A stretch of DNA of 50,715 nt, taken from contig CAZTIP010000001.1 in assembly GCA_964613185.1 (NCBI GenBank), positions 1 to 50,715 of the forward strand. Reading direction: 5' to 3'. The notes under the pieces were generated by a model. It had not been told where the DNA came from and made no database searches. It saw only the letters and a program-made list of their open reading frames with translations. Made by a program: the position numbers and the translations under genes. Of this stretch, positions 1 through 50,715 are shown one piece after another (position 1 is the first letter of the stretch; each line of letters starts with the position of its first letter). The DNA comes from Candidatus Woesearchaeota archaeon (GTDB lineage: Archaea; Nanobdellota; Nanobdellia; Pacearchaeales; GW2011-AR1).

Positions 1-39
1 TTCTTTGAAGCGCCTCTTGAACCGTTAGTTCAAATCCAA

Positions 40-114
40 CGCTCTCGGCAGGATTTGAACCTGCGACTTTCTGCTTAGAAGGCAGACACTCTATCCAGGC
101 TGAGTTACGAGAGC
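40..114 (-). tRNA. tRNA-Arg(TCT)
   Basis: Reverse complement folds as a cloverleaf: acceptor GCTCTCG/CGAGAGC, anticodon arm TCTGC-CTTCTAA-GCAGA, T arm GCAGG-TTCAAAT-CCTGC; CCA not encoded. Confidence 0.95.
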
Positions 115-192
115 ACAAAACTATCTAATTAATCCAATTTAAAAGTTTATGGAATAAGATATTTTTATAAACTCTTTCTTCTTTTTCAAAAC

Positions 193-1650
193 ATGACAAA
201 ATTAACAATAGCTGAATTAACAAATTTTTGTAAAAGAAAGGGTTTTGTATATCCCTCCGGAGAATTATATGGCGGATTGGCAGGATTTTGGGATTATGGA
301 CCAATTGGAACAGAATTAAAAAGAAATATTAAAAATTCTTGGTGGAGCTCTCATGTTCAAGAAAATGAGGATGTTGTAGGGATTGATGGAAGCATAATTA
401 CAAATCCAAGAGTTTGGGAAGCTTCAGGGCATGTAGGAAATTTTGTCGATGTAGCAGTTGTTTGTTCAAAATGTAAAACAAAATCAAAAGTAGATAAGCA
501 CGAATTAGAAAATGCAAAATGTGAAAAATGTAATTTGAAATTGGAATCTCGAGGAGAATTTAATCCAATGTTCACTACAGGAGTAGGTCCAATAAATGAA
601 GATTCTGTCAAAGCATATTTAAGACCTGAAACAGCACAATTAATTTTTACAAATTTCAAATTAGTTCAAGAAAATTCAAGATTAAAATTACCTTTTGGAA
701 TTGCACAAATAGGGAAATCTTTCAGAAATGAAATCGCTCCGAGAAATTTTATATTCAGGTGCAGGGAATTTGAACAAATGGAATTAGAATATTTTATTGA
801 CCCTTCAAAAAAAGAATTAGACCCAAAAAAGAATAACTCCTTAAAAGAAACAGAAATTTTAATTTATTCTGCAGAAATGCAAGAAAAAAAAACAAAACCA
901 AAAAAAATGAAAATAGGGGATGCATTAAAGAAGAATATTATTCAATTACCTTGGCATGCCCATTGGTTATCTTTTGAATTAAATTGGTTTTTTTCATTGG
1001 GTGCGAATAAGGAAAATTTTAGAATTAGGCAACACACCTCAAAAGAAAAATCACATTATGCAACAGATACCTGGGATATAGAATATAATTTCCCATTTGG
1101 TTGGAAAGAACTTCAAGGAATTGCAGATAGGGGAATTTTTGATTTAACAGAACATGAAAAAAACTCAAAAAAAGATTTAAAGATTATGGACGAAGATTCT
1201 AAAAAAAAGATTTTACCGATGGTAATCGCAGAACCTTCATTGGGGGTTGAAAGGGCATTTATGGTTTTTTTATTAGATTCATATTCACTCAATGAAAAGG
1301 GAAATGTGATTTTAAAATTAAATCCAAAATTAGCTCCAATAAAATTTGCAATTCTTCCACTTGTTAAAAAAGAAGAATCGCTAACTAAAATGGCAAGAGA
1401 AATTTATGATAACTTAAAAAAAGAATGGGCTGTAAATTATGATTTTTCGGGTTCTGTTGGAAGACGATATGCCCGAAATGATGAAATTGGAACTCCATTT
1501 TGTTTAACAATCGATAAAGAATCTGAAAAAAATAAAGATGTAACTATAAGAAATCGAGATGATGGGAAACAAAAAAGAATAAAAATAGAAAATTTAAAAA
1601 ATATTTTGAGAAACCTCATTTCAGGAGAAGTCTCTTTCAAAGATTTATAA
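193..1650 (+). CDS. glyS: Glycine--tRNA ligase (alpha2 type)
   Basis: GFWDYGPIG, YLRPETAQ, GKSFRNEI, REFEQMELE, EPSLGVER, GSVGRRYAR motifs of class II GlyRS. Confidence 0.97.
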   Translation: MTKLTIAELTNFCKRKGFVYPSGELYGGLAGFWDYGPIGTELKRNIKNSWWSSHVQENEDVVGIDGSIITNPRVWEASGHVGNFVDVAVVCSKCKTKSKVDKHELENAKCEKCNLKLESRGEFNPMFTTGVGPINEDSVKAYLRPETAQLIFTNFKLVQENSRLKLPFGIAQIGKSFRNEIAPRNFIFRCREFEQMELEYFIDPSKKELDPKKNNSLKETEILIYSAEMQEKKTKPKKMKIGDALKKNIIQLPWHAHWLSFELNWFFSLGANKENFRIRQHTSKEKSHYATDTWDIEYNFPFGWKELQGIADRGIFDLTEHEKNSKKDLKIMDEDSKKKILPMVIAEPSLGVERAFMVFLLDSYSLNEKGNVILKLNPKLAPIKFAILPLVKKEESLTKMAREIYDNLKKEWAVNYDFSGSVGRRYARNDEIGTPFCLTIDKESEKNKDVTIRNRDDGKQKRIKIENLKNILRNLISGEVSFKDL

Positions 1651-1652
1651 TT

Positions 1653-2426
1653 TTAAAATTTGCTTTCTAAAGAATTCATAATTTTCAAACGATAACCAGG
1701 TAAGTCCAACAATTCTTTTTCTGTTTTGGGGGGATTTTTAATCAAATATTCTACACTTTTCTCGACACCGAATTTATCTAAAATAGGTTTAACTAAAAAA
1801 TGACCCCCAGTATAAACATAACGATTTAATTGTAACATAAAAGTATTGGAGGGCCATAAAGAATCATCAAAATAAGAATCCAAATTATCACTGCCAGAAT
1901 AATCACGAAAATATTCTGCAATGCCTTCCTGAATAATCAAAAGACCCATAGATTCCATTTTAGAAAAATTTCTATCATAAAAAGTTTTAGAAATTTTATT
2001 TTCGACCAATTTATCTGTGTAATAATGTCCCAATTCATGCGATAAAACAAGTTTTACAAGGTCTTCATTTAAATTATCGAAATCTTCGAAATCTTCGAAA
2101 AAACTAGATTCATCTAAATATAATTTATCTTCTTTCATCTTATAAATTCCAATTGAAGATATATTTTCACCGCCTGGCATCCCAATTAAAATTTGAGGAA
2201 CTCCAGTATATTTAAATGAAAGATTTTTTTCTTGTTTAATCATAATTTCTTCAAGATTTTCATCAACGAATTCTTTTAATCTAAGATTCCTCATAATATC
2301 TTTCTCAGAAAAAATTTCATCTTTAGAAATCTTATAAACAGAAGGTTTAGAAAAATCAGAAGAAGGTAAAATACATGAATTTCCAAAAAGTAGTCCTACT
2401 AATCCGACTTTTTCAAAAAGTTTCAT
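1653..2426 (-). CDS. Putative exported zinc metallopeptidase (gluzincin-like)
   Basis: SHELGH followed by QEGIAEY; hydrophobic N-terminus; ATG at 2426 preferred over the upstream TTG at 2447. Confidence 0.6.
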   Translation of the reverse strand: MKLFEKVGLVGLLFGNSCILPSSDFSKPSVYKISKDEIFSEKDIMRNLRLKEFVDENLEEIMIKQEKNLSFKYTGVPQILIGMPGGENISSIGIYKMKEDKLYLDESSFFEDFEDFDNLNEDLVKLVLSHELGHYYTDKLVENKISKTFYDRNFSKMESMGLLIIQEGIAEYFRDYSGSDNLDSYFDDSLWPSNTFMLQLNRYVYTGGHFLVKPILDKFGVEKSVEYLIKNPPKTEKELLDLPGYRLKIMNSLESKF

Positions 2427-2529
2427 AAAAAAATAAAATTTATTCAATTTAAAAAGTTATACTCAATAAAATAAATAATGAACATTAATCTTAAATACTC
2501 TATCTACCATAATCTCTTAAGAGGGGAAA

Positions 2530-3318
2530 ATGACAAACATATTAGCTTTTGTTTCAATTAAAGGAGGTGTAGGAAAAACAACTTTAGCACTGGAAACAGC
2601 GAGCTCATTAGTAAATGATTTCGGAAAAAGAGTATTGTTAATTGATGCAAATTTTTCGGCGCCAAATGTAGGTTTATATTTAGATTTAACAGATGGACCG
2701 ACACTCCACGACGCACTTTTCGGAATAGGACTTCATAATACAATTTATGAATCTCATGGGATAGATATTGTTCCAGCATCAATGGATTACAATGGGGAAA
2801 TTGATATTTTCAAACTAGAAAAAATAATTTCAAAATTTAAAAACAGATACGATTTTATAATCCTAGATTCATCCCCAAATTACGAAGAATTAAAACCAGT
2901 TATCGCAGCAGCAGATAAAGTTTTTATTGTAACTTCTCCAGACAATGTAACTTTAACAACTTCATTAAAAGCTGCAAAAATAGCAAAAAATCAACAAACG
3001 CCAATTGAAGGAATTGTAGTAAATAGGATAAGAAATCCACGTCACGAATACAATTTAAAAGAAATAGAGAATAAATCGGAAATTCCTGTCGTTGCAAGGA
3101 TAAGAGATCATAAAAAAATAGCCCAAGCATTAAATGAAAAAATACCAATAACAGTTTTAGATAAAGGTAATATAATCTCAAAAGAAATTCAAAAATTGGC
3201 ATCAGTAATTTGTGGAATACCTGAAAAACATGGATTTTTTCAAAAATTTAACCCATTAAAAGATATAATTCAAAAAGAAAAAGTTAATCGAGAATTTTTA
3301 AGACAAAAATTCTATTAA
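2530..3318 (+). CDS. minD: MinD/ParA family ATPase
   Basis: Deviant Walker A KGGVGKTT, LLIDAN, IILDSSP. Confidence 0.9.
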   Translation: MTNILAFVSIKGGVGKTTLALETASSLVNDFGKRVLLIDANFSAPNVGLYLDLTDGPTLHDALFGIGLHNTIYESHGIDIVPASMDYNGEIDIFKLEKIISKFKNRYDFIILDSSPNYEELKPVIAAADKVFIVTSPDNVTLTTSLKAAKIAKNQQTPIEGIVVNRIRNPRHEYNLKEIENKSEIPVVARIRDHKKIAQALNEKIPITVLDKGNIISKEIQKLASVICGIPEKHGFFQKFNPLKDIIQKEKVNREFLRQKFY

Positions 3319-3372
3319 CAATCATTTATTTATTTCAGAAACATATATAAACCAAAAATTTTTCAACAAACT

Positions 3373-3732
3373 ATGAAACAAGGAAGAAAAACAAGCGGAG
3401 GAAGATACATAAAACCGCGAAAGAAAAAACTAACAGGAAGGCAGAACCAATCAAGAGTTGTAAAACTGGATGATAAAAGAACAAAGTTGCTTAAAAGGCG
3501 TGGAAGTTCGAAAAAACTAGTTTCGTTAACAAATGATACTGTAAATGTAATTTCTAAAGGTAAGGGAAAAAACGTAAAAATAAAAAATGTTTTAGAAACC
3601 CCTTCAAATTCTTTCCTTGCAAGACAAAACATTTTATTAAAAGGTGCAATAATTGAAACAGAACTTGGAAAAGCAAAGATTACAAACAGGCCTTCTCAGG
3701 AAGGAAATGTTCAGGCAATTTTAATAGATTAA
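3373..3732 (+). CDS. rps8e: 30S ribosomal protein S8e
   Basis: RKTSGGR...KGAIIETELGKAKITNRPSQEG signature. Confidence 0.95.
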   Translation: MKQGRKTSGGRYIKPRKKKLTGRQNQSRVVKLDDKRTKLLKRRGSSKKLVSLTNDTVNVISKGKGKNVKIKNVLETPSNSFLARQNILLKGAIIETELGKAKITNRPSQEGNVQAILID

Positions 3733-3805
3733 TTTTAAAAATTTCTAATTCTGAAAAATTTAAAACCGAAAACTTTAAAAAGGAAATCTATTTATAAACC
3801 TTACT

Positions 3806-4741
3806 ATGGATACTAATAAAAAATGTCCGGAGTGTAATAGTTCTAAATTAATATACGACGAAACAAGAGGAGAATTGATTTGCGGTTCTTGTGGATTACT
3901 GGTCGAAGAAAAAATGGTTGATACATCTCACGAATTAAGAGCCTTTGATAAATCTGAAAAAAAATCTCGAGGAGGTGCACCAATTTCTCTTCAAAAATTT
4001 GATAAAGGATTAACAACAAATGTGGGAGAAATTTCAGACATCTATAAATTAGATTCTGCACAACAAACAAGGAAATATTTAAGATTAAAAAAATGGCAAG
4101 AAAGAGTTTCCACATCTATTGAAAGAAATTTAAGACTTGCAATGTCTGAATTAAGAAGGGTCGCTTCATTTTTAGAATTGCCTTCAGTAGTTAGGGATGA
4201 ATCTGCAAGAATTTATAATTTCGTTCTTCAAAGAGGTTTAGTCAGAGGGAGATCAATGGAATCCGTAATTGCATCTTGTATTTATGCTGCTTGCCGTTCA
4301 TACAATATTCCAAGAACTTTAGATGAAATCTCAAATGCATCTGAGGTAGAAAGAAAAGAAATTGGAAGAACGTACAGATTCATAATTAGAAAAATTGGAT
4401 TAAAAGTTACTCCAAGTTCTCCAAAGGATTATATTTCTAGGTTTTCTTCCACACTACACCTTTCACCTCAAGCACAAAATGAAGCGTTAAAAATTTTGAG
4501 AAAGGCAGAGGTTTCAGAATTAACTTCTGGAAGAGGACCTGCAGGAATTGCGGCAGCAGCACTTTATGTAGCTGCACTAATTAGTGACGAGAAAAAAACT
4601 CAAAGAGAGGTTGCAGATGTTGCAGGAATCACAGAAGTAACAATTAGAAATAGATACAAAGAACTTCTTGAAAGGTTAGACATAGAAGATAAAATGAAAA
4701 TCAGTGAAAATGAGAAAAAGAAAAAGAAAAAAATCATTTAA
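3806..4741 (+). CDS. tfb: Transcription initiation factor IIB (TFB)
   Basis: N-terminal CPEC...CGSCG zinc ribbon; two cyclin repeats (GLVRGRS, SGRGPAGIAAAALY, TEVTIRNRYKEL). Confidence 0.97.
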   Translation: MDTNKKCPECNSSKLIYDETRGELICGSCGLLVEEKMVDTSHELRAFDKSEKKSRGGAPISLQKFDKGLTTNVGEISDIYKLDSAQQTRKYLRLKKWQERVSTSIERNLRLAMSELRRVASFLELPSVVRDESARIYNFVLQRGLVRGRSMESVIASCIYAACRSYNIPRTLDEISNASEVERKEIGRTYRFIIRKIGLKVTPSSPKDYISRFSSTLHLSPQAQNEALKILRKAEVSELTSGRGPAGIAAAALYVAALISDEKKTQREVADVAGITEVTIRNRYKELLERLDIEDKMKISENEKKKKKKII

Positions 4742-4807
4742 TCTTTCTAAAATTTCTTCAGACAACAACACATTTTTATACTAAAAAACTTCAATACATT
4801 TATGCTT

Positions 4808-4891
4808 GGGGAGATGCCGGAGTGGTCAAACGGGCTGGGTTTAGGACCCAGTAGCTTAGTGCTTACGGGGGTTCGAATCCTCCTCTCCCCA
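4808..4891 (+). tRNA. tRNA-Leu(TAG)
   Basis: Acceptor GGGGAGA/TCTCCCC, anticodon arm CTGGG-TTTAGGA-CCCAG, long variable arm, GTTCGAATC. Confidence 0.95.
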
Positions 4892-4948
4892 TAATGCAGC
4901 ACCTTATTAAATCAAATATTCAAAATTTTATTCTCAAACAACCTCAGA

Positions 4949-7900
4949 TTATTTTAATTTGAGATAATTGGAATCTGAGGTAATAGGGATTCCACTCATT
5001 TGTCCAGTCCATCCAAATCCTGCAGAAAATTCAGGAGGAAACTTATCATAACTTATCATCCTCCAACCAGGTGCATCATCAAATTTATCAGAGCATACAA
5101 ATACTTCTTCACCCCCTCGTGGCCATGGATCAATAGGATTATCGAAAGTATTTGTTGGAGAAGTATAAACAGGTATAGAGCCTTGGGCAATATAAATCAA
5201 GACATCTGAACTACAAGCATTTGAAAGGGTAGAAAAGGCATCGGAGTTAACTTTATCCTCTGATTCTCCAACAACCTCAATTTCAATTTCATCTTCAGCT
5301 CCAAAAAGTCCTTTCCAAAATCCTGGAACAATAACATTCACTAAAGTTTCATAACTCTTAACAAAATTATCGGAATCTTTCAGAAAATCGGAACCTTCAT
5401 TACAATCTTTACTCCCTAAATTCAAAGCAACTTGAACTGAAGAACCCTTAAAATAATTTGAAGATTGGCTAGATTCAATAACATTATCTCGATTAATCAA
5501 ATTCCAGTTAGCATTATCTAATGAAAAACTCCACTTCCCTGCATAACAATGATAATAAACCTTTTTTTCACTTCCATCTACACCTAATTCATAAGAAATC
5601 CCCTTAACTCCTTCTAAATCCTCTTCTTCCCCCCTTCCGTCTCCCGAACCAGAACTACTTTCATCACCTTCACTTTCATCACCCCCTTCATCCTCACCAC
5701 TATCTCCATCTTTACCACTCTCATCATCTTGACGTCCAGGATCAACAGAAATCTGTTTAGGAATTCCAATTTTTGAAAGAACAAGCCCCTGATACAGTTT
5801 AGCCTTCAACCAAAGAGCCTTTGCTTTATCCAAATTACTCCCAACACCTGGAGAATCTCCGGCACCAATAATAATATCAAGAGAATCCCTAACATTTTTC
5901 CACTCAGTATCATTAACAAAGCCGCCAACCTGCAAATCTTTAATTTCTTTTTCAAAAATTCTCAAATTTGCCTGAATTTCTTTAGGAGTCATAGAGCCCA
6001 TAGTAATTGAAGCAAAATTTTCTCCAAGAGATTTCAAATCCGCATCATTAGCAATAGCCAAAGTATTCAAACTATCTTTGACACTTTCAGTATCCAACCA
6101 ACATTTAAGATTTGTATTTCCACAATATCCAACTTCTTTCCAACGAGAAGTAGTTTCCGGGTTTCCCGAAGCACAAATCCTCACAAGTCCACGTTTAGAG
6201 ATTTCAGGGTCAATCGCATTACTTGCAATAGCACCCAAATTAAGCGAGAATGAAGGCACTGTCAAGGGTTTCCCAGAAATACATTCATTTTCTGTAGTTA
6301 TATCAGTTTGAGATGCCTGGTCGGAAACATAAGCATCTTGAACCATGTTAATTCCTAAATCAGTACTAACTTGTCTAAATCCGCACTCCTCTTGATTATC
6401 TATAACAACACAAAGTTCTTTGTAACCAGCAGGAGCAGTAAAATCTTTTGATTCATCTGCTGAAGTTCCTTTAGCGATATATCCTGTCTGAACTTCAATA
6501 GTAGGGTTGGTAGAATAATATCCTGAAGCAGGAGGATTCTTCAAATAAACCCTAAACTGCCTCCCCTTATCATTACCTGCATAAATATGGTAATAAACAT
6601 TATATTGAGAAGTTGCAGGGACGGTAACATCTGTAAAAGTATCCTCCGAAAAATAGGCAAAGAATTGTGGAGGGCTTTCAGGTTCCAATAAACTATCCAA
6701 AGCATCTGCAGAAGAAGGAACACTAGTTCCAATAAACGCCTTACAAAATTCACCTCCCACTTCTTCAATATTTCTAATTTGGAAAGCCCTAAAAGCATTA
6801 GGGGCATAAATATTCTTAAAATAACTAAAGCTTTTATCCAAATTATCAAAAGCATTTTGAATTAAAAGGTATTCCCCGCCTCCACGAGTTCTAGAATTCC
6901 CTGTAAAATCTTCAAGAATTTTAGGACCTAGGAATTTCAAAACAGGTGCAGCTTGTTTCCAGAAAAACTCGCATTTGTAAATAGATGTAATTTCATCACA
7001 AATTCCGACATGCTCTCCAGTTTCAAGACTTTTTTCCAAACAACTTACTTCTGATTTTAAAATAGATGTAAATGTATCAATTCCCGCATGAATTCCACTC
7101 AAACAAAGAGGTACTGCAATACCCTCCTTAGAATTTGGCAAACACATCAAAACACCTCCAACAATCCCCGTTTGAATAACATCTGCTACAGGCATTTTTC
7201 CCCCAAAATCGCATCGAGAACTTGGACAAACCACAGGGTCACAAGTGTTAAACATCAATTTACAATCGTCGGGACTCATAAAATCCTGACATTCAACTTC
7301 CCCTGTATTGCTGGCAGGATTTCCAAGTGCAATTGCATTTCCAAAAATATTAATATTTTTTTCACCATATTGACGAGAAGCCTCTCGAATTGCGCCACTT
7401 GCCTGAGTATAAAGAGATTTTACTTTTCGAGGACTAAGTTCTGGACAAGAAAGGAAATCTTCAACGACTCCAACACTATTGACATCAAAAGATTGACAAG
7501 AATCATCGGAAGTTCCCCTTTCCATCAAACCATTTTTCCCAATATTACAAATTTTAAAATAATTTACAGCCCCCGAATCAGCAAACCCTTTAGGTGAATC
7601 TTCTAAAAATGTCCCTCCAGAATTTGGAACCATCGCATACCACCCATCATTCAAATCAAAAGGAACTATCGCGGGAAGTCCTTTGCTTGATCCAGATTCA
7701 TAATAGTGAACTTTCGCAGTTCCCATAGGCCAAACATTTGAACAACTATTTGTAGATTGGGGTAAATTATTTGACCCAGAACCTAAACTTTTTCTCAATG
7801 CAAGATTTTTCAAAGAAATATCCAGCTCATCTATTGCAGTTTCATAAGGAATGCCCCCCTTACTTTCAAGCTTCTTAACTAAGATTGCTGCTCTCACTTG

Positions 7901-10180
7901 GGAACTTGAAGTTAAATCTTCGACAGCTAATTCCACCCCATCCACCTCTCGACTCCAACCTGCTCCAAGTTCTTTTTTCAAATCATTCACATAAGCTTCT
8001 TGATCGATAACCCTATCTTCCCCAAAAATCCCTCCATCCTTTTTATGTTTATCAATTGATTTATCCATCACTTCATTAACAGATTTTAAAGTATCTGCCA
8101 TTGTTTCAACATCCTTATCAATTTGTTCAGATAAATCGTTATAACATTCTGTCCTCGTCCGATACTCTTCATTTCCAATTGCAATATCGCAAGTTTGTTT
8201 ATACTTTGACATAACTTTTTGACGGGCTAATCCAACCCCACTAACTCCACTAGCAACATTTTTCAACATCAGGATACTTGAAGTGGCAAAACAAGCACCC
8301 TTCCACGCCTTAATAGTTTTACCCAACCTATCATTTACCTTTTCCCAACTTTCAATAGACTTCTCAATATTTTTCAATTTCTCTTCAGTTTTTTCAGTAG
8401 ATAGTTGGATTGCCCTTTTTTCTACCCCTACTTTAAATGTAAAGTCTGCTTCAGTTTTAGTTCGTTTAACTTCTGGAATCAAAGAAACATAAGCAAACAG
8501 TTCCATATCAATATTTTGAACATAAATATTCCTCCCTTCAAGAGCCCCAGATTCTCCTTCACGAATTTTAACAGAACGAGAGCCCCTCACATTAAGAGCG
8601 TTATCACTTCCGGTAAATGAAAATGTAACTTCTCCTGGAGAAATTTTAGTAACTATGAATTTCCCTCCATCAACAATTTCTTCAGAACCTTCAATTCTAT
8701 CTGAAAAAATTTCATTTCCAATTTTAAAGCTAACTTTTTTAGAATCACTTTTAAATTTACTAAACTCGCTAATACTCACTGAATAATATTTACCAGAAGC
8801 AATTATATTCCCATAAGCATTTCCAAAATCATAATCAGAAATTAAGTTGCTTTGTCTTCTTATAAGTTCCAAAGAAGAAGATTGTGGGAATGTATCCACA
8901 AATAAATCTAAAAGTTCTTTCTTAGTTTCTAATTGACCGTATTTTCCCGCAAGGTCAATTTGCTCAATAAGAGTTTCTTCAGCATAGGATTCGGATAATT
9001 CTCCCTTAGAAACTAAGGGATATTCATCAACCAATTCTTTAGTTACCCTTATAGTTTTATCAAAATAATTCTTAGGATCAGGAAGTTCTTCAAAAGAATT
9101 TTTCAAAGAATTTTCATCTTTCAGAGAGGTACTCAAAAGAAGGGAACCGCCACTACAATCTATTTTTACAGAACCAGATTCATCATCATTAACAGTTAAA
9201 GAACGCACAGTGCATCGATTATTCAAAATTCGGGAACCGGACCTAACCCAACTTTCTTCCCCATCAATATTCAAAAGCACCATATCTTCGGGAGAAACAA
9301 TTTTATTCAATTTAACTTTCATTCCAGCACGGCAATAGTATCCGGGAAAATAACTCATTTCACTAGTCTGCCCTTCTTGAAGATTAATTTTTCGAGAAAC
9401 TTGATCTTTAGAATGATAAATATCAATTTCTGCAGAATTTCTGTTTATATTCATCAATCGTAAATAACCCTTTCCTTTCCAAAATGCAGTTTTAGCATAA
9501 TCCTTTTCCCACTCATCTTCACTCATTATCGGCAAATAATAAGAAGATCTTCCAACCCCATAAGCTTCTTCAGCATCATAACGAATTGTTGCAGTCAAAT
9601 TTCCAGCAATCCAATCTTCCATATTTTTTTCAATTTTATTTCTCTTCAAAACAATCACCACATAACCAATATTGTTAATTGTGGGGTTTCCCAAAAGTGT
9701 TCGATAAGACCTTGTAGCTGCTCTCGCGGGATGAAAACTAATTCCAGAAACCCCTTCAGGATATTCTCCCTTAAAAGAAATAGATTTTATAGAAGAAACT
9801 TTAATCAAAGGATTAATTTGAATTGATTGCAATTGACAAAAAACTGGAACATTCTGTTCTTCCAATAAATCACTTCGAACAACACTTGGACTGCACCCTC
9901 CAGGAGGAATCATAACTAAAAAATCACTCGTAGCATTACATTGGTCGTTATTCATATTTTCAATAACTGGCCAATAAGTCCCAACATCAGAACCATATAA
10001 TTCATTAAAGTTAGGTTGATAGGTTTGCCAAGTGTTTGTAGCCCCTCCATAAAATCCTCCTGTATGCCCACTTGAAGAAACAATCCCAAAAGAGAAAGCA
10101 CCAATAAGTAAGACTCCGACAATTAAAAACAAATTCCTCACAACATTATTAATAACTATTTTTTCCCCCATTTTATTCAT
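4949..10180 (-). CDS. Giant secreted cysteine-rich protein (1743 aa) with acidic linker and SH3b-like C-terminal domain
   Basis: N-terminal hydrophobic signal, dense Cys clusters in the middle third, D/E/G/S linker near 5610-5745, C-terminal VYTSP..GEEVFV..GWRMISY..GW pattern; start overlaps the upstream stop. Function unknown. Confidence 0.7.
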   Translation of the reverse strand: MNKMGEKIVINNVVRNLFLIVGVLLIGAFSFGIVSSSGHTGGFYGGATNTWQTYQPNFNELYGSDVGTYWPVIENMNNDQCNATSDFLVMIPPGGCSPSVVRSDLLEEQNVPVFCQLQSIQINPLIKVSSIKSISFKGEYPEGVSGISFHPARAATRSYRTLLGNPTINNIGYVVIVLKRNKIEKNMEDWIAGNLTATIRYDAEEAYGVGRSSYYLPIMSEDEWEKDYAKTAFWKGKGYLRLMNINRNSAEIDIYHSKDQVSRKINLQEGQTSEMSYFPGYYCRAGMKVKLNKIVSPEDMVLLNIDGEESWVRSGSRILNNRCTVRSLTVNDDESGSVKIDCSGGSLLLSTSLKDENSLKNSFEELPDPKNYFDKTIRVTKELVDEYPLVSKGELSESYAEETLIEQIDLAGKYGQLETKKELLDLFVDTFPQSSSLELIRRQSNLISDYDFGNAYGNIIASGKYYSVSISEFSKFKSDSKKVSFKIGNEIFSDRIEGSEEIVDGGKFIVTKISPGEVTFSFTGSDNALNVRGSRSVKIREGESGALEGRNIYVQNIDMELFAYVSLIPEVKRTKTEADFTFKVGVEKRAIQLSTEKTEEKLKNIEKSIESWEKVNDRLGKTIKAWKGACFATSSILMLKNVASGVSGVGLARQKVMSKYKQTCDIAIGNEEYRTRTECYNDLSEQIDKDVETMADTLKSVNEVMDKSIDKHKKDGGIFGEDRVIDQEAYVNDLKKELGAGWSREVDGVELAVEDLTSSSQVRAAILVKKLESKGGIPYETAIDELDISLKNLALRKSLGSGSNNLPQSTNSCSNVWPMGTAKVHYYESGSSKGLPAIVPFDLNDGWYAMVPNSGGTFLEDSPKGFADSGAVNYFKICNIGKNGLMERGTSDDSCQSFDVNSVGVVEDFLSCPELSPRKVKSLYTQASGAIREASRQYGEKNINIFGNAIALGNPASNTGEVECQDFMSPDDCKLMFNTCDPVVCPSSRCDFGGKMPVADVIQTGIVGGVLMCLPNSKEGIAVPLCLSGIHAGIDTFTSILKSEVSCLEKSLETGEHVGICDEITSIYKCEFFWKQAAPVLKFLGPKILEDFTGNSRTRGGGEYLLIQNAFDNLDKSFSYFKNIYAPNAFRAFQIRNIEEVGGEFCKAFIGTSVPSSADALDSLLEPESPPQFFAYFSEDTFTDVTVPATSQYNVYYHIYAGNDKGRQFRVYLKNPPASGYYSTNPTIEVQTGYIAKGTSADESKDFTAPAGYKELCVVIDNQEECGFRQVSTDLGINMVQDAYVSDQASQTDITTENECISGKPLTVPSFSLNLGAIASNAIDPEISKRGLVRICASGNPETTSRWKEVGYCGNTNLKCWLDTESVKDSLNTLAIANDADLKSLGENFASITMGSMTPKEIQANLRIFEKEIKDLQVGGFVNDTEWKNVRDSLDIIIGAGDSPGVGSNLDKAKALWLKAKLYQGLVLSKIGIPKQISVDPGRQDDESGKDGDSGEDEGGDESEGDESSSGSGDGRGEEEDLEGVKGISYELGVDGSEKKVYYHCYAGKWSFSLDNANWNLINRDNVIESSQSSNYFKGSSVQVALNLGSKDCNEGSDFLKDSDNFVKSYETLVNVIVPGFWKGLFGAEDEIEIEVVGESEDKVNSDAFSTLSNACSSDVLIYIAQGSIPVYTSPTNTFDNPIDPWPRGGEEVFVCSDKFDDAPGWRMISYDKFPPEFSAGFGWTGQMSGIPITSDSNYLKLK

Positions 10181-12014
10181 AACTTATATAAATTAGTTCA
10201 TCCTCCACTCTTAAATAATTCTTCTGTAATTCATCCAAACTACCAGGCAAACTAAACATAGGTACATTGATATTTATTTCTGCCGAATCTTTCAATTGTC
10301 CTTCAGTAACATATTCATTAGTTCTCCCGCCTCCAACAACTGCAAAAGTAACTTCGGTTTCAGGAAGATTAACATCATAACATTTTTCCCGTTCCATACC
10401 TAAGAAGCCACCAATACCCGATTCAGGAACATCAACACATTTTCTTTCATTGATAGCGGGGAATTTAAGAGAAGTATCATCATATGCCTGAACAGAAACA
10501 TTATAATTTCCTTCAATCAAGTTTATCTTATCTGTTTCTGGATAAATTACCGTAGTGGAATAATCTTCAGAAGTAAAACTAATCACTGCCTGTTTGACAT
10601 CTTCCAATTCCAAGGATAGTTCATATTTTTTATTCAAAACAATATTTGCAATATCTTCTTCATTGGTGGAAATCTGAAACTTAGATTCCGCATATCCTTC
10701 TGCAGAAGCAAGAATAAACCCATTAACACAACTTGGAAATTCTCCTTCCAGAACAGCATCTCCACCAACATCTTTAGTTTCTCCAATATCACAAGTAGAT
10801 TTTAAACACTTAAATTGGATTCGAGATTCTACAGGATTTAAATCCCAATCATAAGTATGAACTGAAATTGGAGTTTCACGATATTTACAAACTTCAGATT
10901 CAATAGATTCCCCAGAAGAGGTAGGTAAAGCTTCCCTTGCCTGACTTTTAGAAATCACTACAGAAACAGGAAATTGAAAAATTTCTTCATCATCATAAAA
11001 CTGCATCAAGACAGGAAAATTAATATCATAAACAAAATGATAGGGAACATAACAAAATCCTAAAATCCCCATACCTTCTTGAAGACCTACAGGTTCAATA
11101 ACTTTATCTCCGTGCATTTCTATTCTCGTTGGCCAATCTGCAGAATAAAGAAAATTCAAATTCTCATCAACGTCAAATCCCGGGTCCGTAACAAAATAAT
11201 TCCTATCTTTTGAAGACAGACTAAAATAATCCCCTGAAAGTTTAATCGTAGGAATATTATCTATAAGCCCTCCAACAATATCTGAACGAATATCTTCTTC
11301 AACAAAAATTTGAGGTTCGCAAGTAACCATCGTATCTGTAACGGGTGCATAAAGCCTCATAACATCTAAGGCATATTTTTCCAAGAACATATCAGATTTC
11401 TCAAAATTATAAACCTCCATTGCCAAATCAAAAAATTTCCCAAGTTTACTATCTATTGAAAAAGAATGGCTATCTAAAACAACAGAATTATCTTCAAATG
11501 AAAGTGTTAATTTGCTTTCAACATCTAAAGAAACTTTATATTTATCTATTTCAACATCCACAAGCCCATTTTCCAAATAAATATCATAACCTGCCTCATC
11601 AAAATCAGAAAAATCACAATCAACAATTCTATCTCCAACATATTTTCCAAGTTCTTCTTCCATCCCACTTTTCGTAGGAACTTGTTCTTTCAAAAGATTA
11701 TTTCCAGAAACATACATCCAATATGGAATTCCGGAACCAAAAAAATCTAATTGAGAGGAAAAGGGCATGTATGCAGAACCTGGTTCAAACTCAGGAAGGG
11801 AAATATATCCTCCCTGTTCACCTAAAAGACCTGCCCCATAGGTTGCAGTATCTTCTAAACAAGAAAGATAATAATCATAAACTTCTTCAAATTCAGGAGG
11901 GACACTACTTCCAAAACCTCCACTAAATGAAAAATAAACCAAAATTCCCCCCACAATTAAAATAGCTAAAATAACAAAAATTGTAACCTGTCCCTTTTTT
12001 TCAAACCTATTCAT
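10173..12014 (-). CDS. Large pilin-like protein with class III signal peptide
   Basis: MNRFEKKG/QVTIFVILAILIVGG class III leader; GGTGA RBS before the ATG at 12014; beta-rich Cys-containing body. Confidence 0.75.
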   Translation of the reverse strand: MNRFEKKGQVTIFVILAILIVGGILVYFSFSGGFGSSVPPEFEEVYDYYLSCLEDTATYGAGLLGEQGGYISLPEFEPGSAYMPFSSQLDFFGSGIPYWMYVSGNNLLKEQVPTKSGMEEELGKYVGDRIVDCDFSDFDEAGYDIYLENGLVDVEIDKYKVSLDVESKLTLSFEDNSVVLDSHSFSIDSKLGKFFDLAMEVYNFEKSDMFLEKYALDVMRLYAPVTDTMVTCEPQIFVEEDIRSDIVGGLIDNIPTIKLSGDYFSLSSKDRNYFVTDPGFDVDENLNFLYSADWPTRIEMHGDKVIEPVGLQEGMGILGFCYVPYHFVYDINFPVLMQFYDDEEIFQFPVSVVISKSQAREALPTSSGESIESEVCKYRETPISVHTYDWDLNPVESRIQFKCLKSTCDIGETKDVGGDAVLEGEFPSCVNGFILASAEGYAESKFQISTNEEDIANIVLNKKYELSLELEDVKQAVISFTSEDYSTTVIYPETDKINLIEGNYNVSVQAYDDTSLKFPAINERKCVDVPESGIGGFLGMEREKCYDVNLPETEVTFAVVGGGRTNEYVTEGQLKDSAEININVPMFSLPGSLDELQKNYLRVEDELIYISYE

Positions 12015-12144
12015 TTTTCTCACCTTCTTTTTTTACTTTTTTCTTAATTAATTCAATGATTTCACTATTAATATCCTTTTGTATACTTTCTTTAAACTTT
12101 TCCCAAAGCTTTTCATCCTCAACTAATAACAAATATTTTTTCAT
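12007..12144 (-). CDS. Small ribbon-helix-helix-like protein (45 aa, not in ORF track)
   Basis: MKKYLLLVEDEKLWEKFKESIQKDINSEIIELIKKKVKKEGEKNE; GAGGT RBS; stop overlaps the next start (ATGAATAG); strand-helix-helix pattern. Confidence 0.65.
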   Translation of the reverse strand: MKKYLLLVEDEKLWEKFKESIQKDINSEIIELIKKKVKKEGEKNE

Positions 12145-12179
12145 ACCTCAAACACCTAAAAATAAACAACAAACAAGCA

Positions 12180-12246
12180 CTTATAAATATTTCTAAATAA
12201 CTAACTTAATAACTTAATAACTAACTTACTAAGTAAACTAAACTTA
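12180..12246 (-). promoter_or_regulatory. TATA box plus operator-like repeats upstream of the RHH/pilin-like/giant-protein operon
   Basis: Minus-strand TTTATAAG at about 12180-12187; AATAACTAACTTA at 12196-12208 and 12216-12228 (20-bp period); near-palindrome TTACT-A-AGTAA at 12226-12236. Confidence 0.5.
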
Positions 12247-12249
12247 AAA

Positions 12250-12320
12250 TGGTCCTGCCAAGAATCGAACTTGGACTTCGTCGAAGTCAACGACACGTTC
12301 TACCACTAGACTACAGGACC
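12250..12320 (-). tRNA. tRNA-Val(GAC)
   Basis: Acceptor GGTCCTG/CAGGACC, anticodon arm TGTCG-TTGACTT-CGACG, T arm CCAAG-TTCGATT-CTTGG. Confidence 0.9.
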
Positions 12321-12346
12321 TTAAAAAAGATTGGATATTAAAACTT

Positions 12347-12631
12347 TTAAATCTTGCCACGCTTACTTTTCTTACCACCTTTAACACGTCCCCAATTTTC
12401 TTTAACAAGTTTAAATTTCAAATCACGCATATCAATCCCAGAAACATTACAAAAATCAATAAATAAACTTTCAGGCAATAATCTATCTCCAGAATAATAA
12501 TTCTTAAGAGTAGAATATTTAACATTAAAACCAAATTGTAAAAGCCCCCTCATAGAAGGAGCATTCATTCTAAATATTACTTCTTCAAAAAATTTCCTAT
12601 GACCATCTGCGAAAAATCTAACCCTCGCCAT
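12347..12631 (-). CDS. Small hypothetical protein, possible HTH DNA-binding domain
   Basis: 94-aa ORF with upstream TATA; YSTLKNYYSGDRLLP resembles an XRE-like recognition helix; NWGRVKGGK tail. Confidence 0.5.
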   Translation of the reverse strand: MARVRFFADGHRKFFEEVIFRMNAPSMRGLLQFGFNVKYSTLKNYYSGDRLLPESLFIDFCNVSGIDMRDLKFKLVKENWGRVKGGKKSKRGKI

Positions 12632-12717
12632 ATATTCTCAAATTAAACTAACTTATAAAATTAACTACGAGACCATACAAACAAAAACTTTAAAAAGCAA
12701 ATTACAAAAAGAATAGT

Positions 12718-13020
12718 ATGAAAATGCCCAAAAAATTGAACAGATATTGTCCTAGATGTAGAAAAAAAACCGAACAAAAAGTCAAGGAACAAAGTAAGGG
12801 AAAGGCCTCAACACTTAAAAGAGGAGCAAAACAAAGGGCTATGCTTAGAGGACTTAATAGAGGGATTGGAAATAAAGGGCGTTATTCCCGTCTTAAAAAT
12901 CAGGCAAAGGGAAAAAGAAAAACAACTAAAAAAACAGCAATTGTTTATACTTGTACCGTTTGTAATAAAGGAAAGGATCAAAAGAAAGGTAAAAGAACAT
13001 CAAAATTAGTACTTGAATAA
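12718..13020 (+). CDS. rpl44e: 50S ribosomal protein L44e
   Basis: MKMPKK..RYCPRC..KTTKK..YTCTVC zinc ribbon. Confidence 0.92.
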   Translation: MKMPKKLNRYCPRCRKKTEQKVKEQSKGKASTLKRGAKQRAMLRGLNRGIGNKGRYSRLKNQAKGKRKTTKKTAIVYTCTVCNKGKDQKKGKRTSKLVLE

Positions 13021-13021
13021 A

Positions 13022-13732
13022 ATGGCAGAAAGAAGAAAATACATCGAAGTGAAGATTCCACTTTTAGGTTCAACTATGAGAGTTTTAGGAACTCCAGAAC
13101 AACTTCATCAAAAAACAATAAAGTTGGATTTAACAAGGAAATTGAGAGGTAAAGGAGTTGTAATAACTTTCAATATATTCAATGAAGAAGGAAGTTTAAT
13201 TGCAGTTCCAAAAAAAATTGAAATAGTGAAAGCTTATGTTCGAAAAGTTGTAAGAAAAAGGGCTGATTATGTTGAAGATTCTTTCGTAGCAAGATGTGCA
13301 GATGTCAGGGCAGTAGTTAAACCATTATTAGTTACACGAAAAAAGGTTTCGAGAGTTGTTAGAAAAAATCTTAGAAACAAGGCAAGAGAATTTCTTTTAG
13401 AATATTTAAAAGGAAAAGATTACAACGAGATTTGTCAGGAATTAATGGATGGAACATTGCAAAAAAAATTATTACCTAAGTTAAAAAAAGTTTACCCACT
13501 TTCTTTTTGTGATTTAAGAATTTTCGAAACAAAGGAAACTGAAAAATTAGATTTAAGTAAAATAAACATGGAAGAACCTTCAAAAGAAACTTCGGAAGAT
13601 ATTCAAAAGATTTCAGAAGAAGAAGAAGAAGAAACTGAGAAATCTGAAGAAGAAGAAGAAGAAACTGAGAAATCTGAAGAAGATTTTGAAGAAAGTGTAG
13701 ATTTAGAGAAACCAATAAAAGAAGATGATTGA
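13022..13732 (+). CDS. rps3ae: 30S ribosomal protein S3Ae (eS1) with acidic C-terminal tail
   Basis: AYVRKVVRKRADYVEDSF and LKKVYPL motifs; N-terminus shortened; ATG at 13022. Confidence 0.8.
   Translation: MAERRKYIEVKIPLLGSTMRVLGTPEQLHQKTIKLDLTRKLRGKGVVITFNIFNEEGSLIAVPKKIEIVKAYVRKVVRKRADYVEDSFVARCADVRAVVKPLLVTRKKVSRVVRKNLRNKAREFLLEYLKGKDYNEICQELMDGTLQKKLLPKLKKVYPLSFCDLRIFETKETEKLDLSKINMEEPSKETSEDIQKISEEEEEETEKSEEEEEETEKSEEDFEESVDLEKPIKEDD
13616..13683 (+). repeat. Perfect 30-bp tandem repeat (about 2.3 copies) in the rps3ae tail
   Basis: GAAGAAGAAGAAGAAGAAACTGAGAAATCT twice plus a partial copy; encodes EEEEEETEKS. Confidence 0.9.
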
Positions 13733-14204
13733 ACAAACATTAGTTTTAATTAAGCCAGACGGAATTGCAAGAGGATTAATCGGAGAAGTGATTAAAAGAT
13801 TTGAACAAAGGGGGTTAAAAATCTCCGGATTAAAAATGGTAAAAATAGATTCAGATTTCTCAAAAAAACATTATGCAGAACATATAGAAAAAGAATTTTA
13901 TAAAGGGCTAGAAGATTTTATTATTTCTGGACCGATTGTTGCAATGGTAATCGAAGGAGTCGATTCTATTGAAAATGTTCGAAAGATTGTGGGAGAAACC
14001 GAGTCAAAATCTGCAAATCCAGGAACAATCAGAGGAGATTTTTCGCACATTTCATATTCTCATGCAGATGAAAAGGGAATTGCGATAAAGAATATAATCC
14101 ATGCCTCTGGAAATTCAGAAGATGCAAAAAAAGAATTGAGTTTGTGGTTTTCAATTGATGAGTTACATAATTACAAAAAATCTAACGAAGAACATGTTTT
14201 CTAA
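13725..14204 (+). CDS. ndk: Nucleoside diphosphate kinase
   Basis: EQTLVLIKPDG, PGTIRGDF, catalytic NIIHAS. Confidence 0.97.
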   Translation: MIEQTLVLIKPDGIARGLIGEVIKRFEQRGLKISGLKMVKIDSDFSKKHYAEHIEKEFYKGLEDFIISGPIVAMVIEGVDSIENVRKIVGETESKSANPGTIRGDFSHISYSHADEKGIAIKNIIHASGNSEDAKKELSLWFSIDELHNYKKSNEEHVF

Positions 14205-14207
14205 AAA

Positions 14208-14390
14208 TTAATCTTTTTCAACAATTAATTTTTCAACTGCTTTTTCAACAAGAGAACCTTTATTTTTTGGCCTTTTGGCCCTAGAGCGAGATTTTCCATT
14301 AACTAAATCATTAATTCTTCTTTTCCTTCTAGCAACTCTCCAGCTTTTATTTCTATCAAGTCGTTTTGGTTTATTTTTGGATGTAGCCAT
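14208..14390 (-). CDS. Small, very basic hypothetical protein (60 aa)
   Basis: ATG start with TTTAAAA box about 25-30 nt upstream; fills the gap between tRNA-Thr and ndk. Confidence 0.6.
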   Translation of the reverse strand: MATSKNKPKRLDRNKSWRVARRKRRINDLVNGKSRSRAKRPKNKGSLVEKAVEKLIVEKD

Positions 14391-14429
14391 ATTATTTCTT
14401 TTATTTCTTCCGTTTTAAATCTTTGCCTA

Positions 14430-14502
14430 AGCCTGCGGCCGGAGTCAAACCGACGACCTACTGCTTACAAGGCAGCCGCTCTATCAACTGAGCTACGCAG
14501 GC
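14430..14502 (-). tRNA. tRNA-Thr(TGT)
   Basis: Acceptor GCCTGCG/CGCAGGC, anticodon arm GCTGC-CTTGTAA-GCAGT, T arm GTCGG-TTTGACT-CCGGC. Confidence 0.93.
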
Positions 14503-14583
14503 ACCTAATTCAAGAGAAAAAACGGTTTTTAAGTATTTCCAAAATTTAATTTAATAAACTAAAATTTCAATAACTTTTCAAAG

Positions 14584-15141
14584 TTATTCTTCTTCAAGAA
14601 TTTCGACACGATTATCCTTTTCAAGAATTTCGACAATTTCTTTAGGTAAATTAGCAACAAGTCCTTTTTCAAAGGGGCCCTCTTCTTCACCTTCAAAATT
14701 CAAAAACTCAGGAACATCCTCCAAAAATCTAACTAGTTTATGTTTAGTTTCGCTATCTTGTGCACCACTCATGTCTCCATTCAAATTTTTCTCAGATTTT
14801 TCCAAACTCTTCACGACTTCCTCAAACAAATCTTTCTCAAAACCAAGAAGATTTTCAAAATCTTTTTTTCCAATTCCAACCTCTGCAGCGACAAAAGATA
14901 AATTCAAAATTTTCTTCTTCCGGATTCTCAATAAATCTCTAAAACTAGAAAGAGAATTTTCAAGACGTTTTTTATTTTTTATAGCCATCGCAGAAAAAGA
15001 ATCTTCCTCTTTATTCAAAAATTCCTTTTTTTCTTTAAAATATTCTGCAGATTCTTGCAAAAATTTAGGGGGAAGGAGTTGCAACTGTTCAGAATACTTC
15101 TCTTTTCGCATAGCTTCGTACAAATCACTAAAAGTTATCAT
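14584..15141 (-). CDS. gins51: DNA replication complex GINS subunit (Gins51 type)
   Basis: Helical A domain (RKEKYSEQLQLLP, RKKKILNL) followed by B domain (VRFLEDVPEF..GPFEKG..ANLP). Confidence 0.85.
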   Translation of the reverse strand: MITFSDLYEAMRKEKYSEQLQLLPPKFLQESAEYFKEKKEFLNKEEDSFSAMAIKNKKRLENSLSSFRDLLRIRKKKILNLSFVAAEVGIGKKDFENLLGFEKDLFEEVVKSLEKSEKNLNGDMSGAQDSETKHKLVRFLEDVPEFLNFEGEEEGPFEKGLVANLPKEIVEILEKDNRVEILEEE

Positions 15142-15229
15142 AATAATCTATATTCGTCCAATTTAAAAGAATTAGTATAGTCTAGAAAATTACGCAATAA
15201 TTTATAAAATAAAATTGTCTAATTAAAAT

Positions 15230-16264
15230 ATGTTTGGTTCATTAAAGGATAAGTTAAAGGGGTGGGTGAAGAAAACTGAAGAAAAGGGAGTAGTAGTTGA
15301 AACTCCAAAGGAAGAAAAATCGATAAAAAAAACTAAAAAAGTAGAAAAAGAATCAAAAAAGAATAATTCAAAAGAGGAATTGGGAAAAGTTTTAGAAAAC
15401 TCATCAGAAAGAAAATTTTATAAAAAATTCAAAAAAAGGTTAACTGATGAAAAGTTTGAAGAATTATTTGAAGAATTAGAATTAATACTATTACAAAATA
15501 ATGTTGCTTACAATACTATTGAGTCAATAAAAAATTCATTAGGTGAAAAATTAATTGGAAAAACTATCAATGAGGTTAACCTATCTGAGGAATTAAAGAA
15601 TTCAATAGAATCTATTTTAATCGAAAGTCCTGATTTCATAAAAACGATTAAAGACACTTTAGAAGTTAAAAGTCCTTTTGTGATAATCCTTGCAGGAATT
15701 AATGGTTCAGGAAAAACAACAACTACTGCAAAAATTGCAAACTACCTTCAAAAAAATAAACTATCGGTATCTCTTGCGGCAGCAGATACTTTCAGAGCAG
15801 CCTCTATAGAACAACTTAAAGAACACGCAGACAATTTAAAAATCCATTTAACAAAAAAAGATTATGGTTCAGATCCTGCCTCAATAGGTTTTGAAGCGAT
15901 ATCGCACGCGAAAAAAAATAAAATTGATGTAGTTTTAATTGATACTGCAGGAAGAATGCAAAATAAAGATTCTTTAATGAACGAGATAGAAAAAATTGTA
16001 AGAGTTTCCAAGCCAGATATGAAAATTTTTCTAGGAGAATCAATTACAGGAAATGATGCAATTGAACAAGCATCAGCTTTTAACGAAAAAATTGGGATTA
16101 CAGGAATCATTCTTTCAAAAACTGACGTTGATGAAAAGGGAGGGACTGCGATTTCAGTTTCCCAAATTACAGGAAAACCAATTTTATTCCTCGGAACAGG
16201 TCAAGGATATGAAGATTTAGAAAAATTCAACAAAAAGAAATTTATCGAAAAATTAGAACTATAG
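15230..16264 (+). CDS. ftsY: SRP receptor FtsY
   Basis: GINGSGKTTT, DTFRAAS, DTAGR, DEKGG. Confidence 0.96.
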   Translation: MFGSLKDKLKGWVKKTEEKGVVVETPKEEKSIKKTKKVEKESKKNNSKEELGKVLENSSERKFYKKFKKRLTDEKFEELFEELELILLQNNVAYNTIESIKNSLGEKLIGKTINEVNLSEELKNSIESILIESPDFIKTIKDTLEVKSPFVIILAGINGSGKTTTTAKIANYLQKNKLSVSLAAADTFRAASIEQLKEHADNLKIHLTKKDYGSDPASIGFEAISHAKKNKIDVVLIDTAGRMQNKDSLMNEIEKIVRVSKPDMKIFLGESITGNDAIEQASAFNEKIGITGIILSKTDVDEKGGTAISVSQITGKPILFLGTGQGYEDLEKFNKKKFIEKLEL

Positions 16265-16307
16265 AAAAAACCCAAAATTTAATAACCCTTCAAACACTCC
16301 TAAAACA

Positions 16308-17666
16308 ATGGTACTTGACAAATTAGGAAACGTATTAAAATCCGGAGTAACAAAAATTTCAAATGCAATCTTCTTGGATAAAAAATTAATAGATGGAATT
16401 ATCAAAGATATTCAAAAAGCATTAATAGAGGCAGACGTAAATATCGAGCTAGTTCTTAAACTTTCTAAAAGAATAAAAAAAATAGCTTATGATGAAACAA
16501 TAAAAGGTATTGATAAAAAAGAACAACTAGTAAAATTAATTCACGACGAAATAACCAATTTACTTGGAAATAAAAAAGAATTAAAATTGTCAAAAAAAGC
16601 AAAGATAATGTTCCTTGGACTTTATGGTGCAGGAAAAACAACCACAATTTCAAAGTTAGGCCTATACTATTCTAAACGTGGAAGAAAAGTTGCACTTCTT
16701 GGACTTGATACTCAAAGACCTGCTGCAATGGATCAATTAGAACAAATGGCGAAAAAGGCAAAAATTCCTGCATTCATAGATAAAAAAGAAAAAGACCCTC
16801 TAAAAATAATAAAAAATTTCAAAAAAGATTTAGAAAAATACGATTTAGTTTTAATTGATACTGCTGGAAGAGATGGATTAAATAAGGAACTCATCAAAGA
16901 AATAAAATCTCTTAACAAGGCAATAAAACCAGATTATAATTTATTGGTCATGCCAGCAGACACGGGGCAAACAGCAAAAACACAAACAATAGAATTTCAA
17001 AAAGCGCTTTCTATTGATGGAGTAATCATTACTCGGATGGATGGAACTTCGAAGGGTGGAGGGGCATTAACTGCATGTGCTGAATCAAAATCTCCTGTTT
17101 TTTTCATAGGAGTAGGAGAACAAATTCACGAAATAGAATCCTTCAATCAGGAAGCTTTCATTCAAAGACTTTTGGGGATGGGCGATTTAGAGGCACTTCT
17201 AGAAAAAGTGAAATCTGCAACAGATGAAAAACAACAAAAAAGAATGGAGGATCGATTAAAAGAAGGGAAATTTACATTAAGAGATTTGGCAGGGCAATTG
17301 GAACAAATGAATCAAATTGGAAGCATGGATAAACTTATGGGGATGGTTCCTGGAATGTCTTCGGCAAAAATTCCCAAAGAAGCACTGCAAAAACAAGAAT
17401 CTAAAATGAAACACTGGAAATCTGCAATCTCTTCAATGACTGAAGAAGAAATTGAAAATCCAGAGGTTCTAGAAAAACAAACTTCTAGAATAAAAAGAAT
17501 TGCATCAGGTTCAGGAACAACAACTACCGAATTAAGAGAGCTTCTTAAACAATATAAAATGTTAAAAGAGATGATGGGAATGCAGGCAGGAATGGCAGAA
17601 GGAAACATGGATCAAAAAACAATGATGAAAATGGCGAAAAAGTTTAAAGGGAAAATGAAATTTTAA
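16308..17666 (+). CDS. srp54: Signal recognition particle protein SRP54
   Basis: GLYGAGKTTT, RPAAMDQL, DTAGR, RLLGMGD, Met-rich M domain. Confidence 0.97.
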   Translation: MVLDKLGNVLKSGVTKISNAIFLDKKLIDGIIKDIQKALIEADVNIELVLKLSKRIKKIAYDETIKGIDKKEQLVKLIHDEITNLLGNKKELKLSKKAKIMFLGLYGAGKTTTISKLGLYYSKRGRKVALLGLDTQRPAAMDQLEQMAKKAKIPAFIDKKEKDPLKIIKNFKKDLEKYDLVLIDTAGRDGLNKELIKEIKSLNKAIKPDYNLLVMPADTGQTAKTQTIEFQKALSIDGVIITRMDGTSKGGGALTACAESKSPVFFIGVGEQIHEIESFNQEAFIQRLLGMGDLEALLEKVKSATDEKQQKRMEDRLKEGKFTLRDLAGQLEQMNQIGSMDKLMGMVPGMSSAKIPKEALQKQESKMKHWKSAISSMTEEEIENPEVLEKQTSRIKRIASGSGTTTTELRELLKQYKMLKEMMGMQAGMAEGNMDQKTMMKMAKKFKGKMKF

Positions 17667-17669
17667 ATA

Positions 17670-18272
17670 ATGAAACAAAAATTAATTGCGCAAGGTGCAG
17701 AGGCAAAAATATTTCTTAAGGATAAAACAATCCTGAAACAAAGAACTGAAAAATCATATCGCCATCTTCAATTAGATAAACAAATCAGAAAAAGAAGAAC
17801 CCGTTCAGAAGCAAAAATTTTAACAAAGGCATTATCTGCAAAAATAAACGTTCCAAAATTAATTTCAGCAGAAATTTTTAATTTAGAAATGGAATATCTC
17901 GACGGAGAAAAACTATCCCAAACTCTCAATAAATATCAAGAAAAAGAACAATTAACCATAATGAAAAAATTAGGAAATCAAGCATCCATTCTACATCAAA
18001 ATAACATCATTCACGGAGATTTGACAACTTCAAACACTATTTTGGTAAAATCTAAAATATTTTTAATAGATTTTGGACTTTCATTTATCTCAACAAAAAT
18101 TGAAGATATGGCAGTAGATCTTTATTTGATAAAGCAAGCATTGGAAGCAAAACATTTTCAAAATCACGAAAGATTATTTAATCATTTTATCAAAGGATAC
18201 AATTCTAAGGAAAAAGAAAAAATCTTAGAAAGATTAAGTGCTGTTGAAAAAAGGGGAAGGTATAAACATTAG
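17670..18272 (+). CDS. bud32: KEOPS kinase/ATPase Bud32
   Basis: QGAEA, HGDLTTSN, IDFGL, C-terminal RGRY. Confidence 0.95.
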   Translation: MKQKLIAQGAEAKIFLKDKTILKQRTEKSYRHLQLDKQIRKRRTRSEAKILTKALSAKINVPKLISAEIFNLEMEYLDGEKLSQTLNKYQEKEQLTIMKKLGNQASILHQNNIIHGDLTTSNTILVKSKIFLIDFGLSFISTKIEDMAVDLYLIKQALEAKHFQNHERLFNHFIKGYNSKEKEKILERLSAVEKRGRYKH

Positions 18273-18308
18273 AAACTCTTAAAAATAAAAGAAACACTCC
18301 AATATCAT

Positions 18309-18381
18309 AGCCCCGTAGTCTAGTGGTCAAGGATGGCAGGTTTTGATCCTGCTGACCCAGGTTCGAATCCTGGCGGGGCTA
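18309..18381 (+). tRNA. tRNA-Gln(TTG)
   Basis: Acceptor AGCCCCG/CGGGGCT with archaeal A1-U72, anticodon arm GCAGG-TTTTGAT-CCTGC. Confidence 0.95.
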
Positions 18382-18400
18382 TTTTTAGGATGAGAATCTA

Positions 18401-18488
18401 AGGTTCGATGAACAAATTACTCCAAATATGCCAATTGTATTTTCTGCATATAAGTTGTGATTTGCGAACACTGGCAGGGCTATTTTTA
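18401..18488 (+). pseudogene. Degenerate duplicate of the tRNA-Gln 3' half with a hairpin insertion in the T-loop
   Basis: AGGTTCGA, 62-nt insert, then CTGGCAGGGCTATTTTTA (17/18 identical to 18370-18387). Confidence 0.6.
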
Positions 18489-18528
18489 TAAAAGAAACTC
18501 TTAAAAAGCCTTTAAACACCAAATTAAC

Positions 18529-18882
18529 ATGGAAAAATTAGAAAAACCAACATGGGTTAAAATGAAAGAACCTGAATTAAAAAAAGTAATAGCAAAGCTT
18601 GCAGAAAAAAACACTCCTTCAAAAATAGGTTTAATATTAAGGGACCAATATGGGATTCCGACAACAAAAATTTTCGGAAAAAAGCTTAAAGCTTACTTAA
18701 AAGAGCTGAATATTGATATGAATGAAGATTTAACAAATGCAGAAAAAAAAGTTACAGGGTTAAAAAGTCATTTAAAACATAACATAACAGATAGAAAAGC
18801 CAAACATAAATTACAAAAAGCACAAAGTAGGTTAAACATTATTCAAAAATACTTTGGAATAGTAAAGAAAAGGAAAAAATAA
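18529..18882 (+). CDS. rps15: 30S ribosomal protein S15 (S13e type), shortened
   Basis: KPTWV, PSKIGLILRDQYGIP, HLKHN..D motifs. Confidence 0.92.
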   Translation: MEKLEKPTWVKMKEPELKKVIAKLAEKNTPSKIGLILRDQYGIPTTKIFGKKLKAYLKELNIDMNEDLTNAEKKVTGLKSHLKHNITDRKAKHKLQKAQSRLNIIQKYFGIVKKRKK

Positions 18883-18939
18883 TTTTACAACTTAAAAGAT
18901 TAAACACACCTTTATTAATGAAACAAGATTTTATTGAAA

Positions 18940-20289
18940 ATGTTAAATATAATAAAAAGAGTATCTGAAGAATTTCTGAAAATTTCTGAAAAAAAACCTA
19001 TAAGAATTATAAGTCATTTAGATTGTAACGGGGTAACTTCTTCTGCAATTCTGGCAAAAACATTTCAAAGGTTGGATCGGCAATTTACATTGAGGACAAC
19101 CAATGGATTAACTAAAGAAATAATTGAAGAAGAATTAAAAAAACAGCCAAACGAAATTTTAATTTTTAATAACGTAAAATCAGAAGATTTAAAATATTTT
19201 CAAAATTCAAGAGAACCAATTTTTATTTTTGGAGACAATAAAATTAACATTGATGAATTAAGCCAAAATATCAAAATTATAAATCCTCACCTAACAGAAA
19301 ATCCAGAAACAAATAATTGCACAGGTGCAGAAATTTGTTATTTATTCTCAAAATCAATTTCAGAAGAAAATAAAGACCTATCAAGTATTGCAGTAATAGG
19401 AATGGTGGGAGAGGGAAATGAAGGAAATATTTCAAAAATTAATCAAACAATTTTAGAAGACACTACTGATTTAACTATCAAAAAAGGGCTAACTCTTTAT
19501 CCTGCAACAAGGCCATTAAAAAGAACTTTAGAATATTCTACATCACCTTACATTCCAGGAGTCACAGGAAACAGTAACGGAGCATTATCACTTTTAAAAG
19601 AAACAAGGATAGATTCTAAAAAAAACCTCTTAGAATTAGATGAGGAAGAAATGTCGAGGTTAATAACTTCTATAATGGTTCTGCAGGCAAAAGATAACAC
19701 CATTGAAAATATAGTAGGAAATTTATACATCTTAAGATTTTTCAACACACAGGAAGATGTAAGAGAAATTTCAGTTTTGATAAATGCATGTTCAAGATTA
19801 GGACACAGCGATACTGCAATTGCATATTGCCTGGGGAATAAAAAAGCAAAGGCAAGGGCATTAGAAATCTATACAAATTATAAACAAGAATTAGTTTCAG
19901 GATTAAAATTAGCCGAAAATATGGAAAAAATTAATGGGAAGGGGTTTGTAATTTTGAATGCAAAAGACCAGATAAAGGATGTTGTAGTTGGGACGATTTG
20001 TTCTATGATTTCAGCTTCAGCAACTTACGAAGAGGGAACGATTTTAATTGGAATGGCCTATAATCAAAATAAAATAAAAATTTCTGCAAGAATCGTAGGA
20101 AAACAGGGAAGAAATTTAAAAGACATTTTAGAAAAAACAATTACATCATTCAAAAATAATCATCCAGAAACAGAAGCAAAAGTAGGAGGACATCAGTTTG
20201 CAGCAGGTTGTTTAATTGAAAAAGAAAAAGAGGTCCCATTCATTGAAGAATTAAAAAAAACTTTAGAAATCGAAATTGTCAAAATCTAA
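18940..20289 (+). CDS. RecJ/Cdc45-like DHH-family protein (GAN clade), catalytic motifs degenerate
   Basis: ISHLDCNG, INPHL, INACSRLG, KISAR, GGHQFAAG (DHHA1); sits directly after rps15 as GAN genes do. Confidence 0.85.
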   Translation: MLNIIKRVSEEFLKISEKKPIRIISHLDCNGVTSSAILAKTFQRLDRQFTLRTTNGLTKEIIEEELKKQPNEILIFNNVKSEDLKYFQNSREPIFIFGDNKINIDELSQNIKIINPHLTENPETNNCTGAEICYLFSKSISEENKDLSSIAVIGMVGEGNEGNISKINQTILEDTTDLTIKKGLTLYPATRPLKRTLEYSTSPYIPGVTGNSNGALSLLKETRIDSKKNLLELDEEEMSRLITSIMVLQAKDNTIENIVGNLYILRFFNTQEDVREISVLINACSRLGHSDTAIAYCLGNKKAKARALEIYTNYKQELVSGLKLAENMEKINGKGFVILNAKDQIKDVVVGTICSMISASATYEEGTILIGMAYNQNKIKISARIVGKQGRNLKDILEKTITSFKNNHPETEAKVGGHQFAAGCLIEKEKEVPFIEELKKTLEIEIVKI

Positions 20290-20336
20290 GTTTTCAAACC
20301 CAAAAAACTTAAAAAGACATCCAATCACTTAAATCT

Positions 20337-20507
20337 ATGGAAAGAAAAGGAAAATTCATCAAAGTTGTTTGTTCAAAATGCAAATCAAATCAAGTAATTT
20401 TTGGAAAAGCATCAACAAAAGTAAGATGTTTAGATTGTGAAACTGTTTTAGCATTGCCTTCAGGAGGGAATGCAAAAATTCGTTCAAGAGTAGAAGAAGT
20501 TTTATAA
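20337..20507 (+). CDS. rps27e: 30S ribosomal protein S27e (not in ORF track)
   Basis: MERKGKFIKVVCSKCKSNQVIFGKASTKVRCLDCETVLALPSGGNAKI. Confidence 0.95.
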   Translation: MERKGKFIKVVCSKCKSNQVIFGKASTKVRCLDCETVLALPSGGNAKIRSRVEEVL

Positions 20508-20552
20508 TTCTAAATTACAAAAATTTAAATAAACAATCTAATATTAATTTTT

Positions 20553-21257
20553 ATGGAAGAAGGAGATATAATTTTATGCAAGGTAGAAAGAGTAACTAAT
20601 ACAATTACATTTGTAAGATTGCCAAACGGAAAAGAAGGAACCATTATTTCTTCAGAAATTTCGCCAGGAAGAATAAAATTCATGCGTCAATTTGTGGTTC
20701 CAAATAAAACCATTGTTTGCAAAATATTAGAAATATCTGGAGACAATATTCATCTTTCATTAAGAAGGGTAAATTCAAAAGAAAAAAAAGAAGTAATGCA
20801 AAAATTCAAACAAGAACAATCAATAAAAACAGCATTTAATCAAATTTTGAAAGAAAAATCTGAAAATATAAGGGAAAAAATTTTAAAAGATTTTGAAAAT
20901 CTTTCTGAATTTTTAGATAAATCTAAAGAAGACAAAGATATTTTAAAAAAATACATTCCAGAAGATAAAAAAAATGCAATAGAAAAATTAACTGAAAAAA
21001 GAAAAAAACATACAGAATTAAAACATGAAATCTCAATAAAATGTTTTGAAGATGACGGGGTAGAAAAATTAAAAGAGATATTTAATATTAAAAACACTGA
21101 TGTTTCAATAAATTATATTTCTGCAGGTAATTTTACAGTTAGTTTAGCAGTCAAAGATTTCAAGGAAGGTAAAAAGAGAATGCAGGAATTAATTGAAGAT
21201 TTAGAAAAAAAATCAAAAAAATATAATTGCGAATTTTTAGCCGTTGAAAAAAAATGA
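20553..21257 (+). CDS. eif2a: Translation initiation factor 2 subunit alpha
   Basis: N-terminal S1 domain (SEISPGRIK..HLSLRRV); lies between rps27e and nop10. Confidence 0.88.
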   Translation: MEEGDIILCKVERVTNTITFVRLPNGKEGTIISSEISPGRIKFMRQFVVPNKTIVCKILEISGDNIHLSLRRVNSKEKKEVMQKFKQEQSIKTAFNQILKEKSENIREKILKDFENLSEFLDKSKEDKDILKKYIPEDKKNAIEKLTEKRKKHTELKHEISIKCFEDDGVEKLKEIFNIKNTDVSINYISAGNFTVSLAVKDFKEGKKRMQELIEDLEKKSKKYNCEFLAVEKK

Positions 21258-21400
21258 ATCTTTTAAAAAAATGTAATCGGTGCAAGATTTATACCTTAAA
21301 AAAAATTTGTAAAAAATGTAATAAAGAAACTTTATCTGCACATTATAAATTTTTAAAATTAAAAGATGCACCCTCTAGAAGAACATCTTTCAAAAAATAA
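21254..21400 (+). CDS. nop10: Nop10-like zinc-ribbon protein (not in ORF track)
   Basis: KKCNRCKIYTLKKICKKCNKETLSAH; ATGA overlap with aIF2alpha; conserved gene order. Confidence 0.8.
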   Translation: MNLLKKCNRCKIYTLKKICKKCNKETLSAHYKFLKLKDAPSRRTSFKK

Positions 21401-21403
21401 TTT

Positions 21404-22012
21404 TTAATTTTTAATTTTTAATTTCAAAAAATTTTTAACAATTTTCAAATCAGATTCCCACAAAGGAGTAAGTTTAGTCCGATTATAAATTATGGCGGCA
21501 GGATGAAAAAGTGGGATCAAACAAAATTTTAATCCATTAATTTCGACATCTTGTATTTCACCATGGATGGATGTAATTCCCGGTTGTTTCTTCATTTGTT
21601 CAACATCCCCCCCAGATAAAAAAAATTTGGTTGCATAATTTCCAAGACTGCAAACAATTTGCGGTTTAATATCCCTAATTTGTTTCAAAAGCCAAGGAGT
21701 GTGGGCTAAAATTTCTTCAAAATTGGGGTTCCTATTTTCGGGAGGACGGCATTTTAAAATATTCGCAACATAAACATCTTCCAAACTCAATCCAACTGAT
21801 TTCAAAAGTTTATCTAAGTTTTTCCCAGAAGCTCCAACAAAGGGAACTCCTTCTAAATCTTCCTTTCGTCCAGGTGCCTCACCAACAAATAAAATATCTG
21901 CATTCAAATTTCCCTTTCCAACTACAATATTTTCACAATCATTAAATAGGCTAGTTTCTTTAACCAATATAGCTTCGGGAAAATCAAATTCAGGATTATT
22001 TTTATTCGACAT
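21404..22012 (-). CDS. udg: Uracil-DNA glycosylase family 4
   Basis: GEAPG..ED..G.PFVG, NILKCRPPENR, HPAA. Confidence 0.93.
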   Translation of the reverse strand: MSNKNNPEFDFPEAILVKETSLFNDCENIVVGKGNLNADILFVGEAPGRKEDLEGVPFVGASGKNLDKLLKSVGLSLEDVYVANILKCRPPENRNPNFEEILAHTPWLLKQIRDIKPQIVCSLGNYATKFFLSGGDVEQMKKQPGITSIHGEIQDVEINGLKFCLIPLFHPAAIIYNRTKLTPLWESDLKIVKNFLKLKIKN

Positions 22013-22099
22013 AAAATTAAAATAATTTCAAACTTAATAAATTCATCCATTAAAATAATTTAAACCCAAATAATATAAATCTAAAAGATAATTAAGCTT

Positions 22100-23128
22100 A
22101 TGAAAACAAAAGAATTTTTCAAAAACTTTAAACCAAATGCATTAACAATAATTCTTGTGTGGTCGATAGTTTTAATTTATCGATCATTAGATTATTATAC
22201 TAATTTTTTAAGATCAGATACTCAAAAAGTAATTATTTACCTTGCAATAATTTATACAATAGTGAATTTCATCGAAGGAATTCTTTATCCAAAAAGAAAG
22301 AAAGAAAATTCTAAAGGGCAAGCAGTTTTTGAAGTAATAAAAATAACATTAAAAAATATAAAAGATATAATAAAAAATCCTCAGATAAAAAAACTTCAGG
22401 ATATAAATAAAAAACAAAAAAATCTTTCCCTTTTTGTATTGGTTAAATTCTTTTTCTTGCCATTAATGTTAAATTTTTTATTTGGAAATTTTTACAGTAT
22501 TTTAAATGGGATTGAGGAACTTTCAAATATCACAAATTTAGCAACCTTAAATTCATTTAATCAATTAATATTTCCAATAATCATTTCATTCATTTTTTTT
22601 ATAGATACGCTTTATTTTGCATTTGGATATGCTACTGAGGGAAAATCACTAAAAAATAAATTAAAATCTGTTGAACCAACTCTTTTTGGATGGGCAGTTG
22701 CATTAATTTGTTATCCACCATTTAACGGAACATTCACAAATTATATTTCTTGGTTCCCAAAAACAAATGTAATTGCATCAACGGTAACAAAGACATTTTT
22801 TCTGAAAATTTCCATAATATTTTTTCTATTAATTTATTTGAGTGCAACACTTGCATTGGGTGCAAAATCTTCAAATTTAACAAACAGGGGAATTGTTTCG
22901 AGAGGGCCCTATAAAATAATTCGACATCCTGCCTATATTTCAAAAAATATTTCTTGGTGGATAATGGTAATTCCAATAATTTCAATAAAGGTATTCACAA
23001 GTGTTTTAATTTGGTCAATAATTTATCATTTAAGGGCAATTACTGAAGAAAGGCATCTAATGCAGGATGAAGATTATGTAGAATATTGCAAAAAGGTAAA
23101 GTACAAATATATTCCATTTATTTATTGA
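22100..23128 (+). CDS. Isoprenylcysteine carboxyl methyltransferase/PEMT-family membrane protein
   Basis: Multiple TM segments; GPYKIIRHPAY and RAITEERHL..Y..Y motifs. Confidence 0.8.
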   Translation: MKTKEFFKNFKPNALTIILVWSIVLIYRSLDYYTNFLRSDTQKVIIYLAIIYTIVNFIEGILYPKRKKENSKGQAVFEVIKITLKNIKDIIKNPQIKKLQDINKKQKNLSLFVLVKFFFLPLMLNFLFGNFYSILNGIEELSNITNLATLNSFNQLIFPIIISFIFFIDTLYFAFGYATEGKSLKNKLKSVEPTLFGWAVALICYPPFNGTFTNYISWFPKTNVIASTVTKTFFLKISIIFFLLIYLSATLALGAKSSNLTNRGIVSRGPYKIIRHPAYISKNISWWIMVIPIISIKVFTSVLIWSIIYHLRAITEERHLMQDEDYVEYCKKVKYKYIPFIY

Positions 23129-23136
23129 TCTAAAAA

Positions 23137-23388
23137 TTATTTCCTGGAAATTTTACTTTTCCAAAAAATAATTCCAACAATTATAATAAAAACAAGGGAA
23201 AGAAAAATAAATGCATTTTTTTCCCCTGAATAAAAATCTTCAAAAAAATTGGCTCCATTAATATTCAATCCATTTTCAGAAAATTCCCCAACACCTCCAG
23301 AAGAGGAACTTCCACTAATAGAATCAACAAATGAAATAGAGTAAATAAATAAAAAGCTGACTAAAATTAAGAAAATTTTCTTCATCAT
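23137..23388 (-). CDS. Small two-TM membrane protein
   Basis: N-terminal signal-like helix, Ser/Gly linker, C-terminal TM with basic tail; upstream TATA. Confidence 0.6.
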   Translation of the reverse strand: MMKKIFLILVSFLFIYSISFVDSISGSSSSGGVGEFSENGLNINGANFFEDFYSGEKNAFIFLSLVFIIIVGIIFWKSKISRK

Positions 23389-23479
23389 CGAGAGATAAAA
23401 TAATAAAACTTAATAAACCTAACTATATTTTAATTTTCGAAAAGTTTAGTGTAAGAAATTATAACAATTCATAATAAAA

Positions 23480-24556
23480 TTAAACGTCAATATCTCTTAA
23501 TCCGCCAGTTTCAATCATAAAAACAGTTTCATTATCCGGCAAGTCCGGACTATCAATCAATTTAGCAACACGGGAATCTTTTTTACCCCTTCTTAAATAC
23601 ATTCTGTAAGTGCAGGCATGTCCAACAATATTTCCTCCAATAGCTTTTGTTGGGTCTCCAAATAATTGTGCAGGATCGCTCATAACCTGGTTTGTAACAT
23701 AAACTGCAAGATTATTCATTTCAGCAATTTTCATAAGATTATGTAGATATCTATTCAATCTTTGCTGTCTATCTGCTAATTGTCCCCGCCCACCATATTC
23801 TGCACGAAAGTGAGCCGTTAGAGAATCGATAATCATTAGTTTTATTGGCTCCCCATCTTTTACTAATTCGTTGACTTTTTCCAATAAAAGCATTTGATGA
23901 TCTGAATTAAAAGCCCTTGCAACTAAAATATTTTTTAAAACTTTGTCTGGATTAGCACCAATCCCTTCTGCAAATTGACGAACTCTTTCTGGCCTAAAAG
24001 TTCCTTCAGTATCAATATAAACTGCCTTTCCATTTGCACCCCCCTGTTCTTCAGGTAATTGTACACCTACAGCTAAAGATAGTGCTAATTGGGTTTTACC
24101 AGAACCAAAAGCTCCAAAGGCTTCTGTAATGGATTTTGTTTCTATCCCCTTCCCCCCAAGAAGATTATCTAAATTCTTAGAACCTGTAGTAATATGGCAT
24201 AAATCCTTTCTCTTTTCTTCCTGTGCAAGCCCATCACTAAAACCAAGATCCATCATTTGACGAGCAGATTGGATTGCCTTTCTTGCAGCTGCTTCACCCA
24301 TTCCAGCAGTTTCAGCCAATTGTGGGGGGGTTAAAACTGCTAAACCCATTAAATCATAAATTCCTGCAGCCTCCAATTTTGCAACAGCACCAGGGCCAAC
24401 CCCAGGAATATCAATTAAGGAAGCTTCTTTTTCTTTAACTTTTTTAGAAGTTTTTTTAGCTTTTTTTTCAGTTTCTCCTAAAACATCCTCTTCAGAAGTC
24501 ACTTCTTCACCAATTTTTTCCTCAATTTCCTCAGGACTTTTTGATTTAACAACCAT
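23480..24556 (-). CDS. radA: DNA repair and recombination protein RadA
   Basis: HhH N-domain, GAFGSGKTQ, YIDTEGTFRPER, GGNIVGH; ATG at 24556. Confidence 0.97.
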   Translation of the reverse strand: MVVKSKSPEEIEEKIGEEVTSEEDVLGETEKKAKKTSKKVKEKEASLIDIPGVGPGAVAKLEAAGIYDLMGLAVLTPPQLAETAGMGEAAARKAIQSARQMMDLGFSDGLAQEEKRKDLCHITTGSKNLDNLLGGKGIETKSITEAFGAFGSGKTQLALSLAVGVQLPEEQGGANGKAVYIDTEGTFRPERVRQFAEGIGANPDKVLKNILVARAFNSDHQMLLLEKVNELVKDGEPIKLMIIDSLTAHFRAEYGGRGQLADRQQRLNRYLHNLMKIAEMNNLAVYVTNQVMSDPAQLFGDPTKAIGGNIVGHACTYRMYLRRGKKDSRVAKLIDSPDLPDNETVFMIETGGLRDIDV

Positions 24557-24612
24557 ATCTCTCAAAGAACATCTAGGATTTATAAGGATTTATATGATTA
24601 AAACTAAATAAT

Positions 24613-25059
24613 TCAATCTTCAAAATCAAATTTCTTTTTTTTAAAAAAATTGTTTGGAACCCTATATTCTTCCCATTTTACATTTCCTTTTTTAATCACT
24701 TCTTTTAAATTTTTTTCTCTTGGAGAAAGTTTTGAATTGCCACTTTTCACCTCGACAAAAATAACTTCGGAAATTTTTCCAGTAGATTCTTCATTAAAAA
24801 CTATAAAATCTATTGGTTTTCCTAAAAATTTGCAATCATTTGGATTAAATTTAAAATCTGGCAAGTAGGGAGCTAATTGTTCAGAAAATTGTCCATACAA
24901 AACAGAACGGGAACGCATCACCGCATCTCTTCTATGATTCTTAATTTCATTTTCCCAATATTTATCTCTAAAAAAACTCCCTCCACGAAAACCAATACGA
25001 TAAGCAACAAAAAGTCCAACAAGAAAAATAATCAAAATAAAAACAATTTCCAAAACCAT
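24613..25059 (-). CDS. Membrane-anchored Holliday junction resolvase-like endonuclease (COG4741 type)
   Basis: N-terminal TM; RSRSVL.GQFSEQLAP, FLGKPIDFIVF, FVEVKSG (PD-(D/E)xK). Confidence 0.88.
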   Translation of the reverse strand: MVLEIVFILIIFLVGLFVAYRIGFRGGSFFRDKYWENEIKNHRRDAVMRSRSVLYGQFSEQLAPYLPDFKFNPNDCKFLGKPIDFIVFNEESTGKISEVIFVEVKSGNSKLSPREKNLKEVIKKGNVKWEEYRVPNNFFKKKKFDFED

Positions 25060-25182
25060 CAAATCTAAGAATATTTTTTCAATTAAAAAAGTTCCTATTT
25101 TAAAAATTATTAAATCTTAATAAACTATCAAGGACAAACATCTGAATCTTATGTCCAAAAAAAACGAACTATTTAAAGATTA

Positions 25183-26283
25183 TTAAAGGCAAGTTTCATA
25201 AGTTTGTGTCCAACCACTAAAAGAACCAACCATAGAACATCCCCCGTTAGGATCATTATCACTCACAGAAACTCCTGAATTTGCCCAAATATTGCCACAA
25301 CTAGTTACTTCAACCATATCGCCACCCATTGTTCCAAACCTACAATCATTCCCAAAAATATTCTCTTCAACTCGGGCATTTGTAGAACTTGGAAGATTAA
25401 GATCATGAACTAAAATAATAGAAAGTGCACCACCATTAATCCAATTTTTCCTTATAATGAGATTCTCGATAAGTCCACTGAATTGTCTTGCAGATACCAC
25501 GCTAGCTCCCTCTTGGACGTCTAAATTATTACATTCTATGTATGCATCCCCCCCAGTAATCTGAATCGCATCGTTATGTGTCACTCCAAATATAACATCC
25601 AGATCATGGATCCAATTTCCTTCAACAATAGTCTTTTCTTCTCCTGAAAAAAGTTTAATAGCATCCACAGAATTAGAGAATTCATTTCCTAGAATTCTCA
25701 TCGAACTTCCAAGAATATGTGCAGAAATAGCATTTTTAAAAGTACTATGCTCTATCATAATCCCATCACTATAACCACTTGATGACTGAATACAATAATT
25801 AAAACCACTACAATCCATAAACACATTACTGATAGTTGTATCTGCAAAATTTGGACGAATCTCAACATACCCATTTATCTCTGAATTCGTCACAGTTACA
25901 TCATCAGCATTAATCCTAAGGTGACCAGTTATAATTGCATTACTAATTATTGTTCCAGGGGTTGTAATAGTCATAGGGCCAGTATAAGGGATTAATGGAC
26001 CTACAGGAGTTTTATATCCAGTATTACTCGGCCCAGGTTTTCCATTAGGACAATCATTTACAGGTGCAGGATTAGCACCACAATCGCTAGGACAACTGAG
26101 GAAATTTTCACCAACTCTAACATCACAAATTCCATTCCCGCAAGAAGTGTATTTTTGAAGAGGAGGAGATTTCTGAATAGAATCCCTATAATTAAAATAA
26201 ACAACCAACGCTATAACAACAACTGCAATGATTAAAAGAACTTTAGAAAGATTATTATTTTTAGGCATCATCTTCTTTTTCAT
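25183..26283 (-). CDS. Membrane-anchored right-handed beta-helix protein with Cys-rich spacer
   Basis: N-terminal TM, CGNGIC..E...CPSDC module, PGPSNTG..YTGPMTITTPG, repeated (I/V)EGNWI-like turns, HNDAIQ. Confidence 0.7.
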   Translation of the reverse strand: MKKKMMPKNNNLSKVLLIIAVVVIALVVYFNYRDSIQKSPPLQKYTSCGNGICDVRVGENFLSCPSDCGANPAPVNDCPNGKPGPSNTGYKTPVGPLIPYTGPMTITTPGTIISNAIITGHLRINADDVTVTNSEINGYVEIRPNFADTTISNVFMDCSGFNYCIQSSSGYSDGIMIEHSTFKNAISAHILGSSMRILGNEFSNSVDAIKLFSGEEKTIVEGNWIHDLDVIFGVTHNDAIQITGGDAYIECNNLDVQEGASVVSARQFSGLIENLIIRKNWINGGALSIILVHDLNLPSSTNARVEENIFGNDCRFGTMGGDMVEVTSCGNIWANSGVSVSDNDPNGGCSMVGSFSGWTQTYETCL

Positions 26284-26326
26284 CTAATCTGGGGGGGATG
26301 GAAAGTATTTAAACTTTTCCTAAAAA

Positions 26327-27271
26327 TCACTCACTAGTCTCTAAAACTTCAATCAATTTCTCAACATCAACTTTCTCAATATTATTCGCAACAACTTCAA
26401 GATTATTAAATAATTGGTTTCGCTTAACATTTCCCGAAAGATAAACTTCTGTTCCCATAAAATCATCCCTAAACAAAATAGATTTTTCAGAATCTTTCAA
26501 ATCATCTTCCGGAACTAAGCTATTTATTGAATCAGAAAACATTACAACCCTCATTGTTTCAGTCCCATCATCTAAAACAAAATTCAAAATAGCTCTGCTC
26601 TTTGGAGTAACCGCCCCATGTTCTGCACAATTAAAGAGCTCTCCTTCAGAAATTACTTTTTTATTACATTCTGGACAAACAGAATAGAATCTAGGTTGAA
26701 AAATTTGAACTACAATTCCCCTAACCTTGATAGTCTGACCTTGTTGTGCGTCGATTAAGGATTTTTCAGAAATAGCGAGTTCAGTTTTAACATTTTCAAA
26801 AGCTTGAGAACTCTTTTTAATTTCAGAAAAACTTGAAAGGTGAATTTCATTCTCCTTAGTAGAACCGTTTTTTATTTCAACAGAATCTCCTTGTTTCAAT
26901 TCCTCATTTTCAAAAAGAGAGATATGATTCACATCCCATAAAACTGCCTTAGAATTTCCAGTTTCGTCTGCAACAATAAAATTTAAAACTTTTCCTGAAC
27001 GGCCATTTTTTTCGAATTCCCTAACGGGGAAAACAGTCACAATTTTTCCAACAATATTTACTTTCTTCATTCCATGCATTAACTCACTAATCTTCAAATC
27101 TTGATCTTCAAAACTTATTCCAAGTTCTGCAGAAATTATTTGTGCAGCACCTTCTTTAGAAATCAGTCCAGAAAGTTTTGCTTTTTTTGCCTCAACCATT
27201 CTTTCAATTTCCTCCTTAGGTTTATCTGCAGATTTCGCAATTCTCTCCAAGAGTAACTCATAATTTTGCAT
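26327..27271 (-). CDS. rpa: Replication protein A (OB folds with zinc finger)
   Basis: GLISKEGAA N-terminus, OB fold VADETG..LW, CPECNKK..C..HG, VLDDGT. Confidence 0.88.
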   Translation of the reverse strand: MQNYELLLERIAKSADKPKEEIERMVEAKKAKLSGLISKEGAAQIISAELGISFEDQDLKISELMHGMKKVNIVGKIVTVFPVREFEKNGRSGKVLNFIVADETGNSKAVLWDVNHISLFENEELKQGDSVEIKNGSTKENEIHLSSFSEIKKSSQAFENVKTELAISEKSLIDAQQGQTIKVRGIVVQIFQPRFYSVCPECNKKVISEGELFNCAEHGAVTPKSRAILNFVLDDGTETMRVVMFSDSINSLVPEDDLKDSEKSILFRDDFMGTEVYLSGNVKRNQLFNNLEVVANNIEKVDVEKLIEVLETSE

Positions 27272-27399
27272 TATTTAAAAAATTAAGAAGACTATTTAAG
27301 TATTATTGGACTTTAGTCTTAAATAATTCAATTAATTGAAGATTTCCAGATAAAATTATAACTCAAAAAGTTTATAAACTAAACTCAAGAAGGACAATT

Positions 27400-27546
27400 A
27401 TGAAATGTATAAGTTGTAAAACAGAAAACCAAAATAGTGTAAAATTTCCATGTCCAAAATGTAAAAAGGAACTAAAAAGATGCGAAAAATGCCGAAGTTT
27501 ATCTATAGAATATAAATGTGATAATTGCGATTACAGAGGACCCTAA
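27400..27546 (+). CDS. Small zinc-ribbon protein (DUF1610/HVO_2753 type; not in ORF track)
   Basis: MKCISC..FPCPKC..RCEKCR..YKCDNCDYRGP, four CxxC; canonical position upstream of EF-1beta. Confidence 0.9.
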   Translation: MKCISCKTENQNSVKFPCPKCKKELKRCEKCRSLSIEYKCDNCDYRGP

Positions 27547-27821
27547 TGGCAACAGCAGGAATTCAATTTAAAATAATGCCGGAAGGTGTTGATGTAAATT
27601 TAGAAGAATTAAGGGAAAAAATCAAAGAAAAAATAAATAACTTTGAATCAGGGGTTTTTAATGAATCCAAAGAGGAACCAATTGCTTTTGGGTTAAAGTC
27701 ACTACTAATAACTTTTGCATTATCAGAGGATAAGGAAGTTGAAGATGTTGAAAAAGAGATAAGAGAAATTGAAGGAGTTTCATCTGTAGAATTAATGGAT
27801 TACAGAAGAGCAGTTGGTTAA
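27546..27821 (+). CDS. ef1b: Elongation factor 1-beta
   Basis: KIMPEGVDVNL, EEPIAFGLKSL, IEGVSSVE; TAATG overlap. Confidence 0.93.
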   Translation: MATAGIQFKIMPEGVDVNLEELREKIKEKINNFESGVFNESKEEPIAFGLKSLLITFALSEDKEVEDVEKEIREIEGVSSVELMDYRRAVG

Positions 27822-27858
27822 TCCATAAATTTATAATTCTAAAAAAACTATTTTAAGA

Positions 27859-28461
27859 ATGGCATTTACAAAAGAGGAGGCAGACAGTGTAAAAGAGCAT
27901 CTTTTAAAACAACTTACTAATTTTCCAGAAAATAAAAGGGTTGAGATAAGAAACCAAATAGAATCTATGAGTCCTGAACAAATAGAAAATTTTGTTAATC
28001 AAAATAATTTAAAACATCTTGGAAGTTCATGTATTTTTTGTTCGATTGTGGGTGGAAAAACAGACTCATTTCAAATTGCAGAAGATGAAAAAAATATTGC
28101 AATTCTTGAATTAACCCCGTTAAGTAAAGGACACACATTAATAGTTCCAAAAGAACATTCCAAAGAAGTCCATACATCTTCAAAAATATTTTCGGAAAAA
28201 ATCTCAAAAATACTTGAACAAAAATTTAATCCAAAAAAAATAAAGATAAATGAAATTGAAATCATGGAACATAAACTTTTAGAAATAATTCCATTATATG
28301 GTGATGAAACTGAAAGGAAACAAATTTCCGAAATAGAATTAAAAAATCTTCAAGAAGAAATTTTAGAAAACGAAGAATCCAAAAAAGAGGAAATTAAAAA
28401 AGAAAAAATTGAAGAAGTTCCAGAAATTGAAATTCCAATAATAAGTCCAAGAATTCCTTAA
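27859..28461 (+). CDS. HIT-family protein lacking the histidine triad
   Basis: CIFCSIV..P.SKGHTLIVPKEH present; HxHxH replaced by HKLLE. Confidence 0.75.
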   Translation: MAFTKEEADSVKEHLLKQLTNFPENKRVEIRNQIESMSPEQIENFVNQNNLKHLGSSCIFCSIVGGKTDSFQIAEDEKNIAILELTPLSKGHTLIVPKEHSKEVHTSSKIFSEKISKILEQKFNPKKIKINEIEIMEHKLLEIIPLYGDETERKQISEIELKNLQEEILENEESKKEEIKKEKIEEVPEIEIPIISPRIP

Positions 28462-29285
28462 AAGAAATTAATTAAAATTCCAAGAAATTTTGTTCTCAGG
28501 AAAAAATAAGCTAAAAATGCAATTAAAAATGCAGGGGCAAAAGGCAGGCCATCTTTAATTTTAACATTTTTTAAATTCTTCATCAAATCCACTTCTTCAG
28601 AAGATAAACCGTCCCAATCTGCGCGAATCAATTTTCCCTTAACACTAACATCGTTAACTAGCCAGTCTCCTTCACGAAGCTCCTTACCCGAAATAGATTT
28701 TATCATTGAAACTTTTTCAAGCCCTTTAGAGAAAATATAAATCAACGGGAGAAAAAGAAAAATTATTGAAAGCGGAATGAAAAACCATTTAACAAAACCG
28801 ATTATAAAAAACGCAACCCCTACCATAAAAAAATACATAAAAAAAGGATTCCTATATTGTTTTTTCATTTCCAAATTCACTTTTTTGAAATCTTTTGAAT
28901 AAAGAAAAAGTGAATAACCAAGCCCATAAACTGAACCAGAAATCATCAAAAGAAAAATAAATGTAAATATATTAGTAAAAGTTACATAATAACTTGCATC
29001 AAGAAAAAATAATGTCATCGCAAATAATAATTTTGCATCTCCCCCTGCAAAAACCCTCCCATAATAAAATAAATTGGCAAAAATAAACATCACCAATAAA
29101 AAAAATCCGGAATGAAGAACTAATAAAGGTGAATTATCAAAAATTGATTTGAAAATAACAAAAGACAAACTAGCAAAAACTAAAAATAAATTGAGCCAAT
29201 TATCAATTTCTCTTCGTTTCAAATCTTGAAAACTTGCAATCAAAATTCCTATAAGGAAAAGCCAAAAAAGAAATCCAGAAATCAT
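28458..29285 (-). CDS. Prepilin peptidase, family A24
   Basis: Catalytic FQDLKRREI and AGGDAKL, LREGD insert, C-terminal PFAPAF. Confidence 0.92.
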   Translation of the reverse strand: MISGFLFWLFLIGILIASFQDLKRREIDNWLNLFLVFASLSFVIFKSIFDNSPLLVLHSGFFLLVMFIFANLFYYGRVFAGGDAKLLFAMTLFFLDASYYVTFTNIFTFIFLLMISGSVYGLGYSLFLYSKDFKKVNLEMKKQYRNPFFMYFFMVGVAFFIIGFVKWFFIPLSIIFLFLPLIYIFSKGLEKVSMIKSISGKELREGDWLVNDVSVKGKLIRADWDGLSSEEVDLMKNLKNVKIKDGLPFAPAFLIAFLAYFFLRTKFLGILINFF

Positions 29286-29446
29286 CTTTTCTTATTTTTC
29301 TTATTTTTTTCTTTAACTCCTAAATCTTCGGAAGATTCTTTAACTTCAGCAGTACGAAATTTCCCACCACGTTTATATCCTCTGGCAAGTCGCTTTCGCT
29401 TCAAATCTTTCTTCGTTCTTCTTCTATCATTTCCGCCGTAATCCAT
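29282..29446 (-). CDS. Small basic protein (54 aa, not in ORF track) within the pilin operon
   Basis: MDYGGNDRRRTKKDLKRKRLARGYKRGGKFRT...; TAATG overlap upstream and ATGA overlap downstream. Confidence 0.7.
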   Translation of the reverse strand: MDYGGNDRRRTKKDLKRKRLARGYKRGGKFRTAEVKESSEDLGVKEKNKKNKKR

Positions 29447-30018
29447 TAAACTTTCTCCACAACATATTTATTATTTTCAAACTTTATTAAATATTCTCTT
29501 TCAAAATTATATGTAAGGTTAACAGGAAAATTTAGTTTAGCAGGTTTCCCCACAAGGTTAATTTTTTTCCCAACAATCCCTCTTGAAAAATAAAGTTCCC
29601 CATTTTTCACATTAAGCTTTCCTGAAGGATACAAAGTATTTTTAAAAAAATCGCCGCTATTTGCCCTAGCATTATCCTCGGCATCAGCCCCATTAACTGT
29701 CAAATCATTAAAAATAAATTCAGTCATTTCGCCCTCTTGTTTAAAATTATCTAAAAAAATATCTAAAAATTTTTCATTAAATTGTGTATTTGGAAAATTT
29801 CCTCCAGAAACACTCAAAGAATCTTCAATAAGCTGAACTTCACGAATCTCAAACATTTCCAAATCTGTTTGAATAGCAATTACTTCTCTTGGAGAAACTA
29901 AAAAATTAGGCGTTTCTTGCTGTTGAGAAAGATAAATTCCTATAGACATTCCACACAAAAACAATGTTAAAATAATGATATAAAGTCCAAAAAATTGTGC
30001 TCGATTATTTTTCATCAA
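29446..30018 (-). CDS. Pilin-like protein
   Basis: MMKNNRA/QFFGLYIIILTLFLCG class III-like leader. Confidence 0.65.
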   Translation of the reverse strand: MMKNNRAQFFGLYIIILTLFLCGMSIGIYLSQQQETPNFLVSPREVIAIQTDLEMFEIREVQLIEDSLSVSGGNFPNTQFNEKFLDIFLDNFKQEGEMTEFIFNDLTVNGADAEDNARANSGDFFKNTLYPSGKLNVKNGELYFSRGIVGKKINLVGKPAKLNFPVNLTYNFEREYLIKFENNKYVVEKV

Positions 30019-30308
30019 GAACCTCCTGTCCTCGCACGAACAAGACTTTGGTCATAAGGAATTCCGCGAACTAAAAAAAGTCGAAATTTAACTAATTTAA
30101 GATACCTATCACCATAAGAAAAATAACTTGAGGCAGAAATTTCTTTTAAATTCTGTTCTGAAGGTTCATAAACTTGGATACTTCCAGCAGTATTGCTAAC
30201 TTTATTAATTATGGTAGATGCAAGTGCAAATAAGGTCAAAATAATAATTACTGCAATCGTAACAAAAAATAAAACGGCAATACTCCCAATAACCCCTTTC
30301 TTATTCAT
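30015..30308 (-). CDS. Pilin-like protein
   Basis: MNKKG/VIGSIAVLFFVTIAVIII. Confidence 0.7.
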   Translation of the reverse strand: MNKKGVIGSIAVLFFVTIAVIIILTLFALASTIINKVSNTAGSIQVYEPSEQNLKEISASSYFSYGDRYLKLVKFRLFLVRGIPYDQSLVRARTGGS

Positions 30309-30813
30309 GGTTAACAAAAACCTCCAAATCGATTATTCCTTCAAACAAATTATTTGAAGAATTAATAAAAACCGGATAAGTTTCCCTAAAACTTCCAGGT
30401 TCATATTTTTTCAAATTATTGACTGCAGAGGGCTTATTTTTAAAAATTTCCTTAATCCACGACGCCCCCGAATCTCCTTGATAAAAATTATCCAAATTTT
30501 TTGGAGGATTACTTTGATTAATTACTGCATTTACAAAAAATCTTTCCCCATCAAAATTTTCGAAACCACAATAAAATAATAAATTATTTTTACTAGTTGA
30601 AGGGTAATCCTCCAAATATAAAATTCCTGCAGGGGCTAAACAATCAACAACTTCCCTCGCCATAATTTGTGCTTCAACATCCCTAACATCAATATGATGT
30701 TCATAAAAAATTGAGAAAACTCCCAAAACAATAAATGCAATAAAACTAACAATAATAATTCGATAAATCATCATAATACTTTCTCCTGCAGCCCCCTTCT
30801 TTCCAAAAATCAT
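30301..30813 (-). CDS. Pilin-like protein
   Basis: MIFGKKG/AAGESIMMIYRIIIVSFIAFIVLG. Confidence 0.7.
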   Translation of the reverse strand: MIFGKKGAAGESIMMIYRIIIVSFIAFIVLGVFSIFYEHHIDVRDVEAQIMAREVVDCLAPAGILYLEDYPSTSKNNLLFYCGFENFDGERFFVNAVINQSNPPKNLDNFYQGDSGASWIKEIFKNKPSAVNNLKKYEPGSFRETYPVFINSSNNLFEGIIDLEVFVNHE

Positions 30814-31163
30814 TCAACAATCACCACAAATTTATCAATCTCTTCAATAGCCGAAACAGAATATTTAGTAAAATAAGGGTAGCCTTTCAAAGAGGAAAGT
30901 CCAGAAACCGCAATAAAAATTCTTCCTTCTTTGATTTCAACTTTTTGAACAATCCCATAATAATTATCTCTGGAAATAGTAAAATTCATCCCAGGAACTG
31001 CAGAATCAATCAACAATGCCATTTGTTTTTCTAAAACTTGTTGACTGACTCCTCGAGAATTTATTTTACTAGAAACTGCCATAAAAAATATCGCAAAAAT
31101 CAAACCAATTAAAATTATCTGAACAACGACCTGATTTAATATCCCCCCTCGCTTATCTCTCAT
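30810..31163 (-). CDS. Pilin-like protein
   Basis: MRDKRG/GILNQVVVQIILIGLIFAIFF; TATA box at leaderless spacing from the ATG at 31163. Confidence 0.72.
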   Translation of the reverse strand: MRDKRGGILNQVVVQIILIGLIFAIFFMAVSSKINSRGVSQQVLEKQMALLIDSAVPGMNFTISRDNYYGIVQKVEIKEGRIFIAVSGLSSLKGYPYFTKYSVSAIEEIDKFVVIVE

Positions 31164-31192
31164 AAAATAATTCACAAAACAAACTTAATAAA
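31161..31192 (-). repeat. 32-bp promoter duplication, copy 1
   Basis: CATAAAATAATTCACAAAACAAACTTAATAAA identical to 31823-31854; contains minus-strand TTTATTAA and the ATG. Confidence 0.9.
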
Positions 31193-31197
31193 ACTAT

Positions 31198-31308
31198 TTA
31201 TAAAAATTTTCCAATAGCCATTTTAATCGCAAAACCAACAGCAATAAGAATTGCAAGATAAATAATCCATTTTATCGTTTCATCAACAGTCTGGGCTTTT
31301 TTATTCAT
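31198..31308 (-). CDS. Mini-pilin (36 aa, not in ORF track)
   Basis: MNKKA/QTVDETIKWIIYLAILIAVGFAIKMAIGKFL; Glu at +5; starts immediately after the upstream stop. Confidence 0.75.
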   Translation of the reverse strand: MNKKAQTVDETIKWIIYLAILIAVGFAIKMAIGKFL

Positions 31309-31309
31309 T

Positions 31310-31825
31310 TTAAGGGACTCTCATAAAATTATAAAATCCATTTTCAAATTTCATTTTTATTTTTTCATTATATTTCAAACTCCATGCACCTCCATAAGTT
31401 CCATCCAATGAGGCAATATTTGCTAAATTCGCACAATAACTGCACCACGGAATTCCACTTTTCAAAGAACACATACAATAAACATTTTTATAATCAAGCT
31501 CATATTTTCCATAAGGTTCAAATCGTTCACCACTTATATTAAAACGTAAGGGAATTTTATTTCCAGTCCTATTCCCAAAATAAATAAGAAATAGGTCAGC
31601 ACCCTCAGTTTTTTGCCAAATTGAAAATTCTCCTTCACCACCATTATCCACTACAGAAATTTGGTCAACAAACATATCAAAAAACGCTTCAGAATTTCTA
31701 TCGATAATATCTCCCGAAGGAGCAATAAAATTATAGAATAATAAAATTATAGTGATAATTCCTGCAGCCGCAATAAGCAATTCAATAATTTCCTTCGTAA
31801 CCATCTCCCCCCGCCTATCCTCCAT
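31310..31825 (-). CDS. Pilin-like protein with C-terminal Cys cluster
   Basis: MEDRRG/EMVTKEIIELLIAAAGIITIILLF; CMC..CSYC. Confidence 0.72.
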   Translation of the reverse strand: MEDRRGEMVTKEIIELLIAAAGIITIILLFYNFIAPSGDIIDRNSEAFFDMFVDQISVVDNGGEGEFSIWQKTEGADLFLIYFGNRTGNKIPLRFNISGERFEPYGKYELDYKNVYCMCSLKSGIPWCSYCANLANIASLDGTYGGAWSLKYNEKIKMKFENGFYNFMRVP

Positions 31826-31854
31826 AAAATAATTCACAAAACAAACTTAATAAA
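31823..31854 (-). repeat. 32-bp promoter duplication, copy 2
   Basis: Identical to 31161-31192. Confidence 0.9.
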
Positions 31855-31907
31855 TCTAACCAATTATAAAAACAAAACTTTATATATTTGTTAGTCATTC
31901 TAAAGTC

Positions 31908-34463
31908 ATGAAAAGAACTCTTGAAAGTTTAATTTCCAAAACAAAATCTGGCTTAAAAAACGCAACCCTTGGGGCAATAATGTTAACCCCTCTTGTTGGA
32001 AATTTAAATGAAGTTCAAGATGTAGATCCTTTCAAAAACCTAAGAAGACCCTCTCCAAAAGAGGTTCAAAATTTTCAAAGGAGAGGGGAAAACGACCAAC
32101 AAGCAACCTATGATTATTTCGTTCAAGAATCAAACCAATCTTCAAATTTCTCATCAACAAAAAAAGGACTCTATGAAATATTTGAATCTGAAGGAATTAT
32201 TTCAACAGGAAGATATCAAAATGAATCTTCACAGCCAAAGAATTCAATGACGATAACAAACAAATTAGACAATTCCTTTGGAAAAATATCTTTTTCATAT
32301 GATTTAAGACAAGACCTAGAAACCAAAGGACAAAGATTATTTGAGGAAAATTCTTCAAGAACAAATGTTTATTTCGCAGTCCCAAAAGATTCACTCGAAG
32401 GGATTTATCAAGAAGTTTCAGTATTTGACTATTCAGAAAAAAGGCACAAAACACTTTTCGCAACAGACGGGGCAAATCAAAGATTAGAAGAACAACTTGG
32501 AAAATTCAACAGAGGAATTGCAACATTAAAAGGTCAACAACAGCAAGATTTAAACGAAGCAAAAAACGAATATGAAATTGCGCTAGATAATGCAATAGAT
32601 TTAGCGCCTGGAAAAATTGGAATGGGACTTAAAGCAGGAAAGAATCTCCTAAAAAAACTTGGACAAAAAAACGAAGAAAAAAGAATCCAAAATCTTCAGG
32701 AAAAATTCGGAGAAGATTATGAAATAATCCGAATGCCTTCAAACTCAACAAACGGAAGCCTCTCAGAATTATTTTTCACTCACGGAATCACTGGAAGAAA
32801 AACCATTCTAATCTACAATCCGGAAAAAATCAAAGACGGACAGAAAATCCATATTTCCGCACCAAATCTAACTTTCACAAAGATGCAAAACGGACTTGAA
32901 AGAACAACAGAAATTGGAGGATTAGAATATGAAATCGCTTTAGAAACTCAGGGAGACCATGAAGGAATTTATGGTGATTGGGTTTCATTTTATGAAATTA
33001 TCCAAGAGGGGGACATCTATAATAATGGGCATTTTCAAATTTCTCTTAAAAAAAACCCTAAAGGAAATATTGACGTCAGATTTGGAATCCTAGAACAAGA
33101 TTTTGAAGCAAGCACATTTATTGAGGAAAATCATATTGAAGAATACACCTCTCAGCTTGAAAAGACAGGGCATAAATATATTATTCAAAAAAAGGAAGGT
33201 TTACATCCATTTATAAGAGTATTTAAAGAAAGTGAATATTTTTCAAAAAATTGTAAATTTCAAACTAATGTACCTTTATTTTCTTCAAGAGCAATAAACA
33301 GTTTAAAAAATCAGGATTATAGCATACAACAAATTAAAGATATAAAAAAATTTTCAGATAATTGGTGGAATAAAGAAGTATTTCTAAATTCATTTACAAA
33401 TAACTTCAAAACTTCCCGTAATCAAAAAGATCTCAATTTCTTAAAGAAAATAAGTCTCAAAACTCTTGGTCCAAACACCCTATTATACACACATGATTCT
33501 GAAGATGCAGATAATGATAACTTCCTTTTGGTACGTAAAGGTAGTATTGCTAAAAGTGCCTCATTAAAAGAATTTTATGGAGAATGGAGTCCAATTATTC
33601 AAAGAAAGAAAATAGGTATGCAGTTTGCAGAAACTAAATACAAAATAAATTCAAAATCCGTCTTTGAAAATAAAATTAATAAGGTATTCCAATTAGATAA
33701 CTCATTTTTTGGTTTTGGAAATGAAGATGGTATAACCATCATAAACCATAAAGGGGATATTTTATTCGGAGAAAGTTTTAGTAATCAATTTCATCATGAA
33801 ATACAGGAATTTCTTGAAAAATCGTATCCTGAAAATTCGTCTAAAAAAATTAATCAAAATAAAAAGGTTCTTTTTAAAGATAGCCAAGAATATAAACAAA
33901 TAAAATCAGATCTCAAAGAAATCTCTCAAATAATTGAATTTTATAAACTGAAAAATAAGCAAAAACTTCCAAGAAATTCGATAGAATTTCAAAAAATACT
34001 TGAAGATAATTATGGCTTGGAAAAAAAATATTTTGAAGATCCTTGGGGAAGAGAGTATATTTTTGAAAAAAATGGCAATAAATGCTTATTCAAAACATTA
34101 GGTGCTGATGGCTCACCAGGAGGGACTGGAAAAAATGAAGATGTTGTTGTTAGGGAGGATTATCTTAAAAGAAGTTGGGAACTAGAAAGAGATATGGAGG
34201 GTATACACGACGGACTTATAACATATTTTCAAAAAAATGGAAAAATTCCGAAAGATTTGATGGAACTAAAAGGGATCTTAGAAAAAAACAGTTTCGGAAA
34301 ATATGTTTTAGACCCTAATCTAAAAGATCCTTGGGGGAGGAAGTATATTTTTGAAAAAATTGCCGATCCAGAATATTTAATAAATTTAAAAACTCTTGGA
34401 GAGGATGGAATTCCGGGAGGGCTTGGAGAAGATGAAGACATCACTCGAAGTTTTAATTATTAA
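31908..34463 (+). CDS. 851-aa protein with two C-terminal T2SS major pseudopilin GspG-like domains
   Basis: DPWGREY..KTLGADGSPGGTGKNEDV and DPWGRKY..KTLGEDGIPGGLGEDEDI match the GspG C-terminal DPWG..Y..(S)xGxDGxxGGxGxxxDI motif. Confidence 0.75.
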   Translation: MKRTLESLISKTKSGLKNATLGAIMLTPLVGNLNEVQDVDPFKNLRRPSPKEVQNFQRRGENDQQATYDYFVQESNQSSNFSSTKKGLYEIFESEGIISTGRYQNESSQPKNSMTITNKLDNSFGKISFSYDLRQDLETKGQRLFEENSSRTNVYFAVPKDSLEGIYQEVSVFDYSEKRHKTLFATDGANQRLEEQLGKFNRGIATLKGQQQQDLNEAKNEYEIALDNAIDLAPGKIGMGLKAGKNLLKKLGQKNEEKRIQNLQEKFGEDYEIIRMPSNSTNGSLSELFFTHGITGRKTILIYNPEKIKDGQKIHISAPNLTFTKMQNGLERTTEIGGLEYEIALETQGDHEGIYGDWVSFYEIIQEGDIYNNGHFQISLKKNPKGNIDVRFGILEQDFEASTFIEENHIEEYTSQLEKTGHKYIIQKKEGLHPFIRVFKESEYFSKNCKFQTNVPLFSSRAINSLKNQDYSIQQIKDIKKFSDNWWNKEVFLNSFTNNFKTSRNQKDLNFLKKISLKTLGPNTLLYTHDSEDADNDNFLLVRKGSIAKSASLKEFYGEWSPIIQRKKIGMQFAETKYKINSKSVFENKINKVFQLDNSFFGFGNEDGITIINHKGDILFGESFSNQFHHEIQEFLEKSYPENSSKKINQNKKVLFKDSQEYKQIKSDLKEISQIIEFYKLKNKQKLPRNSIEFQKILEDNYGLEKKYFEDPWGREYIFEKNGNKCLFKTLGADGSPGGTGKNEDVVVREDYLKRSWELERDMEGIHDGLITYFQKNGKIPKDLMELKGILEKNSFGKYVLDPNLKDPWGRKYIFEKIADPEYLINLKTLGEDGIPGGLGEDEDITRSFNY

Positions 34464-34511
34464 AAAATATAAACCTATAAAATTGATATAACAATAAACC
34501 AAACCATCCAC

Positions 34512-36104
34512 TCAACAATTCACGTTCATCAATTCATAAATCCCTGTAACCATATAACCATCTAAAAATTCTCCACGAGGCAACATATAATCGTCTGAAT
34601 CCCCTACAGAAACAAAACCTTTACCATTTTCCTGACCTATCCAAAAATTAATCTCTCCACGAAGTGGCCAAGCCAACTTTAGAAAATATTCCCCCTGAAG
34701 ACCTTCTAACGAAATAAGAGGGTAATCATCCGAAGGTATCACAATGTCATTAACAGTATACTCCCTTCCAAGAACATCGATTGTTTCCCAAGAAATTGTA
34801 CTCACTAGCCCCCTTTCCCAAATAATATTTTGAATCCCGACTACATCAGATCTTTTTTTATTTTTTTCGTCAATAAACACTTTTAACTTGTCGATATCGG
34901 TGTCCGAATCCAAATCATTGTCAGAATCATATTTCAAAGACTTTGAAAAACTATTTGAAATTTTATTAGAATTGTTTGGAAAAATGGCCTGAGGAGCCTT
35001 CGGCCCACGATTTCCGAAGTCTTCAGTACCATACAAAAAATAATCTGATTTCCAAGAAAGAATTTCTCTATATTCACTCAAGTTCATAGTTTTATAATGC
35101 AAATCATCATCAGAATCCTTAAATGGCCAAACAAAAGTGAAGTCATCCATTTCTCTCTTGAAAAATTTAAGCATTTCATTAGTTCCTTTTTCAGAAGCTA
35201 ACATTCGAGGATATAAATAATTTCCATCAAATTTCGGATAAAAATAAATATCCCACACGCCATTCCAACCAACTGCAAACATTAATTCATCGTCAGAATC
35301 ACCATATTTTAAAATATCTCCCCCATCTGAAATAACCCCTCTATCAATATTTAAATTTGAATCTATAAATCCAAAAGAATTTTTACCACCATAAGCATAA
35401 CCATAAAATACTTCTAAATCCTCATACATTTTATCAAAACTATCTAAAGCGAGTTCATTTGACAATCCAATAGTTTTATTTCTAAGTTCCCAATAAAATT
35501 GAGAATCCTTAAGATTATTTTTTCCAGTATTAAATCTGTATTCTTTCAGGGAAATGGGAATTAGAAAAAAAGAGGTCATCGTTTTTCTTGAATGTTGCCT
35601 TCCTGGAACAGCTATAGGTCTATTTTGCTTATCTACAAACTTCTTATGCCATGTAGATCGTTGATTGGCATAAACCTCTCCACCCTTATAATCCCAGCTC
35701 CAAGAAAACTTCTCCCCCCCAACACTAGCATTCAGGACACAGCTCTTCTGAGGGCCCCTACAAATATCTAACGATTTAAAATCATTCTCTCCAAACAAAT
35801 CAAGCCGATAACCCTCAGCACTTCGTCCATTTAAGTAAATCATCGCTTCTAAAAATTCATCTCCTCCACGAACAAGAGGATTAGTCAAATCAAGAGTTCG
35901 ACACCCAGGAAGGTCTCCCTTAAAATCATCCTTCAAATTAAGTAAAATTAAAACCTCATCAAATTTTCCACCAATTTTTTCAACAAGAGGATTTATACCC
36001 CCACTCGTAAAACCAAAAATAATCAAAGCAACAACAACGACCAACAACACAAGAGATATCAATTTCCCCATTGACCAATCAATAGAACCTTTCTTAAAAA
36101 CCAT
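34512..36104 (-). CDS. Large pilin-like protein / putative adhesin (530 aa)
   Basis: MVFKKG/SIDWSMGKLISLVLLVVVVALIIFG class III leader with a large soluble domain. Confidence 0.72.
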   Translation of the reverse strand: MVFKKGSIDWSMGKLISLVLLVVVVALIIFGFTSGGINPLVEKIGGKFDEVLILLNLKDDFKGDLPGCRTLDLTNPLVRGGDEFLEAMIYLNGRSAEGYRLDLFGENDFKSLDICRGPQKSCVLNASVGGEKFSWSWDYKGGEVYANQRSTWHKKFVDKQNRPIAVPGRQHSRKTMTSFFLIPISLKEYRFNTGKNNLKDSQFYWELRNKTIGLSNELALDSFDKMYEDLEVFYGYAYGGKNSFGFIDSNLNIDRGVISDGGDILKYGDSDDELMFAVGWNGVWDIYFYPKFDGNYLYPRMLASEKGTNEMLKFFKREMDDFTFVWPFKDSDDDLHYKTMNLSEYREILSWKSDYFLYGTEDFGNRGPKAPQAIFPNNSNKISNSFSKSLKYDSDNDLDSDTDIDKLKVFIDEKNKKRSDVVGIQNIIWERGLVSTISWETIDVLGREYTVNDIVIPSDDYPLISLEGLQGEYFLKLAWPLRGEINFWIGQENGKGFVSVGDSDDYMLPRGEFLDGYMVTGIYELMNVNC

Positions 36105-36245
36105 CTAATTACCAAACCTCAAAAGATTTTTTATCCCTTCAAGAATCGCCCCACCTTTTTCATTAAATAAAAACATAAAAGCAAAAACCAAAACTAACAA
36201 AACAACAACTGCAATTAAAATCTTTCCAATTTCCTCAAGCTCCAT
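36105..36245 (-). CDS. Mini-pilin-like protein without cleavable leader (46 aa, not in ORF track)
   Basis: MELEEIGKILIAVVVLLVLVFAFMFLFNEKGGAILEGIKNLLRFGN; GGTGA RBS 9 nt upstream; stop abuts the next ATG. Confidence 0.7.
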   Translation of the reverse strand: MELEEIGKILIAVVVLLVLVFAFMFLFNEKGGAILEGIKNLLRFGN

Positions 36246-36338
36246 TTTTATTTTTCACCACCATCTCATTATTAAAAAGTGTTAAACATTCAACACACTA
36301 AATAAAATAAAAAAGACATTAATAAAGATTTCTAAAAT

Positions 36339-36704
36339 CTAACAAGTAATTGCTGGGCAAGGAGAGACAGCCATATTTGAATATTCACCCGTACCATTAA
36401 TCCAATCATTACAGGTTCCATTGGAATGCGTAATAATTGCTGAAGGGTCTGAAGAGTCAACATACTTTACGACTCTTTTTTGAATACAGAATCCTGTTTT
36501 ATCTTGAGTTGAACAAGCAAGATCACAAGATTGTTTTACAGTATTTACATTAGCTTCTCCGCCACCTAAATTAGTAATTTTATTCCACATATTATTCCAC
36601 CCTGTAGAAAATCCAAAAATCAAAAAAACTAAAACTGCAATTCCTAAAACAATCAAAATAATTGTTCCAAGAGTCAAGTTCTGTCCCTTTTTATTCATCA
36701 CCAT
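36339..36704 (-). CDS. Pilin (candidate major pilin)
   Basis: MNKKG/QNLTLGTIILIVLGIAVLVFLIFGF; six Cys in a small head; own TATA box. Confidence 0.8.
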   Translation of the reverse strand: MVMNKKGQNLTLGTIILIVLGIAVLVFLIFGFSTGWNNMWNKITNLGGGEANVNTVKQSCDLACSTQDKTGFCIQKRVVKYVDSSDPSAIITHSNGTCNDWINGTGEYSNMAVSPCPAITC

Positions 36705-36761
36705 AAACAAACTATAACTCTTTCCCTTATAAAACTTTCTATAAAAAAATTTAAGGCAAAG

Positions 36762-38921
36762 TTACGCCAATCCTGAAAGTGCAATCGCCGCAACAATAGA
36801 CAATCCAACAATCGCACCGAGGGCAACAACAAAATAAAGGATAAATGTTATCTTCAAATTCTTCCCCGTTTCATAAGTTGTTTGTAATTGGTCTCGTCCA
36901 GATTTAATTGAAACTAAAGTTCCTGTTAAAATAAAAACTATCTCTATCAAATAAAACCCCACAACAATCTGCAACCAATAAGTTGGAATCATTGTGGAAA
37001 TATCGAATATAGAAAGTATCCCTTCAATTCCTCCAGCACCAAATGCTTCCGAAGTACCCCCACCTTCAAACATCGCAGAGAGGTTTCCTAAAATTGTCGT
37101 AATCATTCCAGAAAGACCGACGATAATTCCAGAAAGAAGAGGTGCTAAAAAATTCATATTAGATTTCATATCCGAAATTATTCCGGCGAGTAAATCATTC
37201 AATCGAGAATCAATCTTCCTAATATTTTTAACATATTCCGAAATCGACATTAAACTTCTCGCTGCAACCTTCAAACCTTTCTTAACAGATTCGGTTAAAA
37301 TTCTCATTGAAGTTTCAACCAATTGGGAAGGATAAAAAATCACGGCACCCCTTTTAGGGTCAAACAAAGCTTTCTCAAGGTTCATTCCAAGACTTTGGAT
37401 ATTCTCATTAACAATTCTAAAAAATCCTTCTGTGGAAGTTCCTTTGGTGGATTCACTAACTTTAGCAAAGGCAATTTCTGCAGGAGTTCCATCGCCTATT
37501 CGATTTCCCAATTGAAACAAAGAAGAAGTAAATTCATTTTCAACAGACTTATATTTATCTCGAGCAACGATAAGCTCTTTAGTTTTCATTTTAAATGCAA
37601 CAACAAACATAATAGCAAAAGAGGCGGGAACAAACAAACTAAGAACTAAAGATAATGTGCCGAAGGGACCAACCAATTCTCCGGCGGCATTTGGAAAAAT
37701 CCCAAAAATTCCAGAATCTCCAAGAAATCCGACACCTATTTCTTTCCAACTATAATCTCTCGCCATATTCAACCATTCAGGAACTGCAGTATATCTCCAA
37801 AGAAACGGAATTATCCCAAGGATAAAAAATGGAAGTCCAACCAATGCCCCAATCCAATAAGGTTTGTTACTCAAATAAGTTTGATATAATGGATTTTTCT
37901 TTAACAAACTAGACTCCCCATAACCTCCAGGCCGTTTCATCACCACATTTCTAGTTAGAAAAATAACCATAAACGGAATTAAAAGATTAAAAATAACCAT
38001 CACATGATACCATTTAATCGCTCCTGCCAACATCGTAGATGCTAAAGGTAAAATCGCCAAAGCAAGAGTAGGTAAAACAATTCCAAGCATATAAATATTT
38101 GTTAGAGGGGCCTTAACATCGTGAGTATATTTTAACATCTTGTCATAAACCCCGTCAAGAATTACTTGGAGAGATTTCTCCAAAACTTCAACTCTCCGAA
38201 TTTCTTCAGATTCGTACAAACTAGATTCAACCAAATGAAATGCTTCAACGAATTCCCCACTGTAATCCCTCCATCCAGTAAGATAGCTATCCAAACTATC
38301 TTTAACCGTAGAAAATTTTCCAACTTCGACATCCCAAAAAATCTTGTGAAAGTCTAAAGATAGAGGTTCATCTAAATGTTCTGCTGCAAAAGCAATCGCT
38401 TTTTCCAAATTAGAAGTATGTTTCATATAAATAACAATATACAAAATTGCTGGGACCATCTGACTACTAGCTTTCAAACGCCAACGAATTGCAAGTTGTT
38501 CAGGAATTTTAGAAGAATAGAAAAATAGAAAAATAGAAAAAACTAAAACTAAAAAAAGCAACATAAATGAATAAGTTTCTGTCAAAAGCCAAATTGAAAT
38601 AAAAATCAAAATTCCACCAAATAAGGAAAGAAATAAAATCATTGTAGAAAGAACGACCGCTTCGGATGGAGTAATGTTCAAATGAGCAATTTCTATTGCA
38701 CGTCCAATTCGATTTTTATCTTTCTCTCCAACTTTAATTTTAAATGCATTCCCTAAAGTTTTACACCATCTTTCATAACGGCTAAATTCGGGAGACATCC
38801 CGGCACGAAACGTTTCATAACTTTTACTAAATTTATTTTGTGCAGGACGCTCCTCATAATTTTTTATTTGCCCATCTATCTTCGCACCATATTTTTTCAA
38901 AATATCGTCTGTAGAAGTCAT
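36762..38921 (-). CDS. tadC: Type IV pilus membrane platform protein (fused TadB/TadC, T2SS F-like)
   Basis: Polytopic membrane protein with two T2SSF-like halves (TSNLEKAIAFAA.. and RIGDGTPAEIAF..); downstream of the ATPase. Confidence 0.85.
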   Translation of the reverse strand: MTSTDDILKKYGAKIDGQIKNYEERPAQNKFSKSYETFRAGMSPEFSRYERWCKTLGNAFKIKVGEKDKNRIGRAIEIAHLNITPSEAVVLSTMILFLSLFGGILIFISIWLLTETYSFMLLFLVLVFSIFLFFYSSKIPEQLAIRWRLKASSQMVPAILYIVIYMKHTSNLEKAIAFAAEHLDEPLSLDFHKIFWDVEVGKFSTVKDSLDSYLTGWRDYSGEFVEAFHLVESSLYESEEIRRVEVLEKSLQVILDGVYDKMLKYTHDVKAPLTNIYMLGIVLPTLALAILPLASTMLAGAIKWYHVMVIFNLLIPFMVIFLTRNVVMKRPGGYGESSLLKKNPLYQTYLSNKPYWIGALVGLPFFILGIIPFLWRYTAVPEWLNMARDYSWKEIGVGFLGDSGIFGIFPNAAGELVGPFGTLSLVLSLFVPASFAIMFVVAFKMKTKELIVARDKYKSVENEFTSSLFQLGNRIGDGTPAEIAFAKVSESTKGTSTEGFFRIVNENIQSLGMNLEKALFDPKRGAVIFYPSQLVETSMRILTESVKKGLKVAARSLMSISEYVKNIRKIDSRLNDLLAGIISDMKSNMNFLAPLLSGIIVGLSGMITTILGNLSAMFEGGGTSEAFGAGGIEGILSIFDISTMIPTYWLQIVVGFYLIEIVFILTGTLVSIKSGRDQLQTTYETGKNLKITFILYFVVALGAIVGLSIVAAIALSGLA

Positions 38922-39085
38922 CTTTTCACCTCCTCACGACGCAACAATTTCGAAACAGCCAAATCAATAAATTGTTTCTTGTTAACATACTTAAATTTAT
39001 TTTTTTCTAAATTAATAAACTCTTCGACACGCTTCAAAAGTTCAGAATCAATTTTAACAACAGAATCTAAAGATTTTTTAACCAT
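38918..39085 (-). CDS. Ribbon-helix-helix (CopG/Arc-like) protein (55 aa, not in ORF track)
   Basis: MVKKSLDSVVKIDSELLKRVEEFINLEKNKFKYVNKKQFIDLAVSKLL; ATGA overlap with tadC. Confidence 0.8.
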   Translation of the reverse strand: MVKKSLDSVVKIDSELLKRVEEFINLEKNKFKYVNKKQFIDLAVSKLLRREEVKR

Positions 39086-39119
39086 AGTTACTTCCAGTAA
39101 CTCAAAGTAACTTTATAAA
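39086..39119 (-). promoter_or_regulatory. Internal promoter with three phased AGTWACT operator boxes
   Basis: AGTTACT 39086-39092, AGTAACT 39096-39102, AGTAACT 39106-39112; minus-strand TTTATAAA at 39112-39119. Confidence 0.7.
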
Positions 39120-41383
39120 TCTAATCTCTTCGCCTCTTTTTCAAGCCATTTTTTCCATTCAGGAAAAACACGTTCACTAGTTGGCAACCCAATTTCTTCA
39201 TTAACCCCATTAGAAATCTGGTGAAATGCATTATTTGATTTTACGGTAAATTCTGCCTCCAACAATTCAGGTAAATTCATTTTTTCAGAAAAAGAAACGC
39301 TTTCTTCTTTTATTTTTTGTCTTAAAACAACATTGTCCCAAACAGCATCCCAATTTCCTGCCCATCCACGAACATTGGAAGCAATATCTTTCATAATCTC
39401 AGAATTACCATTAATTAAATCATCAGAAGGTTTTATTTTATCTTCCTTAACATCATACTTCATCAAATCAATAAATCCTCCTTCTGCCAGAGGGTCTTTT
39501 TCCCAGTGTTTTCTAACTTCCGAAATTTGTAAAACTCTTCTCCAAGATTTCAATCCATCTGGAGATTTAATAGGGTTTGCAACCACAATTAAATCTGTTG
39601 CTTTAAATGAAGTAATGGGGACTTGCAAATCATTAACAACTCTATCAAAAACGGAATAGGGGCTCCCTCCATGAATAGTTCCTGCAACTACATTTGCCAA
39701 AGCACCAACCCTCATTGCCTCATAAAGTGCCTTCGCTTCAGAAGAACGAATTTCACCCACAATCAGAGAGGAATCCCCTAAACGAAGACTTGCGCGAATT
39801 CCTTCTTCTGCAGAAACTTCAGTAGATTCTCCCGCCAATGCACTCCTAACTTTCATAGACAAAATATCGTAATCCAACCGTCTCATTTCTGCAACAGGCA
39901 ATTCCAAAGTATCTTCAATAGTCAGGATTCTATGACTCGGCATAATCTCCAAAAGTAAACTTCCTAAAAGAGAAGTTTTTCCAGAGGAACGAGTTCCTGC
40001 AACTAATAAAGTTCTAGCTCCATCAATCATAAAACTTAACAAGCCAGCCCCTAAACTATCAATCATTTTATTTTTAACAAACAGAGGGAGTGTCCAAGGA
40101 TTACTCCTATGTCGTCTCAAGGTATATGCAATCCCACTTGCAGAAAGAGGTTGTTGAATAATTGCAATTCTCGCACTCATATTTTCAAGATTTAAGCTGG
40201 TGTCTAAAACAGGGTTTGCCTCATCAAGAGCACGACCTGAAGACATCCTAAATTTTGCAGCCCAAGAATCTGCATCTTCCTGAGAAGGGATTAAATTAGA
40301 AACACATTCTCCAAAATCATTATGTTTAACAAAAATCGGAGAAAGAGAAACAGGGGCATTAACCATAATATCTTGCAAATTTTCATCTTTCAATAAAACT
40401 TCCAAAACCCCAAAACCGATAGTATGTCTTACCAAAATAGTTGAAAGTTTGATTAAGTTTTCATAGTTAAGTGAAATATTTTTATTAGCAGCTAAATCTT
40501 TAAGCAAATCTCGAGCAACATTCAAAAAAATTTGCCTGGTTCTTTCAGAATCATTAAATTCTTGTTCAGTTGGACGATGTTCAATTAAAACATTTCTTGC
40601 CAAATTAAGTAAAAGATGATAATCATCATTCAAAAGATATTCTGGAGGAGTCAAATGATAAACCAATTTAGATTTATTTGGTCTCTTAAAAATTGTGACT
40701 AGGCTAGTATCAGGACCTTCAGAAATAGTATATTGTTTAATTATTTCTGCATCTGAGGGAATTTTAGCAACCATTCTTGTAAATGTGAAATTTGGCATAA
40801 TATCTGCCCTAAAAACTTCAGAATAAATATTCCTATCTCCCGTAGAATAAACATCAAAACTTAATTTTAATTTTTTAATAATTTCAAGTTCTTCAAATTT
40901 TCCAACAAGATTTTCCAATAAATTAACATATGCTACATTGTCTTTCCCTTTTTCCCTTAAAGCACGTTGTTCAAATAATGAATTTTTCAAATTACGATAA
41001 GCTTTCAAAGGGTCTTGTTTCAAAAGTCCATTAAAAATAAAATTCAAAAAAGAAAACGCCTCGTGATATGAACTCCCCAATAAAGAAAGATTTTCAACAG
41101 ACGTTATTTTTTCCTGATTAACAAAAAATTCATAAAGATTTGAAATTTCAATAAGCATCTTAACTTGGGGGAAATCATGAGAATAATTTCTTTGTTGAAC
41201 AAATACAATCCTACTAACATTTGGATCTTCTTTCAGGTTATCTAAAGTCCTTGCCATAACTTCTCCAGAATCTATCATAGAAGGAACAAAGGGTGCTCCA
41301 AGATAATTAATATACATTACATTTTCTCCACTTTCACGAATAATCTCGTAAGAATATAATGGGGATCCTGCCTTAAACATCAT
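39113..41383 (-). CDS. Type II/IV secretion (pilus assembly) ATPase with long N-terminal extension
   Basis: Walker A AGTRSSGKTS, Asp box TIEDTLEL, Walker B LIVGEIRSSEA, His box GTIHG. Confidence 0.93.
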   Translation of the reverse strand: MMFKAGSPLYSYEIIRESGENVMYINYLGAPFVPSMIDSGEVMARTLDNLKEDPNVSRIVFVQQRNYSHDFPQVKMLIEISNLYEFFVNQEKITSVENLSLLGSSYHEAFSFLNFIFNGLLKQDPLKAYRNLKNSLFEQRALREKGKDNVAYVNLLENLVGKFEELEIIKKLKLSFDVYSTGDRNIYSEVFRADIMPNFTFTRMVAKIPSDAEIIKQYTISEGPDTSLVTIFKRPNKSKLVYHLTPPEYLLNDDYHLLLNLARNVLIEHRPTEQEFNDSERTRQIFLNVARDLLKDLAANKNISLNYENLIKLSTILVRHTIGFGVLEVLLKDENLQDIMVNAPVSLSPIFVKHNDFGECVSNLIPSQEDADSWAAKFRMSSGRALDEANPVLDTSLNLENMSARIAIIQQPLSASGIAYTLRRHRSNPWTLPLFVKNKMIDSLGAGLLSFMIDGARTLLVAGTRSSGKTSLLGSLLLEIMPSHRILTIEDTLELPVAEMRRLDYDILSMKVRSALAGESTEVSAEEGIRASLRLGDSSLIVGEIRSSEAKALYEAMRVGALANVVAGTIHGGSPYSVFDRVVNDLQVPITSFKATDLIVVANPIKSPDGLKSWRRVLQISEVRKHWEKDPLAEGGFIDLMKYDVKEDKIKPSDDLINGNSEIMKDIASNVRGWAGNWDAVWDNVVLRQKIKEESVSFSEKMNLPELLEAEFTVKSNNAFHQISNGVNEEIGLPTSERVFPEWKKWLEKEAKRLDL

Positions 41384-41532
41384 TTTCAAAATTCATAAAT
41401 GACAAATCAAAACCAATTTTTATTTTATTCCTCATCTTTTCCTCCGCTAAGATAAATAAAAACCCATATTAAAATTTATGTATATATTAAAATAACCAAA
41501 ATTATTATAAACTTCTTAAAACATAAAATCCT

Positions 41533-41934
41533 ATGGTAAATCAAAAAACTGGAGAGGATAACTTTCAGTTTCTTCTAGCAGATTTTAACACTCGATTAAG
41601 AGATATATCTGAGAGAAATCGGTTAATCAGGGAAAGAGTTTTATTATTGGGTCAAAATTTAATTTCATCAAAGCAAGAATCTGAAGAGAGTTTAAGAAAA
41701 ATAAGAAAAGAAAATGAAGAGATAAAAAAGAAAATAGAAAATTTAGAAAAGATTTCAAATAGTTTATTGACAGAGTTTAATAAATTTGTAAAAAGGGATG
41801 AAATGATTTTAGTTGAAAGAATGTTAAAAGATTTTCAACCACTCGAATTTATGCGAAAAAAGGATGTAGAAGAGTTGATTAATCAAAAATTTTCAACTAA
41901 GAAAGAAATAAAAACCAAAGGTTCCAATAAATAA
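41533..41934 (+). CDS. Coiled-coil hypothetical protein
   Basis: Continuous heptad-like helix; divergent from the ATPase with TATA box upstream. Confidence 0.7.
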   Translation: MVNQKTGEDNFQFLLADFNTRLRDISERNRLIRERVLLLGQNLISSKQESEESLRKIRKENEEIKKKIENLEKISNSLLTEFNKFVKRDEMILVERMLKDFQPLEFMRKKDVEELINQKFSTKKEIKTKGSNK

Positions 41935-41935
41935 C

Positions 41936-42607
41936 ATGGCCACATTAGACAGAATTATTGAACTTCAATCAAGAGGTTTTTCTCAAGACCAAATAGTTCA
42001 ACAATTACAAAATGAAGGGGTTTCTCCAAAAGAGATTAACGAATCTCTAAATCAAGCAAATGTAAAAAATGCAATTTCTCCACAGGAAAATATACAGCAA
42101 ACAGAGCCCCCAGCACCACAATATTCTGAACAACCACAAGAATCTCCACAACAGGAACAATCACCTCAAGTACCTTCTCCTGAAGGGCAATCACAACAAT
42201 CTCCAGAAATTTATCCTGCAGAAAATCAAGAGTATTACCAACAAACACCTCAGGCATATTCAGGGCAAGAATACTATCCTCAAACAAATTCACAAGATAC
42301 CAGTGCAATCTCAGAAATAGTCGAACAAGTAGTTTCTGAAAAATTAGAAAAATTTCAGGAAAAGACAGGAGACATCGGGCAATTTCAAATAGACATTAAA
42401 GAAAAAGTTTCAAATATAGATGAACGATTAAAAAAGATAGAGAATTCAATAGATAAATTACAGCAAGCAGTTATTGGGAAAATTGGAGAATTTGGAGAAA
42501 GTTCTGCAATGGTCCATAAAGATTTAGAAAATTTGCACGGAACAGTTTCAAAATTGATGAATCCATTAATTGACAATGTAAATGAACTGAAAAAGAAATC
42601 AAAATAA
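41936..42607 (+). CDS. Hypothetical protein: small helical N-domain, Gln/Pro-rich linker, C-terminal coiled coil
   Basis: IIELQSRGFSQDQIVQQLQNEGVSPKEINESL, Q/P/Y-rich linker, heptad C-terminus. Confidence 0.7.
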   Translation: MATLDRIIELQSRGFSQDQIVQQLQNEGVSPKEINESLNQANVKNAISPQENIQQTEPPAPQYSEQPQESPQQEQSPQVPSPEGQSQQSPEIYPAENQEYYQQTPQAYSGQEYYPQTNSQDTSAISEIVEQVVSEKLEKFQEKTGDIGQFQIDIKEKVSNIDERLKKIENSIDKLQQAVIGKIGEFGESSAMVHKDLENLHGTVSKLMNPLIDNVNELKKKSK

Positions 42608-42653
42608 TTTAATAAATTCAATTTTCAATTAATTTTTTTCAAAAATTTTAAAT

Positions 42654-43133
42654 TTAATTACCGATTTTCCAAGAAACAACTCCTGCAATTAACAGAAGAA
42701 GAATCATTCCAAACCAATCAGTGTTAAACCATGATTGAACAGATCCCCAATCAATAACCCAATTAAAAACGTATGCAGAAGAAACAACAAAAAATGCTGC
42801 AATTATTCCAAGAAACGCCCATGAAAACCAATTTCCTTGAGTCATAAATTTAAACGGTTCTTTCCAGGGCAAAAATGCAATCAAGGTAACTAAGAAAAAT
42901 AATGAGACCACTCCGACCGCAAACCATGCAGAATTAAATTGCACAAATTCAACGAGAGAGGCCTCAACGATAAAAAAACTAGAAACTATAAACGAAATAA
43001 ATAATGAGACTGCACTATTTTCTCCCAAAATTCCAGTCTTTTTCAATAAAGCAAAAATAACAATAAACACTAAAAGAAAAGAAAAGATAGGCATAAAATA
43101 ATTTATTGCAGAAAATGAAACTTCGGAGACCAT
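42654..43133 (-). CDS. Polytopic membrane protein, paralog 3
   Basis: PIFSFLLVFIVIFALLKKTGILG motif shared with its neighbours. Confidence 0.75.
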   Translation of the reverse strand: MVSEVSFSAINYFMPIFSFLLVFIVIFALLKKTGILGENSAVSLFISFIVSSFFIVEASLVEFVQFNSAWFAVGVVSLFFLVTLIAFLPWKEPFKFMTQGNWFSWAFLGIIAAFFVVSSAYVFNWVIDWGSVQSWFNTDWFGMILLLLIAGVVSWKIGN

Positions 43134-43135
43134 TC

Positions 43136-43627
43136 TTAATTTTTCCCACCAGAACTGGCACTAACAATTATTGCAATTAAGACTCCAAGGATTATCAAGG
43201 ACCAAACATATTCTGCAAACCATCCTCCAAAACCATAATATCCTGTCCAACTATCCCATGAGCTCAGGGCCCAAATAACAACCCCTACACCAGTAAGCCA
43301 CCCAATAAAACTAAGTTTCTTTTTATGTTCTTCTTTATCCAAATCAAAGAAAAAGCCAATTAAGATTAATAAGACTAAAAATACTGAAAGCCCAATTCCA
43401 AACCTTGGAAAAATCACTGCAAAAAATTCGGAAACATAATCAAATTGTAATGAAAGGAGCCCAAGAGATGCAGCAACAATAGACATAATTGGACGATTTT
43501 TTCCAAGAATTTCCGATTTCTCAAGAATTGCAAAAACAACTGCAAAGATTAAAAGAAACGGAATTACATAAGAGAATACACCTAATTGAGTCCATTGATT
43601 TAAAATATCTGTAATCGTTACAACCAT
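43136..43627 (-). CDS. Polytopic membrane protein, paralog 2
   Basis: VIPFLLIFAVVFAILEKSEILG. Confidence 0.75.
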   Translation of the reverse strand: MVVTITDILNQWTQLGVFSYVIPFLLIFAVVFAILEKSEILGKNRPIMSIVAASLGLLSLQFDYVSEFFAVIFPRFGIGLSVFLVLLILIGFFFDLDKEEHKKKLSFIGWLTGVGVVIWALSSWDSWTGYYGFGGWFAEYVWSLIILGVLIAIIVSASSGGKN

Positions 43628-43670
43628 AATAATCAATAGAAATCTTATTTATATATGTTTTGTCCAATAC

Positions 43671-44168
43671 CTAATCACTGCTACTTTTTCCACTTCCATT
43701 TCCACCACGGACAGCGACGACCATTGCAACAATAACCAATATAATTACAATTCCATTCATCAACCAATTACTATCTCCTGCACCCTCAAACCATCCGGAA
43801 ACAATCGAGCCAAGACCAGTGACATAAAGGACAACACCTAAAGTAAAAATTCCTGCTAAAATTCCAAAAGTCCATTTCATCCAATCAGGTGCATTTCCTC
43901 CAGACAAATCTCCACCAACAAAACCATACAAAATTAAAAATACCAGCATCACAGCAACACCCACAGAAAGCCAGGGCATCAAATCAACAACAATTGTTCG
44001 AGGACCTTCAGCACTTATTAAAATCAAAGCAACAGCAAGAGCAATCAACGAATCAATTTGGGATTTTCCTTCCCCCAAAACTTTAGACTTTTGCAAAATT
44101 GCAAAGATGACTACAAAGATTAGCAAAAAAGGTAAAACACCTTCTGTAAAAAATGAACTTAACGCCAT
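43671..44168 (-). CDS. Polytopic membrane protein, paralog 1
   Basis: VLPFLLIFVVIFAILQKSKVLG. Confidence 0.75.
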   Translation of the reverse strand: MALSSFFTEGVLPFLLIFVVIFAILQKSKVLGEGKSQIDSLIALAVALILISAEGPRTIVVDLMPWLSVGVAVMLVFLILYGFVGGDLSGGNAPDWMKWTFGILAGIFTLGVVLYVTGLGSIVSGWFEGAGDSNWLMNGIVIILVIVAMVVAVRGGNGSGKSSSD

Positions 44169-44221
44169 GATAAAAAATATGAATAAAAACTATTTAAAAC
44201 TATCCCTTAAATTTTAAATAA

Positions 44222-44515
44222 TCAAATTAATTCTTCACCTTCAATTGGAAAATCTTCTTCTTCGGGTTGAACGGGAACTGCATTTCGATTAATCAAAACA
44301 ACATCTCCAATCGCCTTAATAAATTGGTGAGGCACAATAATCCCCCTTGCACCACCAAGAACTTCCAACATCCCAGAATCTCGGGCAACAACAATTCTCC
44401 AACCATCAATCTTATTATCTATAAGATTGATCTCCTCGACAACACCAAATAAATCCCCAGAATCAGTATAAACCTTTCTACCAACAACCTCGCTCATTTT
44501 TTTTATTTTCAACAT
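44222..44515 (-). CDS. PRC-barrel domain protein (CdpB-like)
   Basis: SEVVGRKVYTDSG..FGVVEEI and IIVP...IKAIGDVVLI. Confidence 0.88.
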   Translation of the reverse strand: MLKIKKMSEVVGRKVYTDSGDLFGVVEEINLIDNKIDGWRIVVARDSGMLEVLGGARGIIVPHQFIKAIGDVVLINRNAVPVQPEEEDFPIEGEELI

Positions 44516-44622
44516 ATCTTCAATACAAACTTTTCATTTAAATACATTTCTATGATTCAGATTATATTCCAGTTTTTATTCAAATTACATAAATTTATAA
44601 AAAATTAAAAATTAAATAATTT

Positions 44623-45252
44623 ATGGATTTAAGAGAAATAAGAAAAGAGTCTTTAATAGTTTTAATTTCATCATTAGTTTTAGCACTTACAATTTCTTTC
44701 AAAGATAATTCAATTTTAAATTATACATTTATTAGTTTCTTCATTATTTTAAGTATAAACATTTTAGCAAAAAAAATAGCAGGAAATTTTTTAGAAACAA
44801 ATGTAAAAACAAAATTTTGGAGAATTTATCAATGGGGTTTCAGAAAAGATGCACATTTTAAAACAAAACTTCCCATGATTTGGTTGCCATTAATTTTAAC
44901 ACTAATAACTAAGGGAATTTTTTGGTGGTTAGCAATTTTGCAATTTGATGTAGAGGCAAAAACTGAAAGAGTTTCAAGAAAACATGGACTCTATAGATTT
45001 ACTCAAGTAACTGAGTGGCACATTGCATGGATTGCAATTTGGGGAATTATTGCAAACTTAATTCTCGCAATAATAGGTTATCTTGCAGGATTTGAATTAT
45101 TCGCAAAATTAAACATTTATTTCGCAATGTGGTCTATAATCCCATTATCAAATTTAGACGGTTCAAAAATTTTCTTCTCTTCGAGAGGGCTCTGGATAAC
45201 CATATTTACAATTTTGTTAGTTTTCTTTGGATGGAGTTTCATAATTTCTTAA
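44623..45252 (+). CDS. Site-2 protease (M50)-like membrane protein lacking HExxH
   Basis: IA..G..ANL and IIPLSNLDGSKI match the M50 C-terminal motifs; the HExxH position reads NILAK. Confidence 0.6.
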   Translation: MDLREIRKESLIVLISSLVLALTISFKDNSILNYTFISFFIILSINILAKKIAGNFLETNVKTKFWRIYQWGFRKDAHFKTKLPMIWLPLILTLITKGIFWWLAILQFDVEAKTERVSRKHGLYRFTQVTEWHIAWIAIWGIIANLILAIIGYLAGFELFAKLNIYFAMWSIIPLSNLDGSKIFFSSRGLWITIFTILLVFFGWSFIIS

Positions 45253-45292
45253 CATTCCAAATTTATAAAAACATAAAAAACCTTTTCAAAAG

Positions 45293-46831
45293 ATGGAAGA
45301 ATTAAATATGACCCCGCGAGACTATCAACAGTCAATATTCGAAACTTGTAGGGAAAAAGATTGTTTAGTGGTTTTACCTACAGGAACGGGAAAAACATTA
45401 ATTGCATTAATGATGGCCATTGACAGATTCAAAAAGTATCCGTTAAAAAAAGTAGTTATTTTAGCTCCAACAAAACCTTTAATTGAACAACATTTTGAAT
45501 CCTTCAAAAAAAACCTTCCAGAAGGTTGGGCAGACATGCAATTATTTACAGGAAAAACTCCTGCAAAAAAAAGGAAAGAAATTTGGGAATTTGCAGAGTT
45601 TATATTTTCAACACCTCAATGTATTTCAAACGATTTAAAAAAACGGCTTTACAATTTAAACGAAGTAAGTTTGTTAATAATCGATGAGTGTCACCGGTGT
45701 GTAAAAAATTATGCATACAATAAAATCGCAGAAAATTATAAATCCTATAATTCCGAAGGAAGGGTTCTAGGATTAACGGCATCTCCAGGTTCAGATAAAG
45801 AAACAATAACCCAAGTTTGTGAAAATCTCGGAATTAAATCTGTCGAAATAAGAACTCGCGAAAGCCAAGATGTAAAACCTTATTTGAAAGAATTAGAATT
45901 TCAAAAAATAGATGTTACATTTCCACCTGAATTCGAAGATATCCGGTTTTTGCTTCAACAAATCTATAATCAGAAGATTACAGAATTAAAAAATCGAAAA
46001 GTCTTGTTCGGATTTGCTTCAAAAACAATGCTCTTAAAAACCCAATCAAAATTAATGGACGAGATTAAAAGGAAAAATGATATGAATAAAATGCTTGCAG
46101 TTTCTGCATGTGCTCAGGCCCTCAAAATTTCTCACGCATTAGAACTATTAGAAACCCAAACGCTTTCATCATTCCTTGCATACCTAAAGGATTTATTCAA
46201 ACAGGCTTCAGAAAAAAAATCAAAAGGAGTTCAAAAATTAACGAAAGATCCATTTTTTGCAAAAGCATATTCATTAGCAACACTTCTTCAAATCGAACAT
46301 CCAAAATTAGGAACTTTAAAAAATATAATTACAGAACAATTTCAAAAAGATTCAAATTCAAAAATAATTATTTTTGCACAATTTAGAGAAACTGTCAGAA
46401 CAATTTCGGAAATGTTGAATAAACTTGAAGGAATCCGTGCAGACAATTTTGTAGGGCAATCAATTAAAGACCATGGAAAGGGAAAAACTACTGGATTGAA
46501 ACAGAAAGAACAAAAGAAAATGATTGAAAAATTTAAAAGGGGAGAAATAAATATTCTTGTCGCAACTTCAATCGCTGAAGAAGGGTTGGATATTCCCGAA
46601 GTTAATGAAGTGATTTTCTACGAACCAATCCCTTCTGCAATTCGGAAAATTCAAAGAGCAGGAAGAACAGCAAGATTATCAAAAGGTTCATTAAAAATTT
46701 TAGTTACAAAAAATACTCGAGATGAAATCTATCACTATACTGCAAATAATAAAGAGAAAAGGATGCACAAGGCAATAGATCAAATAAAAAAAAGTTTTGA
46801 TTCTGGAGAAAAACAAAAAAGATTATTTTAA
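45293..46831 (+). CDS. hef: Hef/FANCM-type SF2 helicase
   Basis: LPTGTGKT, APTKPL, DECHR, GLTASPG, ATSIAEEGLDIP, QRAGRTAR. Confidence 0.92.
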   Translation: MEELNMTPRDYQQSIFETCREKDCLVVLPTGTGKTLIALMMAIDRFKKYPLKKVVILAPTKPLIEQHFESFKKNLPEGWADMQLFTGKTPAKKRKEIWEFAEFIFSTPQCISNDLKKRLYNLNEVSLLIIDECHRCVKNYAYNKIAENYKSYNSEGRVLGLTASPGSDKETITQVCENLGIKSVEIRTRESQDVKPYLKELEFQKIDVTFPPEFEDIRFLLQQIYNQKITELKNRKVLFGFASKTMLLKTQSKLMDEIKRKNDMNKMLAVSACAQALKISHALELLETQTLSSFLAYLKDLFKQASEKKSKGVQKLTKDPFFAKAYSLATLLQIEHPKLGTLKNIITEQFQKDSNSKIIIFAQFRETVRTISEMLNKLEGIRADNFVGQSIKDHGKGKTTGLKQKEQKKMIEKFKRGEINILVATSIAEEGLDIPEVNEVIFYEPIPSAIRKIQRAGRTARLSKGSLKILVTKNTRDEIYHYTANNKEKRMHKAIDQIKKSFDSGEKQKRLF

Positions 46832-47310
46832 TGAAATCCGTACATAATATTTTTACAAAATCACTTTCAATAGAAAAAAAAGAAAAATATAAAAATCCTA
46901 AAATTAAAATTATTGTGGATACAAGAGAAAAACAAAGTTTTGTTCCAACAAATTTAGAATCTAAAAAAGCAAATTGGGAATTTAAAACCTTGACTGAAGG
47001 AGATTATGAAATCGGGCATTACAGGATTGAAAGGAAAACCATAAATGATTTCGCAAGTTCTTTTATTTCAGGTCGTCTAGAACTTCAATTAAAAAACTTA
47101 AAAAAATTGCATCAGAATCCAATACTCTTATTTGAAAATTCGTCTTCACCAATTAAAACAAAATTACATAAAAACGTTATTAAATCAAATCTATTAAAAA
47201 TAACTTTAGAATTGAAAATTCCTGTAATCTATACAGATTCAGAAGAGGACACTGCAAACCAATTAATCTTACTAGCAAAAAGAATCGAAAAACATCAAAT
47301 AGGAGATTAA
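46831..47310 (+). CDS. ERCC4/XPF nuclease domain protein
   Basis: IIVDTRE, GDY, IERKT..DF motifs; TAATG overlap with the helicase. Confidence 0.88.
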   Translation: MKSVHNIFTKSLSIEKKEKYKNPKIKIIVDTREKQSFVPTNLESKKANWEFKTLTEGDYEIGHYRIERKTINDFASSFISGRLELQLKNLKKLHQNPILLFENSSSPIKTKLHKNVIKSNLLKITLELKIPVIYTDSEEDTANQLILLAKRIEKHQIGD

Positions 47311-48497
47311 GGACCTAAACTAAATCTTGCAAATTCAGTTTTTTCAGCAAAAGAACGGACATCTTCCAAGGTAACTTCATTAATTTTTTCAGGATACTTA
47401 TAATAATTTTCGGCACTTTCAGAAAATTCTTCAAATGTTAATCCGACAGCAACATCACTAGAACCTTCATCACCAACATGCCTATTTCCGATAACCTGGA
47501 TTTTAGCGGCTTCAAGTTCTTCTAAAGTAACTTGCCCCATTTTAGAAAATTCATCTAAACAAACTTTTTCAACCTCTTCAATATTTCCTGGGTCTGTTCC
47601 AGCCCAAATAACTAAATAACCATAATTTTTCCCAGAATCAAAGTCGGTTTTAACACCATAAACGAGCCCTCTTTTTTCACGAACTTCCCTAAATAATTTA
47701 CTAGACATTCCCTGTCCAAGAATTGTAGAAAAAATTTCTGCAGAATACCTATCTTTATCACCCATCAAAGGAAAATGAACGCCCAATGCAAGATTTGATT
47801 GATTCAAACTATCTCTTTTTTCAGATTCTCTCAAAATTCTTTTTTTAATTTCTGGAATTTCATGGATATTACCTTCTCGTTCAACAGAAAACTTTTCTGC
47901 AAATTTTACAACCTCTTCAAAGTCATTATTTCCAACAACAGTTAAAACAGAATTTTTTGGAACATACATTTGACGATGTTTATCAAATAACATTTTACGA
48001 CTCATACAGCAAACACCTTCTTCAGAACCTGCAATAAATAATCCGAAAGGTTTTTCATAAAGTGAATTTTTTATTTTTTCAAAAACATGTGCACGAGGAT
48101 TGTCACGGTACATTTTTATTTCTTCGCAAATAACTTTCGCTTCTTTTGCAACTTCTTCCTCAGGAAATGAAGCATTAAAAAAAACATCAAAAATTACATC
48201 TGTAGCAATTTCTAAATGTTCTGAAGGAAGTTTAACATGGTAAGCAGTAATTTCTTCAGAAGTGAAAGCATTCAATATCCCTCCAACTTTTTCAACCTCT
48301 TCTGCAATTTGATTAACAGTTCTTTTTTCAGTCCCTTTAAAACATAGATGTTCCATAAAATGTGCCATCCCTTTTTCCGCCTCGGTTTCATAAGCAGACC
48401 CATATTTTACAGAAAGCATAACAGTAGTTACAGGAACATCCCTTTTTTCATGCAAAATTGTTAATCCATTATCTAAAACTTTTTTATTAAATTTCAT
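47307..48497 (-). CDS. M16 (pitrilysin/insulinase) zinc peptidase
   Basis: GMAHFMEHLCFKGT (HxxEH), NAFTS, SSKLFREVREKRGLVY. Confidence 0.95.
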   Translation of the reverse strand: MKFNKKVLDNGLTILHEKRDVPVTTVMLSVKYGSAYETEAEKGMAHFMEHLCFKGTEKRTVNQIAEEVEKVGGILNAFTSEEITAYHVKLPSEHLEIATDVIFDVFFNASFPEEEVAKEAKVICEEIKMYRDNPRAHVFEKIKNSLYEKPFGLFIAGSEEGVCCMSRKMLFDKHRQMYVPKNSVLTVVGNNDFEEVVKFAEKFSVEREGNIHEIPEIKKRILRESEKRDSLNQSNLALGVHFPLMGDKDRYSAEIFSTILGQGMSSKLFREVREKRGLVYGVKTDFDSGKNYGYLVIWAGTDPGNIEEVEKVCLDEFSKMGQVTLEELEAAKIQVIGNRHVGDEGSSDVAVGLTFEEFSESAENYYKYPEKINEVTLEDVRSFAEKTEFARFSLGP

Positions 48498-48564
48498 ATC
48501 TCAAAAAAACGTCAAGAGTTTTTAAGGTTTATGTCACTACCCAATCTATTAGAAATTTGTAAAA

Positions 48565-49293
48565 TTATTTCTTTCTAAAAACAAAAATTTGTTCTCCAAA
48601 CATTTTAAAATCTTTCAAAACATTAAACTCATTAAATAAAAAATTTACCAACCATTTACGTTCAATCAAAAACTTTTTCCTACCGCTAATACTTTCCAGA
48701 GGAAATGTTAAAACAATAAATTCGCATTCAGAAGATATCTTCAAAATAAATTCCTTGGAAAAATTTTTTCTCAGATTTTCAAGAGCATCAATAAGTTGAA
48801 ACATAAAAACAACCCGAGGTTTTTTCATCATTTGGAGTTTTTTCAAAATAAATTTTGCCTCAAATAAATCTTTACAAATTGTACGGCCATTTAAGTTCTC
48901 ACTTAAAAAATAATCATTAGTTTGGCGGACGATTTGTCCAGAGGCTTCAAAACCCAAATAATCAACATCGCCAATAATTTTTTTGAGATATGGATAAGAA
49001 AATCCATTCACTCCAGAGCCTAAATCAATTACAGAACCAACATCATTAAAATCTTCAAATATTTCACCATAAAACTTATCATAATTTCTTTTTTTACTAG
49101 AAATATGGTGTTTCAAAATTTCTTCACCAATCATTTTTCCTTTCAAAATTTTATTAGTTAAAAAAACTCCAAAATATTTTCTTAATAATGCCCGGGATTT
49201 TTTAACATCACCTTCAGAAATCTTGACAGCCCTATCAACGATAGAATTAGGTAACTGTGAAAATTCTTTTTTTCTTTTTACTTCTTCAATCAA
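48565..49293 (-). CDS. SAM-dependent methyltransferase resembling the ArmA/Rmt/FmrO 16S rRNA methyltransferase family
   Basis: HISSKKR (cf. HxSTxER), VIDLGSGVNGFSY (cf. DxxCGxNP), VLTFPLESISGR (cf. VSFPxxSLxGR); TTG start. Confidence 0.6.
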   Translation of the reverse strand: MIEEVKRKKEFSQLPNSIVDRAVKISEGDVKKSRALLRKYFGVFLTNKILKGKMIGEEILKHHISSKKRNYDKFYGEIFEDFNDVGSVIDLGSGVNGFSYPYLKKIIGDVDYLGFEASGQIVRQTNDYFLSENLNGRTICKDLFEAKFILKKLQMMKKPRVVFMFQLIDALENLRKNFSKEFILKISSECEFIVLTFPLESISGRKKFLIERKWLVNFLFNEFNVLKDFKMFGEQIFVFRKK

Positions 49294-49295
49294 AT

Positions 49296-49832
49296 TTACA
49301 ATTTTAAAAACTCCGAAATAAGATTTTTTTGACGAACTTCGGGATGAAATAAAACCCCGTAAAAAGGTTTAGACTTATGTTTAACTGCTTGATAAATTTC
49401 AGATTTAGTAAAACTTTCAAATTCCTTAGAAAATTTGATAAAATTGTTATGCAAATGGTAAACTTCTTGTTCACCTTTCAATCCAAAAAAGTCTTTAGAA
49501 AAATTTTCGTTAAAGAATCCAATTTCAGTTTTATTTTTTAATTTCCCCCCATAAATCAGCCCAATAATTTGAAAACCGCCACAAATTCCAAACAAAGGTT
49601 TATCAAAATCTTTTATCCAAGAAAATTTTTCCAAGTTTTCAATAAAACTATCATCAAGTAAGCTAGTTCCACAAATAATGATTTTTTCAAAATTTTTCAA
49701 ATCACTTGAATAAATATCTAAATAATCTTTAACTTCGAAACGAATTTTTTCATTCTCTAAAATATCACAAATAGGTTTTACAAATTCATAATAATGTAAC
49801 TTATCCTTACAAATATTTATAATCAATATCAT
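49296..49832 (-). CDS. Class I glutamine amidotransferase (GuaA-A-like, stand-alone)
   Basis: PLFGICGGFQ nucleophile elbow and FHPE. Confidence 0.88.
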   Translation of the reverse strand: MILIINICKDKLHYYEFVKPICDILENEKIRFEVKDYLDIYSSDLKNFEKIIICGTSLLDDSFIENLEKFSWIKDFDKPLFGICGGFQIIGLIYGGKLKNKTEIGFFNENFSKDFFGLKGEQEVYHLHNNFIKFSKEFESFTKSEIYQAVKHKSKPFYGVLFHPEVRQKNLISEFLKL

Positions 49833-50527
49833 TTTAGTTTCGACACCATGTTATTCTTAATTTCCAAATTTAATTCCCTCCTCCAAGAATTTTTTTCACC
49901 AAAATCTTTAAATGATTTTATGGTTAGTTGTTGATTAAATAAAGGGCAATCCAAAACAAAACTTTCAAATTCACCTCCCTCGCCTGCAGGATTAATTTTA
50001 TATTTTTTCGCAAGTTTTTTAATTTCAAAAATAAATTTTTCATCCATTTTTCTTCCCAACCATTTTTTATCAAGAGGGTACGCACAAACAGAAGTTACAA
50101 CAACTTCAAATTTATGCTCAATCAAATCTTTCAAAATCTCTATTTGATCTTTCTGCCAAAGAGGGTTAAAACATTCAATTTTTAATTCATTACAAATCTT
50201 CTGGATTCGAGTAGCCTGGTAAACACTTTCAACGGCTCCAGTAACTATCCCCTCAATTTTAAATTTTTTAATAGCAGATTTTATAGAATCTTTCAAATCT
50301 TCAAGTTCAATTTCCTTTTCGCCTTTAGTTTCCTTAATAATTAAGGGGATATTCATAACATTTGATTGATTTTTAACACGTTTTATTGAAGGGGTGTGAA
50401 ACATATAACTTTCTTTATTTTCAGAGAAAACACTAATTAGGCAAGAAATTTCATGCCCTTCATTTTTAGAAATCAATGTGGCAAGCGTAGAATCTTTTCC
50501 ACCAGAAAATAATATGCCCAATTTCAT
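49829..50527 (-). CDS. dph6: Diphthine--ammonia ligase (Dph6 family PP-loop ATPase)
   Basis: SGGKDS, SYMFH, GAVESVYQ, PLWQ, GEGGEFES. Confidence 0.9.
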   Translation of the reverse strand: MKLGILFSGGKDSTLATLISKNEGHEISCLISVFSENKESYMFHTPSIKRVKNQSNVMNIPLIIKETKGEKEIELEDLKDSIKSAIKKFKIEGIVTGAVESVYQATRIQKICNELKIECFNPLWQKDQIEILKDLIEHKFEVVVTSVCAYPLDKKWLGRKMDEKFIFEIKKLAKKYKINPAGEGGEFESFVLDCPLFNQQLTIKSFKDFGEKNSWRRELNLEIKNNMVSKLK

Positions 50528-50612
50528 AATTAACCAACAAAAAAATCATTTAAGAGTTTTGCTAATAGTGTTTTTTTCAAAAACTTATTAAACTATTTTC
50601 AATTAAGAATAT

Positions 50613-50715
50613 ATCGCATCTACAAATCAATCACCATTTTATCAAAGGGCAGAACAAGAATTTCATGAATCTAGTTCTGACGAGGAAAGAATAGCCTGTT
50701 TAGAGATTATGATAA
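50613..50715 (+). CDS. 5' part of a probable DRG/TGS-domain GTPase, running off the window edge; apparent ATC start
   Basis: (I/M)ASTNQSPFYQRAEQEFHESSSDEERIACLEIMI resembles the N-terminus of archaeal TGS-domain GTPases; in-frame TAA at 50604-50606; TATA-like box at about 50584-50592. Confidence 0.55.
   Translation, partial: MASTNQSPFYQRAEQEFHESSSDEERIACLEIMI

Follow-up and report, generated by a model that had tools for sequence, protein, structure and literature searches.

The window, i.e., the whole 50,715-nt stretch of DNA that was analysed, carries on its minus strand, as is the case for all features located by coordinates here, a giant gene, P0001 (4949..10180, stop codon included), whose frame reads through without an internal stop and encodes a protein of 1743 aa. 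Immediately upstream lies the gene of a partner protein, P0002 (10173..12023, 616 aa), the stop codon of which overlaps the P0001 start by 8 nt, and the start of which is overlapped in turn by a conserved ORF of 45 aa (12007..12144), matched in 49 of 65 loci. The product of this ORF resembles ribbon-helix-helix proteins by eye only (Arc, E 0.12, not significant) and has no match in PHROGs, which also returned nothing for P0003. The neighbourhood of the giant gene is a housekeeping one, with TFB and S8e on one side and L44e and S3Ae on the other; the 3' end of P0001 is followed by a tRNA-Leu gene and by a convergent TFB gene, and TFB is downstream in most of the loci that reach that far.

A type IV filament-like locus is present in the same window. 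It includes the gene of a type IV leader (prepilin) peptidase (28458..29285; Peptidase_A24, E 4.2e-9), the expected processing enzyme for class III signals, and that of a type II/IV secretion ATPase (39113..41389; T2SSE, E 7e-15). A candidate pilin of 123 aa (36339..36710), which lacks a family match and has KKGQ and a hydrophobic segment at its N-terminus, as P0002 does, and several small KKGQ-type proteins are encoded in the window as well. Pfam recognised neither a platform protein nor a retraction ATPase. P0001 and P0002 lie outside this locus, its nearest gene (that of the prepilin peptidase) being ~16 kb away from P0002 and ~18 kb away from the giant gene.

Organization of the P0001 protein

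The N-terminus of P0001 (residues 1-38; 10067..10180) comprises a basic n-region and a hydrophobic segment (~16-38; Kyte-Doolittle 19-residue mean of up to 2.56), followed by the small residues VSSSG. Judging from hydropathy, it is a signal peptide or an N-terminal anchor, and it looks like the former, of Sec type. Both the 1743-aa frame and the N-terminal signal had been proposed in the first-pass annotation of this DNA, and both are borne out, the latter at the level of sequence. The signal is followed by an N-terminal domain A delimited by its conservation (39-350; 9131..10066), in which residues 97-182 form the predicted contact surface for P0002, and by a middle region (351-825; 7706..9130) that has variable insertions at two sites (about 345-400 and 770-830) and contains the conserved motif KGWKGACFATS. 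The amphipathic or coiled-coil stretch pointed out previously (residues 609-639) is indeed there: it is part of a putative amphipathic helix segment (595-639; 8264..8398) of the middle region, where the helical hydrophobic moment in windows 595-625 reaches 0.47-0.63, as compared with a 95th percentile of 0.46 for the whole protein.

The conserved core (826-1470; 5771..7705), defined by alignment and modelling, contains 17 Cys residues that are invariant across 49 aligned family members and includes a Cys-rich, partly hydrophobic domain (958-1215; 6536..7309), modelled as helical with pLDDT below 50. Cys accounts for 34 of the 1743 residues (2.0%), with 14 of them within residues 878-1070, so the description of the protein as Cys-rich holds for the core, to which the Cys motifs quoted originally map (980-994 and 1061-1074), and not for P0001 as a whole. 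An acidic Gly/Ser linker (1479-1524; 5609..5746), comprising 20 D/E, 12 G and 7 S per 46 residues, was found where it had been reported (about 5610-5745).

Searches of Pfam (E <= 0.01), NCBIfam, PHROGs and PDB sequences with P0001 gave no match and hence no family for the scaffold, and a search of ESM Atlas with the whole protein gave no usable match. The core and the tip were modelled separately, because a joint 52-row alignment misplaced fragments and put unrelated tails over the tip. The core model has a mean pLDDT of 64, with the most conserved stretch, 958-1165, below 50; it comprises a beta-sandwich (~1168-1330) and a three-helix bundle (~1396-1470) that closes the scaffold. Fold searches, in which the low-pLDDT parts of this model are barely tested, yielded only generic beta-sandwich and helical-bundle matches (Foldseek: best match with E 6.6e-4 and TM 0.16; VIA-align: Z of at most 9.3, to a three-helix bundle and a macroglobulin-like sandwich). 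When PDB was searched with a profile of the family alignment, the coiled middle region matched only influenza HA2, at non-significant E values (0.1-0.47), which we take as compositional.

The tip of P0001 is nearly an orphan, with 3 matches in 1.84 billion representatives. It is composed of module T1 (1524-1611; 5348..5611), common to P0004 and to fragment P0123, an inter-module segment, PGFWKGLFGAEDEIEIEVVGE (1612-1646; 5243..5347), common to P0004 and P0125, and module T2 (1647-1743; 4952..5242), shared at 51% identity with fragment P0124 only. The sequence of P0004, which is 76% identical, stops as given after T1, and in P0123 this module stands behind a metzincin-like HExxH motif. Contigs from four seawater runs contained only fragments identical to the window, one of them over a part of the tip. 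The GC3 of the tip (0.19-0.21) is like that of the scaffold (0.22), and so is its GC content, which gives no sign of a recent import of the cassette.

T2 had been read in the first-pass annotation as an SH3b domain. The letters on which this reading was based are in place: VYTSP, GEEVFV and GWRMISY are found at residues 1671-1711 (window positions 5048-5170), in the motif order VYTSP ... GEEVFV ... GWRMISY ... GW that makes T2 similar to SH3b domains (Pfam SH3_3, PF08239). The SH3b identity itself did not find support in homology searches. When the tip (220 aa) and T2 (97 aa) were compared with Pfam at E <= 10, no SH3 family was revealed, and PF08239 had 0 matches in the genome translated in six frames, as compared with matches in 6 of 14 control genomes. 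The hhalign comparison of T2 (2 sequences, Neff 1.3) with 10 SH3_3 domains of the same phylum gave a probability of 0.8% (E 0.071, 20 columns) and has little power because the query profile is very shallow; it pairs GEEVFVC..GWRMISY of T2 with GDFVEVC..WLRIKD of a true SH3_3 of a relative. The AlphaFold2 model of the tip (5-row alignment; mean pLDDT of 42.8, no residue as high as 70) is too poor to judge the fold, which makes the result of the relevant Foldseek search (nothing at E <= 0.001) meaningless, and 50,697 phage records searched with T2 by tblastn returned matches at E = 6 only. In a language-model search, T2 was placed at 0.94-0.95 near small clusters; for 7 of the 30 matches, 12% of the cluster members carry SH3_3, and for one match, 92% do, which is a lead only. 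The motif pattern and the language-model neighbourhood suggest that T2 may represent a highly diverged binding domain of SH3b type. In P0001, Pfam detected no domain directed at cell walls, either with the whole protein or with the tip, and hence the contact with a walled host or prey cell that had been proposed for this protein is drawn from its relatives only.

Scaffold family and its C-terminal tails

At least 846 proteins of DPANN, which are tiny archaea with a symbiotic lifestyle, share the scaffold of P0001 (residues ~30-1470; E <= 0.001 among 7998 candidates scored), and therefore P0001 is a genuine gene rather than a frame open by chance. Among the matches listed, 119 relatives show about 45-60% identity to the scaffold; residues ~51-350, 401-775 and 826-1450 are each covered in at least 100 of them, while the coverage drops to 32 relatives at 1476-1500 and to 0 past 1650. 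The boundary of the scaffold in relatives corresponds to residue ~1467-1471 of P0001. The gene is single-copy in the 574-kb genome, and its counterparts were found in 25 of the 27 genomes sampled from the source family and in 10/10, 12/12 and 14/15 genomes of three others. With P0001 as a query, 287 of 401 genomes sampled from the phylum gave no match to the core; in distant families of the phylum, recognisable similarity is confined to residues about 1020-1215.

The tails that follow the scaffold range from 6 to 1258 aa, and 111 of them fall into 62 unrelated groups. The tabulated C-termini of homologs are thus far from invariant, and the earlier proposal of a conserved scaffold with an exchangeable tip is supported. 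The kinds of tips it had anticipated, namely SLT, amidase and true SH3b, are also present in relatives. Among the 119 listed relatives, 14 carry SLT (PF01464) and others carry PF07486, PF01520, PF04748 or PF07759; one relative has Amidase_2 and three SH3_3 in its tail, and another has SH3_3, below the cut-off, at its extreme C-terminus. The 69 complete tails of species-representative genomes comprise four with SLT, one with Phage_lysozyme2, one with LysM, two with Trypsin_2, one with TSP_3, two with sub-threshold matches only, and 58 without any domain match. At the species level, 80 of 504 loci were retained. While the recognisable tails appear, by their domains, to be mostly peptidoglycan-directed (SLT, phage-tail lysozyme, LysM, amidase with SH3b) or trypsin-like, the share of those without a recognisable domain makes peptidoglycan targeting a minority trait. 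The low-complexity linker is not general either: D, E, G, S, T, P, N and Q make up at least 60% of the first 60 residues in 29 of 110 tails.

In the combination of a catalytic domain with an SH3b or LysM binding domain, the tails of certain relatives (Amidase_2 with three SH3_3, SLT, Phage_lysozyme2, LysM) are similar to modular cell-wall lysins, such as endolysins and tail lysins of phages or autolysins of bacteria. However, in the P0001 family these cassettes are appended to a non-enzymatic scaffold of ~1450 aa, and P0001 itself is without a detectable lysin cassette.

Certain members of this family seem to have been described under another name. Large SLT-domain proteins of Pacearchaeota and Woesearchaeota were published in 2021 (fam00969; PMC8204110), and a 'large lytic murein transglycosylase' of Woesearchaeota appears in the accessible text of PMC9723730. 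From the description of fam00969 in the part of PMC8204110 available to us, where the taxa and the size class (up to ~3000 aa) match, we infer that it is the family of P0001. Consistent with this, relatives of P0001 with PF01464 are named 'transglycosylase SLT domain-containing protein [Candidatus Pacearchaeota archaeon]' by NCBI, and SLT-carrying relatives, P0053, P0054 and P0061 among others, are homologous to P0001 over the full body (1485-1502 bits). P0001 differs in that Pfam finds no family, and so no SLT (GH23) domain, in it. As SLT was found on 14 of the 119 listed relatives and on 4 of the 69 species-level tails, the published name fits a minority cassette and not the family, and should be corrected accordingly. 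The available text of PMC8204110 makes no mention of a class III partner gene or of tail exchange, and in those parts of the literature that were accessible we found no description of the class III partner, of the modular design or of tails other than SLT.

Partner gene P0002 and its predicted complex with P0001

The N-terminus of P0002, MNRFEKKGQ-VTIFVILAILIVGGILVYF, follows the pattern of class III signals (a short basic leader, a small residue at -1 and ~20 hydrophobic residues), the signal being EKKGQ followed by VTIFVILAILIVGG. The motif [KR]-[GAS]-Q with ~20 hydrophobic residues behind it is present in all 58 partner N-termini listed and also in distant partners. P0002 contains 10 invariant Cys and is about 57-66% identical to its relatives among the matches listed; searches of Pfam, NCBIfam and PHROGs assigned it to 0 families, with no match to a pilin or class III model.

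A homologue of P0002 is encoded directly upstream of the giant gene, on the same strand, in 65 of the 65 loci whose upstream sequence exceeds 5200 nt, which confirms the linkage to a class III signal gene expected originally. The two genes overlap by 4 nt in 39 of 59 measured junctions, and the pair is kept in distant families in which the giants share only residues ~1020-1215.

Structure prediction for P0002 with the N-terminal domain of the giant gave a median score of 0.61 (0.00, 0.61 and 0.67 in individual runs), while the best of three controls scored 0.00. In the benchmark, 116 of 157 solved complexes attained this mark, as did 2 of 215 mismatched pairs; these counts apply only approximately in this case, since the prediction was run on our own alignments. 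At least 48% of contacts are common to the runs, and the partner has a pLDDT of at least 62. In the giant, conservation of at least 90% is seen for 17 of the 28 interface residues vs. 82 of 287 residues elsewhere (Fisher p 0.0008), while the interface of P0002 is not enriched in conserved residues (9/30 vs. 196/557, p 0.78). P0002 is thus predicted to bind the N-terminal domain of the giant at residues ~97-182. The idea that the giant is deployed together with the pilin-like protein is supported by the invariable linkage of their genes, and their binding has support from the model.

Possible role of the P0001-P0002 pair

We consider it somewhat probable (roughly 55%) that P0001 serves as the large subunit of a cell-surface module made up of two proteins and inherited vertically in Pacearchaeota and Woesearchaeota-like Nanoarchaeota. 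The swapped far end of the proteins of this family probably serves to grip or breach another cell. P0001, which seems to have no anchor of its own, would be exported by means of its Sec-type signal and would dock with its conserved N-terminal domain (~97-182) on the globular part of P0002, as the model suggests. The pilin-type N-terminus of P0002 would be cut by the prepilin peptidase encoded in the same genome, and the cleaved P0002 would keep both proteins attached to the membrane or to a type IV filament's end. The scaffold of ~1450 aa, presumably rich in disulfides given its 17 invariant core Cys, may act as a stalk with a universally conserved Cys-rich helical domain. The lineage-specific C-terminal cassette past the linker would determine which target of the other cell is bound or cut: SLT, phage-tail lysozyme, LysM, amidase with SH3b or a trypsin-like protease in relatives, and the orphan two-module tip (T1 and T2) in P0001.

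Possibly, though we hold this variant only tentatively, a type IV filament is capped by P0002, acting as a large minor pilin, and the giant is carried by it in a manner analogous to PilY1/PilC, which would mean that the variable tip is thrust at another cell and pulled back from it. The class III motif of all listed partners, the predicted interface, and the window's genes of a prepilin peptidase, an ATPase and several small proteins of KKGQ type are consistent with this arrangement. The position of the pair outside the filament locus argues against it, as does the lack of a retraction ATPase and a platform protein among the Pfam matches; however, the minor-pilin/PilY1 operon of bacteria is likewise separate from the machinery genes. 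The analogy to PilY1/PilC is functional and concerns a large, Sec-exported non-pilin protein paired with a pilin-like one, encoded apart from the machinery and having a role in contact with cells or surfaces. P0001 shows no homology to PilY1, and no similarity to PilY1/PilC in sequence or fold was detected; moreover, its partner is one protein of 616 aa instead of a set of small minor pilins, and its display on a filament is a proposal. According to the accessible text of PMC13705601, archaeal type IV filament loci frequently code for large adhesin-like proteins, but class III signals are also found on non-filament surface proteins, e.g., sugar-binding proteins of Sulfolobus. An extended version, which we regard as rather unlikely, is that the pair forms an archaeal 'harpoon', a type IV filament tip complex common to Pacearchaeota, Woesearchaeota and their kin, in which the swappable end first binds or cuts the wall and the partly hydrophobic helical domain (~1020-1215) in the constant stalk, stabilised by its Cys, acts on the membrane of the partner cell. 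If this were true, it would be a machine for attaching to and opening bacterial or archaeal hosts.

The strict conservation of the giant gene and its housekeeping neighbourhood would also fit a structural role in the envelope. P0002 would then be the anchor and the giant the canopy of the cell's own surface layer, as in the SlaB/SlaA pair of Sulfolobales, with the tails as decorations. The single copy of the gene, its presence in nearly all sampled genomes of four families, the tight coupling of the two genes in an operon and the many invariant Cys of both proteins, expected of extracellular structural proteins, are in line with such a role. We nevertheless find it unlikely. S-layer proteins usually diverge fast, which is at odds with the degree of identity found in the scaffold and in P0002, tails with peptidoglycan-directed enzymatic or binding domains are hard to square with a lattice of the self-envelope, and the core was missed in most of the sampled genomes of the phylum with P0001 as a query. 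Anchors of SlaB type, in addition, use a C-terminal helix rather than a class III signal.

It is highly improbable that the giant is a polymorphic lysin or toxin released into the medium or a target, with P0002 needed for export only: while its putative Sec-type signal with no anchor of its own, its lytic domains in relatives and, as in CdiA and Rhs, its constant body with a sharp boundary and a hypervariable C-terminal end would suit such a protein, P0001 is a vertically inherited core gene with one copy per genome, with tRNA-Leu and the conserved convergent TFB instead of an immunity-like gene 3' of its tail, no orphan tail cassettes nearby, no demarcating motif family recognised, and a tip that resembles the scaffold in GC3.

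Pacearchaeota and Woesearchaeota rank with the most abundant of the uncultured archaea, and, to our knowledge, nobody knows their hosts or their mode of attachment. The two-protein surface module proposed here would provide a concrete candidate for a contact apparatus, nearly universal in the families in which it is present. Its tails could serve as an indicator of host type over hundreds of genomes, where cassettes directed at peptidoglycan would suggest bacterial partners, and orphan tips like that of P0001 something else. The predicted interface between P0002 and the giant can be probed with recombinant fragments, without cultivation.

Scaffold and tails of the giant protein family

The source genome is small and AT-rich (574 kb, 6 contigs, 90.8% complete), and its archaeal nature is indicated by TFIIB, ribosomal proteins S8e, L44e and S3Ae, and GINS, which surround the locus. 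The ORF 4949-10180 (minus strand) yields a stop-free translation of 1743 residues, the giant protein P0001. Translation, hydropathy, hydrophobic moment and residue positions recovered every sequence feature that the first-pass annotation had listed for it: an N-terminus of basic residues, a hydrophobic stretch (16-38) and small residues (VSSSG); a segment (609-639) within a strongly amphipathic helix, with hydrophobic moments of 0.47-0.63 in windows 595-625 vs. the protein's 95th percentile of 0.46; 34 cysteines, 14 of them clustered at residues 878-1070; an acidic Gly/Ser linker (residues 1479-1524, window 5609-5746); and the motifs VYTSP, GEEVFV and GWRMISY at residues 1671-1711. Searches of Pfam, NCBIfam, PHROGs and PDB sequences with P0001 gave no matches.

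A word-seeded HMMER search identified 846 relatives at E <= 0.001 among 7998 scored candidates, and those with names all belong to Pacearchaeota, Woesearchaeota, Nanoarchaeota or "archaeon" bins. Two short contigs encoding family members (L010 and L033; 3.6 and 1.6 kb) are filed under the bacterial bins Omnitrophota and Isosphaeraceae, labels that are most simply explained as binning errors. Lengths of the 119 relatives listed range from 1551 to 2970 aa, and BLAST coverage of P0001 by these relatives is near complete at residues ~51-350, 401-775 and 826-1450, then falls to 32 relatives at 1476-1500, 15 at 1501-1525 and none past 1650. The scaffold ends in the relatives at the equivalent of P0001 residue ~1467-1471, leaving a tail of 6-1258 residues. 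By all-against-all BLAST, 111 tails fall into 62 groups, of which the biggest has 30 members; the tail of P0001 groups with that of its relative P0004 only. The proposed architecture of a constant scaffold with a changing far end is thus borne out by the collapse of coverage after ~1470 and by the 62 tail groups. Two internal sites also vary, with more than 50 extra residues in 52 of 105 relatives at P0001 345-400 and in 96 of 102 at 770-830. In the core, 17 cysteines are invariant among 49 aligned sequences; giants of distant families in the phylum have only residues ~1020-1215 in common with P0001.

A model of the core (residues 826-1470), built from 49 sequences, reaches a mean pLDDT of 64. 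Its confident parts are strands at the N-terminus, a beta-sandwich (~1168-1330) and, at the end, a three-helix bundle (~1396-1470); pLDDT is below 50 at 958-1165, the most conserved stretch, which is Cys-rich, partly hydrophobic and helical. Foldseek and VIA-align returned only generic sandwich and bundle matches to this model.

Precomputed Pfam labels assign SLT (PF01464) to 14 of the 119 relatives listed, and a SleB-type hydrolase, Amidase_3, a polysaccharide deacetylase family, DUF1615 and TPR to single members. In 69 complete tails cut from 80 species-representative loci and scanned with Pfam at E <= 0.001, we found SLT in four, Trypsin_2 in two, and Phage_lysozyme2, LysM and TSP_3 in one each; two tails gave sub-threshold matches only and 58 no Pfam family. 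SH3_3 is present in 9 of 301 genomes of the phylum and lies within giant-family frames in two of those nine. One such member, of 2472 aa (L099:5472-12887, plus strand), carries three SH3_3 domains in its tail and Amidase_2 inserted at residues 483-652, which corresponds to the internal variable site at P0001 345-400; exchange of cassettes is thus not confined to a single site. In the other member the SH3_3 match is at the extreme C-terminus and below the cutoff (22.1 bits vs. 27). The prediction that relatives carry cell-wall domains therefore holds for SLT, amidase and SH3_3, and recognisable cell-wall cassettes are a minority of tails in the family.

In the passages of two papers that bear on this family, Vigneron et al. 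(2022, PMC9723730) describe a "large lytic murein transglycosylase" from Woesearchaeota, and Castelle et al. (PMC8204110) propose attachment to bacterial walls. To judge by its body, P0001 is probably a member of the published large SLT-domain family, but the domain that gave the family its name is absent; the family is already known though uncharacterised, and P0001 is a new variant within it. In passages of the literature on Pace-/Woesearchaeota or DPANN transglycosylases, pilins, surface and hosts, we found no mention of the partner gene, which supplementary tables might list as a co-occurring family, nor, those tables aside, of the sharp variation boundary, the tail range or the conserved genomic position.

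The tip of P0001

The tip (residues 1524-1743) comprises the module T1 (1524-1611), an inter-module segment (1612-1646) and the module T2 (1647-1743). HMMER found three matches to it in 1.84 billion representatives: P0123, a 167-aa fragment of an incomplete protein with T1 directly behind a metzincin-like motif, HELLHGFIFNH (Pfam Peptidase_M10 at E 0.016 only); a fragment ending in T2 (51% identity); and a match of 34 residues within the inter-module segment. P0004, the closest full-length relative, shares T1 and the inter-module segment, and its recorded sequence, possibly incomplete, stops before T2. Since the fragments carry T1 or T2 alone and P0004 ends before T2, the two modules occur independently.

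T2 had been read as SH3b-like. The motif letters are present, but no SH3 family matched T2 in Pfam at E <= 10, PF08239 had no match in six frames of the genome, and a comparison by hhalign with ten genuine SH3_3 domains from the phylum returned a probability of 0.8%, aligning GEEVFVC..GWRMISY with GDFVEVC..WLRIKD. The AlphaFold2 model of the tip is unusable (mean pLDDT 42.8), and Foldseek found no matches with it. Among 30 language-model neighbours of T2 (scores 0.94-0.95), seven are in clusters with SH3_3 on 12% of members and one is in a cluster with SH3_3 on 92%. We consider an SH3b domain a tentative assignment for T2, somewhat doubtful on balance.

The inter-module segment contains GLFGA (residues 1633-1637, window 5270-5284), which is also the first five letters of the influenza HA2 fusion peptide. 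HA2 matches in a PDB profile search with the family alignment covered the coiled middle region and were non-significant, and we regard the likeness as a coincidence.

The pilin-like partner and its proposed role in surface display

The gene at 10173-12023 encodes P0002, a protein of 616 residues starting with MNRFEKKGQ-VTIFVILAILIVGGILVYF, and its stop overlaps the start of the giant gene. Its relatives, at least 1693 in number and all without a name, are very constant in length (~610 aa) and 57-88% identical; ten cysteines are invariant. Of 596 pattern matches, 504 encoded a P0001 relative, and the core alignment served to fetch 80 of these loci. In 65 of the 80 the upstream sequence exceeds 5200 nt, and every one of these 65 has a P0002 homologue immediately before the giant on the same strand. 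The two genes overlap by 4 nt at 39 of the 59 junctions measured. Each of the 58 partner N-termini listed has [KR]-[GAS]-Q ahead of a hydrophobic stretch, by sequence the pattern of a class III, pilin-type signal. Giants of distant families in the phylum are likewise directly preceded by a protein of 620-720 aa that has the same signal and is 22-29% identical to P0002. The suggested pilin-like link is borne out.

A 45-aa ORF (MKKYLLLVEDEKLWEKF...; 12007-12144, minus strand) overlaps the P0002 start and, by tblastn, precedes P0002 in 49 of the same 65 loci; by eye it looks like a ribbon-helix-helix regulator, its best family match being Arc at E 0.12. Further upstream, P0003, a basic 94-aa protein with no family match (12347-12631, minus strand), is conserved in many loci, and in the window tRNA-Val(GAC) (12250-12320, minus strand) separates it from the operon. 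The wider gene order, with S3Ae and L44e on one side and TFB and S8e on the other, is widely kept.

Complex prediction with P0002 residues 30-616 and giant residues 36-350, each with a separate alignment, gave scores of 0.00, 0.61 and 0.67 (median 0.61), vs. 0.00 for the best of three controls; the score mark, attained by 116 of 157 solved complexes vs. 2 of 215 mismatched pairs, is only rough for these custom alignments. Contacts agreed between runs by at least 48%, and partner pLDDT was at least 62. On the giant, the predicted interface spans residues 97-182, where conservation of 90% or more is seen at 17 of 28 contact residues vs. 82 of 287 residues elsewhere (p 0.0008); contacts on P0002 are not enriched in conserved residues (9 of 30 vs. 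196 of 557, p 0.78). The models support, short of demonstrating, binding of P0002 to the giant's N-terminal domain.

Most likely, the giant would be exported by Sec, and its N-terminal domain would dock to P0002, which would keep the giant on the cell; the lineage-specific cassette at the giant's far end would be presented for contact with another cell. Bacterial PilY1 sits on minor pilins, and P0002 may by analogy cap a type IV filament. It may instead be a plain membrane anchor, as passages of one study (PMC13705601) describe class III signals that anchor some non-filament archaeal surface proteins in the membrane, or may form part of a surface lattice. That the giant is instead a released polymorphic toxin is unlikely, because no immunity-like gene follows its tail, its gene is single-copy and vertically inherited, and GC3 of the tip is the same as that of the scaffold.

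Other putative surface-related genes of the window

A type IV filament-like locus (28458-44515) encodes a Peptidase_A24 prepilin peptidase, a T2SSE ATPase and KKG/KRG-type proteins, including five small ones at 29446-31837 and proteins of 530 and 123 aa with KKG(S/Q) N-termini. In its middle, an 851-aa protein (31908-34463, plus strand) carries in two stretches the T2SSG pseudopilin domain (E 3.8e-19), a bacterial-type domain (type II secretion pseudopilin G) in an archaeal protein. The locus also encodes a 719-aa protein without an assigned family, possibly the platform, and three small membrane proteins (42654-44168). Outside it, a 366-aa protein (25183-26283, minus strand) with an N-terminal membrane helix, the motif CGNGICD...CPSDCG and no Pfam family may be another Cys-rich surface protein.
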